A stretch of DNA of 64,000 nt, from contig NC_086383.1 in NCBI RefSeq assembly GCF_036588685.1, positions 18,910,001 to 18,974,000 on the forward strand. Reading direction: 5' to 3'. Source of the DNA: Mytilus trossulus. Its lineage: Eukaryota. Position 1 is the first letter of the stretch; each line of letters starts with the position of its first letter. Below are positions 1 to 64,000 of the stretch, one piece after another. The notes beneath the pieces are model-generated. The model was not told where the DNA came from. It saw nothing but the letters and a program-made list of their open reading frames with translations, and searched no databases. The translations under genes were made by a program, and so were the position numbers.

Positions 1-170
1 AACTGCATTATATGTCCTTATTATCTAAAAAGGTTTTATGAAATTCTGTTGTGTGGTTTGAGAGAAGTTGCGATGACAAGAAACGGGACTGATGAACTGA
101 CGGATGGACAGACCGACAGACAGATAGACTGAGACAGGTCAAAAACATTATATCCTCTGCAACTTCGTTA
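1..170. mobile_element. HINE-like element end fragment
   Basis: GACG/GACA microsatellite followed by AAAACATTATATCC, same architecture as 46755-47048. Confidence 0.55.
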
Positions 171-920
171 GTTGCTTGCTGTATAATTGATGTAGGAATT
201 CATTATTTCAAATATATGTGTCAGCGTCATAAATTAATTTAAGGTATTGGCTGTATGGTGACCATTAGCTATCATTGTTCTCATCTACATTTGTACTGCA
301 TTCATATAGTAGATAGTTGTCTCATTGGAAAACATTCCACACTTACAGCTTATTTTTAGGCTATTAAAACTAAAGCATGTACATACCAGATTCAATTGAT
401 TTTGCACCATTTTTCTTTTTAATAGTTCTGTTCAAAAACATGTACATTAAGTCTTAAGTCTCTTTCACTGACATCTGTGGAACCAATTCTAAAAAGTTAA
501 ATTAAAATATTAGTATCAATACTGACACCTAAATTTATGAACTCGTATAAAATATTCAACAGTTGTCTTAAAGTGAAATTCAAAAAGAGCCATCAGAAAA
601 GACTTATCAAAATTTGATGGGTTGTGGTTTTTTTTTAAGAAAGATATTGGAAATACAATCAACTAAAAGTTTTATCAGTGTTGATTTAAAACAAAAAGTG
701 TCTTTCGACCCTTTCACTTAGAACAGAACAGCCATTACTGTGATTTTAAATAGATTAATGCATAAGTAACATGTGCAACAACGGCAATATATATAAACCG
801 AAGGTAAGAATATCTAAGTGAAGTACATTGTATTTGCCACTGGATGTAAAGCAAACAAGTAAATATTTGTATATTCTTATAAATTGAAAGGTTGCTGTGT
901 CTCATCTCTGACATTCTTAC

Positions 921-974
921 CTCAAAACAATTGGTACTTTTCCACATTATCATAAACACAATGATGCAGATCAT
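921..974 (-). CDS. First coding exon segment of an unidentified secreted or membrane protein (signal-peptide-like MICIIVFMIMWKSTNCFE); gene continues left of the window
   Basis: Minus strand: pyrimidine tract ATTCTCTTCTTTTTTAAG acceptor before 1002, ATG at 974, 18 codons with hydrophobic core and T-N-C cleavage-like end, then GAG|GTAAGA donor (intron starts 920, phase 0). In-frame TGA two codons upstream of the ATG. Confidence 0.55.
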
Positions 975-1002
975 CTTTCATCCAACTTCAAATGGCTCAG
1001 TC
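975..1002 (-). other. 5' UTR part of the exon 921-1002
   Basis: Lies between the AAG acceptor (AG at 1004-1003) and the ATG at 974. Confidence 0.5.
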
Positions 1003-1589
1003 CTTAAAAAAGAAGAGAATATTGTTTTTTATTGGTACATTGTATAAAAATTGATTTTGTTATAAGTCAATTAAAACCATACTAAATATTATTTTAAACA
1101 CATGCACATTTAACTGTTCAATTAAATTTAAAAAAAAAAAAAAAAAAGTAATGGTAGGTACATGTAGGTATTGATTTAATAGCCTACTATATTCTATTGT
1201 ACCTGTACCAAGTCAGGAGCCTGTAATTGAGTGGTTCTTGTGTTTTGCTGTTTGTTATATTTGTTTTTCTTTTAATGTTTTGCATAGTTTGTTAAAATAT
1301 TGTGACATAACACCACTTTCCTGTTTGGTGCACACAAATTTAGTTCAATTCCTCCACATTCTATATGTGCCTGTCCAAAGTCAGAAGCCTGTAGTTGAGA
1401 GTGGTTCAGGTTGTTGTTGTTTTGTGTACTGTCAATTATGTCTTGTTTTCGTTTACTGTTTTGTAATAAATTGGACTTTAAATTTTTTAAATTGAATCGT
1501 TTCATATTGTAAATGTTCTTGTCAGGATTGTCAAGACCAATTATTGCTATAATACATGGTATAGGTTTCATAGGCGGATCCCGGGGCCC

Positions 1590-2135
1590 TAGTTTTTAGT
1601 GGCTTTGAACTAGCTTTCCGTAACTTTAAGTACTCTCAGATCTGTACTTAGTATCTTTTTGTTTGGATATACAAGTACCCCAGCCACGTCCACTCTGTTT
1701 TTGCTACCGGTAGTTGTATTTTATTTGTATCCATCTGATGAGTTTAGCAACTGTTTAACAGATTTTTATAGTTTATTCTTTTGTGTAGTTACACAACTGT
1801 CCCAGGTTTAGGGGGAGGGGAATTCCTGCTATAAATGTGTTTAACCCTACCACATTCTGTATGTATGTGCCTTTCCAGAGTCCGGAGCCTTTAATTCAGT
1901 GGTTGTCCTTTGTTGATGCTTAACATATTTGTTTTTCCTTCTTTTTTTTTGTACATAAATTCTTATTTGAGTTGTTTTACATTTGTCAGTTTGGGGCATT
2001 TTATAGTCGTCTATTTGGTACGGGTGTTGCTCATTGTTGAAGGCCATACAGTGACCTAAAATTGTTAATGTCTGTGTCATTTGGTCTCTTGTGGAGAGTT
2101 GTCTCATTGCATATCATACCACATTTTCTTATTTG
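1590..2135 (+). mobile_element. Long copy of high-copy interspersed repeat family A (unclassified)
   Basis: Ends CTCATTGTTGAAGGCC...GAGAGTTGTCTCATTG...CATACCACAT; the same end recurs near 2398-2533, 11085-11260, 54985-55050 and inverted at 62338-62463; internal parts at 1204-1565. Confidence 0.8.
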
Positions 2136-2578
2136 TATACAGCTTATGGCTATTCCTGGCTGACCCAAGAATCTGTCTCTCATGAACTATTGGTATCATA
2201 CAACTATCACTTTTCTATTGTGGTGTCAGATGTTTTGTATTATGACTTCAAAACTTTACGGGAACCACTGTGATGTCCACAAATAGTGATAAGGTGTATA
2301 TTGGTAATTGTAATAAGTTCTGTAAAGTCAGAAATTATTTCATGCATTTATTGATTAAGATATTGTCATTTCAAAATAAAGTGTGATTCCATAGTGGACT
2401 ATACATTATGGGCTTTTCTCATTGTTGAAGGCTGTACAGTAACCTATTAATATTATTGTTAATTTCTGTCCATTTTGGTCTCTTTTGAAGAGTTGTTTCA
2501 TTGGCAATCATACCAGATCTTCTTTTTTTTATACTGTCAGACCTCATAATTATTTCGACTATGTTTACCCTATTCCCG

Positions 2579-2678
2579 TAGTCCAAATAATTATGACGTC
2601 TTGAAAGGCTATTATATTTTTTTTCCTTGACAACAAAAAATATAATAGCCTTTCAAGATGTCATAATTATTTGGACTA
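2579..2678. mobile_element. TAG...CTA foldback MITE (Academ-like)
   Basis: TAGTCCAAATAATTATGAC... arms about 43 bp; TGTTTACCC on both sides (2562-2570, 2679-2687). Confidence 0.7.
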
Positions 2679-2862
2679 TGTTTACCCATATAATTTATAA
2701 TTACATGTTCATTGTTGTTTTTAATTTTGCATAGTATAATCTGACTATAAGGAAACGACCATTTGATATTCTGTCACAGGAGGAGGCACGATTAATTTTG
2801 GAATATGTATTTTGTGATTCCTGATTGTTTTATTTTTTAGTTGTTTAAAAAGATAGTTGTAA

Positions 2863-3254
2863 TTATTACATTGGTTGCAATAAATTACATTGATTTCCCA
2901 GTTAAATAAAAACCGATAATTTCACATGTGAATTAAATGTGGTTATTTCACTCTCTGACGTCATACAACAATAGGCGTTGTCAGGACGTCGATAACGTCG
3001 GATCAAAACAAATTGTGAATGCGTAGTAAAAACATATAGTTCCTTACATTTTCTACATTAATTTCATAAAAAAAACCATTAGCCAATGTAATAAAAAGTA
3101 TAACTAATCGCCGTATTGGAATATAAAAAATAAGACAACTTGTGACCGAACGCCGCTATGGATTAAACTCGTGCTACGCACTTGTTTAATCCATGCGTCG
3201 TTCGGTCACGCGTTGTCTTATTTTTTATATTCAAATACGGCGATTAGTTATACT
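2863..3254. mobile_element. Palindrome-ended non-autonomous element (Crypton-like, tentative)
   Basis: TTATTACATTGG / CCAATGTAATAA inverted pair (2863, 3083-3094) followed by a long hairpin 3097-3254. Confidence 0.5.
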
Positions 3255-3317
3255 ATAAATATCCTTTATTTTGGTGTGTAAAGTAATTTTTCATTCTGAT
3301 ATCTTTAAAGGCAAGGC

Positions 3318-3693
3318 TAGTCCAAATAATTACGACGTCTGGCAAGGCTATTTTATCTTTTTTCTGGGACGACATTAGTCCAAATAATAACGGTATAACA
3401 TCTGGCAAGACTATTTTAATTTTTTTCTGGGACGCAGTCGTAAGAAGGTGTCCCCGAAATTTTTTTAAAAAGCCTTGCCAGATGTGATAATTATTTGGAC
3501 TAGGACGATGTCATAGGCAGGCATTGGGCCGGGCTAGATGTTATAATTATTTGGATCATGTAATAATTATTTGGATCATCCAAATAATTATAACATCTGG
3601 CAAGGCTATTTTATGTTTTTCTGTGACGCCGTCGTAGGAAGGCACCCCCCCCCCCCCCTTCCCCCCCAAAAAAAAAAATAGCCTTGCCAGACG
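3318..3693. mobile_element. Cluster of self-nested TAG...CTA MITEs (Academ-like)
   Basis: Inner copy 3376-3502 with 9-bp TSD GGACGACAT / GGACGATGT inside another copy. Confidence 0.7.
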
Positions 3694-3793
3694 CAGGACA
3701 TAGGGCAGGACAAGATTATTCAATTTTCAACACAATATTAAATGGCCGTTTCCAAATTAAAAAAATAGCATTGAAATGGACACATATTCATAC

Positions 3794-4100
3794 CCCATGA
3801 TCGTTATTGGCACTGATTTTTGTATAGCCTGTAACTGTTGTCACTTGCAGTTGTGGATATTTGTCTTGTATGTGCGTTTGGATTTACACTGACAGTTTAC
3901 AAGTTGTAGTCAATTTCCTGGGCAAGTTGAAAACCATCTTCTGAATGGCAGACGTCATTTTTTCCTTTATATCAAGCTGTTATACATACAAAGGTTCTCG
4001 TTGTTATCTTTAAAATATCTGTCCTGCAGCGTTGTCTGCGTCACACGATCTAGATCTAACATGAAAACCAACTCCGGATCATTTTCCGGATTATAGACGA
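3794..4100 (-). other. Candidate proximal untranslated first exon (5' boundary uncertain)
   Basis: GG|GTATGA donor at 3794/3793; non-repetitive sequence next to a locally CpG-rich stretch. Confidence 0.3.
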
Positions 4101-4830
4101 TTACGTTCACCGATTACCATGAAATCGCCCGCCGAGAATAAATATATCGTACAAGGAAATTTTTACTTTATTTCTGAAACTAATATAACACACGTGCTAT
4201 AGTTGTCTCAGCGGTCTTGTATGATTAATTGATGGAGGTTTAAACCGTTTTCAACCACTATAAATATCCGTCTACTGATATGGAATAATTTATAGGCAGC
4301 CTAATTTATAAACGGACGTTATATATGCCCCCTTATAGTTTATAGTGTATTTACTGGAACTATTATACTAACTGTTATTGTAATAGTCCTAGGTTTTTAC
4401 CACAGACGTATTTTTACGTAGCAAGTTAAACAAACGGACAAAAAAACGGGATTTTTAGGGCTGCATTTGTCATAAAAACAATTAACCTACAAACCGACTC
4501 GCCATGCGAGAAAAACGTCACGAACTTTAAATCTGGTCGGGTAAAAAATCGTTAGTATACTGTGACTGTCCCTGTGAGAACTGATCGTATTCTTATATAC
4601 TCCACTTTGTAATAATGGCAACTTTTAACAATGTAATCATATTTTCCCTACAGGAGCCGAGATGAAACGATAATTGATTCCTGTCAATCAAGTAAGCAGT
4701 TAACCCGATATCTTAATTTCTCACCAATCTAACCTGGTGCAGTCGACACGCTTTGGTACTTCGATGTCAGTTATCTATTTCGTAAGCGATGTCAAGTTCC
4801 AACGCTCAAGCAGCAGATTGTATAGTTAAT
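4020..4830. promoter_or_regulatory. Putative promoter / CpG-retaining unique region
   Basis: CpG density clearly higher than the CpG-depleted surroundings, no recognisable repeat, adjacent to candidate exon. Confidence 0.35.
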
Positions 4831-5097
4831 GCAATACACAAATCATTTAAAAAAACGCCATTGGCTGTTACAGCAGAAGGTCACCAACAGGTCTTCAATG
4901 CAGCGAGAAATTCCCGCACCCGGAGGCGTCCTTCAACTGGCCCCTAAACAAATATATACTAGTTCAGTGATAATAAACGCCATACTAATTACCTTTTTAA
5001 AACGGAATTGACCTTTACCTTAAAATAGTAGATCAATGATTTTATCTTTCATCTACATCTACGGCACTGGAAAAAGGTACTTTGTTGGAATTTTTAA

Positions 5098-5668
5098 AGT
5101 CATAAGAAACCTCAAATAAAAAAAAAATAATGCATATGTTTTTTATAACTCAATGGATAGTTTTCATTATAAAACTTATGTACATATACATTTTTTCTGA
5201 AGAAAATTCTTTAATTTATTCGTATTTAGAAGAAGTATACTTATTTGAATTGCTTCCTTCCAGCAAGCAATTCCCCCGAAATATTTTCCGTATGCAAGGT
5301 GACCTCAGTGTGACCCATCTCGTAAAAATCCGGTGACCACAGTACGCATGGATGTCCTTAAAATAAACTATTATCTGAATTTACATGTTAAACACGTGCT
5401 CAATTTCCATGTTTTTTTGTTATTTTTCGTCACTTGTTGACAAACAGGTGACAATCGTTAAACTTCGGCTTCAAAACACGAACTTTAATTACCTGCCATA
5501 TTTTCACAACAACACTGACTGATTGAAAAAAAATTGACGATTATACGAAATTTCCACGAAAAAAAATGATAAATTCGAGCACATAAGACTTAGTTTATGA
5601 TGTTTGTATGCATTGGTTCAAGAATTGGGAGAACATTATTTTTCATCGGTCACTCGTTTCTTATGACT
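5098..5668. mobile_element. Kolobok-type non-autonomous DNA transposon
   Basis: Perfect 13-bp TIR AGTCATAAGAAAC, TTAA TSD on both sides, purine-purine terminus. Confidence 0.85.
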
Positions 5669-7009
5669 TTAAACTTGTCAGTGAAAAAAAAACAGTGAAT
5701 AACGGGCGATCTGAATCTGATGAAAACTGGTTTTTCACCCAAACTTTAACTGATATTTGTTGAATTTATTGAAAACAGAACATTGCTGTTGAAAGCAGTG
5801 CCGAAATTTTCTTTAAAAAAGAAATATGACATTGGAATGAAATCACTGAAACTTGGCTTAATCTTTTTTTTCACATTCCCGTAATTTTTCCAATAAAAAA
5901 CTATCATTTCATGTTCAGGGGGAGGGTTGGGATGTAATCAGTCACAAAAAAAAGTCGAGAAAAACAGGCAGGACGAATTTTTTTATAAAAAGGTCAGGAT
6001 AAGAAAATGGCAGGACTGATGACTGATAAGAGCGAATATATAAGAACGCATGCAGGAAAGAGATATTACAACACGTGAAATAAAATACAGGACAACATGT
6101 TTCATCCTAGCCTCCCGTATAAATCAAATGGTAACTCCCCGGCGAAGTCGGGACGTATGGCAAACAACATTGCACATTTACTCTGGCTGCAGCAAAAGTG
6201 TGAGACACACATAGAAACCATTTACTTTTTTAAATATAAAAAAACCATGCAGACATCAGTATTTAATTTTTATTAACACTCGACAACGAATATTCCATAT
6301 TTTCTTTTTTCCTCTTGTCTGTAATCGTCCGAACACATTCTTCACGCTAAGCTTTTCTTTTGTTGGACAGCATCTGTTTTGAACTCGAAAGAGCATCAAC
6401 ATAATGGGGGTCTATAGTGGCTCTCAGGCCATATATACTGTGCAGTTTTCAATGGGTAATTATCAATTAGATCAGATCCGAATTTTCATGATAAATACGA
6501 TAATCTGAGGACTAGTATGTTCTTCGTGATAACTAAGAAATAAATGAATGAAGATGAGTGGAGTTAGTAATACCTTAGCTATACCTAAAACGGATCACTT
6601 CTTAGAATTTCGAATAAATCAATGGGGTCCTATTTCACGGAGAAACATATTTCTTAAATGCAATGAAACAGTGTTGAAGGCCTTACATTGACCTATAATG
6701 GTTTACTCTTATAAATTGTTATTTGGATGAAGAGTTGTCTCATTGACACTCACACCACATCTTCCTATATCTATAATTGCTGAGAACGAAATTTCTCTTT
6801 GTCTAATTTACAAAATGACATCCCTTTTGTTCAGTTATCGTTGATATTTTTGCACATTGCAAATTTCGTTATACACGGCAATACAGAAAAGATAATTCTT
6901 ACAGTTTTGTCTCTCCTTGAAGAAACCGAAAATCGAGACATATGTAGTATTATGTACATGTATTATGCTGTTTCCAGCATCAGAGGGTGGCTTTGAACAT
7001 CGAATTACA

Positions 7010-7610
7010 AGTTAATTTGTGACTGAAACTTGCTTAGTTTATATGTATAAGTTTGATAAGGCCTGAGTTAAAGGGGAACCACTGGTGTTAGTCAATGTTA
7101 TTTGGTATGCATTTAAACTAGCATTGGTGCATCTCATTTCCATGAAAATTATTTGATCCTGCACCAACTGCCATGGCCTATTGACTTTAAAACGTTTGCT
7201 AAGTCTTCATGTATTAGTTTGTGATTAGGTCACTTTATGGGGAACCCCTAGTTGAACTAGCATAGTACATACATCCTCATTTCCATCGAGATTAATTGAC
7301 CCTACCCCCTCAGTCATGGTCTGAAGATTTTGAAACTTTTGCTTAGTTTACAACTGTATTAGTTTGTGATAAGGTTAATTAATGCATTGGGAACATATTG
7401 TGATATGTAAATGATATTTGGTATGCAGTTTAACTGGTATTGCTACATCTCATTTCCATGGAGATAATCTGACCCTGCTCAATCTGTCATTGTCTATTGA
7501 TAATTGGTATGCATATGGCAAATTTTCATTTTCATGGAGATTGTTCAGCCCATAATACCTTCAGTCATGGTTCATTGACTTTGAATATTTTGCATTACTT
7601 ACATGTAAAA
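7010..7610. repeat. Degenerate internal tandem repeats (about 150 bp), HINE-like
   Basis: Recurrent TATTAGTTTGTGAT / TGGTATGCA / CTCATTTCCATG / GTCATGG blocks. Confidence 0.45.
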
Positions 7611-8052
7611 CTTTAACTATTTTGATTTCAAAATTTACATTTTAGTGTCAGCATAACAAAAAAAATTAGTCATCTCTGTGTAAACAATTTATTAAACATA
7701 GTTCTGACACACTTAGAAAAATTAAGACATTTTTCAGAAATTCTGAATTTGTCTGAATCATACTCTTACTGATACATACAGATTTTTAATTCGTCTTACA
7801 TTCTTGGATATATTTCTGACAATTTCAGAACAATTCAGACACTTTCAGAAGTTCTTAATTTGTCTGAATAAAATTCTTAATGATTCAGAAATATTCAGCA
7901 AAAATTCAGAATTGTCAGTATCAATTCAGAATAGAAATATCAGGATTCAGAAAAATTCAGACATCATTTATCATGTAAGAAAATTTCAGAAATAATTCAG
8001 ACATTTTCAGACACATTCAGACAATATTCAGAAAAAAAAAATCATGAGGGAA

Positions 8053-8547
8053 GGGTCTTCATTATAAAGGGGGGTTCTACAGTATGGAAAACACTTCATG
8101 AAAATGACACGAGGGTCTTCATTATAAAGGGGGGATCTACAGCATGAAAAACACTTCATGAAAATGACACGAGGGTCTTCATTATAAAGGGGGGAGTCTA
8201 CAGTATGGAAAACACTTCATGAAAATGACACGAGGGTCTTCATTATAAAGGGGGGAGTCTACAGTATGGAAAACACTTCATGAAAATGAAACGAGGGTCT
8301 TCATTATAAAGGGGGGATCTACAGCATGGAGAACACTTCATGAAAATGACACGAGGGTCTTCATTATAAAGGGGGGAGTCTACAGTATAGAAAACACTTC
8401 ATGAAAATGAAACGAGGGTCTTCATTATAAAGGGGGGAGTCTACAGCATGGAAAACACTTCATGAAAATGACACGAGGGTCTTCATTATAAAGGGGGGAG
8501 TCTTCAGTATGGAAAACACTTCATGAAAATGACATGAGAGTCTTCAT
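8053..8547. repeat. Minisatellite, 60-61 bp, about 8 copies
   Basis: GAGGGTCTTCATTATAAAGGGGGGAGTCTACAGTATGGAAAACACTTCATGAAAATGACAC. Confidence 0.95.
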
Positions 8548-9294
8548 GGGTTAAATCCATGTCTGTATTCGTTAACTTTGGTCACTTTTCTCTATTCTAC
8601 ATTTGCATTTATCATAATTCTTTTATTCCATAATGCCCATTAGTGTCTAATTCCTTAATTGTTTAACTCTTAATTTTCTCTACTTTTATTTTTTTTATCC
8701 ATAATTCTCTATTCTTTATTTGTTCAGGGCCCTTTTTCTGTAAATTTGGTCATGAATCTATAATATGTAAAAAAAAATCAGACTCACACATATTTATATT
8801 GTACACAGTAATGAGTTTTCAAAACACAGTGGAGTCATTTCACTTATAATGGCTGAAATTTGAAACTCGTCATTTTAAGACTTTGTCTTCTACAGTGTAA
8901 CTGATATTTATATGTCTATTTAGTGTTAAATTTGTGTTTCATGTAAACATCCGTAAACTGACACTTTTTGAAAGTCCCATCCAATTCTCGATTCTACCAG
9001 AATTCTAAAGAGGCTTTCGATAAGACCATATTCATGTAAACATCCGTAAATCGAGACTCACTGAGTTTGATAGTCTCGTCCACTTGTCATAATTCCACCG
9101 GAATTCTCAAGAGTTTCCATAAGTTCTTTCTTAAATTCCCAAACATCTTAATTTTTTTTCTTTTTACATAGAATCAGAATGCCACATTATTTTGAATCTG
9201 AGAAAAGAAGCTTGAAAAAAGACAATTGTTTATTACAAACACATAATTCACTCCAACTTTTTTATAATTCAACTTCCATGAATGAATGCCAGAA

Positions 9295-9482
9295 GGTCAA
9301 CCATGGTCAGATGTACGACCATGGTCACAAAGGTTGAAAACAATGATTTTACAATTGACCATGGTCAAGCAACCACATGTAATTTGAACTTGGTCAACCA
9401 TGGTCAACAAAGTGGAAAACCATAGTTGACCATGGGTTCAATTTTAGCACATCCATGGTTATCAATGGTCAACCATGGTTGC
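9295..9482. repeat. Cluster of palindromic (TG)ACCATGGT(CA) motifs
   Basis: About seven CCATGG-centred copies in 190 bp. Confidence 0.7.
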
Positions 9483-10024
9483 ATTTTAACATTAGGCTAA
9501 AATAGTATTCCAAAATATTGTTCAAAGTTAACCTATAATTTTAAACAAAAATTTGTAAAAACAGGAATCAAACTCCAAATCTAGTCTTCTGTTTTATCAT
9601 GGCAATGCAGCAAGAGTTCCATCAGATTTTAAATTTCTTACGATTTTCAATAACATTGATGCCCCAGTATTATTTACTATTGGTCTTTAAACAAGGTTTC
9701 AGATATTGTCCTATTCAAGGTCTTCACAGGCCAATTTAAAACTAAAGTAATTAAACTTTAAACATTCCAAAAATCGATTTTGTCACAAGTTTACGAGTTC
9801 TTATCATGACTAATATACAAGTGAATCACAACAGTTTCAAAACAAATAAAATGTAATCCATTACATAAAAAAAAAATTTTGAAAGGAAATTAAAATGTTA
9901 AAATACTTGTTAATTTCCTGATTAGCGTAAATCAATCAAAATAGTTTAATGACTTGATGATTGATCCTATTTAAACATGTCCTGATCAATGTTTCTCTGT
10001 TATAACAGTAAATATTGTTAAATT

Positions 10025-10180
10025 TGATTTTGATTTTTGTGTTTTTAAGGCTACTTTTAAGCTGCCTGGCAAGGCTTTTGGGCTATTTTATGGCGCCCAG
10101 TTTTAATTGGTGGAAAGATCAGCCAGACCAAGCACTGACCTTGGATAGGAAAACTGAGAATCTTAGCCAATTAAGATTAT
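10025..10180 (-). mobile_element. Degenerate V-type SINE fragment
   Basis: GACCTTGGATAGGAAAACTGAGAATCTTAGCCAATTAAGATT matches the other copies. Confidence 0.55.
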
Positions 10181-13100
10181 TTAAGCTTTAAATCAGTTAG
10201 CATTGCCATTTGTGGCTGCAAGTACTTTAATAACAATGTCTACAAAACTGTCACAAGAGAAGTACAGAAGAGACATCAATCTTATAAAATAATACTAACT
10301 TAGTCCATTCATTATTTGATGGATTCAATTGTCATGGATTTAATGAGTGTTGACCATTTTGAGGTCCAAGCAAGTATAAATTGTCAATACACTTTGTCGG
10401 ATGATTTACTGTTGTTTTGAACATTGCATCTGATGAAAAAATATTTTTTAAATTACCTATTTGATAAATTTTAGGTACATGCATTTATAACTTATCCACT
10501 TAATTTACATAATTTACATGTATGCAGAACTTGAATACATTTCAAATACATGAAATATTCACTTAAATGCAATTTTCCCCCTTTCCAAATACATGTTTCC
10601 CCTTCAAAGGGCGACTGAGTCTGTCTGACTTGGCAGTAGTTAAAGTATATAAGACTCATATTAAACACATTTGTGCAAAGACTTAGTACTTTTATGTTGT
10701 TCAGTTTAATGTGTGATATGAAACAGGATTAGGGGGATTATCTCTCGCAGCAGACAATAAGAGGATTAAACTGCAATGGATTACTCAAGATTTAATTTCC
10801 GACACAAAATCTTATTTTTATCTTTTACAAAAGCTCTCTTTAATTTTCAATATAAATACTGTAAATTCTGTAAATTCATTATTTTTATGATGGTTTTACT
10901 GAAGTGTAAAATGAGACAAGATGTATTTCGCCTCTTCTGTAGAGCAAACTTTTGATATTGTTATAGCTATACGCCCAGAAATTGTATTCATTAATCTCAG
11001 ATTTTTCCTTTTTTTTCACAAATTTTAACAAATCTGATTTACAAATGCATGTAATGATTTTTTATATAAATACAAAAGTCATTGTTAGTTTTATCATTTG
11101 GATTGTCTTCCATTGTGCTTTCGGGGCCTTTAATTGAATCATCCCACTATGCGGTTTAGGCTTTGCATTATTGTTGAAGGCCTTAATTACAGAGTGACCT
11201 ATAATTGTTAATTTGTTAGTAGTTGTCTTATTGGCAATCATACCAAATCTTCTTCTTAAATACATGTACATCACTAAAAGTCAAATCCGTACAGTGTCAG
11301 AATTTTGGAAAAGCTGCATACAGAAATACTGTATCAGATATCAGAATGCGGCTTATTATTGCATAATACAGGCAGGCCCGTAGCAAGGAATTTCCATGGG
11401 GGGGTTCATTGGACTCACAAACTCGACTTTAACAGTCACAATTCGAACAGAACATTGACTTTGACAGTGCTTATTTGTTTTCAAGGTTGCTGGTTATGGG
11501 TATAAAACGCATTAATAAAAACCTCTCAATAATTTATAAATTTACAGAAATAGTCTCAACTAACTATATTATAAAAGGAGATACATATTTACACAATGGG
11601 GTGCTGCAACCTAAACCCACAGCAAAAAAAACAACATAAAGAGATCATCGACATCATCAAATATTTCTATTCAAACTTTTAGATCTAATTCATAATGATT
11701 ATATAACTATATTTATATCTGAAAATTGACTAAATTACTCTCCTAATTACTGCATTCAAATTATTAACATTAAAGATGAAGTACATGTTAAAATTATATA
11801 CTCTTTTCCAAAAACTCATTAGGAATTTATTGACTTTTGTCTAACACAAAAATTGATTTAAAAAAATGTTTTAATATTTTTCTCAAGGTCGTTAATTTAA
11901 AACTTAATTGTCAACTGAGAATTTTAACTGAACAATTATCGTTTTTTTTTAAAATTATGTTCCCAAATGTTTGAATTATACTACCATAGACAATTAACGT
12001 TTAGAAATAGAAAAAATTTAAAAGTATACATAAAATGGATTTTATATGGCTTTTATAAGTAAACTTATTTGTGCGTTCATGTAAAAAACATTATGCACTA
12101 ACAAATTCATACAATATTCTCTTTGTATATCGACTGAAAATAAAACTTGGTATGAATATTTGTGTAAGGCCTTTAAAATTGAAGGCACAGGTCCGTTAAA
12201 GTCCTTTTTCTTTTCTTATATAAACAAACAATATTATTGTATAATAGTGCAAAAAGCCTTTTACTAAATACAATAGTTCTGGGGTTTTTTCTATCGAATA
12301 TTGTTTATTTTAAGTCTTTTATTATTGACTGGCATTTGAATAAAGTTCAAGTTTAAATTACAAGAACAGTGTTGGTATTTCAGTAACTGTTATATTTTTA
12401 ATATTGCATCTGACAAGAAATTAAACTTTAAATTGACTTTTGTGGTAAATTTCAGATTTCAGGTATATGTATACTCTAACCACTCAAACATGTCTATTCC
12501 ATACCTTAGTAGAGGAAAAAGACTAAAATTAAATATGCTTCAGGTTGAACTTTATAAGCAAGAAATGATCAAATAACTATGTAAGTGTAAACTATTGTAC
12601 ACAAAATGAAATCAAGGCAATACAAGGGGGGGGGGGGGGATCATGCCATTTTAAACAGGGGGGTTCCCAACCCAGGACAAAGGGGGGTTCCAACTTGATG
12701 TCTCCCTTCAAATGCATTGATTGTCCAAAAAAAGGGGGTTCAAACCTTCTGACCCATCCCCCTGGATCCACCACAGTAATACACATACAAAGTGTCAGGA
12801 TCACCTTTATATGGATTGAAGGCATTGTCAATGTATTATAAATTATTTTATATTTATTTCAAATGCACAGCTGATGGTATACAAAAAATAACAAACAAGA
12901 ATACAAAACAAATAGAATGAAATATACAAACACCACCATAACAATGTTTATTTCAGAAACGACTGTTGTGAAATACACCACTGTTTTAGAGTCCATATTC
13001 TTCAGGACTTTGGACTTTTATATAAATGGAGCCACAAACTGCATAAGTTAAGGAACATGTATTATTTTTTTTATATAACACATATTTAAAGCACTGTTAA

Positions 13101-13612
13101 TTTGTTTATTGAATATTACCAACAGAATAATGGCCGATATTTTTACAGTAGGCGGTTGATCATGAATCATACAATAAGTATAAAACTATGATAAACAAGG
13201 TCCAAGGTCACTGACCAATAGAACTCTAGAGTAAATGTTTACAATTATACAAATCTTTGACATGTACCAATTATTAACCCTGATTCTGTATATGCAAGTT
13301 TACATGGCTTACAGCCATTTATTTTTTTTAGATAATTTAAATTCCTCAGTTCATAAATTACAGGATGGGGAGAAGGCTGGGTGCTATTGACTTAAAACTA
13401 TTGCAACTGCTGAGATCCTTACATAAACAAGGGGGTTTTGCATCACTCAACTTTTTATGTAAATGTTATTTGTGAAAATAGTCCCCACTTTAGAGTTCTG
13501 ATATTTTACTATGACCGACTACAATCTTGTGCACACGGAAAGTGACATTAACACTAACATTTAACAAATGAATTTACTTCCTCCATTGGTGGACAAGCCA
13601 ACTACCTGGGAA

Positions 13613-13805
13613 ACCTGGGTTGCGTTAAAAATCGTAGAGGCTACAACATAGTGCTACGCACATTTTTGTCTATTGAACGAGTGGCTAGCCTCACTTAAAG
13701 CTGCTATCAATATCTCTGAAGCAGCTACCAGGCTAGCTACACGTTCAATATTCATAAATCTACATAGCCCTATGTGGCGGCTACCATATTGAACACAACC
13801 CAGGT
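13613..13805. mobile_element. Foldback MITE
   Basis: ACCTGGGTTGCGTT...AACACAACCCAGGT with internal inverted symmetry throughout. Confidence 0.7.
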
Positions 13806-14211
13806 GTATACATAAAAACACATAAGAACAGACTACAAATGATCAAGGATACATTACACAACACCAGAAATAAAAGTTCTTACAATACTTGTAAAAAAAA
13901 AAAAATCCATATTGTCTTCACTTAAAAAAGAGTTGTATGCACTAGATTGTAAACTTTTCCTTTTGAACAATTTCCCTTCTACCTACTACTATACCTTAGG
14001 ACAAATGTATTCTCTACGTACTATTTTCACCTTTCAAGCTGTCAGAAAGGAGAAAGTTCTGTACATTAATTACTAACAACAGAGCATTACACTGGTAAAT
14101 GTCTTTGTGGTACAAACATATGTAATATTCTCTCTCATACCAGCTGCTGTCCACTTAGGCAGCAACAGAAATTTATTCATTGGGACAAGCAAAAACTGTC
14201 CGATAAAGTAT

Positions 14212-14424
14212 ATAGATATAGGAAGATGTGGTGTGAGTGCCAATGAGACAACTCTCCATCCAAGTAACAATTTAAAAAGTAAACCATTATAGGTTAAAGT
14301 ACGGCCTTCAACACAGAGCCTTGGCTCACACCGAACAACAAGCTATAAAGGGCCCCAAAATTACTAGTGTAAAACCATTCAAACGGGAAAACCAACGGTC
14401 TAATCTATATAAACAAAACGAGAA
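14212..14424 (-). mobile_element. Family A variant B
   Basis: Reverse complement matches 6674-6773 (GAGTTGTCTCATTG.CACTCACACCACATCTTCCTATATCTATA). Confidence 0.75.
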
Positions 14425-14763
14425 ATGCAATTGTATATAAACTAAATTTATATTTTTTCAGTGTCCTCTACTCTAACAGATCATTATAAACTTGAACTCA
14501 TGAAAATGTCTTTCCCAAAGAAAAATATCTCGCGATCATTACAGAATTTCGACTCATGCTTTCTTCAAATGATATAGCCGTTTACTTAATAATGAGAGGA
14601 GGTAGTATGATTCCCAAAGGAAAAGCTAACAAATTGACCACCAGAGTCCAAATAATATTGATGTAAGCAACTAACTACTTCCCTTTAACAGCCTTCAACA
14701 TTGAGCATAACTCATACTCAAACAATTCAAATAAACTTAGAGAACAGCTACTGATATGTACTA

Positions 14764-14932
14764 TGATTCCTTTCACGGATTTGGCTACACTTTTTGGACC
14801 TTTTGGATTATAGCTCTTCATCTTTTATATAAGCTTTGGATTTCAAATATTTTGGCCACGAGCATCACTGAAGAGACATGTATTGTCGAAATGCACATCT
14901 GGTGCAAGAAAATTGGTACCGTTAATTTTATT
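14764..14932 (+). mobile_element. Retrozyme/Penelope-like repeat fragment, family 1
   Basis: Near-identical to the reverse complement of about 45599-45767; carries a hammerhead. Confidence 0.8.
14862..14905 (+). ncRNA. Type I hammerhead ribozyme (minimal, family 1)
   Basis: GCATCA-CTGAAGA-GACA(TGTAT)TGTC-GAAA-T(GCAC)A-TC-TGGTGC: stem I, CUGANGA core, 4-bp stem II, GAAA, short stem III, AUC cleavage triplet. Confidence 0.9.
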
Positions 14933-15777
14933 GTAATTCTTTTGAGATTTATATAATCTTATTCATTCACTGACTTCATATAACGTGTTTTCATGAATGT
15001 CGGACAGAGAATAAATATTATAATGAAAACAGAAATCTCAATAGAAACAGTTATAGTCCTATAAAACAGTGCAAAACTTTCATACAAGCCAAGGAAAGGG
15101 TAATTGAACTCACACCTAAAAGTACAAAATGCATAATTGTTAAATTTGCAGAAACTTTTTTTTCTTTTCTAAAGGGTAAGGAAAATTATACAACAAAGAT
15201 AATTGTGTAATGCCATTATTCAATATTAATATGATGAACACACAAAAGCTGCTTTTTTTAATACCCCAATGAAACCTTGTTTTCCATAAAAAAGATCTTT
15301 TATATATTTACATATGCCCTGTAAGTGCCCCAGTGAAATTGACTCATAAACTATTTCTAAATGCCATAAAACCTGCAGGTTTCCACTTTATTTACATCAC
15401 AGCAGGGATCCAGTTGACAAATGGTGACCTATAATCTCAATGGAGTTATTCATATACTATATTATATAACTCCTGCAGTTAATGTGTAAATAAAATCCAC
15501 TTATGCTTTCACTTTGAAGTCTCAAGATAAGAAAATTTATAGAAATGTGTTAGGAATAAGATAGTCGAAACATATTCATCTAATGTAAAAAGAAGTCATT
15601 AGAAAGTGTTTTTTTAAATTTTTTTTTATCAATTTTCATTTTTAAATATCTGAGTCTTCTTGTGTGGTTACCAGACACCAGCTCTCAAAACAGTGCATTT
15701 AACAAAATCAAAGGACAGGGACCCAGGTCATTTATTGACTTGTACAGTCCAATTTTTCTATTTTAATCTTAACCTGA

Positions 15778-17012
15778 CAGACTTCTATCATGAGAAACTG
15801 ACTTCTATCATGAGAAACAGACTTCTATCATGAGAAACAGATTTCTATCATGAGAAACAGACTTCTATCATAAGAAACAGATTTCTATCATGAGAAACAG
15901 AATTCTATCATCAGAAACAGACTTCTATCATGAAAAACAGACTTCTATCATGAGAAACAGACTTCTATCATGAGAAACTATCATGAGAAACAGACTTCTA
16001 TCATGAGAAACAGACTTCTATCATGAGAAACAGACTTCTATCATGAGAAACAGACTTCTATCATGAATAACAGATCATGAGAAACAGACTTCTATCATGA
16101 GAAACAGATCATGAGAAACACACTTCTATTATGAGAAACAGATCATGAAACACAGACTTTTATCATGAGAAACAGATTTCTATCATGAGAAACAGAATTC
16201 TATCATGAGAAACAGACTTCTATCATGAGAAACAGATTTCTATCATGAGAAACAGACTTCTATCATGAGAAACAGATCATGAGGAACACACTTTTATTAT
16301 GAGAAACAGATCATGAAACACAGACTTTTATCATGAGAAACAGATTTCTATCATGAGAAACAGAATTCTATCATGAGAAACAGACTTCTATCATGAGAAA
16401 CAGACTTCTATCATGAGAAACAGATCATGAGGAACACACTTTTATTATGAGAAACAGATCATGAAACACAGACTTTTATCATGAGAAACAGATTTCTATC
16501 ATGAGAAACAGAATTCTATCATGAGAAACAGACTTCTATCATGAGAAACAGACTTCTATCATGAGAAACAGATTTCTATCATGAGAAACAGACTTCTATC
16601 ATGAGAAACAGATCATGAGAAACAGACTTCTATCATGAGAAACAGATTTCTATCATGAGAAACAGACTTCTATCATGAGAAACAGATCATGAGAAACACA
16701 CTTCTATTATGAGAAACAGATCATGAAACACAGACTTTTATCATGAGAAACAGATTTCTATCATGAGAAACAGAATTCTATCATGAGAAACAGACTTCTA
16801 TCATGAGAAACAGACTTCTATCATGAGAAACAGATTTCTATCATCAGAAACAGACTTCTATCATGAGAAACAGACTTCTATCATGAGAAACAGACTTCTA
16901 TCATGAAAAACAGATCATGAGAAGCAGACTTCTATCATGAGAAACAGATTTCTATCATGAGAAACAGAATTCTATCATGAGAAACAGACTTCTATCATGA
17001 GAAACTGAATTC
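15778..17012. repeat. 20-bp minisatellite with higher-order structure
   Basis: CAGACTTCTATCATGAGAAA units with 14-bp CAGATCATGAGAAA variants. Confidence 0.97.
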
Positions 17013-17416
17013 TCATCGACTTCAAAGTTGTCCTTTTCTATTCAACTGAAATATATCACTGGTCTGCAGTTGAGTTTAAGAAACTTCAACAAACTCATTT
17101 CAAGTACTGTTAGAAAATTAGCATTTATTGAGCAGCTTCAAACCGTGAGACTTGGTAAAAAGACGTCTTTGTGAATATCATTTCAAATCATGAGAAAATA
17201 AAGCAAGCAATACATAATGTGATAATCAGAAATCAACAAAACCTCAGTTACATATTTTTACAACAAAAACTATTACATTGCATAATATAATGTCTCTTAG
17301 TATTATATAATAATGAATCCAAACTTTAAACTAGCTGGACTTTTGAAATGACACATCTCTATGACTTTCCCTTTTTCTTTTAATTCCAGGATTACTGAGA
17401 TCAAATTGATTTTATA

Positions 17417-17592
17417 CAGTGAAACTTGTTTTAAACCAAACCTCTTTGGGACTTAAGATTTTGTTCGGTTTTGGCCGATGTTTGGTTTTATCAGGTTCAC
17501 AACGCATACATTGATATGACAGTGCTCCAGAAAATGTTTGGTTTATACAGGTTTTCGGTTTAAGCAGTATTCGGTTTAGCCAGGTTTCACTG
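17417..17592. mobile_element. Tc1/mariner (pogo/Tigger-like) MITE
   Basis: TA-CAGTGAAAC...GTTTCACTG-TA, internal TTCGGTTT-type repeats. Confidence 0.8.
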
Positions 17593-19699
17593 TATAATAT
17601 AATGGCATTCAAATAAGACAATTGGTAGTACATCTGCCTTGTAAACTTCTATTAGAAAGCCAAAAAAAAAGCATCATTCCTCAAAATTGTCTGTTAAAAT
17701 AATAAACTTCATCTGTTTAATGTAGGTATCCCATTAGACTTATTGGTACAATTTGTCCCTTCCTTATTATTTTTTTTCAATTATTGCCCCTCTGACAATT
17801 TGACTGATACACTAAGAGATACCCATTGTACTGACATCTGCAGAGGACAATCAGTATACTGACAGTTTTCAGTAAACATATAAATTAGTTAGAAATTAAT
17901 AAATAAAAGAAAGGGAATGTAGTAGCTTAAATCCATTATGTCTGTTAAAGTAATAAACTTCTGTACTTTATGTGGGTCTCCCATTTAAAGCCTCTTGCAT
18001 TAGAAAGCCAAAACTACAGAATCATTCCTTAATACTGTCTGTTAAAGTAATAAAAGTTCTGTGAGAGTTGCACCAAAGTTTACAGTGACACTGCCCTGAA
18101 CCTATTGTATATATCTTTAAGTGCAGTAGGTTTTATGCACTTACAAGAGATAACAATCCCTTGACTATTTTACCATTCAAAATTCAAAATAAAGAATTCA
18201 CATAAGAAAAGGATCAATAAATATTTATATCCTAATATTTGTACTCATCAATATATCACTTTCAACAAGCTTCTGTTCTATTGTATTTCCTGAGATTTTA
18301 ACTTGGGATGTAAAAGAGATAGGGTGACATAAATGACTTTTATTTGAACTTCATAATTGTATGACTCCTTTGTGTATCTTACTGTTTTTATGTACAATTC
18401 TATTATACGATTCTTTCTTTTTTTGTCTGGCAAAGAAAGATTAACGATTGGCACTTGGAGTAAGACAGATCACTTTCATTTGGTTACATTTCTAAGTTTT
18501 TGTAATATTTTTGGTTATCTACATGTAGCTATATTGAGGCTTCTAATGATCCCTATGCAACAAAGCCAAACACTGTAGAAATTCTGTTAGGGACACTCAG
18601 CTAATCAGCATTGATACTGTGTATTCCTTATTGTTCAATGGGATACCAATTTTTTACAGATTTTGTGGGTACCTACATGATTAACCTCAAATTTAAATAT
18701 TCAACGAATAAATGCATGAGAATTTGGCAAATACCCTTATTTGATGGAGAGATGTGTTATCAGTAAAAAGGATATTTTGACAAGAAACAACAATATCTTG
18801 TTCAAAAGTCTTCCGAAATTTATCAATTTCGAGAAAAAGTTTTTTTTTGTAAGGAACAGTCTTAACTAGTGTAGTATAAAAAGTCCCTGATTTTGTGCAC
18901 TGCAGAGAAAATATTTTCAACTCCAGTATACAGACTTTGGTAAAACTCCAAAATCAAATATCGTCAAGAATACAAATTTTCCTAAATTCATGAAAATTGG
19001 TACCCACGGAAATAAATAACTCAACAGTATTATCATTCCATATCAAATCCTCATATTCAGCTGAGAGTAATCTCCAAACAAACACTACCAGTTATAATAC
19101 GTCTGTTATATGTCAGAAAGTTTATTTAATAATGATTCAATTAAATCTAACTATTTATCAGCAAGAACAACCTCCCGAAGTCTTAACATTCCCAATGTTC
19201 CTACTCACAGTATACATCAACCAGAACCTTATCAACGTCTGCCAGAGGATACAGAACTATTAAACACAGATCGGCCTTGCAAAAAATACCATATCACTTT
19301 ATTTTCGATTATCCTTTTCTTGCTTACGCATACATCAATGAAATGATAGATAATAACCATTATTTCTTTGGATTTAATATTGGTTGTGTTACATTCTTGA
19401 GATTTTCCCTGATTAATCAGAACCACATTGTCTCTTTGGATTAAATATTGGTAGTATGAGGGGGCAGGACTTTTTTTTCAGGACGTCAGGATCAGGTGTT
19501 TTTAAGCTTGGGATATTAGGATTAAATTAATCCTTCTGGATCCAGGAATTCCTTTTTCAAATTTCGGGATGTTGGATTTGAATTTCTTTAAATTTGAGAC
19601 CTTGAATTTCATGTTTAAAGCCTGGGATAATGGGATCAGAACCACTCTGATCCTCCCTTTCCCCCCTCCTCTTGTATTATGTCTTATAAATCTTGAGAT

Positions 19700-19883
19700 T
19701 TTCCTGATTAATCAGTTCTAATCAGATCATTTTCCTGATTTAAAGACAGCTCTAATCAGAACATTTCCCTGATTAATCAGCTCTAATCATAACATTTCCC
19801 AGACTGATTAATCAGCTCTAATCAGAACATTTCCCTGATTAATCAGCTCTAATCAGAACATTTCCCTGATTTATCAGCTCTAA
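19700..19883. repeat. 31-bp minisatellite containing palindrome CTGATTAATCAG
   Basis: TTTCCCTGATTAATCAGCTCTAATCAGAACA, about 5-6 copies. Confidence 0.9.
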
Positions 19884-20120
19884 GGCCAAATAAAATAATA
19901 TGTGTGTTTCCTGTTTCCTCTTTGAAAAAAATAGGGTAGGTAGGTATGGATTTTTATTTATTTTACCATTTTTTTTTACATTGAGTCTATGGGAGAGAAA
20001 TCCTGACTTTAACAGTGCTTATTGAAAAATGACCAAAAAAACTTTAGGGTAGGCTATTTCTAAGCTTAAAATATAGGGTAGGTAGGGAAACAGGAAACAC
20101 ACATGCTTTTTTATTTGGCC
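19884..20120. mobile_element. PIF/Harbinger-type MITE
   Basis: GGCCAAATAAAA...TTTTATTTGGCC TIR with TAA TSD, inserted in a 31-bp minisatellite unit. Confidence 0.85.
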
Positions 20121-20398
20121 TAATCAGAACCACATTGTCTCTTTGAAGGCATTTTGGAACACATATGAACCATCTGTCAAAACTGATTAAAGACAAATAC
20201 TTATTACCACACAGTTATGTCGAAAGATTTTTTTCTACTTATATATATTACAAAAAAAACTGCCTACTTGACCATAATTTTACATGCATATTTAATTATA
20301 ACTGGGAACAGTATATCTTACAATATATATGTTCCTGATTATAATTGTATTATTGGTATTTTGAACATAAACACAAGTTTCTCCCAGGTTTGTGCAGG

Positions 20399-20583
20399 CA
20401 TGTACTAAAAGGTGGAGTGGAGTGGTGGAGTGCTGGAGTTTATGAGTGGAGTTAAGGAGTGAAAACATGTAGTTAGAAAATTAAACCAAATTATAAGATA
20501 TTTTTGTATACATGTGTAGCTTTACAAATCATAGAATAAATGTTTCAACAGTACGTACACTCCACTCCACCTTTAAGTACATG
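20399..20583. mobile_element. MITE with about 26-bp TIR
   Basis: CATGTACTAAAAGGTGGAGTGGAGTG / CACTCCACTCCACCTTTAAGTACATG. Confidence 0.7.
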
Positions 20584-21296
20584 ACGTTTTGGTATGTCTG
20601 AAATTCTCTTTCTGGTAAGTAATGATATCTCATAAAATTTGATAAGAATCGTAACCTTTTAATTTTTGCAATTCACCCACATTGCATAATCCTGTGAGAA
20701 ACAAATGCAGTTAAACATTCTAATGCCACACTGTCATATTTATAGTAGGTAATTAATCTTATATTATCTGTGCAGTTCTATTGGCTAAAATATGTCACAT
20801 GATGTAGTAAGAAACTTTCAAAGCAGTGGCAGATCCAGGATGAGGGTTCCAGCCTGGACCCCCCCTTTTTTTAGACAATCAATGCATTTGAATGTGGACA
20901 TATAGTTGGACCTCCCCCCCCCCTTTTTAGCCTGGGTTGGGAAATCTTCCTTTTGAAAATGGCTGGATCCATCATCCTAATTGGATGCATTGAAACAACC
21001 AGTTGAAGCCAGAGTACCAGTAAAAAAATGTATATGCCAGTAAAATTTTTATGTACATCTGAGCTTCACAAGCAATATAAGTTTAAGGATTATACAAAGA
21101 AAGACAGATTTTAAGGCTTATGTAAGTAAACACGTGTGTAAGAGACGTTCTGTTACATATTAAAACTAGAAGTACTAAATTACTGCACTTCAGGCATAAA
21201 TGTTATGTCATTTGCACATTCCATTCTTAGATTAAAAATAGCATGTCAAACATTAGCAGGTACATTTTTAATAGGAATACACTACCGTGTTGTAAG

Positions 21297-22785
21297 CAAA
21301 ATGACCTACTATGGAATCATACCTGCCAACTGTCACTATTTGAGGGGTATTTCCACCATGGAAGCTCCAAAATGACCTACTATGGAATCGTACCTGCCAA
21401 CTGTCACTATTTGAGGGGTATTTCCACCACGGAAGCTCCAAAATGACCTACTATGGAATCGTACCTGCCAACTGTCACTATTTGAGGGGTATTTCCACCA
21501 CGGAAGCTCCAAAATGACCTACTATGGAATCATACCTGCCAACTCTCACTATTTAAGGGGTGTTTCCACCATGGAAGCTCCAAAATGACCTACTATCAAA
21601 TTGTACCTGCCAACTGTCACTATTTGAGGGGTATTTCCACCACGGAAGCTCCAAAATGACCTACTATGGAATCGTACCTGCCAACTGTCACTATTTGAGG
21701 GGTATTTCCACCACGGAAGCTCCAAAATGACCTACTATGGAATCATACCTGCCAACTCTCACTATTTGAGGGGTATTTTCACCATGGAAGCTCCAAAATG
21801 ACCTACTATGGAATCATACCTGCCAACTCTCCCTATTTAAGGGGTTTCCACCACAGAAGCTCCAAAATGACCTACTATGGAATCATACCTGCCAACTGTC
21901 ACTATTTAAGGGGTTTCCATCATGGAAGCTCCAAAATTACCTACTATGGAATCATACCTGCCAACTGTCACTATTTAAGGGGTATTTCCACCATGGAAAC
22001 TCCAAAATGACCTACTACGGAATCATACCTGCCAACTGTCACTATTTAAGGGGTTTCCACCACAGAAGCTCCAAAATGACCTACTATGGAATCATACCTG
22101 CCAACTGTCACTATTTAAGGGGTATTTCCACCATGGAAGCTCCAAAACGACCTACTATGGAATCATACCTGCCAACAGTCACTATTTAAGGGGTTTCCAC
22201 CATGGAAGCTCCAAAATGACCTACTATGGAATCATTCCTGCCAACTGTCACTATTTGAGGGGTATTTCCACCATGGAAGCTCCAAAACGACCTACTATGG
22301 AATCATACCTGCCAACTGTCACTATTTAAGGGGTTTCCACCATGGAAGCTCCAAAATGACCTACTATGGAATCATTTCTGCCAACTGTCACTATTTGAGG
22401 GGTATTTCCACCATGGAAGCTCCAAAATGACCTACTATGGAATCATTCCTGCCAACTGTCACTATTTGAGGGGTATTTCCACCATGGAAGCTCCAAAATG
22501 ACCTACTATGGAAACATTCCTGCCAACTGTCACTATTTGAGGGGTATTTCCACCATGGAAGCTCCAAAATGACCTACTATGGAATCATTCCTGCCAACTG
22601 TCACTATTTGAGGGGTATTTCCACCATGGAAGCTCCAAAATGACCTACTATGGAATCATTCCTGCCAACTGTCACTTTTTGAGGGGTATTTCCACCATGG
22701 AAGCTCCAAAATGACCTACTATGGAATCATTCCTGCCAACTGTCACTATTTGAGGGGTATTTCCACCATGGAAACTCCAAAATGG
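21297..22785. repeat. 69/71-bp minisatellite, about 21 copies
   Basis: CAAAATGACCTACTATGGAATCATACCTGCCAACTGTCACTATTTGAGGGGTATTTCCACCATGGAAGCTC; unit starts at 21297, 21368, 21439. Confidence 0.97.
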
Positions 22786-25182
22786 ACATTTCGAAAGAGC
22801 AATTTTGTCCACAATTTAAAACAAAACAATCAATTTTACCATTGATATAGGATTGTAAAAGTATGAAGAAGTAAAATGCAAACAACATTAAAGTTAATTA
22901 GACGGCCCCTTTAAAGGTTTTGCAGGACTATGAGAGTGATCTTGCACCGTGATAAAACCACCATGGGTATTTTGAAATATTGGCATGTCACTGTATGTGG
23001 ATTCATTTATTTTTCATGGATTTTAGCCCTCTAATTATCAGAGCAAGTCAGTAACAGTCTTGTTCAAACATCAATTCAATGTAACATGTTCTGGACCTCA
23101 GCCATGCCAATCAGATTGGTCGTTACTAAATACCAAATACATTTCTATCAATTCATTACCATCCCTTATGGAGTTACGGTAACTTTACATAAAGTTTTCA
23201 GGAAATAACACAGCGATTGTCAGTCTTAATGGTCTAACTTGAAGTCACGTAATGAAAAACAAAACGCTCCTGACGACACCAGATCCGTAGTTCATCATTT
23301 CGTTATTCTTTCTCCAACTGTATATAGCTCCAATGACAAAAACTCAATTACGAAATGTACATTTTACTTCGTGTGTTGCAAATCAATTACAATTCTTTTG
23401 TGACGGGGATGAATCAATACTCAGTCTTTCCTCCCGTGTGTAAACAGTGGAGTTTATCTGATCGTAACTAAGAATTGCTATAACACATTACGTTCCAAGG
23501 AAGGTGTTTTGGTCCACACCATACAATTAATGATACATACATCATTGATTCACAGTTAGTTAACTCAGGGCAAACACATTATTATATCGGGGAAATTTCA
23601 CCTTTTTTGTTTTATTTCTCACATTAAATTTTAATGAAAGAATTTTAAAGTGCTAACGTTTCAATAATTTGATTTTTTATTAGACCCTCAGGTACTCATA
23701 TAGTATTGATATCTCAGTATATGTTATTAATCAAAGATTAACTGTAAACACAATACTTTTCATTTCAAACTTTTCAATTCTACAATTTAAAATGAAAGTG
23801 ATACTAAACTAAATTGGGTTTTCCAAAGCGCTTTTCTTGATTTAACACAAATTTTAGGATATTTTCACTAATATTTATATCTAAATGTTACCAATCAATC
23901 ATATCTTTCATAAATAATTTTCCCTCTCTTTTTGAATTTTATTATTTATATTCATCAATCAGCGAACAAATGATTGTTCCGTCTATATTTGTTTGATGCC
24001 GATTCGGTAATCTGTATTATATAATACCACATTCATAACAACTCATCTGAATAGATCAGAAATTATTATACCACATTCATAATAACTCATCTGAATAGAT
24101 TAGAAATTATCACTTTCAAAAGATAATATGCTTAAATACATGCCAGGCATAACACAATCTTTAACTATCATTAGTGATACTGTTAAAACTAAATTCTGAA
24201 AGCTTCACATTCTTCTGTGTTTTACAACATTTACCAACAAAACAAGCGCACCCAATCATGCTACTACAGAAATACATCAGATTGCATTGCAATCTTTATC
24301 CAGTATTACATGATAATTTCCTCCCTTATACGGATTTAATTAAACAGATTAGAGAACTGAGCAATAAAAGTAAACATGGGTATTTTAATATGCCCCCATA
24401 TACAAAGATGCAACCCTCTACGCCCCCCCCCCCCCCTATTTCTTCAAAGAAGTTCTACCACAAGGCTCATTATATAAAGTGTTTACAATTACAATCCTTT
24501 AAAGAACACAAGATTGAATAATACAACCCCACCATTTTATGCAAAGTCCTCATTCAAAGGTTTTAGTATATAAAGTGAATACAATTATAATCCTTTAAAG
24601 AAAACAACATTGAATAATACAACCCTACCATTTTTTGCTTTCATAACACATATCCTTATTTCTGTATACAAAGTGTTCAACAAGTATTCAATTTTAAGAA
24701 ACTTCTTCAATTTGGTCTGCACTAAAAAAAACTAATGTAAACGACGAATATCTATTATCAACAACCTTGATATAACAGATATTAAACAGATCTTTCAATA
24801 CTTTTTAATAATCAAACAATGTCTAAGTTGTAAATCCATTACTAACCGTGTATTGAAATAATTAGCCCCGCCTCCCTTATAACCTAATATTGAATATACA
24901 CAGTCTCCATGAGGTCGCTATTAACCAATCATATTCCTCTAAATGTATAGGAGGTAAGATATTGTATAATACAACCCTACTATTTTCTGCAAAGTAGTCC
25001 TCATTAAATAGCTGTATATTTAGTGATAACAATAATCTACAATACACAAAAATATACAACCCACCCAATTTTTTCCAAGAAGTCTGGAGTCACGAAGTCT
25101 TAATATACATTAAGAAAAGACGTTACATGACAACCCTTAATAAATAAGGAAATCATAGAAAAATTGCTATATATAGACTTAC

Positions 25183-25610
25183 CGTAAAGATTTCTGTAGC
25201 AGTGATTTCAGTATCATGACAATCACTGCCGTTTCATTGCCATTTTCTATGACAGCTTCATTATTTTTGTATTTTCAAGCAAAAAATCAATGGAGATAAA
25301 ACGTAATCATTCAAGGTTGTATTAAAAAGCATAACTCAATGCATTCTCCAATCAATCCACTTCATAGCTGGCAGATCGACGGAGACGATCCATGTCTCTG
25401 TGATAAAGAGTTACTTAGTATTTACGATTATCCTGACAATGTCGTTAAGACCTCGGCTAAAAGACAAGTTATGAGAGCCACTGGTTGAATCTTATAGACT
25501 TCTGAAGCCAATACTTCAGAAAAATGTAATCCCGTATTGATTTTCTCTCACTAATGATGAAATTTTCTATAATTAAGAAAATCTTGCAATGGTGATTTTG
25601 TCGCTCCTCA
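25183..25610 (-). other. Candidate distal first exon (5' UTR)
   Basis: Consensus CG|GTAAGT donor at 25183/25182; unique CpG-containing sequence; TATAAAA upstream at 25639-25633. Confidence 0.45.
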
Positions 25611-25632
25611 AAGCAGCAGTATATCACTTGGT

Positions 25633-25639
25633 TTTTATA
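25633..25639 (-). promoter_or_regulatory. Candidate TATA box (TATAAAA)
   Basis: Consensus motif at the upstream edge of the unique block that ends in a GTAAGT donor. Confidence 0.3.
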
Positions 25640-25709
25640 TCATACAGCCTATTCAATAGATCTTTGTTGATTATATATATTTGTAAACTGAGGACAAAAA
25701 TTGCTTTTA

Positions 25710-26220
25710 ATGACTGCTTCATTGATTTGTAAACCTCGTTGTATCTATATATCAAAAGGTTTATTCTTAACATTTTAAATGAATTATAGTGAAAAGGGGG
25801 GTGCTTTTGATTGATTTGTATACCGCATTGTATCTTCACATCACGATTTATCATCATTTTATATGAATAGTGAAAAAGGGGGGTGTTTTTGATTGATTTG
25901 TAAATATATAACTTAAGGTTTATTGTAAACATTTTATATGAATAAATAGTGAAAAGGGGGGTGCTTTTGATAAATTTGTGAACCTCATTATATCACACTC
26001 ACAGGGTTAATTCATAAATATTATATTGATAAATTGTGATGGAAAAAGGGTTGGGGACTTTTCATTGATACATAAACCATATTAGGTAATATTTTTCATA
26101 TCTTATATGAGAAAATGTGGAATATGTGGCTGCTCCGTTGATTTGTATACCTCATTGTACCTTATTATCACAAGGACTTGCATACACATTTATGTCAATA
26201 AATTGTGAAAAGGGGAAGGA
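25710..26220. repeat. Degenerate tandem repeat, about 80 bp
   Basis: Recurrent GTGAAAAGGGGG...TTGATTTGTA. Confidence 0.7.
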
Positions 26221-26467
26221 AGTACATAAACCCCAGTCGACTGTTTGACTGAAAAATTGAAGATGCTTCTAAAAGTTTTAAGAGGAAAAATCTTTATAAA
26301 TAAATCCTACATAATTTATAAACAGAGAAATCTGGTGAGCAGTCTGTTGTCAAGATAAAATTACATTAATTCTATGACAAAATTTTTAAAAAAAATGGAA
26401 TAAAATTAAGACTGTTACATCTGTTGGTATTTCCCATCTGTACTGTTTTATACAGATGTAGATCTTA

Positions 26468-26862
26468 AAGTGTTTTTAATATTGAGCAAGCTCAAGGGCA
26501 ATCTTAAAGCCACTTTAGTGCTATTTCAAAGTGGTCTATTTTTATGGGGGGGGGGAGCTGGAGCAGTGGCAGATCATGGGGGGTTCCAAGGGTTGGAACC
26601 CCCCCTTTTTTTTACAATCAATGTATTTGAATGGGGACATATAGTTGGAACCCCTCCTTTGTCCTGGGTTGGGAACCCTCTTGTTTAAAGTGGCTGGATC
26701 CGCCCCTGTGAAGTGCCCAGAGAAAACCTACAACCTTCTATAGGAAAGCTGACAATCCTAGTCAATTAAGATAAGAGTCAGGTGAATCCGCATGAGCAGG
26801 GTTCGAACTCAAAACCTCTGAGCGTTGACTGGAGTAGATCTACTTGGTCATCGAGGCCCCTC
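26468..26862 (-). mobile_element. V-type SINE interrupted by CAG-MITE
   Basis: Reverse-complement similarity to 33048-33259 (GGGTTCGAACTC, GACAATCCTAGTCAAT, GAGGCCCC); MITE at 26564-26708. Confidence 0.75.
26564..26708 (+). mobile_element. CAG-MITE, TSD TGGAG/TGAAG
   Basis: Same core; inserted into a SINE. Confidence 0.8.
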
Positions 26863-27089
26863 TTGAACAAGAAGTGAGATATATAAATTGTTGAAAAATA
26901 ACTAGTTGATGCAAAAAAAAGGGGGAAGGGCCATTTATATACTGATAAAAAATTCTTTTATAGAGTGATATATTACATAGATCAAATTTTACAGTATAGC
27001 CTTGAAATAGCTGTTTACATGCACAATTGACACACCATTTTTTACAGTGATTATAAACACTCATAACTCTTTTTTAAGAACAACATGTA

Positions 27090-27595
27090 ATTTATCAAGC
27101 ATGGCCTAAAGCCAGCTTCTACAGCAAAGTTATATAAATCACATTCTAAGTTCAGTATAGCATTAAAAACTTGCTTATGCAGTCACCATTTTTGCAGTAT
27201 ATTTTTATAAAGCACAACAAATAATTGATCAAGCATGGCAATAAACCAGCTAGCTACCAGAGTAATATTATATAAATCACATTCTTCAGTATAGCATTAA
27301 AAACTTGTATGTATGCAGTCACCATTTTTGCAGTATATTTTTATAAAGCACAAAAAATAATTGATCAAGCATGGGCTAAAACCAGCTAGCTACTAGAGTA
27401 ATATTATATAAATCACATTCTTCAGTATAGCATTAAAAACTTGAATATAGTATATAATGAATCAAGTATGACTTTTTACATGCATGATGCAGTCACCATG
27501 TTTGCAGTAATTTTTTTTAAACACAACAAATAATTGATGAAGCATGGCCTAAAACCAGCTAGCTAGCTACCAGTGTAATATTATATAAATCACAT
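27090..27595. repeat. Tandem repeat, about 130 bp, about 4 copies
   Basis: Recurrent TTATATAAATCACAT / GCAGTCACCAT. Confidence 0.9.
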
Positions 27596-30500
27596 AGGAA
27601 TTAATCTCCTCTATTTAATATACAAACAACAAGAGGCATTGATTTTATTACTGCTGCTTGTGTATTGCTCATTTGTTTGTTTTTATTTACCATTATATTA
27701 TTCTTTTATGAATTTTACAAATATTTTCAATTTACAGAAAAAGAAGAAAAAAACTACAGAAAGATTTGGCTGACAACCAACCCATAGAATTGTAAAATCT
27801 GAACAAGAAATCACAGTGGTTGAAAAGATGTTTGGTCTTGACATCAATTTCTTTAGTCTCAAGACTGTCCATTGTTTTAAACAATTGGTATTGACATTTA
27901 GATTCTGTTCATATGTATAAATTTCCAATGGAATCTGCATATTACACAATAATGAGAGTTTCCAAGGACAAAAAGGCAAGATGGCAGATATTCATACATT
28001 GAAAATCTTTGCATTTTAGGATTTTAAATACCTAATGTAACATTCATTCACAATTGCTCATACACACACAGAGAAAACATACTGAAAGAGTTCAGTACTC
28101 ATTATGTGGAAATTTTCTTTCAATTCATTTGAATTCTAATACCATTTGACTTTGATAAGATTTTGTGTTCAATGCTTTCTTTGAGTAAGTCTTTGTTTTT
28201 AATGAAAAACTTTGATACTATCATAGTAACAGAAGGGCTTTTAGATTAATGCCAACACAATGTATTCAGATTTCCTAGTGACTGTAAGATTCGAAGAATG
28301 TGTAATTTTTCCAGGACTACATGTACATGAATTATAATAAAGCTCTTCCAATTTATGGATGCATCTTGAAGGTTAAAGCTAATTTCCATCTTTGTTCAAA
28401 TCATAGTCACTTTTGTGATTATGTGATACATTTAACTAATAGTTTACCAGCCGTCTTAATTATTAATTTGTTTTAATTCTGAGAAAAATCAGTTAACTCA
28501 TATAATTTGCATAATTAGTTCTATTGAGTGTAAATAATTTACAGAAAATTTAGCCATTTTGTAAATGTGATTGTTAATTATAGTCCATGCAACTAGGATC
28601 AAAGTCACAATTTATCTGACTTATTCTCAAGTCTAATGTATTAATCACAAAAAACAAGCAATTAACAATTCAGACTTCATAATTTGCATTTCAATATTCG
28701 TTAAATGCAGTCTCTATTAGAAAAAAATTAACTTATTGCAATATAACATTAACACGGTCTGACGGTTTCGTTTTTTGAAGATGAATTATTCAGGTAGTGC
28801 AATTGTTGTTTATAAATAATTCACAGTTGAACAGATGAGTTATTCGAAATTTAAAATTGGAAGGCTGATCCACGTTGATGGTGGGTTTTTTTTTCATGTC
28901 TCTGCGTAGCATTATAGTAGCATACATCAATGATTAGAAGTAAATACTAATGACTAGTAGGACTTCACTAATGACTGATGTAATATAAACCTTAGAGAAC
29001 ATTATACAAACCTAAAGAGAGACTCAAAAGATACAAATAGTCAAAAAGGATACTTAAAAAATAGCATAGATAAAGCATTATACAAACAAAATGGGGGAAT
29101 AGATAGAAAAGGACAATCATGCAGATGAAAAGACCATAATGTTTAAAATAACCTTGGTTTCTTTGATAAAAATTTCAATCCAACTACCTATTGAGGGCTG
29201 AAGGACCTTTTTTCAGATGTTGGAATTGAGGAATTTGGGATTTGGGAATTTATCATTATCATGCTGCGGGAATGGACACATTCTTATCATCAGAATTCAG
29301 GATTTGGCATTGATTTTCTCATGAATTTCAGGATAAGACCCCCTTTTTTTCCCTTCCTAATCCCCCCTTTTTCTTGTCATTAGGAAAAGCATACAACATT
29401 CTACACTTGAACTACTAATCCTGCACTAAAGCACAGTTGAGTGTAGTACTGAGAATTTAGATGGCAATAGATAATTGAGCTAGTTCAATCTCCTATCTAA
29501 TCACAAAGTCAAGAAACTTAAATCCCCCCCCTTTTTTCTTGTCAATAGGAAAAACACATGACATTCATTATTCAATCTACCAATCCTACGTTGATGCAAA
29601 ACTGATAGAAGCACTGAGAAATTGAAAATTTAGAAGGCATTAGAAGGCAATAGATAATTGAGCTAGTTCAATCTCCCTTCTAATCACAAAGTCAACGAAA
29701 CTTAAAACTGAAATCAATTTCCAACAGGTTTTCTTCCCAATTATTATCAACAAGTGAAGAAAATTGTCAATAAATTGTGATCTTTCTAACACATTTTTCC
29801 TACTGAAACCACCTGCCTATTTCTCCATTAAGACATATTTTCCGTGGTGACAAATTTTCACGTCATTTTTAAACAACTAGGGGGTCAACATAGCTTTAAA
29901 TTTCCGATATAAATTGACCTGCTTGAATTACAGTGTCGAGGTGACAGAACACTATGCATATAATTAGGGTGCTTAGAATCTCGGAGCATTCAATTATTTT
30001 CAAGCTACTGAGGACAATTTTGATTTAATCTGTCATGGAGCGGAAAGCATATAACGCCAAATTCAATAATCGTAACAAAAGCTTAAGCCGAGTGACCACT
30101 CGTTTATTTTTATTTGTCACGATGGAAATGCAATAAAAACGCTGTCGTGAGAACTTATTTAAATACAATTGTCCACTATTATTTGGACCATGATTACTAA
30201 TCCATGCTGGAATGTCCCTAATAAATTCAATTATATCAATTTCTAAGTGATTCTATTAGAAAAACTATCAGAGATATTTTTGTAAATAGTTTACAATGGT
30301 AATGGGTTTTCACACTTCAGAGTCAATTAGATATATATATTCTCCATCTGCTTAACAGGAAAATAATTCATTGAACACAATATACTGCTATTTTATAAAA
30401 ATACCGATGACAATAGTAGAAGGTTGGTCGTTGTACAGGTATAAAATGACAGGAGTCAGTTTCACAAAAAAACTTACCACTAAGATTGATCGTAACTACA

Positions 30501-31983
30501 CTGAATTGTTCATGACTTACAATCAATCATTCTAAATAGTAAGTTATTTTGTGAAACCAACTTCAGGTATCCAAATCAAGCATGAATTTACAGTATATAT
30601 ACAGCTGTTGTTCAAAGCTTATACAGTGGTGGATCCAGGGGGAGAGTTCAGGGAGTTGGACCCCCCCCCCCCCCTTTTTTTAACGATCTATGCATTTGAA
30701 TTGGGACATAGGGTTGGAACCCCACCCTTTAATCCTGTGTTCTTCAACATGATGATTTATTTTTTGACATTTTTCAGTGTTGATTTTGTTATTATAGCTT
30801 TTGTGTGTGTGTTTTTTTTTAAGGGGGAGGGGGTCTCGGTTTATCTCTCCCTTCTTTACCTTGACAATTACTCAATGTGATCCAGATTAGCAATCAATCA
30901 ATCACATCAAATGTCATTATCTAGATACATTGATGTTTGCCTTGTTCTTTGGAGGTTTTTTTTAAAAGGGGGGTGTTCTATTGACTTCTTCTACCCAATG
31001 TCTCATGATTATTCTTATGTAATCTTTAGCATAATAATAATTTTGTCAAGTTTATGCTAACTACGAGTTTTTGAAATTCTGTACATTTATATTTTCTTGG
31101 GCATATTATACATAACCAGTGCCTGAGAATATGAAGTACTTCAAACAACTGCTGCCAGCTCTGACAAGACACAGATATATGCCCATTAAGATAAGAATAT
31201 ATGCAATCCAATGATAAGATACAATTACTTAGAATTCCAATGACTTAATGCAATGTCAAGATTGAGTGACAGACCAAGGCTCACAGTTAATAAACAAGTA
31301 AAGGCCATCTCAAAGTTTTCTCAACAAATATATGGGACATCAATCTCAAAGCGTTTTTCTGAGTCATTAAATATTGTTAATGTATAACAGAAATTAAAAG
31401 AAGAAAAAGTGGATGCTGACCCGTGAATTTGTTTATTTTCCTGGGTATTTAATTTGTGGATTGAAAAAAAATTGTACAATTTGGTAAATATTTTCATGTG
31501 TTTGCCAAAGTATGCATACTTCAGTTGATAGAAAATGAGTACATCATTAATTTTTTTAATGTGGTTAACCTGTACCAAATAAAATCCACAAAAATGTATA
31601 TTCTGAATAGGAAGAATAATCAATCCATAGAAGCTAAAAAATTACTTATTTGAAAATTGTTTTCTTGCAGAAAATTAAATTGATAACATATATATATTTA
31701 CTATTGTCTTATGTAAAAGAAAAACAAGCCTTATCTTACTAGCATTATCAAGTGTATAAACTTTCATACTATCAACTCTACAGGGTAAAATGTTATTAGC
31801 GGAAATAACAATATCATCTTACAAATTACTAAAACATTTAAAGCAATCAACTTTGGGACATTCAAGATATTCTGCAACTGAAAACATCAGGTAACCAGAT
31901 AAAGATGTTCATCATTATCTTTTAAGAACAGATTCGGCAGATAAGACATTTCAAGTTACAGTGATGGAATAAAATCACTAAAA

Positions 31984-32520
31984 ATCAGGGATCGAAATAC
32001 ACATAATATCTGTCAAATTATTATCAGGGATTGAAATACACATAATATCTGTTAAATTATTATCAGGGATCGAAATACACATAATATCTGTTAAATTATT
32101 ATCAGGGATCGAAATAAACATAATATCTGTTAAATTATTATCAGGGATCAAAATACACATAATATCTGCTAAATTATTATCAGGGATCGAAATACACATA
32201 ATATCTGCTAAATTATTATCAGGGATCGCAATACACATATTACATAATATCTGTTAAACTTTCATCTACATATATGATTTTCTTTGGAAAGAATTGTAGG
32301 TAAGCGTTACAGAAATGGAATAAAATCACTAATAATCAGCTTCAGGGATCGTAATACACATAATATCTGCTAAATTATTATCTACATGTACGTAGATAAG
32401 ATATTCCAAAGTACAGCAACAGAATTAAAACACTAATAATCAGGGATCGAAATACACATAATATCTGTTAAATTATTATCAGGGATCGAAATACACATAA
32501 TATCTGTAAATTATTATCTA
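31984..32520. repeat. 39-bp minisatellite
   Basis: ATCAGGGATCGAAATACACATAATATCTGTTAAATTATT. Confidence 0.95.
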
Positions 32521-33047
32521 CATGTATGATCTATGACTTACATAAATCATGGTAGATTAACTGGATCCCTGTCTCACAAATCAAACAACATAGGTAATTT
32601 TTATAGTTTATATCTACTGATACCTATAGAACATGCTAGTTATGTTTATATCATTACATGTAACAGGAGGTATACATATCGTATGGGGGGTCCGTAGATT
32701 TACTCTCACTAATGCTACCTATAAATTGTAACTAATTATTTCCTTTTCAGAAATAGAATGGTGACTAAACAAAATCAACTTCACTAAAATGAATTCACAA
32801 TTTCTCATAAATTCAGTTATTGTTTTTTTTAGTTTTTTTCCCATTTTTTTTTTACAATTTTATCAGCTGAACAGATGTTTGTGAAACAAATATTTTTTCC
32901 ATTTTTTTTTTAATTTTTATAAAAAAAAAATGAATCTATCAACAGTTACAAGCAGATGTTGTAAGAGTTTGTTGGTAATTAAAATTATGGTATTTTATAA
33001 ACTTTGAAAAACAGCTCTGATTTGGTTTTGTAAATCAAATTCTTGAA

Positions 33048-33259
33048 GGGGCCTCAGTGGCCGAGGGATCTAAGTAGTTACTATACTGTAATCATTAGCG
33101 AGTCAACTCTGCGGTTGTGAGTTCGAAACCTGCTTGTGATGATGCACTCGACTCCAATCATTATTGACTAGGATTGAGAGTTTTCCTATCAAAGGTCGCC
33201 ACGAAATAACCTAAATGCGGTCTTTAAAAGTGGCGTTAAAACACTAAAAATCATATCAA
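33048..33259 (+). mobile_element. tRNA-headed SINE (V-SINE-like), internally deleted
   Basis: A-box-like TGGCCGAGGGATC (33058), B-box GTTCGAAACC (33121-33130), AAAGTGGCGTTAAA tail; imperfect 16-bp TSD AAATCAAATTCTTGAA / AAATCTAAATCTTGAA. Confidence 0.8.
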
Positions 33260-34289
33260 AAATCTAAATCTTGAACAAAGCTTTAATATGTCAAATTAGG
33301 AGTATCCAAAATTTACTTATACAGAATTAAACCAGTCTAAACCAGGGAGTTGAGTCAATGCTGACCAATAAATTTAGATTCTGTATTTTTTTCAAGAGTT
33401 TTACTTTAAAGAATATTAATGAAATACAGGAAAGGTCATGCAACAACTCAAAAAATAAAATGTTGAAAAACATTTGCTTTTAGAAATCATGAAATTTATA
33501 TTTGGCCATTTTTTTGTCACAACATTATATGATAATATTGCAATCTTACACATTTAATATCTCCCTTATGGCACCTCAACATTTTGTAACATGTATGCTT
33601 TACCCTGTTGGATGAAAATCAAGAGATAACAGTGAAACACTGCCAAGATTTGTTTTGCTTTCTTCTCAGATTTTTTCTCACAAAAAATGAATTGTGCCGA
33701 GAATGCATACATGTTAATGTTCAATTCTACGAAATATGCATATTACATATGCTTTGTTTTCTTTCCAACTTAATCAATTTTATGTCATATAAACATATAA
33801 ATGGCAAGAGGTAAATGTATATGTAATTAGTTTTTTGTTTTGTTTTGTTTTTGTTTTTTGTTTTTTTTGTTTTTTTTTAAATAACATAATAGACTGTTAA
33901 ATGTTCTGAAGGTCATTTTCATTAAATCTTTTTAGAAATATATTGAATAAGTAACAATAGAACATGACTGTCATATGTTCTTTATTACGGGTGGGTAGTT
34001 AATGTGCAACAGAAAGAATTAAATTTCTGTATATAAGATAGGCAAATTGGCCAATGATATATACTACCTTTTCTATCAAGTTTGAAATACGATATAAGAA
34101 CTGCCACTAATATTAATGCATATAGTCTTGCATTACATAATTACTACATGAAAAAAACATATTTTATTTCACTACTTGTTAGTTTTTGTAGTATATACTG
34201 TTGCACTATCATTTTACTCAAAATATTTTGTTTCACTACTTCATAGTTTTTGTAGTAACTGACTTCTCACAAAATACTGTATAACAAAA

Positions 34290-35630
34290 TTGTTGTACTA
34301 TCGTTTTACTTTTTACTCATTTTGTAACATGCCCTCTGTCAACAAATATCTTTTTAACTTGACAACAACATAGTAGTACATTAATTATACAATTCATGGC
34401 ATTATTTGCGTATTGCTATCATTTTACTTTTACAGTAAATTGCCATTATTTAGCATGCCCCTTTGATAAATATCATTTCAACTTGACAACAATATATTTG
34501 TACATTAATTATACAATTCATGGCATTAACTGCGTTTTGCTATCATTTTACTTTTACTCATTCTTTAAGCTTGCCCCCTTTGACAAATATCATTTTATCT
34601 TGAGAACGACATGAGTATCACAATTATACAATTCATGGCATTATCTGCGTTTTGCTATCATTTTACTTTTACTCATTCTTTTAGCTTGCCCCCTTTGACA
34701 AATATCATTTTAACTTGACAAGGACATAATTAAGTATAACAATTATAAGATTCATGGCATTATCTGCGTTTTCCTATCATTTTACTTTTACTCATTCTTT
34801 TAGCTTGCCCCTTTGACAAATATCTTTTTAACTTGACAGCAACATATAAGTATCAACATAATACGACTCATGGCATTATCTGCATTTTGCTATCATTTTA
34901 CTTTTACTCATTCTTTTAGCTTGCCCCTTAGACAAATATCTTTTTAACTTGACAACAACATCAGTATCACAATTATAAGATTCATGGCATTAACTGCGTT
35001 TTGCTATCATTTTACTTTTACTCATTCTTTTAGCTTGCCCCCTTTGACAAATATCATTTTAACTTGACAAGGACATAATTAAGTATAACAATTATAAGAT
35101 TCATGGCATTATCTGCGTTTTCCTATCATTTTACTTTTACTCATTCTTTTAGCTTGCCCCTTTGACAAATATCTTTTTAACTTGACAGCAACATATAAGT
35201 ATCAACATAATACGACTCATGGCATTATCTGCATTTTGCTATCATTTTACTTTTACTCATTCTTTTAGCTTGCCCCTTAGACAAATATCTTTTTAACTTG
35301 ACAACAACATCAGTATCACAATTATAAGATTCATGGCATTAACTGCGTTTTGCTATCATTTTACTTTTACTCATTCTTTTAGCTTGCCCCTTAGACAAAT
35401 ATCTTTTTAACTTGACAGCAACATATAAGTATCAACATAATACGACTCATGGCATTATCTGCATTTTGCTATCATTTTACTTTTACTCATTCTTTTAGCA
35501 TGTCCCCTTCGACAAATATCATTTTAACTTGACAGCTATAATTTTACTTTTACTCATTCTTTTAGCATGCCCCCTTTGACAAATATCATTTTAACTTGAC
35601 AACGACATATGAGTATCAACATTACACAAT
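34290..35630. repeat. About 116-bp satellite with 349-bp higher-order repeat
   Basis: TCATGGCATT...CTATCATTTTACTTTTACTCATTC...GACAAATATC; diagnostic variants recur 349 bp apart. Confidence 0.95.
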
Positions 35631-35958
35631 TCACAATTTTGGCACAATACAATTCATCAATAACAAATAAATAATAGTCCGTCTTTCTCAAAACCTCATC
35701 CTAGTTCACGAAATATATTAAAAGTCCATTTAAAATTCCTGTATTCCTTAGATGAACGAGATTGCCACATATAAGATACTACCATTCACTAAAGAAACCC
35801 AAAAATGGCCAATTCAAAATGATAGCGTGGATCATCTTGTTTGTTTGGATTTCAGTGCAATGGCTTTTCTACAAGGTCTCATAACTGAAAACACCCTTTT
35901 AAAAATATGCAATCAAGGTTTTAAGTAAATCTTACATAACAAACATCCTCTAATATAT

Positions 35959-36205
35959 GAGCTGCGTCGGATAGAAATCGACCTAATGCAAGTGTACATG
36001 TAAATTGCTAATACTTTGATGGATTTTGTGACATTCAAATACGAAATTAAAGATGGATGCTGGTCTGATTTGTGGGTATTTGTAATAATTGCATCAATTT
36101 TCAAACAGTTACAGACTTTGGATAGAATTTTTTGCCAACCCAAAATTAGTTAACAGATGTTTGGATATTTATTTGCATTAGGTCGATTTCTATCGGACAC
36201 AGCTC
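35959..36205. mobile_element. Sola-like MITE
   Basis: About 33-bp TIR GAGCTGCGTCGGATAGAAATCGACCTAATGCAA, GAG terminus, ATAT on both flanks. Confidence 0.75.
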
Positions 36206-38125
36206 ATATGTATTAATTGTAACAGGACTGCAATCATTCTATTTTTTTAAGAAATGAAGAAAACTCACAGTTTTGTTTAAAACAATATGAAATAAAAGTA
36301 TTGATTTCCTGAGCAGTCAAATATGATCGAGCCTTTCCCATTTTTCTTTTATTCAATTAAATGTATAATTCAATGAATTTATATATACAATGTATATTTT
36401 CAAAATTCACCATTTAATTAACTCTGTGGAAGGTTATGTTTGGAACAATGTAAATAACATATATTGATTAACTAAGCAGTCAAATATGGGCCTTTCCTAT
36501 TTTTCTTTTATTTAATTATATATGAGTTAAAAGCAATGAATTTATCTATTACATATATTTTCAAAACTCATCATTTAATTAACATAACATCTATAGTCCC
36601 AAAGTTTGATTACTTTATTCCTTGTATACATGTAAGTGGTAAATTCTAAATAAATAACAGTTACGACCTCAGAGGACCTAAATAATTCAAATGCAACATT
36701 ATAACAAAACTTTATAATTAATTTCAGGGGGAAAAAGGGGGGATATATACAAAGGAACAAGCTTTTTCATCATTACAGAACTTTTATAAAAATCACCTAA
36801 TTTATTTCAATAAATCCATTACTTTTTTAAAACAAGAAAATTCCTTAATTTCTAAAAAGGGGGGATATAATAATAATAATAAATTCTTTATTTAAATATA
36901 TGAAATTGAACAAGCTTTTTCATCATTACAGAACTTCTGGCGAAAAAAATGTTTTTCATACATTTTATCCACACCAGCCCTATGCCTTAACTGAAAACAA
37001 TAAAAACTATATGGTAAATCAGTCACTGTTCAATAATTTATTGAAATAAATCCATTATTTTTAACAAGAAATTGACAAATACAAATCTGTTAATTTTCAC
37101 ACTTCTATAAATATAGATTGATTATATATCCCTTAGCTATACAAAACCACAACATGGGAACAGAGTCACCCAGACCATGCCATACAATTCACACAAGTCA
37201 GAATTACACAAACCACAACATTAGAACACAGTCACTGAGACCGTAGTGGATACAATTCAAACTGGTTAACACGTTTTGGGCTAATTTGAAAATCGGACAA
37301 TGTTCCCCGATACAATGACATCACAGTACAAGTCAGATACCTCAGTACAAATTCTGGTAGATTTCACACTTTTATAAATATACCAATAACCCTAGGCATG
37401 TACATGTGTATGATCACTAAATTGAAATACTTGTACAATACAAAAACCATAAAATGAGAACTCAGTCACCGAGACCATAGTAGATACATTTCAAACCATT
37501 GTCTAACAGTCAACATGTTTACAGCTAATTTTATAAGAATCCGCTAATTTAAGAATGCCGTCAATGTTCTGTGATACGATGACCAGTACAAGTAGTACAA
37601 GTAGCTCTAGTGTCTATGACCTCACCAGATCAATACATAATGTCCACCATTTTATCAGCCAGATTATCTTGTATTATATCAAGGCTACTGATTGCTGTAC
37701 TATTGTACAGATAAGTCAGATATATGTCCTTAGGGGGTCAATGTGTTACCCTTTCAATAATATGGGAAATACTTAAACGAGGATCTATCATTTCTGTAAT
37801 TTAATTTTTTTCAATTATTTTTTTCTATTCTTTATTTATAAATACATTTTGTCTCTATTCTTTATATATTTCGCCTATTTCACTGGTGGATCTTGAAATT
37901 TTTCTAGAAAAGGAGGGGCCTGGCCCCCTGAAAAACCCTCTAAAAACGCCTATGTATTTTTCTCTCTTATTCCCCCCCTCCCCTTTTTAATCTGAACTGT
38001 ATTATTCTCTAATCGGTAGACCCCATCCATACCCTCGTAAGGTATCGCCTAAAAATTAATAATATATTGATATATTTATAATTTGTTTATTAATTCGTCT
38101 ATATATATATACCTATCAATAGGAA

Positions 38126-38271
38126 TTTTAGTCCTCAATGCTCTTCGACTTCGTACTTTATTTGGCCTTTTTAACATTTTTGGATTCGAGCGTCACTGAT
38201 GAGTCTTTTGTAGACGAAACACGCGTCTGGCGTATACTAAATTTAGTCCTGGTATCTATGATGAGTTTATT
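38126..38271 (+). mobile_element. Retrozyme/Penelope-like repeat fragment, family 2
   Basis: Hammerhead with upstream context (GCTCTTC ... TTTTGG...CGAGC) resembling family 1; boundaries approximate. Confidence 0.7.
38190..38233 (+). ncRNA. Type I hammerhead ribozyme (minimal, family 2)
   Basis: GCGTCA-CTGATGA-GTCT(TTTGT)AGAC-GAAA-C(ACGC)G-TC-TGGCGT: complete core with GUC cleavage triplet (cut after 38227). Confidence 0.92.
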
Positions 38272-40584
38272 CACAGGTACATGTAACAAGACAACAAGGA
38301 TGGACAGGTGAAGTCTAATTAAAACAGCTAACAAACATTAGATATTGATTTGATTGTCACAAACTCAGAGATTCTAACCTTTGTACAATGAGACAAGAGC
38401 TTGTCTTACCATCAGCCAATTACAAGCACTAAATATATCAGGTATCTTGTTGTTTTGGATTACAACATCATGATCCAATGTTAAACTACTGTGTTTTCTA
38501 TTATTTTGTTTATCATATCTTCAGGTACATGTTTCTTGGTAGGTTTTGTTTATATTGATTAGTTAAGACATTAGATTAGACAATAGATGTTATGTTTAAG
38601 CCATAGTTAGTCAACTAACAGTAGTAGCAGAGCATATTTTCAATGTAAAATATCACCAATTAAAGAAATAAAAGATGAATTTGACATGAATCAGTGCCTT
38701 GCTCAAGTTTCTCACAAATGAAACTGGGAAAAACGGAGGGAAAGACCGAAGCCTTGCAAGTTTGAAAGACAGATGGACAGACATTGAAGGATAGCACTTT
38801 TACCCATCGTGAGGGGCATTTAAAACTTTATATCAGAAAAACAAAATGGTCTTTTTGCACATAATGGGAAGAATTTAATCATATATACAGATATACTGCT
38901 TCTGGTATGATAATAAGCACCATTTTTGGTCTCTACTGAATTATATTGTACATGCAAGTTTGTTTATTACATATATTTGTGACATCTTAGCATTGTTTTC
39001 AAAATAAATCATGTGTGGAGATAATCAAGTTGTTTTTCTCCATTTTAAATATAGTAATTACAATAAGTAACATGCAGAAGTAATTACAATAACCACATTA
39101 ACATTTTCCTACATACTATGTATTAAATCATATCCAATCAGATTGTCACTTAATTAATTCAAGCTAAAAATAATCTCTAAATTAATTCACACTAAAAATA
39201 ATCTCTAATTCATAAATTTTATATTTTGATGGATTGTTTACCAGTGGAGCTTAAATTCAAAAGAGTGTTTTTACCATTTAAAATTTGTTTATTCATTAAT
39301 ACATTAACAATAGATATTTTACAGAAAAAATATATGATACAAATGTATCTATGATAATATTCAATTTCAGCAAAAATTCATTATTATTCGTGGGATTTGT
39401 GGAATTCGTTGTTACAGATGAACTAAGAAATTATATGTTCAACAAATAAGAAATTTCCTATAGCTAATCTGTTGCCTTTGGCAAAAGTAGGAAATCAAAT
39501 ATTCACCATAATGCAAGGATTTCAATCCACGAAAATCCAGGTACCCACGTAATAAATGATTATAAAATTGAGAATGGAAATGGGGAATGTATCAAAGAGA
39601 CAACAACCCGACCATAGAAAAGACAACAGCAGAAGGTCACCAACAGGTCTTCAATGTAATGAGAAATTCCAGCACACGGAGGCGGAGGAATCCACAATAA
39701 GATCCTTAATGCAAATAGATATATAACTAGGATTATTTTTTCTTCAAATTTTCATATTTTGATGGGTTGCTGTCTAAGAAAACATGAAGTTAAAACATCT
39801 ATTCCAAAACCGAATGAAGGATGGAATCAAAACCTGTTTTAGCCATTGATAACAGATCTTCAATTCAGATTCTGATTATCAGCTCTGGACAGAAATAAAC
39901 ACCTGAATTATATAATTCTTTTATAACCATGACAATAATGAAACAATATCAATGATTAAAATTAATGATGACTGAACCCTGCTTCTTTATAAGCCGTAAT
40001 AACATAAGATAATTTTACATGTTCTATCCAGAAGTACACATCTTGTTTAAAAGCCTATAATAACACAAGAAAATTCCACATGTTCCATTGAGAAGTACAG
40101 TGTTTAGACCCTCATTTACATATAAATTATAATCTTATCAACTAATACTTGATACATTTCAATCAATATAAGATGATCATATTTTCAAATGTGTAAAAAT
40201 GATCAAGGCCACGCTATAAAATTTTGAAATGGCTTACAACTTGTAAAAATCTATTGTCCTTTGGTGGGAGTAATTCTTGTTTAACGATTGTCAGGTATTT
40301 AAATCTTTAAAGCTTCAAATATCACCTCAGATAATTGATTGTAAGACAGGTAGAATTCTGAATTCAAATAGTTTTTATAGATCTCGGGTTGTTTTAAAGC
40401 TGTTAAAATTAAAGTAAAATTAATCACATGTATTACGGGTAACAAAAAAGGGGGGTTAAAAATATAGACCAAAACAAGCATAACTCGGAGAGGTGATATT
40501 GGATCAGGTAAATGTTGAAGGTGAGGAAGAGATTTTTATTACCCTTGTCCCCTCTCTAAGCCTAAGCAAAGAAACTTTTAAGTG

Positions 40585-41220
40585 TCAACCCCCATGTTAT
40601 CAAGGCCCCAGGAAAAGAACCCCTGTCAAACCCCATGTAATCTAGGCCTTATGAAGGGACCTCTGTACACCCCCATGTAATCTAGGCTTCCAGGAAGGAA
40701 CCCCTATCCACCCCCATGTAATCTAGGCCTTATGAAGGGGTCCTATCCACCCCCATGTAATCTAGGCCTTAGGAAGGGGTCCTATCCACCCCCATGTAAT
40801 ATTGGCCCTAGGAAGAACCTCCTGTACACCCCATGTAATCTATGCTATAGGAAGAACCCCCTGTCCACCCTATGTAATGTAGGCCTTAGGAAGAAAATCC
40901 TTGTCCACCCTCATGTTATCCAGGTCCTTAAGGAAAACAACCCCTGTCCATCCTTGTGTAATCTAGGCCTAAGGAAGGGACCCTTGTTCACCCTATGTAA
41001 TCTAGAACCACTGGCATCCACAATGTAATCTAGGCCTTAGGAAGAGTCACCCTGGCCATCCCCATGTAATCAAGAACCACTGGCATCCACAATGTAATCT
41101 AGGCCTAAGGAAGGGACCCTTTTCCACCCTATGTAAACTAGAACCACTGGCATCCACAATGTAATCTAGGCCTTAGGAAGAGAACCCCTGGCCACCCCCA
41201 TGTAATCTAGGCTTTAAGGA
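40585..41220. repeat. About 40-bp minisatellite
   Basis: CCCCATGTAATCTAGGCCTTAGGAAG. Confidence 0.9.
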
Positions 41221-42756
41221 AGAGAAGCAGCTGTTACTGTTACACATGTAATGCAGCATCTGTATAGTTTACAATACATTTTTAACACTCCAAGGTCTCA
41301 TGGCAATACCAGAATACACTATTAAATCATCAAAATGTAATCACTTATACATCAATGTGAAAGTAAAACAAGAACAACCTAAAATAAGGAAATAATCAGA
41401 TAACATCTTGTCATTGATTTTCTTTTTTTAATAAGTACATTGTACATGTTTGTTTAAGATATTTCTTTTAGCAGAATTTCACAGAAAAAAACATTCCTTG
41501 ATACTCAGGCAATCCCACCAACAAAGACTTATTTGGGCCAAATTTTAAGTTTTTTTGTGTTTTTTCATAATTTTTCTTCATTTTTTTTAACATGATTGGA
41601 ATTATACAGATTTATTACACAAACTTCCTATGACTACATATAGAGCTATTGAGACCTATTCATTTTTGGAGGAAAGCTTATTAGATTTTGTCAGAGTGAA
41701 TGTGAAGTTTGATTTAGAGTGACAGTCCCCCCCCCCCTTCCCCCTCTTTTTCCAATATTAAGTGATGTAAGATAAATGTATAGACTTTTTTTTGCCAGGG
41801 TCCTCCTTTTTTTAAATCCTGGACATGTATGTTATGGATTATTGCACTTACGAAATGAGGGATTTTTTTAAAAGAAAATTTCCAATAAATAAGATTAAAC
41901 CATAAATAATTACCTTTATAACTTAAATTTGTTGAATAGATGATAGATCAATGAAGGTGCCAGTTTAAGAAAATGAAGTTTAGTGACTTATTAGAAACAT
42001 TTGTTTAACCTTTTTTTTTATATTGCCTGTAAATGGCATATAAAGTTCAATTTATCAAAGTAAAGTAAATCTAGAAAGTTTTAAAATACTAGTTGTACTT
42101 TTACATTTTATATATGAATTTCAGTTTTTCATTTCATTAACATAAAATTCTACTCTGTTAAAATAATTTATACATAGATGAGGGTGGTATTAAGAATTAT
42201 TTTCGTGCAACATGTTTTGTCATTTTTATTTCACGTGCAGTCGTGAAAAAGGTTTGTTATTCACCGTGTTTCTTGAAATTGGTAAAAAGATCAACGTGCA
42301 AGAAGTTTTTAATTGTTTGTTCATTGTGAAATGGCAATTTTATTTCTTGATCTTTGTGCAATCCCCTTACCCCCCTTTATGACCCTCATAAATTTTTAAA
42401 TTTCAAAGATTGAGAGCATCATCATAGAGTATGTCAGATTTATAATTGTGTTATTTCATGAATCAAATTTTTTTACCACAATAATTTATACACCAACTGA
42501 ATTTCATTCCTTCAAAATTGTCCATTCACTTAACATTCTCTCAAAATTATTCATTCACTTTCAATCAGATGTTATAAAAGTTAATATATATGTAATGATC
42601 ATTTCCTTATTAAGTGTGAGTTGCTGACATAATTTTCATATATATTGCATGCATCTGTTATAATAGTAGTAATTTCATATAATTTCTATTTAACCACAAA
42701 ACTTAAGGTACCAAAACAGAAGGTGCTAATTGACATTATCACCAAGTAGAAAAGTT

Positions 42757-42868
42757 CAGATAGAATTTTGGCCAAATTTTTCTGACCAAAAGTCACAGAT
42801 AGAATTTTGGCCAAATTATTTTGACCAAAAGTCACAGATAGAATTTTGCTCAAAAATATTCTGACCAA
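42757..42868. repeat. About 40-bp repeat, 3 copies
   Basis: CAGATAGAATTTTGGCCAAA...TGACCAA. Confidence 0.9.
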
Positions 42869-45600
42869 CTACAAATTTTTGTAATAAACATCATACTACA
42901 TTATACAAATGAAACAAATGTGTATGGTCAGGGAAAGAGCCATACCTGAACACATATAATGACAGCTTACCTGTAAAAATAATAATCCTAAAGTATTGAC
43001 CACAGGTATACAAAAAATGTGGCTGGTCAGTTAATAAATCCAAGGAATTATATTACACAATAATTCCACAAGTTGCCATGTTGTGTCATAAATCAGCACA
43101 CTACAGTGTAACCTGGCATTGACCAAGGAGAACTGTGGTCAATGAACTGACCTGACCATTGATGACCAACAAGCTGGACAAGCCAGGTTCAATCACCCTA
43201 CAAACCACATGTTGGTCAGTTAAACTGTGAATCTATGTCAGTTCCACAGGTGAAATTGATCTAATTAAATTCTTATCTATCCAAGATTAGTGTATTGCAG
43301 TTAATTCCCAAGTGTGTATTGGTCAGCCAGACACCCTCTGGTCATCAGTCAATCTTAAAGACAATGTTCAGTTTGTACAACAATTTCACACATAACACTG
43401 GTCATTCAGGTATGAAGTCATGTGACTTTACATAACACAGGTCTGACTGGACAACAATCATTATTTATTCCCTGAGGGTCAATAATACACCTGACTAGTC
43501 CTTAAATGATTTAAATCTAATACACAAACACTGGACATTCATATTGGCTAAAATATTCTTTGAAGTAGCGTTTTAAGCCTTTCTAGTGTAAACTATATAC
43601 AATAGATTGAGTAGAATGGAAGTCTAGGCAATTTCAAATTGTTAAATGTTATTTTATCAAATGTATACAGCCCTTTTTAAATAATCTCTTTCTAAAAACG
43701 TATTTTAAACGTAGGGACACGACCATATCCCAAGGATTGGCTTTAATGTTATTTTATCATTCTTTTAACAGTAAACATCCATTTGTTTATTTACAAAATA
43801 AATCCTCTGATAAAAATTTTAGACAGCCCTGAAATTGACATACATGTAAATCATGTTTTTTGTTTAATGTATTAATTCAGAAACTCATTTTTTAACCTTT
43901 CATATGAATTAAACTGATTTTTTCTCAATGTCACAAAAATTAAAATCTCATTTTAGTCTAAAATGACAAATTGCAATAATAAAAGCACGCAATAATGTCT
44001 GAATTCACAGTACCTCTTTTTTTTTATCCACATTGGGACCTTTTATAGACTTTTTTGTCCAGCCACTATGTAAACAAGCTGATGAATCATGTACTTTTCA
44101 GGCCAGACATAAACTGACAACAAAATGTTCATCAATTGCATTGTTTCAGTCTTCCAATTGACCATATACCAAAGACAATAAATTCCAGCTTATAATTTTT
44201 AACCTGGGCATTCATGGTTGGCCATTTTCCCCACCCACTGATTTTTTCTCATTTTTTTAAAAATGAAAATAAAATAAATTCTTTAGGGATTATATCAAGA
44301 ATACAACAGTTGTTTTCCATTCATTTCATTGGTTGATAAAATCTAACGATTCGATTTTGTAAATTTTTTGTAGACCTGCACTAATTAAGTAAGGTCAGTT
44401 TTGCCACTTATTTTTTGGGGGGATCTATCTTTATCCTGTAAATGCCGAATTATAGACACCTGTTGTTATTAAACTGAAGTTTTTGGCTTGGCCTAAAATG
44501 TGTATTGATCACAAGATGGACAATGTCCAGACAATTTCTCATTAATTGATAATAATCAAACATCTGTTGTACTTACTATTTCATTAATAAACAAGATCTG
44601 GTGTATTGTAAGTTTATGTGTCCAATCAAAAGTTAGGTTTATTATTCCATACATCAAAAGACATTAGTTTAAAAATGAAATTAAAAAATAAAAAATATAT
44701 AAAAAAAACATGATTCTAAAAAATAAGTTCTTCCAATTTCTCAGAGTGAATTTCATGAAGATTAAACCTTCCAAAGATATTAAAAACAAAATTTGTAGGA
44801 AAAACAAACAACGATGGTGTACTTACCAGTGGCAGATCCAGAACTTTTCCTAATGGGGGCCTACTGTCTGGGGAGGGGGGCGGCTCCCCTAGGGCCCTCC
44901 TCAAGATCCGCCTATGCTCACAGTGGATTCATTTATTTTTTAGGGTACTAAAATTTTTGTGGATTTATGAAAACTTGCAATAAGCGGGTATTTGATTTCA
45001 GGGTTTTGCCAAAGTCTGAATACTCCATTAAATTTGTCACTTGTTGAACATTCATAAATAAGGGGTTCACGAAACACATGAAAAGCTGGTATCCAACAAA
45101 AAAATAATGAATCCAAAGTATTGAAAAATTTTGTTGATCCTATAAGAATCAAGTTGTTAATGAAGAAAACTCTAAAAGTGTTTGCTGAATCATCAAAACA
45201 ACAAAATACATCACAATAAAAGCTGGAAAATGAGAAAAAAAGGTAAATTGAATGTGTAAATACATTAGAACTTACAAAAGCAATCCACAGTATCTTCTGA
45301 GAGACACTGCTGAGAAAGAATTTGTAACTTAAGAATCAATTTCATATCTCAATACAACAGCCTGTATGTCAATTAAGACTCTAATTTACTTTCATCCTCA
45401 GCAATATTTACAAGCAAAACATGCCATCCTTTAATTATTCAAAGTGAATATGATTTAAGATAGAATTCACAGGAACTAGGAATTGAGTGATTGTTGGTGT
45501 GTGTTTTAATGCCACTTTTAAGCGGCACTTTCTCAGGCTATTTTGTGGCAGTAAGTTTTTATGGGTGGAGGAAGTGGGAGTGCCTGGAGAAAACTACCAA

Positions 45601-45908
45601 TAAAATTAACGGTACCAATTTTCTTGCACCAGAGGCGCATTTCGACAATACATGTCTCTTCAGTGATGCTCATGGCCAAAATGTTTGAAATCCAAAGCTT
45701 ATATAAAATATGAAGAGCTATAATCCAAAAGGTCCAAAAAGTATAGCCAAATCCGTGAAAGGAATCAGAGCTTTGCATGAGGGAGATACATTCCTTAATT
45801 TATAATAATTTATAATATTTTGTAACAGCAAATTTTAATAACACAAAAAATCCGTATTTTCATGCCAGTACCGAAGTACTGGCTACTGGGCTGGTGATAC
45901 CCTCGGGG
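45601..45908 (-). mobile_element. Retrozyme/Penelope-like repeat, family 1, inserted into a V-type SINE
   Basis: Hammerhead plus UUCG hairpin; flanked by ACCAA direct repeats (45596-45600, 45909-45913); the SINE is contiguous once it is removed. Confidence 0.8.
45626..45669 (-). ncRNA. Type I hammerhead ribozyme (family 1, stem III mismatch)
   Basis: Minus strand GCATCA-CTGAAGA-GACA(TGTAT)TGTC-GAAA-T(GCGC)C-TC-TGGTGC; core intact, U.C mismatch in stem III, CUC triplet. Confidence 0.85.
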
Positions 45909-46133
45909 ACCAACCTTTGATAGGAAAACAAACAATCCTAGTTAAGTGCACTTGCACGAGCAGAGTTTGAAATCCCATCCTCAGTGTTTGCCGACTAGTG
46001 ACAGGAGCAAGGAAAACAGTCTGCTCAATTCTTTGCAGAAGTTAACAAATGTTTCATAAATTTCTTGATCCAGTTGCTCAAAAACAATTTTGGAAAGACG
46101 ACTATATAGGTTTAAGCAAACATATAACAAAAT

Positions 46134-46285
46134 CAGTGGCAGATCCAGAGGGGGGTTCCAGGGATTGGACCCCCCTTTTTTTTTGGCCGATCAATGCATT
46201 TGAATGGGGACATGTAGTTCGTTGGAACCCCCCTTTTATTTTGGGTTGAGAACGCCCCTTTTTAAAATGGCTGGATCTGCCCCTG
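46134..46285 (+). mobile_element. CAG-MITE (CAGTGGCAGATCCAG TIR), 5-bp TSD AAAAT
   Basis: TIR and exact TSD; internal ATCAATGCATTTGAATGGGGACAT core. Confidence 0.85.
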
Positions 46286-46754
46286 AAAATTGTCTGAAAA
46301 ATCTGAGCTAGTCAACTTTATTTGCCCGAGAAAAGTACGAATATACTAAAAGACATTAAAAGCAAAGTGCAGACTTAAAGTCATTGTAAATGGCAAGAGA
46401 ACAATGTTGTAGTCTAATCAGGATTAATGTTAAAATGTCAATGAATTCTGTTGACACAGACATGTGTCTCGCCTGTTTTTATAGGACACACAAGTTGAAA
46501 TTCAAATGGCAATGCTAATGTTTACCATTAAACACTTTCAAGGTCATTCAACCATGGCTCATAGGGGGCACTGAGGCCAAATTATCACCACAAAAATGAG
46601 ATGTGTTAACTCTTTATTACCTGTGAGCCAAATATCATTGATTAACACTTGGTGAGCTCATTGGATGTTTCCAACATCGCTGCATAAACTCATGACATTT
46701 GAATCTTGCCTTCACAACTTTATGTGGTATAATAGACAAGACAAAATTTACACA

Positions 46755-47048
46755 AGCAAGAATGTGTCCTCAGTACACAAATGCCCCTCTCGCACTATCA
46801 TTTTCTATGTTCACTGGACTGTGAAATTGGGGTAAAATCTCTAATTTGGCATTAAAATTAGAAAGATCATATCATCGGGAACATGTGTACCAAGTTTGAA
46901 GTCGATTGGACTTCAACTTCATCAAAAACTACCTTGACCAAAAACTTTAACCTGAAGCGGGACAGACGGACTAACGAACAGACGGACGAACAGACGTACA
47001 GACCAGAAAACATAATGCCCCTCTACAATCGTAGGTGGGGCATAAAAA
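46755..47048. mobile_element. Helentron-associated (HINE/pearl/MgE-like) non-autonomous element
   Basis: AAGCAAG start, subterminal ATGCCCC (46781), GACA/GACG microsatellite, terminal ATGCCCC...GGGGCAT hairpin then A-run. Confidence 0.75.
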
Positions 47049-48303
47049 GTCTCATTATGAGTATGAATTCAACTCTGGAAAAAGACAAAACAATTCAGTT
47101 TCCAATAATATACTGTATGTCATTGATTCACGGAAAATTAATTTTCATTTTGTAATCTCTTTAAAGAATAACAATTAACTCCAACCAACCACAATGATAA
47201 TGTTATAATAATTGCAACATGTGCAACAAATTACATACATACAATATAAATAGTCTGCCAATCTGGTACCTGACAGGATGATACAAAGATTTTAATTATG
47301 GTACCAGCAGGAACACAGATGATACATTTGGAATATACAATTAGTGGTAACATTTACTTCATCACAACATTTCTTTCATTCCATTTGTAATATCTTTGAA
47401 CAAGAAATTCCAAACAAATGCAGAAATTTTTCAGATTTTTGTATGATTTTGAAATTTGCAACAGCAGATAGGTGTTACAAATCATAAAACCTGCGTTTTA
47501 AAATTTGAAAAAAAATCATTTGATCTAGCTATTTCTACAGTAAATTGTGTTTTTATTTTTATAAAATTTCAAAATGATTTTTGTTGCAATTATAAAACTG
47601 CATTCATTATTGTATATGCAGCATTTCCAGAAAATAGCAATTATTAAACTTGCTTATGTGTTTGGAAATATAATGATTCCCTGGCTGCAAGTCTCTGAGA
47701 ATGAACAAATCTTAAATAATCTTGGTGAATTTTAAATTTAACTGGAAGTTGATCAATGTGATTCAAAAACTTTCATTAACTAAATTATTACATTTAATTT
47801 AATTAATCCTTTTTATTTACTGTAAATTATTGATTCTAAACTTTGAACCATAGCATAATATAAACAATGTTTTCATCAACAAATAAAGTGGAAAATAATA
47901 GAATAAAAATCTGCTTAAAACAAGAGAACCAGCAACAAAAAAATATATCAATATTCATTAATCGTAAGACATTACAGAGATTGAGTTTTATACCAAGGAC
48001 AACCGCCTTGTCCCTGAGAGAACATTTTTTTCTTCAAGTGACGTCAAACGATGGGACATTTACATCACTGTTCCAATTGAACGATCAATGATAAAATAAA
48101 TACAATATCTTTGACTTTTGATTATATACACATACTTTGTAGTAAGATATAGAACAAGGTAATGAGCTATGTCGAACATTGGTTTAAAGAACAATGAAAG
48201 TTTAATAAATGTCGGACCATTTTAACACATATATTGAAAAGTATATGTCACTTTTAAAATTGTATTTTTTTTCTTCGAATCTTTACTTAATTGATTGACT
48301 TTT

Positions 48304-48442
48304 TAGTGGCAGATACAGGGAGAGGGTTCCAACCCCACTTTTTTCTGACAATCAATGCATTTGAATGGGGACATATAGTTTGAACCCACCTTTATCCTGG
48401 GTTTAAGGAACCCCCTTTTATAAATCGCTGGATCCACCCCTG
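48304..48442 (+). mobile_element. CAG-MITE, TSD CTTTT
   Basis: Same core, exact 5-bp TSD. Confidence 0.8.
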
Positions 48443-49459
48443 CTTTTGAAATTGAATCCGGAGTATGGTGACCTATTCAATCTGCCCTCATACACCCCAC
48501 ACCTATTTATATTATTTGTAGTTTTAAAAAAATCAGCTAATGGGAAATTTATTCACAAATGAAACATCTTGCAATAAACCTTTTCCCTCTCTATTTATAT
48601 CATTTTAATATTCTATCTTTTTCATTCACTTTGTTAGAACGTCTTTATGCCATTTTCAAAGGACAGGATAAAAACACAATTTCACAACACTGCTTTAGGT
48701 ATTGAATTTTTAAATGAACTTTAAATTACAGAGTATATATTCTCCAAGATGACACCTTACACATTTAAAGTACTTCAACTCTGACACAACTAGTGCCGGA
48801 AGGCATTTTATCCCTTCAATACAATCATACTGTATATAATGGATTATTGTCCGATGAAAATATTTATTTTAAATTGTGAAATCATTTGAAGCAATGTATG
48901 GCATTTGAGTCAGACAAAAAACATGCCTTTTTTGTGAGTGTTTAAAAAACCAACCTCAAAATATTAAATAAAATCAGTCATATTTTAATGTGCCTGAATT
49001 TTACTTTGTTTAAAACCTATTTTAATTTGTTCTTAAAAAATCTAATTTTCTGTAGCCATTCACTTTTATGTACTGTTGGGATTATGTGTTACTTATTGGG
49101 TATACTTATATATTTTAATATTTCGTGGGTTAAACAGGTGAATCTGTTAGTAACTTATAATTATTCATCAAATTACAATTTTCTTCCACTAATCCGTTTT
49201 AATAATTTGACAAAACTTACTATATAAAAGTAAAGACAACTTTTAGAGTTTGAACCTTACTGATGCCTGAGGCATTTATATAGTGAATATTTTTTTGAAT
49301 GACTAAAATTTTTGCTAGATGTCAACAGTTACACCACAAAAATTTTGAAACCACGGATACATGAAGATATCTCTCGGCAAAATAACTTGGTAAGAAAAAT
49401 AGTATGAACATAATACCTCCAACTAACACTGTGACTGTATTAGTACTATTTTATTTATT

Positions 49460-49720
49460 GTGTTTGTTTAGTTCACGCATCAATGTAAATATAACGGAAT
49501 TTGATGAGACTGTCATCAAAGTGAGAGAGAGGATTAGCGCTATAAAACCAGGTTTAATCCACCATTTTCTACATTTGAAAATGTCTGTACCAAGTCAGGA
49601 ATATGACAATCCTTGTCCATTTGTTTCTGATGCGTTTTGTTATTTGATTTTGCCATGTGATTATGGACTTTCTGAATTCATTTTCCTCAAAGTTCAGTAT
49701 TTTTGTGATTTTACTCTTTT
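49460..49720 (+). mobile_element. Family A-related variant D
   Basis: Shares TGTACCAAGTCAGGA with family A; distinct flanks. Confidence 0.5.
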
Positions 49721-50737
49721 TTTTAGCTTGTAACAATTTTGATCAAAATAGAAAACATCCAGTCTGACTATAGGTATAAAGGTTTGTTGGACATTTACCA
49801 AAATAACATACAGCAAAGACAGAATGAAAGTGACCACCCATTTAACAACTCCATGAAAGTTTCCAACCCAACACTCATTCTAGAAATGCCACAAGAGTAT
49901 TGAAGAAAATAAATTTTCAACATTCATCATGCGATACAAAAATAGTCATTCAATTATATTCAACATTGTGACAATGTTTAAGTCTTCAAGACAACATTCA
50001 TGAAAGTTTCCAAACTGTTAAATCATCATTCTAAAAATGGCATGAGTCTTGAATAATAAATATTCAACGTTGTAATGCAAGTCTTCAAAGACATTCAAAT
50101 ACATTCAACATTGTGATGATTTTGTAGTCTTCAAGTTTCCAAACCAATCGTCATTCTAAAAATGCTACGAGAGTCTTGAAGATAATAAATATTCAACATT
50201 CTGTAATGCAAATTTTCCATGCATTCAAACATATTCAACATTGTGACGATTTTAAGTCTTCAAGACAAGATTTATCAATATCAGCGAAGGTTATTGCGAC
50301 TCTCACAAATATCACACCATAAGAAAACCTGTAGAGATGTCAGACTTAAAACTGCCAGCACAAACTGTTACAAGGGAATAATCAATAGCGTGTAACACCT
50401 GATGTCAGCTTTAACTAAATTCTATCTAATATGACAAGATCTGCAAACACCCAATTATATATTCAACAACAGCATTTTCAAATTAAATGTTACTATACAT
50501 ATCTTGCTGCAAGTCTTTCTAAGAATTATCATCACTTCATTTCCTTTCAAGCAGGATATACTTCCCTTATACAATAATCATCCGTCAGTAAATTGAAAAA
50601 AGAAAATTATAAGATCGTACTTGATCAACTATACTTTAACTAAGGTTGTGTTTTAATAAGTATGCTTACTAATGGATATTTATGAATTTGATTGTCTTGA
50701 AATATTTGCCACTGGACATTAAAGCAACCAACAATCA

Positions 50738-50925
50738 ATAGACGTATTTACACTTGTATGCAAATTTGTCCGCCATTACATAACATCACACAGGTTCCCG
50801 TAAACTTTGACTTCATAATTCAAAACATATGACGTCACAACTAACGTCAAAAGGTTATTTGGAGGTGATGTAAGGTCATTTGGAGGCAAGATACAGCTAA
50901 ATACCAAAAGTGTAAATACGTTTAT
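50738..50925. mobile_element. TIR element between two copies of a 160-bp duplication
   Basis: ATAGACGTATTTACACTT / AAGTGTAAATACGTTTAT; internal GGTTCCCGTAAA motif shared (inverted) with 2195-2300. Confidence 0.65.
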
Positions 50926-51404
50926 CACTGTCAGTTATTTTTAAAAAAATTATAAGAATGTACTTGATCAGCTATACTTTAACTAAGGTTGTGTATTAAA
51001 AAATGCTTACTTAATGGACATTTATAAATAATAAATTGGTTGTTTTGAAATATCTTGCCACTGGACATAGAAGCAACCAACTATTAACCACCGTCAGTAA
51101 TTTTCAACAGTAATTGGCATTTAATATTTCATTTTCCATGTGGAAAAAAATCTCAATAAACTGTACTAACTACTATTTAAACACTTCAATTCCATACAAC
51201 CATTCTATAATCAACTAAATATAGACCAAGGTCTTATATGCCTATACAATTCTTTCTAAAATAAACTATCATTGGTTCCTTTAGTACATTTCGACTAATA
51301 TGTTTTTGGTGAATAATCCCATAACATATGCACATGTAATGTAGTACCCGTAGGTATTTACTAATGTCAGACCATCTTAGGACAAACTTCCAAAGGTACC
51401 CACA

Positions 51405-51716
51405 TTATTTATGTACGTGCCACAGTCCCAAGTCAGGAGCCTGTAATTCAGCAGTTGTCGTTTGTTTATGTGTTACATATTTGATTTTCGTTCATTTTTT
51501 TATAGAAATAATTAAGGCTGTTAGCTTTCTTGTTTGAATTTTTACATTATCTTACCGGGGCCTTTTATAGCCGACTATATGCGGTATAATGGCTTTGCTC
51601 ATTGTTGAAGGCCATACGGTGACCTATAGTTGTTAATGTGTGTCATTTTGGTTTCTTGTGGACAGTTGTCTCATTGGCAATCATACCACACAGACAGACA
51701 GACAGACACACAGACA
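51405..51716 (+). mobile_element. Family A copy followed by (CAGA)n
   Basis: CCAAGTCAGGAGCCTGTAATTCAG ... GTTGTCTCATTGGCAATCATACCACA. Confidence 0.8.
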
Positions 51717-53507
51717 AAAGGACAACTGAGGCATTCACATGAGATTTTGTTTTACGTTTTTGATTGCCTATACTGTGTCTTTTCTCTGCCTCTATTTTGC
51801 TAATATTTTAAATAATTTTAACTAGTACTATGCCCTTGAAAACATGATATACAGCATTTTTTCAACTTCTAAATTTGTGTACTTCCAAAACAATAGAATA
51901 AAAGAAAGATTTAATTAACATCAATTTCTGAATACAACTTTGAGACTGGATCCCTGTATATTATTTTCTGCCCACTGATACTCCTTTTTGAAATTAAATT
52001 CTCGTCACCTGATATAAAATATATATAAAATATATCAGGATCCCTCTTTAATGAGGCTTTAATAGCTTCTTCGGAGAATTATATATAATTACAAGATATA
52101 CAAGAGATTTTACAAATTGAAAAACATCAAATCATACTAAGAAAACCAATCCTATATTTTACACTATAGCTACATCCCTGCGCTAGTCAACTGGCGAGTC
52201 AATTAACTATCGACAATTTGTTTGCATGTAAATCCATGAAACATTACCAGTCTCTCAGCTGCTACTAAGGAACATAGAAATTGTGCAATCAAATAATTAT
52301 TGATTTGTAGAAATCTGAAGAGAAGAATCGGATTTCTGGTGAAAACAAGACAGTTTTATGTTATGTCAGAATTATGGCATTATTATGTACAAATTTTGTC
52401 ATCAAATTCTCTGCTTCTCAGGAAATTTCTTGTCAAATTTACTTTGGGTATGCAAGATTTTCATTTGTCATCAAGCTGATGATTTTCCAAATTAAGACAA
52501 CAACAATCTTTATATTTCTTTTGAACATCCTTGAATCTTTCTTCATATATCAATGATTTTCTTTTGATGATAATATAATGAGGCTGTAAAACACTAATCT
52601 GAATGCAACACTGTTTTGGAACTTTTTTTTTATTGGATTATAAATACCAAAATTTTAGGGCATTAATTCCACAACTGCTTTTATTTTAAATGATATTGTT
52701 TGATTTTCCATATAAGAGTTGGCTACGTTTTTCATAGCATGCTATTTTCGCTTCATTCTTCAATCAAAATTTGTTTAAGAGACTGGCAAAATATACCAAC
52801 TTGAATATCTATTTTACACATATAAGTCGAAAACAAACTGACAATGCCATGGCAAAAAAACAAAAAACAACAAACAATTGGTAAACAAAACACGACATCG
52901 AAAACAGTTCTAGACAGAGAAACATGAACCCCTAAAAAATCTGATGATGATCTCCAGAGCTCTGAAGGGTAAGCAGATCCTGCTCCACTTAGTATTACCT
53001 GTCATATTGCTCATGTAAGTACAAACCCTGGAGGGATGATGAGTCTATTTTTTTAGACACCACTCAAGTAAAAGAGGACAACATTGTTAAACTTATATCT
53101 TTATATTTATCAGGGCTGGATCCAGCTATTGGAAAAACAGGGGTGAGGGTGGCGTGGAGGGGGGGGGTTCCCAACCCAGAACAAAAGGGGGGTCCAAATA
53201 TATGTCCCCATTCAAATGTATTGAGCATCCCAAAAAAAGGGGGGTTCCAACCCACAGACCCCCACCCCTCCTGGATCTGCCTGGGTCTTCAACATAGTGA
53301 AAAAATGTTCCACTTTGGAATCTTCAACCTAGTACATGTATATACATGAAAAACTATTTCTGCTAAATTATGGAAACATATTGAGCCAGGGCAGATACCA
53401 AAAGCTGTTGGACTAATCTCATTAAGACATACCAAAGACACAACAAAGAGTTATAGTAGGCTAAAACTGCTTCAATGATGATCAATAATCTATTCTTAAT
53501 ACTCCTT

Positions 53508-53621
53508 ACTTCTGGTATTCTGTAAAACATGTATCAGGAATTCTTAATCTGGCTGAGGGCTCAGACTTCTGGTGTTCTGCACTAAATGTATCAGGAATTT
53601 TTAATCGGGCTGAGGGCTCAG
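53508..53621. repeat. 57-bp tandem duplication
   Basis: ACTTCTGGT...GCTGAGGGCTCAG twice. Confidence 0.9.
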
Positions 53622-53868
53622 ACGTCTTCCTTGTATATGACATTAAACAGCAGAATATCTTAGTAACGACAAATTCCAGGAGAAGTTTGTAAAATTGTAA
53701 AAAATGTATGTATGTAAAAAAAAAAATATCTTTCATTTTCAATACAGCAAAAACAATGTTTCGTGAAAGGTAACAATGGGAGGTTAGAGTTAAACACTTT
53801 TTTTTAAAAGTTAACTTTCTGATTTTGAACATGAAAAATTAGACTAAAAAAACTTATAACGAAGGGAT

Positions 53869-54000
53869 CAGGGGAGGATCCAGCTATTTTATAAAGGGGG
53901 TTCCTAACCCAGGTAAAGGGGGGGGGGGGGTTAACCATATGCATTGATCGTCCAAAAAAGGGGGGTTCTAACCCCCCCCCCCCCCTTGGATCTGCCACAG
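53869..54000 (-). mobile_element. CAG-MITE, TSD GGGAT/GGGTT
   Basis: Reverse-oriented core; other reverse copies at about 12637-12776 and 53111-53283. Confidence 0.8.
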
Positions 54001-55192
54001 GGGTTGCATAAATAAACAAAACTTTCTTGGAACTTACCCAAGGTGTCCTTTCCTATCGGCATGAATACAAAAGAAATTTTATGAAATAATTTCCCTCTAG
54101 TTTGTACGTACTACAGTGCTCAGACAACAACCACTAACAGTTCATGTACTGTGTGACTGTATATCTAGAGGTACATGGTTAAACACCTACAAATATCTGT
54201 CAATCAAAATATACAGGTATTTGAGGAAAAAAGTTATGGATTCTCTACCTTTGAAAAAAGAAAAGATAAAATATGCTACTCACAGTAAAGATCGAATAGT
54301 TCTGTACTTTTGTGTCATAATTCACATCACAATAAATTGTAATATCCAACAAATACTTTTCTAAACACATAACCATGTGGTTTTACAATTATCCTAAACA
54401 TTTTTATGTATTCATGTCAAATGGCTAAAAATAGACATAAAACCATGTTGCTCCAGTAATGTTAAATCAGTCGGCAGTGTGTCAGTGGGCCAGTAGAGTT
54501 CATTGCCCTCAATTACAAAACATCAGGGAGAAATTTGATTGGCTGACTGGATGACAAAATTGGCAATATATCAAACAGTATTGACTTTTTTCCTGTGACA
54601 TCTGTATCAATAACTGAACAACCCTATGACTAGAAAATTAATTTAGAGAGTGTAAAAGGGGTAATATTTATCTATCACTGTTTTATTGAAAGTTATATAA
54701 TTATAAAACAGAGATGTGAATCGCCTGGTAGCTTGCAAGCTGCGATTTTAAATTAGAATATGAAAACCCCTCAGGATATCTAATAATGAAATGTAAAATA
54801 CGTTTTTATGTTACTGTTACTCCACTTTACAAAAAATAAATTGAACTGGACGGATTATCCTATAAATTCGTAATGCTTCATTTACCATAAATTTCACTGG
54901 GACATTTTCTCATAAATGTGTTATTCCTAAGTACATTCAACTTTTAAAGATGACTTGCAATGTTATGTATCTGCGTAACATATTTTGTCATTTTGGTCTT
55001 TTGTGGATAGTTGTCTCATTGGCAATCATACCACATCTTCTTTTTTTCTATTAATCATCTTTCCCTTAAATGTACAATAAAGAGACATAGATTCTGGGCA
55101 CCCTCTTTAGTGGAAAAAATTTGGTTGATTATTTAGGAATGACTGGAGCCTAAACCCCCTCTTTAGACAGTCAGTGCAAGGGTGACCCCCTT

Positions 55193-55342
55193 CAGGCGTG
55201 GATCCAGGGGGGGGGGGGTCCGGGGGTTGGAACCCCTTTTTTTGGGGCCGATCACTTCATTTGAATGGGGACATATAGTTGGAACCCCCCCTTTGTCCTG
55301 GGTTAGGAACCCCCCTTTTTAAAATGACTGGATCCGCCCCTG
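55193..55342 (+). mobile_element. CAG-MITE, TSD CCCTT, nested in a related element (about 55085-55378)
   Basis: TIR, exact 5-bp TSD; outer element ends TCTGGATCAGCCACTG. Confidence 0.85.
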
Positions 55343-55660
55343 CCCTTCCCCTGATAAAAATTTCTGGATCAGCCACTGGGGTCATTAGAACTGACATTTC
55401 AAAGGCCAGTTGAGGAAGTGAATTTCTTCAAGTCTTCTAAAATAACCTGCTTATCACAATACAATATACTACAAAAGTTTGTCAATAAAGATCTTTAGAA
55501 ATCACATTCACCTCACCACAGAGTTCATACTCACAACCTCAGAGCGAATATATATATAGTCGTTACTGTAGATAAACTTTTCTGACCACTCTGCCACCAA
55601 AGCTTCTTGGATAAACAAGATGTGAGGTACCCCGAAATAAGATAGAAATCTAAGTATAAC

Positions 55661-55814
55661 CAGTCTGCACCAAAAACTTATTCAACTACTGGTCCGAAGA
55701 CCAATATTCTGACATTTTTCTTATTGGTCCAAACAGAATTTTGCAAAAACTTACTAGTCCGTATTAAATTTTACTAGTCTGGGGCATTGGACTAGTGGCT
55801 AACCGTGCAGACTG
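55661..55814. mobile_element. hAT-like MITE
   Basis: CAGTCTGCAC / GTGCAGACTG TIR; TATAAC duplicated on both sides. Confidence 0.75.
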
Positions 55815-56229
55815 TATAACCAAAAGAAGTTTTCAACAATAGATGGGTGCCTTTAACATGTGATGTCTAAATAATCTGGTGTATTAAATAATTGTGAAAG
55901 CACCTTAAATATATATAATAACTAATTCTATAAGTACCAATTTTAAAATCTAATACAAAATACAGTTCTAATATATCAAATTACATGTACTTCTTGGATG
56001 TGTTACAAAATTATACAATTTCAGAGAGATCTTGAGATGTTTATCTAGGAAATAGTACTTGAAATATGAAGTCATTTCACAGGAAACTGTTTAAAAACAA
56101 TTCAAATTTGGTCAAATGAAGTACATACACTATATATACATGATATACATGATTTTTATTTACACTAGCATATATTGATATCGAAGTCTTATTCATTCAG
56201 TTCATGAAAATTATGAATAGAACTTGTGT

Positions 56230-56985
56230 TGTACTGGTTTTCTCATGTGTCACTTTTTTTATTGTAATGTTACATATATGAAATTGGTTTGGTATGACAT
56301 ATGTACATATTTGTAATGTAACATTTTTGTAATTTTTGTAATGTTACATATATATATGAAAATGTTTGTGTAATGCTACATTTGTAACTGAAGCTGTTTT
56401 AGGTTACTGTTTTTGCAATATGACATGTGTTATTGTTTTGCAATTTAACATGTATAACTTTTTATGCAATATGACATGTGTAACTTGTTTTTGTGATGTT
56501 ACATATGTAACTGTTTTTGTGATGTTACATATGTAACTGTTTTAGTTATATGACATGTGCAACTGTTTTTGTGATGTTACATAGGTAACTGTTTAAATGC
56601 AATATGACATGTGTAACTGTTTTTGTAATGTTACATGTATAATGTAGCTGTTTTTTAAATGTTACAATTGTGGAACTGTTTTTGCAATATAGCATGTGAC
56701 TATTTTAATGCAATATGACATGTGCAATTTTTTTTTTGTATTGTTACATTTATGTAACTGTTATTGTTAAATGACATATGCATGTGTAACTATTATCAGT
56801 GATGTATCCAGGGGGAAGGTTCCAGGGGTTGGAACCCCCTTTTTTTGGACAATCAATAATGCATTCAAATGGGGACATATTTTTGGATCCCCCCCTTTTA
56901 AAAATGGCTGGAGCTGCCCCTGTTTATGTGACTGATTTTGTTATATTACATACATGTGCATGTAACTGTTTTTAAAATATGACAT
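56230..56985. repeat. Degenerate TGTAAC/GTTACA-rich tandem array
   Basis: TGTAACTGTTTTTGTGATGTTACAT-like units. Confidence 0.8.
56797..56922 (+). mobile_element. CAG-MITE, TSD ATTAT/TTTAT
   Basis: Same core; further copies at about 20824-20972 and 30623-30730. Confidence 0.75.
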
Positions 56986-57174
56986 TTTTGAATGTTTTTC
57001 TATCTCACATTTTTTACTCTTTTTAGAAAATTTATTCAAAAACAGAACTGCAATGTGACTGATTTTATAAGGTAACATATGTCACATATTAAGCATACAT
57101 ATGTTAAGTATGTAACTGAGATTTAGTCTGAATAGATCAATATATGTTTACAGTGCAGGTAAAACATGCCATTA

Positions 57175-57382
57175 CTGTGGATTCATTTATTTTCGTTGGT
57201 ACCAATTTTCGTGGATTTAGAAAAACTTGCATATTCATGGATATTTAATTTCGTGGTTTTGCTGAAGTCTGCATTCAAACCTATAGAAAAATTATCATTC
57301 GTTGAATATTGAATTTCGTGGTTTGACTGTGCCCACGAAATCCACGAAAATTGGTATCCAACGAATAATAATGAATCCACAG
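57175..57382. mobile_element. TA-flanked CTGT...ACAG MITE, intact copy
   Basis: About 40-bp TIR CTGTGGATTCATT...CCAATTTTCGTGG; degenerate or interrupted copies near 18615-19030, 39365-39697, 44920-45120. Confidence 0.85.
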
Positions 57383-58500
57383 TAATTTACTTTCAATGAC
57401 ATGCTTGAAGTCTTATTTTCTGTCATTTTCATTAAAAACATGTGATGTGCATGGTGCAAATTAACTTTTTCTTATAATATTGATCTTTGCTTTATATATT
57501 TATATGTATTCTTCTCAACAGCTTTTTCTTTGGCTTTTTCTCAACACTTATTCTTCTCAGCTACGATCTGCTTTGACTCTTTCTCCTCAACACTTATTCT
57601 TCTCAGCGACTTTTTCTTCGGCTTTTTCTCAACACTAACATTTGCACTCGGGTTTACCCAAGCCATACATCCCTTAAATTCTACTTAACATGAATACATG
57701 TCAAAAATTGATTGAAATTAAACTAAACTAACAACCCACTAGACAAACTCAATAAATTTTTCTCAAGGGGCTAAAAACATCTAATAGGCAATATTTCCTA
57801 AAAGCATAAATTGCAGTCGAAAACTTAATTTTTTAACGATTTCCTATTTACCGCGGGTGATCGGTTCAATATTTGCCAATCTCAAGTGGCATTTAAGATA
57901 ATTCGCTATACATGGTCGTTAACAAGCAACTGGAAATCTATAGACAGGCCGTTTTTTTAAAGAAAATGGCAGGTATTGAGAAATACTACTATACATAATT
58001 GCCTAATAAAACATTGATTGTCCTTCGTACATGAGTGAATTCATGAATATAAAACATATCTTTTTTAACAGGGGACTTATAGATTGAGAGAATTTAAATA
58101 CTGTTCAGCATGGGTGCATTGATTGACATACAAGTTTTCATGTAATCTAAATTTCACTTGAGGTCTAATACAATTAAATTCTACTAAAAGAAGTCCTGCA
58201 TTGATTTCTGGGTTTTTTTTTAAAGGTAACTTCTATTGGCAGTACATTTCAAATATTTATATAACCATTGGATATAGATTGAAGTGTTTGTTAATTAAGA
58301 AAAATGTCTTGTCATATTAAAATTAAATAATATTTTTATTAAATCAGCTGTCACATAGTTTGAAATGAAATAGACATGAATACAACAATTCAATTTTTAT
58401 TTCAACACATGACCACAAGAAAATCTGGAGTTATGATTATTCTGTTCTCTGTGAGACTCAGAATCAACCAATCAAAGAGATAGATTTGGTGCTTCACACA

Positions 58501-58783
58501 AGTTTTGAAACACTTAAGGCCTTGCGGTCATAAAACTTTCTAGTATGATTTTTGTACTAAGACTCGAAAATCAACCAATCAAATTGCTGGATTTCATGTT
58601 TCGAGCATGATATTATGCCTTCAAGGCCTGGCCTTGAAGGCATAAAACTTTGCTCAGTGCTCGGAGCACAAAAATCATGCTTGAAACATGAAATCCAACA
58701 ATTTGATTGGTTGATTTTCGAGTCCGAGTACAAAAATCATGCTAGAAAGTTTTATGACCGCGAGGCCTTAAGTGTTTAAAACT
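58501..58783. repeat. Large palindrome: inverted dimer of a GGCC-ended MITE
   Basis: Units 58518-58628 and 58630-58767 in opposite orientation, joined by one T; flanks also inverted. Confidence 0.85.
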
Positions 58784-58914
58784 CTTGAAGCAATTTCTAC
58801 AGGCAATTTCAAAGAATTTTATGGTATGATGGGCCCTGCTGTCAAAGAGGTCTAAGCTGAGTCCAACTACCCTATAGTATAGTTGGAATTTAGAGTGTGG
58901 TAGGCAGCTTATAT

Positions 58915-59085
58915 TTACAATCTGGAGTGACAAGAATTGTCAATTTACTGACTGAAGGTCAGTGGTTCACTCAAGAACATTCAGACTAATCATTTACCGA
59001 ATAAAACAAAACTGCCACAAAAAACAGCACAAACGAGTACTGAAAGTGGCGTAAAACATCAATTAATCAATTAATCAATCAATCA
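58915..59085 (+). mobile_element. Degenerate V-type SINE 3' part
   Basis: GAAGGTCAGTGGTT ... TGAAAGTGGCGTAAAACATC followed by (AATC)n tail. Confidence 0.55.
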
Positions 59086-59136
59086 TCTCAAATCTGTCTG
59101 GTATCATAGATCTAATAAGTCCATTCATTTGTTTCC

Positions 59137-59246
59137 CATACCTGTAGCCAGGGGAGGTTTGGTCGACCCTCCCCCCTTTGAAAACAAATAAGCACTGTTA
59201 AAGTCAATGTCCCCCCCCCCCTTGAAAATTCCTGGCTACAGACCTG
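59137..59246. mobile_element. Related CA...TG MITE, TSD TTTCC
   Basis: CATACCTGTAGCCAGG / CCTGGCTACAGACCTG; exact 5-bp TSD; related to 11370-11485. Confidence 0.7.
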
Positions 59247-60377
59247 TTTCCATAAAGTCAATTTAAAAACATGGTAGAATTTTTATATGAGACCATACAA
59301 ATAACACAAATTCTTGGTAAATTACACAACTCTACATAAATCCACTTATATCATTTATCATTACATATATGCCAAACCCCTATTCTATGTTCTTTCCGTG
59401 TAATTTGAGTTTTCTGCGTAAGAGAGCTAGTAGGAATCAATTTTCTCATGTTTCAATACGTAATTGCAACAACAGATTAAGGTCTATGTATATAATGATT
59501 ACGGAGAGCACAACAACGGTGATACATAATCACTTCACCCACTGCCTTCTAAAAAGTTTTTAATGTTGTAGAGAAAACATTATGAAGCCAACAAAAGTTC
59601 ACATTTATAACTGCAATTTTATCATTTTAGACTAAAATGCGATTTCAAATTTTGTGATATTGAGAAAAATCCTGTTAAATTCATATAGAAAATTTCAGAT
59701 AATAATTATATATAACCCTGTCGCATTTTTCGCAATAATAAAAACATGGCAATAATTTCAGATTTTACAGTAATCACTTCTCCCACTGCCATCTAAAAAA
59801 TGAAGTTTGTGATGTTGTAGAGAAAACATCATGAGGCCAACAAGTGTTCACATGTGAATGTAAACATCAGCTATTGATTTTCTTGAAGAACTATCAAGGA
59901 CTTGCAGAAAATAAATACTGTTATCCAACAATTTAATCATCAACAGCAAGAGATGATGGATGTATTATAGAGAAATTGCTATCAGAGTGGAAATCACTCC
60001 TCTTCTTAGAAATATGTGTACTTGGCCTTCATGATTATAATCATTTTTTTATAATAAGACAGGGATACAGTCAATTTGTCTCTATGTACTCTTCTAAAAG
60101 CAATATTCTGAGTCATTCTTTAAAGAGGGATACATTCAGTACTAAATTATGTATCAAACTTAAATAATATCCTTAACCTTGAGGCAAATGAAGGCGTCTG
60201 ATTGGTTTGAACCAAACCATTTTAAAAGTATGATTTTATGGTGAAAGGGTTGTTTCATTTCTTAGTAATTCCTGCTAGAAATGTTAATGTCCCTCGTTAA
60301 TATAATCATTTTTTATAAGACAGTGATGTTTGATTTGTTCCAAGCAATAGGAAACATTTGATTGATCATTTTATTGT

Positions 60378-60456
60378 GAACTTGTTCTCGTCCTGAATAT
60401 GCCTGAAATATTTGCCACTGGACGTTAAGCAACCAACAATCAATCAATCAATCAAT
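60378..60456 (+). mobile_element. SINE 3' tail fragment
   Basis: GAAATATTTGCCACTGGACGTTAAGCAACCAAC plus (AATC)n; same tail near 50700 and 51047. Confidence 0.55.
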
Positions 60457-60573
60457 TGATCAGGAATCAAACCATCAACAGTTATTCCTTCTAAGTATTG
60501 CAGGAAAATAAAATATTATTTTTTAAAGATTTACCTATATAGCTAGCAAACTAAAAACTGAGCTGGATAAATG

Positions 60574-61076
60574 GATTATAAGTGTTGAAACCTAACTCGT
60601 CAATAAAAACAGCTCAAACATGTATGATTTTGGATAATTTCAAGCTTTGATAATTGAAATTCTTTAAAAAAATTCAATGTGGAAATATTTGCATTTGTTT
60701 TGGTATACACAGAGACTTTCATAATTACATTGACATGTTGGGAGTCATAAATTACAACAAATCATACAATTTTAACTTGTCACTAAGTCACATGACTTTC
60801 AGAGAGTACAATCACAATGAAATACTATATACATGTATAGTAGTATCTTCTGCTTGACTAATCATAGACAAGAGTCACTGATAAAATAACTCCATAATGT
60901 ACAATACAAATGTGTCCTTGAAAATTATAACGATAAGTATTTGTTGTTCAATGTTATTACATATAGTCTAAAGGTTGTTTAATTTTTATTTAAATCGTAT
61001 AATATATAAGCTTGAAATTGTCCAAAATCATAAATGCTTGAGCTGTTTTTATGACCAGGTTTCCACACTTATAATC
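60574..61076. mobile_element. Degenerate element with about 70-bp inverted arms
   Basis: GATTATAAGTGT...ATTTCAAGCTT vs AAGCTTGAAAT...ACACTTATAATC. Confidence 0.6.
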
Positions 61077-61086
61077 TATGAGGGGG

Positions 61087-61304
61087 AAACGATGATAGTC
61101 CATCGGACTGGGACGATAAATGGCCAACCCGTGTTAAGAGAGAGCCATATCTCTTGCATGTAAAAGACACTCTTGTAGAATTCGAAAAAAGAGTAGGCTA
61201 TTGCCGCTACAAGGCAGCACTCGCACCCGCAAAGTGGAAAGGGATTAATATAAGTTGCAAAACGTGTTTCCGAATTCACTATAAATAAATATGGTTAAAT
61301 TTAA
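61087..61304 (+). mobile_element. 5'-truncated Meta/MESC-type SINE
   Basis: TCCATCGGACTGGGACGATAAA...TGCATGTAAAGAC...GAAAAAAGAGTAGG resembles the MetaSINE central domain; exact 11-bp TSD CTATGAGGGGG (61076-61086, 61305-61315). Confidence 0.65.
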
Positions 61305-61490
61305 CTATGAGGGGGTCATATGTTTCACCCCAACACTCTATTCGAAAACCTAAAAAATACTGTTACTGACTATCAAATGCAAGATTCTGATTAAATGAAA
61401 AAGTCAAAATGTCATGGCTCCAAGTCAAACCTCCAGGCTACGGCCGTCTGCTGCAGAACTCAATTATCATCATCATAATTCCTCAAACTG

Positions 61491-61625
61491 CAGAGGGAGA
61501 GGGGTTCAGGGGATTGGAACCCCCCTTTTTTTGGACGATCGATGCATTTGAATAGTTGGAACCCCCATGCCACTTTATCCTGGGTTGGGAACCCTCCCTT
61601 TCTAAAATGGCTTGATCACCCCCTG
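61491..61625 (+). mobile_element. CAG-MITE, TSD AACTG/AACTA
   Basis: Same core. Confidence 0.75.
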
Positions 61626-61752
61626 AACTATGAACCATCTAAAACATTCTATAATAAACCTCCTTCAAAGTTTTATGTCTAACAATGTTTTGAGGGTCTC
61701 TCTTACAGCAGATGGTAATAACTAGTTATCTCCCTTTTTGAGTAAATCAAAG

Positions 61753-61880
61753 AATTATCTCCCATTTTGTGTAAATCAAGGAATTATCTCCCATTTTGTG
61801 TAAATCAAGGAATTATCTCCCATTTTGTGTAAATCAAGGAATTATCTCCCATTTTGTGTAAATCAAAGAATTATCTCCCT
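61753..61880. repeat. 29-bp minisatellite
   Basis: AATTATCTCCCATTTTGTGTAAATCAAGG, about 4.5 copies. Confidence 0.95.
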
Positions 61881-62835
61881 TTGGAGTTGTTCATTTCTCA
61901 TGATTCTTTAAACACTAAAAACTGTATGCAAGGTTATAAATGATAACAATGTGGAAATTGTAATCACAAATAATTCAAAACAAATAAAATATCCAAGTTT
62001 TAATGGAGTTGCTGCTTGACAAACACGGTTAAAGAAAATAAATTTAAAACAGTAACATTCAACCAATCAGGGAGATATCTCTTTCTTAACTATAAAGGGG
62101 GAAACAGGAAAATTTTAAATGCTTTTAGAAATCATTCAAATAACTTGTTCACCGGTCTTGAATATTTCAATTTAACTTTCAACCTATTTAAGTCGTGAGA
62201 TTTTTTGTGATAAAAACCATATTCTTATAAAAGATGAGCAACAATTTCAATTATCAAGTAAGGTTTCCCCACTGGATACCTCCTGCAATAATCCACAAAG
62301 GTAAAGACAGACAGATGATCCATGATTTCAAGTTAATATTAAAAAGAAGATGTGGTATGATTGCCTATGAGACAACTTACAGTCCACAAGAGACCAAAAT
62401 GATATAGAAATTAACAACTATAGGTCACTGTACGTCCTTCAACAATGAGCAAAGCCAATACCACTTCAGTTATCAAGTAAAGTTTCCCCACTGGATACCT
62501 CCTGCAGTAATCCACAGTGGTAAAGACAAGAGACATCATTAATTGATACCAGCTGATTTCCTCAATATTTCACAAAGTTAATGACAAAAAGCGATGAATT
62601 ACTGATCAAAGAGAAGTCATATAAATATTTGATTAGGACAATCATAATCTCTACAACAATAATAATCTCTAAAACAAAAGAAATTGTGTACTAACAACCA
62701 AATGAATAACCACATATTGGGTAAATATAGCAATTGTGGTTTGGGAAAAAAAATGGATGAGGTTATAATTACAGGGGCATGGGGGTTATTAATTTTTCAA
62801 AAATGACATTTGTTTTCAAAATATAATTTGTGTAC

Positions 62836-63026
62836 AATAAAATTGAGAATCGAAATGGGGAATTTGCCAAAGAGACAACACTCCAAACAAAGAGCAGCAA
62901 ACAGTCGAAGTCCTGCAAGTCCAATGGGTCTTCCAATACAGCGAGAAAATTCCGCACCCAAAGGCGTGCTTCAGCTGGCCCCTTAACAAAATGTGTACTA
63001 GTTCAGTGATAATGGACGTCATACTT
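62836..63026 (-). mobile_element. Family A-like variant C
   Basis: Matches 39562-39686 and 4868-4990 (AAAATTGAGAAT..AAATGGGGAAT; GCGAGAAAATTCCGCACC). Confidence 0.7.
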
Positions 63027-64000
63027 AGAATATTTAGTTTGTGTTAACAATTGTTTTAAGTTGTTCTACTAACCCTTGCTCTTAGCATTTTTCTCTTAAC
63101 ACAAAACTAACAAATCAAATAAGACCTTATGATCCATCATATACCAGATCTTCATAAAAAATTTATAAGAAGTCCAAAAGTCATATAATCACCACAGTAT
63201 GACAATGACAAGTTGATGTCAATAAGTTTTATACATTACATGTTAACATAAGTAATAGGTAAACTAATTATGAAAATGTTGTAGTTTCAAGGCCTAGGTG
63301 TACATCTCTTTATCTTACTGACATAAAAATTAACATGCATGCTTTTCTAGTAAAAAATATCCCTGCGGGTATCAAAAATTACTAACTTCTAGTTTCAAGG
63401 ACTTCCAAAAGTTGTCATGTAATTTTATGGTAGTTACGTTTACCGATTTTTTGAGTTCAGTGAACCGTCTGTTTTTCTTTTTACATACATTTATTGTACA
63501 TACCATAGTATATGTTGTATATATTATTATACATTTACATATTACTGATATAACTATTATACAAAATAAAAACATCTTTATTAAAGAATAAATTTAGACT
63601 AAAGAAAAGTAAAGCCTGTGTGTCTGAGCTAACTTCTTGAAATCAAAGAGCAGAATGCTCTGAGGGATACGATTGCCATAATTTTCATTGACACATGTAT
63701 AGCAGTTCTGCCAAATTTTCATTAAACAAATGCATGAGATTTGGCCAAAATTCAAAAGATCAAAGAGGAAAGAAATAGATCCAAGAATACTGTTGCAAAA
63801 AAAGCATGAACATGCGCGAGTCTCAAGCATTTTTGGCCGGTAACCCTGGTACAGCTGGATAGTATTATTCTCTAAACTAATTCAACTGCACATGCAAAAT
63901 GTAACAATCTGAATAGTCACTCAACTTAAAGAATAGCCAATCCCCGTTACAAGTGTATGAGCCATGTACTTATTGTGTTTTATCGAATTATAGTTATCCT

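Follow-up and report, generated by a model that had tools for sequence, protein, structure and literature searches.

Closest Described Systems

Cervera and de la Pena (2020, PMC7229834) described the retrozymes of the mussel M. galloprovincialis as low-GC repeats of 350–390 bp with type I hammerhead ribozymes (HHRs). They reported about 5000 type I motifs, two similar HHR families, and abundant circular RNAs, in some of which the HHR is not predicted to fold. The same work (PMC7229834) deals with a 353-nt construct, Mg353, with ligation by RtcB, and with two co-resident families in both mussel and axolotl. Co-resident hammerhead families have been published for coral too. In axolotl and newt, the families HHR_Amex1 and HHR_Amex2 occur together and share a palindromic tetraloop on helix III; dimeric cleavage was described for them, dimers being required and the contacts between loops 1 and 2 being kept. 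Covariation of the palindrome may, reportedly, already have been noted by Lunse et al.

According to PMC4209133, animal type I motifs usually combine a palindromic loop 3 with cleavage as double hammerheads, and a palindromic helix III/loop 3 in such hammerheads is likewise found in the available portions of PMC3088659 (legend to Fig S8) and PMC6765202. Type I HHRs are also present in the pLTRs of Penelope-like elements (PLEs). In PMC11167929, a Penelope-like reverse transcriptase (RT) is shown to initiate internally, at fixed positions located 3′ of a hammerhead that remains uncut; it requires RNA 3′ of the start, and RNA-seq ends at the cleavage site are absent. A preprint (10.64898/2026.07.22.740005) uses phylogeny to connect frog retrozymes with the pLTRs of PLEs and calls the mechanism open. 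In the consulted part of a 2020 review (PMC7761336), metazoan retrozymes are said to show no conserved motif pointing to a mobilising partner.

Hammerhead Motifs in the Window

The window, i.e., the whole stretch of DNA that was analysed, comprises 64,000 nucleotides of Mytilus trossulus (NC_086383.1, positions 18,910,001 to 18,974,000, forward strand). It is AT-rich (28–37% GC), contains many satellites and dispersed repeats, and has the appearance of animal non-coding DNA. A strict hammerhead pattern occurs at three sites in it versus none in 100 Markov-simulated windows. Motif A (14862–14905, + strand) is a type I hammerhead identified by the strict pattern, by its pairing, and by a model search. 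It consists of stem I (GCATCA, 14862–14867, and TGGTGC, 14900–14905), the core CTGAAGA (14868–14874), stem II (GACA, 14875–14878, and TGTC, 14884–14887, around TGTAT), GAAA (14888–14891), and TGCACA followed by TC, with predicted cleavage after C14899. Motif B, also of type I (45626–45669, − strand), has the same letters except for the segment GAAA TGCGCC TC, and its predicted cleavage is after C45632. Motif C (38190–38233, + strand) represents a sister family and is predicted to be cut after C38227.

A metagenome scan in which only stem I and the flanks were fixed yielded two outside loci, L038 and L039, with three more motifs. In all six copies the core (CUGANGA, GAAA, UH) is invariant and helix I is open-ended, as is characteristic of type I hammerheads. 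Helices I/II/III are of 6/4/2 bp in A and four other copies; helix III is of 1 bp in B. Unlike in HHR_Amex1/2 with their retained loop contacts, helix III here has 2 bp, and loop 2 (UGUAU) is variable in reads. The topology is that of Rfam RF00163 (Hammerhead_1), the consensus line of which is itself palindromic in helix III. None of the window copies reaches its gathering threshold of 34: motif C obtains 28.8 bits (E 0.0057), and neither A nor B is reported at E ≤ 1. With a model built from these copies, only A, B, and C fall below E 1 in the window, matches that follow from its construction.

It had been claimed from the letters alone that the stems covary between A and the sister motif while the core is fixed. 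This proved to be the case, and stem I covaries as well. Between the A type and motif C, stems I, II, and III show four pairs changed on both sides and one wobble, with a constant core. In the covariation test, 95.7% of 70 cells are paired, a value attained by 2 of 500 shuffles and set against at most 46% in slid controls, for two lineages with few independent events.

A further pattern match at 15858–15922 (− strand) was rejected: it lies in a 20-bp satellite, has helices of 3/2/3 bp, and is absent from the model search. Rfam microRNA matches in the window were likewise dismissed, being far under their gathering scores; long near-perfect hairpins at 2594–2664 and 58597–58668, matched by such sub-gathering models, are probably inverted-repeat remnants. 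A bacterial promoter scan of the window gave one hit versus 2.1 expected and is irrelevant here. Tandem arrays are found at 8052–8547 (61 bp ×8), 15777–17013 (20 bp ×65), 21297–22784 (71 bp ×21), and 34298–35534 (116 bp ×11), the 20-bp array beginning about 850 bp downstream of copy A. In addition, a MITE-like dispersed repeat of 110–150 bp is present in about 11 copies, 70–85% alike and in both orientations (12633–12781, 20820–20971, 26562–26708, 30619–30741, 46130–46287, 48305–48443, 53161–53281, 53861–53998, 55198–55348, 56791–56901, and 61493–61627).

Copies and the 350-bp Tandem Unit

Motif A is part of copy A (14761–14932, + strand), a 5′-truncated solo retrozyme copy that covers 172 of 350 bp with 98% identity to the L038 monomer. 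Copy B (45599–45914, − strand), near full-length but also 5′-truncated and solo, covers 316 of 350 bp with 97.5% identity to L038:893–1208; A and B are 96% identical over 173 bp. Copy C (38149–38271, + strand) is a truncated solo copy of the sister family, 66–68% identical to family A over 87–100 bp. L038 contains a head-to-tail tandem with a period of 350 bp, each unit with a type I hammerhead, and no LTR-like arrangement was seen in it. The loci themselves have mixed surroundings. L038:1–691 and 2212–3186 contain bacterial-looking ORFs (168+ aa overlapping a 60-aa ORF; 325+ aa) around AT-rich animal-like DNA with the retrozyme tandem, an arrangement due either to chimeric assembly or to bacterial DNA within the genome of a host. 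At about 900–1330 of L039, about 1 kb downstream of the hammerhead, a broken LINE-type RT fragment with a YADD-like motif was noticed by eye.

RNA reads (runs X22 and X24) and DNA contigs (runs X2 and X9) were placed on one unit, L038:736–1085; 3326 of 8.71 million reads matched in X22 and 4763 of 7.34 million in X24, the reads examined amounting to about 6% of each run. The junction 1085>736 is crossed by 434 (X22) and 454 (X24) RNA reads and by 31 and 30 DNA contigs. The unit is abundant in DNA and transcribed, its copies diverge by about 2–4%, and the best matches to the repeat come from a gill metagenome and two organisms. The earlier assignment to a retrozyme-type repeat is supported by a 350-bp tandem unit in L038 and in the reads. 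The family has the size of non-LTR retrozymes (head-to-tail repeats of 150–450 bp with a type I HHR), the window copies themselves being solo and truncated. The GC content of the unit, 38.6%, is below the 50% given as a retrozyme criterion. A 67-aa frame across the unit, the one candidate in a protein search, had one match.

None of the 113 ORFs scanned among 406 in the window (ORFs of 45 aa or more) has a Pfam match, so they reveal no autonomous partner and no host gene or intron context; an ORF with RT and GIY-YIG is absent from the window ORFs scanned and from L038. No clear target-site duplication was seen in four of four insertions, where matches are of only 4–6 nt and mostly apart from the copy ends; such duplications are optional in non-LTR retrozymes and, if they occur, exceed 4 bp. 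Family-A patterns have no matches in viral contigs or in bacterial/archaeal genomes, and a C-specific pattern has none in viral contigs. A looser C-type core pattern hit 37 viral loci and was dropped, as neither the flanks of these loci nor their longer helix III show any relation to the repeat. Sequence words of the element retrieved only unrelated papers from the paper texts.

Taken as a whole, the site most likely holds a solo copy, truncated at its 5′ end and altered by point mutations, of a 350-bp tandem repeat that is transcribed and bears a type I hammerhead motif. The repeat appears to be a non-autonomous non-LTR retrozyme, predicted to self-cleave, circularise, and re-insert via a Penelope-like RT. 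Family A is probably one of the published mussel families, with which it agrees in unit size. We consider it highly unlikely that the unit is the pLTR of an autonomous PLE and that A, B, and C are ordinary 5′-truncated PLE 3′ ends. PLE traits do include ragged 5′ ends together with a 3′ end that is fixed on the downstream side of a hammerhead (PMC11167929 and PMC8557442), and the available part of the frog preprint (10.64898/2026.07.22.740005) relates retrozymes to pLTRs. However, both L038 and 434/454 reads show head-to-tail closure of the unit at 350 bp, as opposed to an end depth near 630–640. The helices are canonical (6/4/2 bp) and not of the minimal PLE form described in the part of PMC4209133 consulted, and neither RT nor GIY-YIG stands beside the window copies in the ORFs scanned. 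The likeness to pLTR hammerheads, including that of PAc (PMC4209133 and PMC11167929, as far as accessible), extends to a type I HHR that precedes a fixed, internal 3′ end, to 5′ truncation, and to the absence of RNA-seq ends at the cleavage site; the present unit differs in having no ORF, a canonical motif, and head-to-tail closure. No second ‘tail’ end as in PLE pLTRs is seen among the ends listed.

The Helix III Palindrome and Its Probable Decay

The sequence-only reading held that A and B each differ by another single base from the palindrome ATGCGCAT, and this is confirmed. The helix III/loop 3 octamer of A, ATGCACAT (14891–14898, + strand), has one change, G>A at 14895, in a CpG site. The octamer of B, ATGCGCCT (45633–45640, − strand), has one change at 45634 (A>C on the minus strand), by which the second helix III pair is lost. 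The octamer of C, ACACGCGT (38219–38226, + strand), is off a palindrome by the same kind of change as A (G>A at CpG). The palindrome ATGCGCAT itself was seen directly in two of the three outside copies, L038:817–824 and L039, and the third (L038:1138–1181) carries A's variant; four of the six copies inspected thus have a broken palindrome. Among the 40 of 144 read differences listed, the weakest of which are at about 8–10%, none falls on L038 820, 821, 823, or 824. Consequently, the palindrome would be the majority form and the variants of A and B minor ones, in agreement with the claim that stem III of the family is palindromic. C>T and G>A are the most frequent change types in all four runs (X2, X9, X22, and X24).

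The variants A and B look like decay, not design, since both are truncated solo insertions with structure-weakening changes. The proposal of selection on RNA structure therefore seems to apply to an earlier stage, on the source lineages, and not to these two copies. All three hammerheads in the window have a broken palindrome, which exceeds the expectation from about 2% divergence; CpG decay accounts for two of the three motifs, and a further possibility is that active solo ribozymes were selected against when present in host transcripts. A palindromic helix III is a long-known dimer feature, which makes the core claim an ordinary one: together with co-resident families it is already known, and the finding is real but of a known kind. 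What the papers compared do not contain are the fixed end with its hairpin domain, a family with a CCGG loop, and the RNA/DNA imbalance of that family; the main text on mussel retrozymes (PMC7229834), in particular, mentions no third family, no insertions with a constant 3′ end, and no conserved hairpin domain.

A Likely Third Family and Dimer Pairing

The RNA reads show two changes in the loop, L038 819 G>C and 822 C>G, in 244/1084 and 244/982 reads of X22 and in 93/995 and 93/923 reads of X24. The counts of this GCGC>CCGG double change are matched per strand in both runs (21/21, 223/223, 23/23, and 70/70). In X22, foreign flanks of uniform sequence are found in 227 reads at 789 and in 225 reads at 830, and their first letters change the outer stem I pair from G-C to A-U. 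The reads over L038:789–830 likely represent a third hammerhead family with CCGG in loop 3, still an 8-nt palindrome. Of the earlier claim of two co-resident lineages, it holds that the A type and the C type both exist, and the number is likely at least three. The CCGG family makes up 0.09–0.25% of DNA depth versus 9–25% of RNA reads over the motif, figures that come from different DNA and RNA samples and from short unitigs that may undercount the DNA share. It often has A at the cleavage position (167/973 reads in X22), with different flanks.

In the energy model, the CCGG octamer forms an 8-bp self-duplex of −10.9 kcal/mol and the A type (GCGC) pairs with itself at −10.5, but the two with each other at just −1.0. 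For the isolated palindromic motif, the two-strand model gives −27.3 kcal/mol for a double hammerhead versus −15.6 for the two best single folds. The broken copies show no gain: A+A has −17.1 versus −17.8 and B+B −18.5 versus −20.4 kcal/mol for two single folds. An A-type motif with the window C copy has −9.6 versus −9.4, again with no gain, and the A octamer with a palindromic C-type octamer has −8.9, so that A/C heterodimers appear disfavoured in the model. Selection for dimer pairing is compatible with a double change at positions 1 and 4 of the loop, with a closing pair on a 2-nt loop as the alternative. Such a closing pair is known in some tetraloops.

That alternative belongs to a broader and rather unlikely explanation, according to which requirements of the single molecule, namely a compact tetraloop with one more closing pair, maintain the palindrome, while dimerisation has no role in vivo. 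In its favour, a mussel monomer construct cleaves alone at about 0.1 per min, and invertebrate HHRs generally act as monomers (PMC7229834). Nevertheless, the double change preserves the 8-bp self-duplex with matched counts in both RNA runs, and the isolated motif has a better fold than the single hammerhead. Neither fold emerges in longer RNAs: for the circle and the natural tandem, equilibrium folding gives stems I and III a probability of 0.0 in the single and the double form, and folding of the 350-nt circle has a z of −1.5 (37 °C, 40 shuffles).

Transcripts of the Repeat

Assuming the usual stranded library type, 76–77% of the RNA is ribozyme-sense, and expression amounts to roughly 470–580 RPKM summed over all copies. 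Abundant sense RNA crosses the unit junctions, reads of a kind that cannot separate circles from uncut tandem transcripts. Sense reads run past the insertion end in 345/410 and 339/485 cases and antisense reads in 94/196 and 96/193; the higher proportion among sense reads suggests sense RNA in tandem or circular form. RNA ends do not accumulate at the predicted cleavage site in X22 and X24, so that these reads give no sign of cleavage.

One could suppose that the family is a dead satellite-like repeat, its RNA arising by passive transcription through the many copies in the genome and its ribozyme having lost its function. The lack of cut RNA ends would agree with that, as would the 95 and 127 RNA reads that leave into unique flanks at 859, the roughly one quarter of reads that are antisense, and the palindrome broken in four of six copies; in the accessible part of the frog preprint (10.64898/2026.07.22.740005), eight of nine frog dimers are without cleavage. 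This explanation seems very improbable to us, however, as sense reads cross the insertion end more often than antisense reads and the copies are just about 2–4% apart.

A Fixed 3′ End and a Hairpin Domain

Past the predicted cleavage site of motif A, copy A continues for 33 nt (14900–14932, + strand), and position 14932 is the fixed 3′ insertion end of the family. All four terminal family-A copies (A, B, that of L039, and the last copy in L038) end at +33; their 5′ ends vary, that of L039 being set by the contig start. DNA contigs leave the unit at L038 858/859 (158+197 in X2, 106 in X9), and their flank agreement of 0.4 indicates many different flanks. Copy C apparently extends to 44 nt beyond its predicted cleavage site, which puts its end at roughly the same position with respect to the hairpin domain, as judged from one copy and a loose-end consensus with 0.54 agreement (X9, 19 contigs).

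Seven bases beyond the fixed end there begins a GC-rich domain, L038:862–948 (57% GC), which is predicted to form two hairpins, one long and one of the C(UUCG)G kind. In copy B, the latter is at 45865–45882 (− strand), with compensatory differences in reads, and the 3′ half of the long hairpin, which precedes it, is at 45883–45914 (− strand). Folding of L038:860–948 has a z of −3.9, with none of 200 shuffles as good. Among the 15 differences listed in 861–942, ten are on paired positions, all of which keep the pairing, and five are unpaired. The compensatory pairs among them are 892/896, 925/942, 929/938, and 928/939, with a wobble at 918, their phase being deduced from similar frequencies in unphased reads. 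Sister-family reads share the domain, entering at 862 and exiting at 947/948. Those that enter at 862 (679 and 1393) outnumber the family A reads there.

The GC-rich hairpin domain beside the fixed end may be a candidate start signal for Penelope-type reverse transcription. From this start, a linear monomer cut by the ribozyme would offer no more than 33 nt of template, and insertions would hence need a ligated circle or an uncut multimer. No description of a fixed end or hairpin of this kind was found in the literature searched, with most subscription papers and supplements outside its reach.

Proposed Mechanism and Its Significance

The following sequence of events would account for the copies. 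Tandem source arrays would be read through into RNA. Adjacent hammerheads would then pair their palindromes in an 8-bp helix III, as a double hammerhead, or take the single fold with a 2-bp helix, and cut after UC. The monomers would be circularised by a host RtcB-type ligase, as the mussel retrozyme literature suggests. A Penelope-type RT/endonuclease may bind the hairpin domain, begin cDNA internally about 33 nt past the cleavage site, and copy back across an intact (ligated or uncut) hammerhead, often stopping early. An internal start with an early stop would leave one fixed 3′ end and ragged 5′ ends, as in A, B, and C. Solo copies would afterwards decay, CpG first, the dimer advantage having presumably disappeared in both A and B, and in B a helix III pair as well.

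Combined, these observations allow a tentative joint reading, which we regard as possible and still more doubtful than not. In it, the hairpin domain of ~80 nt would be the recruitment and start signal of a Penelope-type RT, setting the 3′ end of insertions 6–8 nt upstream of itself irrespective of how far away the ribozyme lies (33 nt for family A and 44 nt for copy C) and thereby forcing a circular or uncut template. At least three co-resident families would each retain a helix III palindrome of their own, of the GCGC, the CCGG, or the C type, and these would act as a code of self-recognition when double hammerheads cleave, the family rarest in DNA being strongly over-represented in RNA.

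The GCGC/CCGG swap is a natural compensatory change and makes the question of monomer versus dimer testable in an invertebrate. The covarying hairpin beside a fixed insertion end is a concrete cis-element, testable with purified Penelope-type protein. If this hairpin is the start signal, it would provide a mechanistic link between retrozyme circles and the internal initiation of PLEs.

What the first reader, a model, noticed from the sequence alone, without database searches (positions are those of the whole stretch)
38190..38233. Intact minimal hammerhead ribozyme hidden in non-coding DNA
Seen: all catalytic core nucleotides (CUGAUGA, GAAA, GUC), 6-bp stem I with two G.U pairs, 4-bp stem II, and a stem III (ACACGCGU) one base from the palindrome ACGCGCGU. 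Known: minimal type I hammerheads with palindromic stem III occur in Penelope-like elements and metazoan non-LTR retrozymes, and are thought to cleave as dimers. Inference: relic of a self-cleaving, circRNA-based retroelement.
Basis: partly seen in the sequence, partly recalled or inferred. Interest (0 to 1): 0.8.

Follow-up and report, generated by a model that had tools for sequence, protein, structure and literature searches.

The report
Dead truncated copy of mussel retrozyme
The hammerhead ribozyme motif is real, but it sits in one short, broken-off copy of a known and very abundant non-coding jumping repeat of a mussel-like genome, so it is ordinary.

Summary
The motif at 38190-38233 (+) is exactly as described: full hammerhead core, 6-bp stem I, 4-bp stem II, stem III ACACGCGU. 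It is not a chance motif. It lies in a 152-nt repeat copy (38120-38271) that matches the 3' part of a 354-363-nt tandem and dispersed repeat. This 1.30-Gb genome holds 18,881 exact copies of the ribozyme with the palindromic stem III and 553 with the window's G-to-A variant.

The family fits the published non-LTR retrozymes of mussels: about 350-nt AT-rich units, one type I hammerhead each, and no gene. The architecture is the canonical metazoan type I, not the "minimal" Penelope type.

The window copy is solo and 5'-truncated. It has no second ribozyme, so it cannot release a circle. It also lacks the segment that follows the family's fixed 3' end. In 44 of 46 insertions read, the copy ends 43-52 nt past the cleavage site while the 5' start varies, which is a reverse-transcription footprint. 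A Naiad-type Penelope-like element in the same genome ends at the homologous point and shares the roughly 60-nt module that follows it.

Cleavage and transcription of this locus are not shown. Earlier agents of this scan reported the same family and footprint on other DNA of this genome. Verdict: already known, low interest.

The parts
38120..38271 (+). Solo, 5'-truncated retrozyme copy. It corresponds to unit positions 1-152 of a 363-nt unit that I numbered from window 38120.
   Evidence: Own-genome DNA search: all matches are confined to query 171-326, that is window 38120-38275, at 86-97% identity. Local alignment to a natural unit of the C7 array gives window 38120-38271 = unit 1-152, and the upstream similarity is unconvincing AT-rich sequence. 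BLAST extension to 38275 is a chance 3-of-4 match.
38190..38233 (+). Type I hammerhead ribozyme motif (unit 71-114).
   Evidence: Sequence. RF00163 at 28.8 bits, model positions 1-45 of 45.
38190..38195 (+). Stem I, 5' strand GCGUCA. It pairs with 38228-38233.
   Evidence: Across 72 distinct family sequences, 95.4% of cells are paired, and pair 17-60 changes on both sides (GC to AU) in 13 sequences.
38196..38202 (+). Core CUGAUGA.
   Evidence: Core letters are intact in 34 of 38 copies found by DNA similarity.
38203..38215 (+). Stem II hairpin: GUCU, loop UUUGU, AGAC.
   Evidence: 97.2% of cells are paired, and two pairs change on both sides (UA to AU) in 13 sequences.
38216..38219 (+). Core GAAA.
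38219..38226 (+). Stem III region ACACGCGU. As a monomer it forms A38219-U38226 and C38220-G38225 with a 4-nt loop. In sister copies the 8 letters are self-complementary.
   Evidence: Pairs 48-55 and 49-54 are 98.6% paired, and the inner palindromic pairs are 96.5% paired.
38221..38221 (+). Private difference: A here, where 32 of 33 sister rows have G. It lies in a CpG context.
   Evidence: The same variant occurs 553 times genome-wide on different loop-2 backgrounds.
38227..38228 (+). Predicted self-cleavage site, between C38227 and U38228. Inferred, not shown.
   Evidence: Position follows from the hammerhead core (GUC followed by the 3' strand of stem I). No read evidence of ends was available because only contigs could be laid.
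38228..38271 (+). 44-nt tail from the cut site to the family's fixed 3' insertion end (...GAUGAGUUUAUU).
   Evidence: 46 insertion 3' ends were read. 44 lie at unit 151-160 and 2 diverged copies end at 143 and 148.

Best explanation
Window 38120-38271 is one dead, 5'-truncated, single copy of a very abundant non-coding retroelement of the non-LTR retrozyme kind. Full elements are head-to-tail arrays of 354-363-nt AT-rich units, each with one canonical type I hammerhead.

Published for a mussel, not shown here: array transcripts cut themselves at successive hammerheads into unit-length RNAs, which a tRNA ligase circularises.

Inferred here from the insertion footprint: a reverse transcriptase starts cDNA synthesis at one fixed point 43-52 nt downstream of the cleavage site, on an RNA longer than one unit or circular, and runs 5'-wards for a variable distance. 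This gives arrays when it runs more than one unit and truncated solo copies when it stops early.

The window copy is such an early stop. It keeps 70 nt upstream of the ribozyme, the ribozyme itself and the 44-nt tail. With only one ribozyme it cannot release a unit or a circle. It also lacks the conserved module that lies just 3' of the end point in full units, so it should not be copied again.

Since insertion it has picked up four private substitutions. One is a CpG-type G-to-A at 38221 in the stem III palindrome. That position is a loop position in the monomer fold, but it would put two A.C mismatches into the 8-bp helix of a two-ribozyme dimer.

If the + strand were transcribed, the motif might still cut after C38227. 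This is untested, and nothing suggests a host function.
For: - The motif and its coordinates are confirmed.
- Homology is confined to 38120-38275, and sister copies are 95-97% identical.
- Arrays exist with 363-nt period (C7, 8 units), 354-355-nt period (15 and more than 40 units on C1) and about 350-nt period for the second family.
- Genome-wide there are 18,881 exact palindromic copies and 553 copies of the A variant, with controls 0.
- Units have 36.9-39.8% G+C, and the longest stop-free stretch in a dimer is 83 aa or less.
- 44 of 46 insertion 3' ends lie at unit 151-160, while 5' starts are scattered from unit 1 to about 345, including arrays.
- Stems I, II and III are 95-99% paired. Both-side changes at 4 pairs separate the two ribozyme families, which are otherwise only about 71% identical over 255 nt.
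- There are 4 private differences in 152 nt.
- The monomer hammerhead fold energy is the same for the window and a natural sister copy (-5.7 kcal/mol). The stem III 8-mer self-duplex is -13.3 for the sister against -8.1 for the window, and the latter is in a shifted register.
- The literature matches: mussel retrozymes of 350-390 bp, two similar ribozyme families, circRNA, kobs about 0.1 per min (PMC7229834). Penelope-like elements show strong 5' truncation, partial tandems and a 30-40-bp tail (PMC8557442).
Against: - No tool named the organism, and I could not compare with the deposited mussel circRNA clones. Identity with the published family is therefore inferred from layout, not sequence.
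- No cleavage, circle or transcript was shown here. Only assembled contigs could be laid. In the one run on record as RNA, contigs cover the repeat but not its flanks, which DNA carry-over of a roughly 19,000-copy repeat would also produce.
- No target-site duplication was visible at 22 junction pairs read by eye.
- The both-side changes are each essentially one event (family 1 against family 2).
- The 72 aligned ribozymes were pre-selected by a core pattern and partly by Rfam's model, so core invariance there is by construction.
- Arrays could also grow by unequal crossing-over.
Confidence: 0.9

Rival explanations
1. The copy, though solo, is an exapted, working self-cleaving ribozyme that processes a host transcript, as proposed for a few conserved hammerheads in amniote introns.
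For: The core letters are intact. The monomer fold energy is unchanged by the 38221 substitution. Contigs of a second coded organism run from both flanks 10 and 25 nt into the element, so the insertion may be shared between relatives.
Against: The copy has four private substitutions in 152 nt, like neutral decay. The same 38221 variant arose 553 times elsewhere. There is no ORF of 120 aa or more in the 64-kb window, and nothing coding-like appears among the 9 ORFs of 70 aa or more in 30000-46500. The RNA run shows depth 0 on 37723-38091 and 38297-38460. The contigs of the other organism do not meet the tool's 31-letter bridging rule.
Confidence: 0.03
2. The motif is the pseudo-LTR hammerhead of an autonomous Penelope-like element inserted here.
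For: Penelope-like elements carry type I hammerheads near their 3' ends (PMC4209133; PMC8557442). This genome holds at least 150 GIY-YIG matches, many in open frames of about 900-1056 aa.
Against: The 64-kb window has no ORF of 120 aa or more. Homology to other copies stops at 152 nt. Helix sizes are the canonical ones, not those of the minimal Penelope motif. The two Penelope-like families I examined have no hammerhead by my core pattern. These are L081 with its endonuclease at the N-terminus, and the group L101 and L104-L108 with a C-terminal endonuclease.
Confidence: 0.02
3. It is a fragment of satellite DNA moved and multiplied only by DNA-level processes (unequal crossing-over, segmental duplication), with no RNA intermediate.
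For: Long homogeneous arrays exist. No target-site duplications were seen.
Against: Dozens of dispersed copies on all large contigs share one 3' end and differ in their 5' start. Their flanks are unrelated to each other. A protein-coding retroelement of the same genome ends at the homologous point.
Confidence: 0.04
4. It is a chance occurrence of the hammerhead core in AT-rich DNA.
For: The loose pattern is not enriched in the window. The score is below Rfam's gathering threshold. Folding is unremarkable.
Against: The 152 nt around it are 95-97% identical to a repeat family. There are 18,881 plus 553 exact ribozyme matches and 0 for the reversed patterns.
Confidence: 0.005

Closest known systems
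Non-LTR retrozymes of the mussel Mytilus galloprovincialis (Cervera and de la Pena 2020, PMC7229834; passages and introduction read)
   Same: [quoted passage not shown] Both families are present in this window. Helix III has 2 bp and a tetraloop, the layout the paper calls typical of invertebrates.
   Different: The window copy is not an array but a 152-nt 5'-truncated single copy. The paper's text has no occurrence of 'truncated', 'solo' or 'rolling', so the fixed-end footprint is not described there. The paper gives about 5000 ribozyme copies from an early assembly, while this assembly has about 19,400 exact-pattern copies of one family alone. Sequence identity with the deposited clones could not be checked, and the supplements with the ribozyme drawings were closed.
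Minimal hammerheads in pseudo-LTRs of Penelope-like elements (Cervera and de la Pena 2014, PMC4209133; passages read)
   Same: Type I topology, palindromic stem III positions, association with retroelements and tandem arrangement, and a proposed dimeric active form.
   Different: The minimal motif has no helix III or loop 3, a long helix II (7-8 bp) and a short helix I (4-5 bp), and it lies beside a reverse-transcriptase gene. Here helix I is 6 bp, helix II is 4 bp and helix III is 2 bp plus a loop, with no gene nearby.
Vertebrate non-LTR retrozymes as non-autonomous derivatives of Penelope-like elements (Li, Clavereau and Pollet 2026, bioRxiv 10.64898/2026.07.22.740005; abstract, Results part 1 and Discussion read)
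   Same: Monomer copies are scattered over chromosomes beside arrays. Retrozymes are related to terminal regions of Penelope-like elements and are thought to borrow their enzymes.
   Different: That work covers vertebrates and links retrozymes to Neptune and Poseidon-type elements. It states that other organisms were not examined. Here the shared terminal module is with an element of Naiad layout.
Naiad clade of Penelope-like elements (Craig et al. 2021, PMC8557442; abstract and passages read)
   Same: The element in L081 has an N-terminal GIY-YIG domain, a CxC motif, reverse-transcriptase motifs, a 4277-nt head-to-tail tandem and many 5'-truncated copies with one 3' end, as described for Naiads. 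The retrozyme copies share that insertion style and the sequence around the end point.
   Different: Naiads are reported to lack canonical hammerheads and to prefer (TA)n targets. The retrozyme has a hammerhead and shows no (TA)n bias: 1 of 37 insertions upstream and 2 of 37 downstream, against 95 of 2000 control 25-mers.
Newt and salamander satellite 2 hammerheads (as summarised in PMC7229834 and PMC4209133)
   Same: Type I hammerhead in tandem repeats of about 330 bp, with a short helix III and a palindromic loop that allows a two-ribozyme dimer.
   Different: The amphibian motif has a 1-bp helix III and needs the dimer. The present family has 2 bp, and the mussel repeat is reported to cut as a monomer.

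Membership tests
Hammerhead ribozyme, type I (Rfam RF00163) | Conserved core: CUGANGA, GAAA, A15.1-U16.1 pair, and a cleavage-site nucleotide that is not G. | tested here: met
   All are present at 38196-38202, 38216-38219, A38219-U38226 and C38227. The residue numbering is the standard one, recalled and as used in PMC4209133.
Hammerhead ribozyme, type I (Rfam RF00163) | Three helices around the core, with helix I open (5' and 3' ends in helix I). | tested here: met
   Helix I has 6 bp, helix II 4 bp and helix III 2 bp plus a 4-nt loop. Pairing is kept in 95-99% of cells over 72 family sequences.
Hammerhead ribozyme, type I (Rfam RF00163) | Score at or above the curated gathering threshold (34 bits). 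| tested here: not met
   The window copy scores 28.8 bits. A natural sister copy differing only at 38221 scores 32.5. 42 other family copies score 34.8-40.9 bits. The shortfall comes from the loop-2 and stem I letters of this subfamily plus the 38221 substitution.
Hammerhead ribozyme, type I (Rfam RF00163) | Self-cleavage activity. | not testable with these tools
   This needs in vitro transcription or reads with true ends. Only contigs were available.
Metazoan non-LTR retrozyme (PMC7229834) | Type I hammerhead inside short tandem repeats of about 170-400 bp. | tested here: met
   Met for the family: arrays of 354-363-nt period. Not met by the window copy itself, which is a single 152-nt fragment.
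Metazoan non-LTR retrozyme (PMC7229834) | Low G+C (under 45-50%), no LTR, no coding capacity. | tested here: met
   Units have 36.9%, 39.8% and 38.0% G+C. The longest stop-free stretch in a unit dimer is 83 aa.
Metazoan non-LTR retrozyme (PMC7229834) | Expressed as linear and circular unit-length RNA. | tested here: inconclusive
   In the one run on record as RNA, 169 contigs lie on 38092-38296 and depth is 0 on the adjacent flanks. One loose end continues into the upstream part of a full unit. Contigs show neither circles nor ends, and DNA carry-over is not excluded.
Metazoan non-LTR retrozyme (PMC7229834) | Co-occurrence with autonomous Penelope-like elements. | tested here: met
   150 GIY-YIG matches were scored, all over Pfam's cut-off, many in long open frames. 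One was examined in detail.
Minimal hammerhead of Penelope-like elements (PMC4209133) | No helix III or loop 3, helix II of 7-8 bp, helix I of 4-5 bp, located in the pseudo-LTR next to an RT-endonuclease gene. | tested here: not met
   Helix sizes are 6, 4 and 2 bp plus a loop. The window has no ORF of 120 aa or more.
Naiad-type Penelope-like element (for L081, the proposed helper; PMC8557442) | N-terminal GIY-YIG endonuclease linked by a CxC motif to a C-terminal reverse transcriptase, with 5'-truncated copies and partial tandems. | tested here: met
   GIY-YIG scores 28.1 bits at residues 30-120 of a 903-codon open frame. The translation holds a C-D-C motif and Y-I-D-D and G-I-P-M-G motifs (the naming of these motifs is recalled). 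The tandem period is 4277 nt. 13 truncated fragments end at L081 3858-3866. The weak point is that Pfam RVT_1 reaches only 14.3 bits against a cut-off of 29.6, and the PDB sequence search gave nothing relevant.

The most novel reading that the evidence does not exclude
The mussel-type hammerhead retrozymes, including the family this copy belongs to, may be copied by Naiad-type Penelope-like elements, a clade that itself lacks hammerheads.

Both retrozyme families and a Naiad-layout element of this genome end their genomic copies at the homologous point: a U-rich end just before (AC)UAC(A)ACCA. All of them carry the same roughly 60-nt hairpin-forming module immediately 3' of that point (GUCGAUGYC...CUGCUGGUGGA...CCCCGAGGGYAUCA).

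The module would position the reverse transcriptase on a more-than-unit or circular RNA and would not itself be copied in the last unit. This would explain why short copies like the one in the window are dead on arrival.

The two papers listed by my search for 'Naiad' plus 'retrozyme' link retrozymes to Penelope-like elements only in general, or in vertebrates to other clades. Earlier agents of this scan reached the same reading on other DNA of this genome.
Probability: 0.5. Interest if true: 0.45.

Novelty: already known. Interest (0 to 1): 0.15.

Why it matters
For this locus, very little. It is one of roughly 19,000 ribozyme-bearing copies of a repeat kind published in 2020, and it is a truncated, immobile one.

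The family-level footprint is worth more. One fixed 3' end lies 43-52 nt past the cut site, 5' starts are variable, arrays end at the same point as solo copies, and an end module is shared with a Naiad-layout element. This footprint bears on an open question stated in the 2026 preprint: how animal retrozymes are mobilised, and by which autonomous element.

Tried and rejected
- **Chance motif.** Rejected by family homology and genome counts.
- **Longer copy.** A weak upstream match (window 38064-38084 to unit 255-275) looked like a longer copy with an internal deletion. The local alignment is AT-rich and gap-ridden, and I rejected it.
- **Distal extension of stem I.** GGAUU 38182-38186 with AGUCC 38245-38249 pairs in the window's subfamily, but only 61.1% of cells are paired over 72 sequences. 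The second family needs a shifted register, so this is not established.
- **Target-site duplications.** None were seen at 22 junction pairs read by eye. No statistical search was made.
- **(TA)n targeting.** Reported by earlier notes for other families, but not found for this one. 1 of 37 insertions has it upstream and 2 of 37 downstream, against 95 of 2000 control 25-mers. The TA run 6-8 nt upstream of the window copy is therefore probably incidental.
- **Link to a Penelope-like family with a C-terminal endonuclease.** A hammerhead 1.1 kb downstream of its gene in L101 proved to be a separate retrozyme insertion. Five other copies of that element lose homology about 200 nt after the stop codon and have no core pattern.
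- **5' starts at the cleavage site.** Four of the insertions start at unit 107-115, near the cut at 108/109. They do not start exactly at it, and the interval was chosen after seeing the data, so I make no claim.
- **Family 2 in Rfam.** Rfam does not detect the second family's ribozyme at E up to 0.1.
- **Dimer energy.** My scripted evaluation of a full two-ribozyme dimer failed and returned a nonsense value. I dropped it and kept only the 8-mer duplex figures.
- **Organism.** Not named by any tool. 'Mussel-like' rests on three things: run labels 'mollusc metagenome' and 'gill metagenome' among the holders, the fit to the published mussel family, and earlier notes. That mussels of the genus Mytilus have 14 chromosome pairs is recalled.
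- **One search count.** The script printed 29 of 38 intact. Reading its rows, 5 of the 9 flagged copies keep all core letters (two-letter overhang or one-letter shortfall of my extraction, or changes in stems only), so the count is 34 of 38.
- ** rows.** The 33 rows include up to three units of the C7 array read twice from overlapping loci.
Full report
**Observation.** The sequence at 38190-38233 (+) reads GCGUCA CUGAUGA GUCU-UUUGU-AGAC GAAA C-ACGC-G UC UGGCGU.
- Stem I has six pairs with two G.U wobbles.
- Stem II has four pairs.
- The cores CUGAUGA and GAAA and the triplet GUC are present, and the predicted cut is after C38227.
- The stem III region is ACACGCGU.

Rfam's type I hammerhead model aligns end to end on exactly these 44 bases at 28.8 bits, with E 5.9e-5 for the 661 bases given. 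This is under the curated 34 bits, so the whole-window scan at gathering level returned nothing. By my arithmetic, that E-value scaled to a 1.3-Gb genome would be about 100 for all families together. The motif alone therefore proves little. In the same direction, the loose core pattern is not enriched in the window (2 found, 0.56 expected), and the 44-mer folds no better than shuffles (z -1.03).

**What it belongs to.** The window is G000:C11:18910001-18974000 of a 1,298,590,643-base assembly.
- A scan of that genome with the Rfam model gave 71 matches among the 74 candidates scored, 42 of them over the cut-off.
- BLAST of the window against those loci showed that only window 38119-38275 is shared with them.
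- A DNA search with 37950-38450 found 58 matches. 57 of them are confined to query positions 170-344 (nearly all 171-326), most at 94-97% identity, and one is the window itself. They came from 3151 first-look candidates, of which 40 were scored.
- In many places the copies stand head to tail: eight units of 363 nt on C7, and arrays of 354-355 nt with 15 and with more than 40 units on C1.
- Exact-pattern counts over the whole genome are 18,881 for the ribozyme with stem III ACGCGCGU and 553 for the window's ACACGCGU. The reversed control patterns gave 0.
- Units have 36.9-39.8% G+C and no open frame longer than 83 codons, even across the unit boundary.

A second, related family has the layout GCAUCA CUGAAGA GACA...UGUC GAAA UGCGCA UC UGGUGC. 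It has about 350-nt arrays and is about 71% identical to the first family over 255 nt. It has two truncated copies in this same window.

**Structure support.** I aligned 72 distinct ribozyme regions from both families and counted pairs for the hammerhead structure.
- Stem I is 95.4% paired, stem II 97.2% and stem III 98.6%. The inner palindromic positions are 96.5% paired.
- The whole structure is 87.2% paired, against 20-45% when the partners are slid.
- Four pairs change on both sides: GC to AU in stem I, UA to AU twice in stem II, and CG to UA in stem III.

Each of these changes separates family 2 from family 1, so it is about one event each, not many. The sequences were also picked with a core pattern, and partly through Rfam's model, so the invariance of the core in this alignment is by construction. 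A less biased count comes from 38 copies found by plain DNA similarity. All core letters are kept in 34 of them (corrected by reading the rows). These copies are young, so this says little about selection.

**The window copy itself.** Aligned to a natural unit of the C7 array, it covers unit positions 1-152 only. The ribozyme is unit 71-114 and the cut follows unit 108.
- The copy differs from at least 80% of 33 sister rows at four places: 38130, 38147, 38176 and 38221.
- Only 38221 lies in the ribozyme. It is A where 32 of 33 rows have G, in a CpG context.
- The same change is found 553 times on different loop-2 backgrounds. It is therefore a recurrent decay mutation, not a lineage marker.
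- In the monomer fold, 38221 is the first loop position of helix III, and the nearest-neighbour energy of the hammerhead fold is the same as for a natural sister copy (-5.7 kcal/mol).
- As an intermolecular 8-bp helix, the sister's stem III gives -13.3 kcal/mol. The window's gives -8.1, and only in a shifted register that would lose the A15.1-U16.1 pair.
- The substitution costs 3.7 bits in Rfam's model (28.8 against 32.5).

With a single ribozyme the copy cannot release a unit-length RNA.

**Insertion footprint.** I read 46 insertion 3' ends of this subfamily.
- 44 lie at unit 151-160. Two diverged copies end at 143 and 148, where the alignment may stop early. One array ran off the stretch fetched.
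- Arrays end at the same point as solo copies.
- The 5' starts are scattered: unit 1, 19, 23, 38, 43, 107, 114, 114, 115, 138, 169-191 (six), 224-244 (ten), 257-345 (the rest). Insertion lengths run from 152 nt to more than eight units.
- Flanks are unrelated to each other, and I saw no target duplication and no (TA)n preference.

A fixed 3' end with variable 5' truncation is the signature of reverse transcription started at a defined point of the RNA. Insertions longer than one unit that still end at that point require a template longer than a unit, that is a multimeric or circular RNA. These last steps are inference.

**Which enzyme.** The genome has at least 150 GIY-YIG endonuclease matches, many in long open frames. 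I examined one, L081 on C10, which is a 4277-nt head-to-tail tandem.
- It has the endonuclease at the N-terminus of an open frame of at least 903 codons (28.1 bits).
- The frame also holds a C-D-C motif and reverse-transcriptase-like Y-I-D-D and G-I-P-M-G motifs (the motif names are recalled).
- This is the Naiad layout of PMC8557442. Pfam's RT model reaches only 14.3 bits.
- It has no hammerhead core pattern.
- Thirteen truncated fragments of related elements, found by chance in my loci and at window 49461-49719, end at L081 3858-3866.
- All three retrozyme units align with L081 just beyond that point. The shared block ACUGCUGGUGGA...CCCCGAGGGYAUCA scores 43, against a maximum of 34 in 300 shuffles. 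By eye, the preceding UACAACCA...GUCGAUGUCA is shared too.
- The retrozyme end point (...UUUAUU|UACAACC), the family-2 end point (...UUUUAUU|ACUACC) and the Naiad end point (...ACUUUUU|ACUACAACC) fall at the homologous place.
- The shared block is predicted to fold into a similar hairpin in three of the four sequences.

This supports, but does not prove, copying of the retrozymes by Naiad-type elements. It also explains why a copy that stops before the previous unit's module, like the window's, should be immobile. A second Penelope-like family, with a C-terminal endonuclease, showed no link.

**Reads.** All 24 runs offered were assembled contigs with coded names. 'Mollusc metagenome' and 'gill metagenome' were among the holders. 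I laid four runs on 37600-38800.
- The one run on record as RNA put 169 contigs on 38092-38296 and none on 37723-38091 or 38297-38460.
- One of its loose ends continues into the upstream part of a full unit. What is in that library therefore comes from full units elsewhere, not visibly from this locus. DNA carry-over of so abundant a repeat cannot be excluded.
- Contigs of another coded organism cover both flanks with about 5% differences and run 10 and 25 nt into the element. This hints that the insertion is shared between relatives, but it falls short of the tool's 31-letter bridging rule.
- Contigs cannot show RNA ends, so the cleavage site has no read support.

**Comparison with what is known.**
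- PMC7229834 (passages and introduction read) describes, for the mussel M. galloprovincialis, about 5000 type I hammerheads of two similar families in 350-390-bp repeats. It reports abundant circRNA, monomeric cleavage at about 0.1 per min, and circularisation by a tRNA ligase. Everything I could test fits, but I could not compare sequences because the supplements were closed and I had no access to the deposited clones.
- PMC4209133 (passages read) defines the canonical metazoan type I motif with exactly this helix layout and distinguishes it from the minimal motif of Penelope-like elements.
- The 2026 preprint 10.64898/2026.07.22.740005 (abstract, Results part 1 and Discussion read) shows scattered monomers beside arrays and relates vertebrate retrozymes to terminal repeats of Penelope-like elements.
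- The word search for 'Naiad' plus 'retrozyme' found three papers, two of them listed. Neither of the two I read ties retrozymes to Naiads.

**Earlier notes of this scan.** Unchecked AI notes had already reported, on other DNA of this genome, truncated mussel retrozyme copies with a fixed end, Naiad-like ends, and a conserved hairpin after the end point. I found the fixed end before reading them. Their Naiad lead made me follow up the weak L081 match.

**Verdict.** The object is an ordinary, dead, 5'-truncated copy of an already published kind of element. The only part with some wider interest is the family-level footprint and the shared end module with a Naiad-layout element.

Noticed in passing
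window 14761-14933 (+), ribozyme at 14862-14905: A 5'-truncated solo copy of a second retrozyme family (CUGAAGA core, stem II GACA/UGUC). It is 97-99% identical to about 350-nt arrays on C1 and ends at the homologous fixed 3' point. Its stem III carries a G-to-A in a CpG, like the copy studied. Rfam finds nothing here at E up to 0.1.
   Followed up: partly
window about 45599-45775 (-), ribozyme at 45669-45626: A second copy of that family on the opposite strand. Here the 16.2 position of stem III is changed (UGCGCC), which breaks a pair. I did not test its claimed SINE target or duplication.
   Followed up: partly
window 49461-49719 (+): A 5'-truncated fragment related to the Naiad-layout element L081: 81% identical to L081 3605-3860, ending at that element's fixed 3' end.
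   Followed up: partly
unit 221-241 of the 363-nt retrozyme unit (for example in L038); not present in the window copy: A perfect 8-bp hairpin (GUCAGCAC-UUUUU-GUGCUGAC) coincides with a cluster of 5' truncation points: 10 of the roughly 46 starts lie at unit 224-244. This may be a pause site for the reverse transcriptase. No statistics were done.
   Followed up: no
L081 3870-3900: Compared with the retrozymes, the Naiad-layout element carries an extra, nearly perfect hairpin (about 10 bp) inserted inside the shared end module.
   Followed up: no
L101 1380-1435 and 1605-1724: A retrozyme copy with an adjacent inverted partial copy lies 1.1 kb downstream of a Penelope-like gene. Inverted truncated partners are described for Penelope-like insertions, so this may be one for a retrozyme.
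   Followed up: no
window 31978-32238 (-) and 40732-41028 (+): Two short ORFs made of tandem peptide-like repeats (CISIPDNNL(A/T)DIM-type repeats; GLRKGSYPPPCN-type repeats). They are probably minisatellites rather than genes.
   Followed up: no
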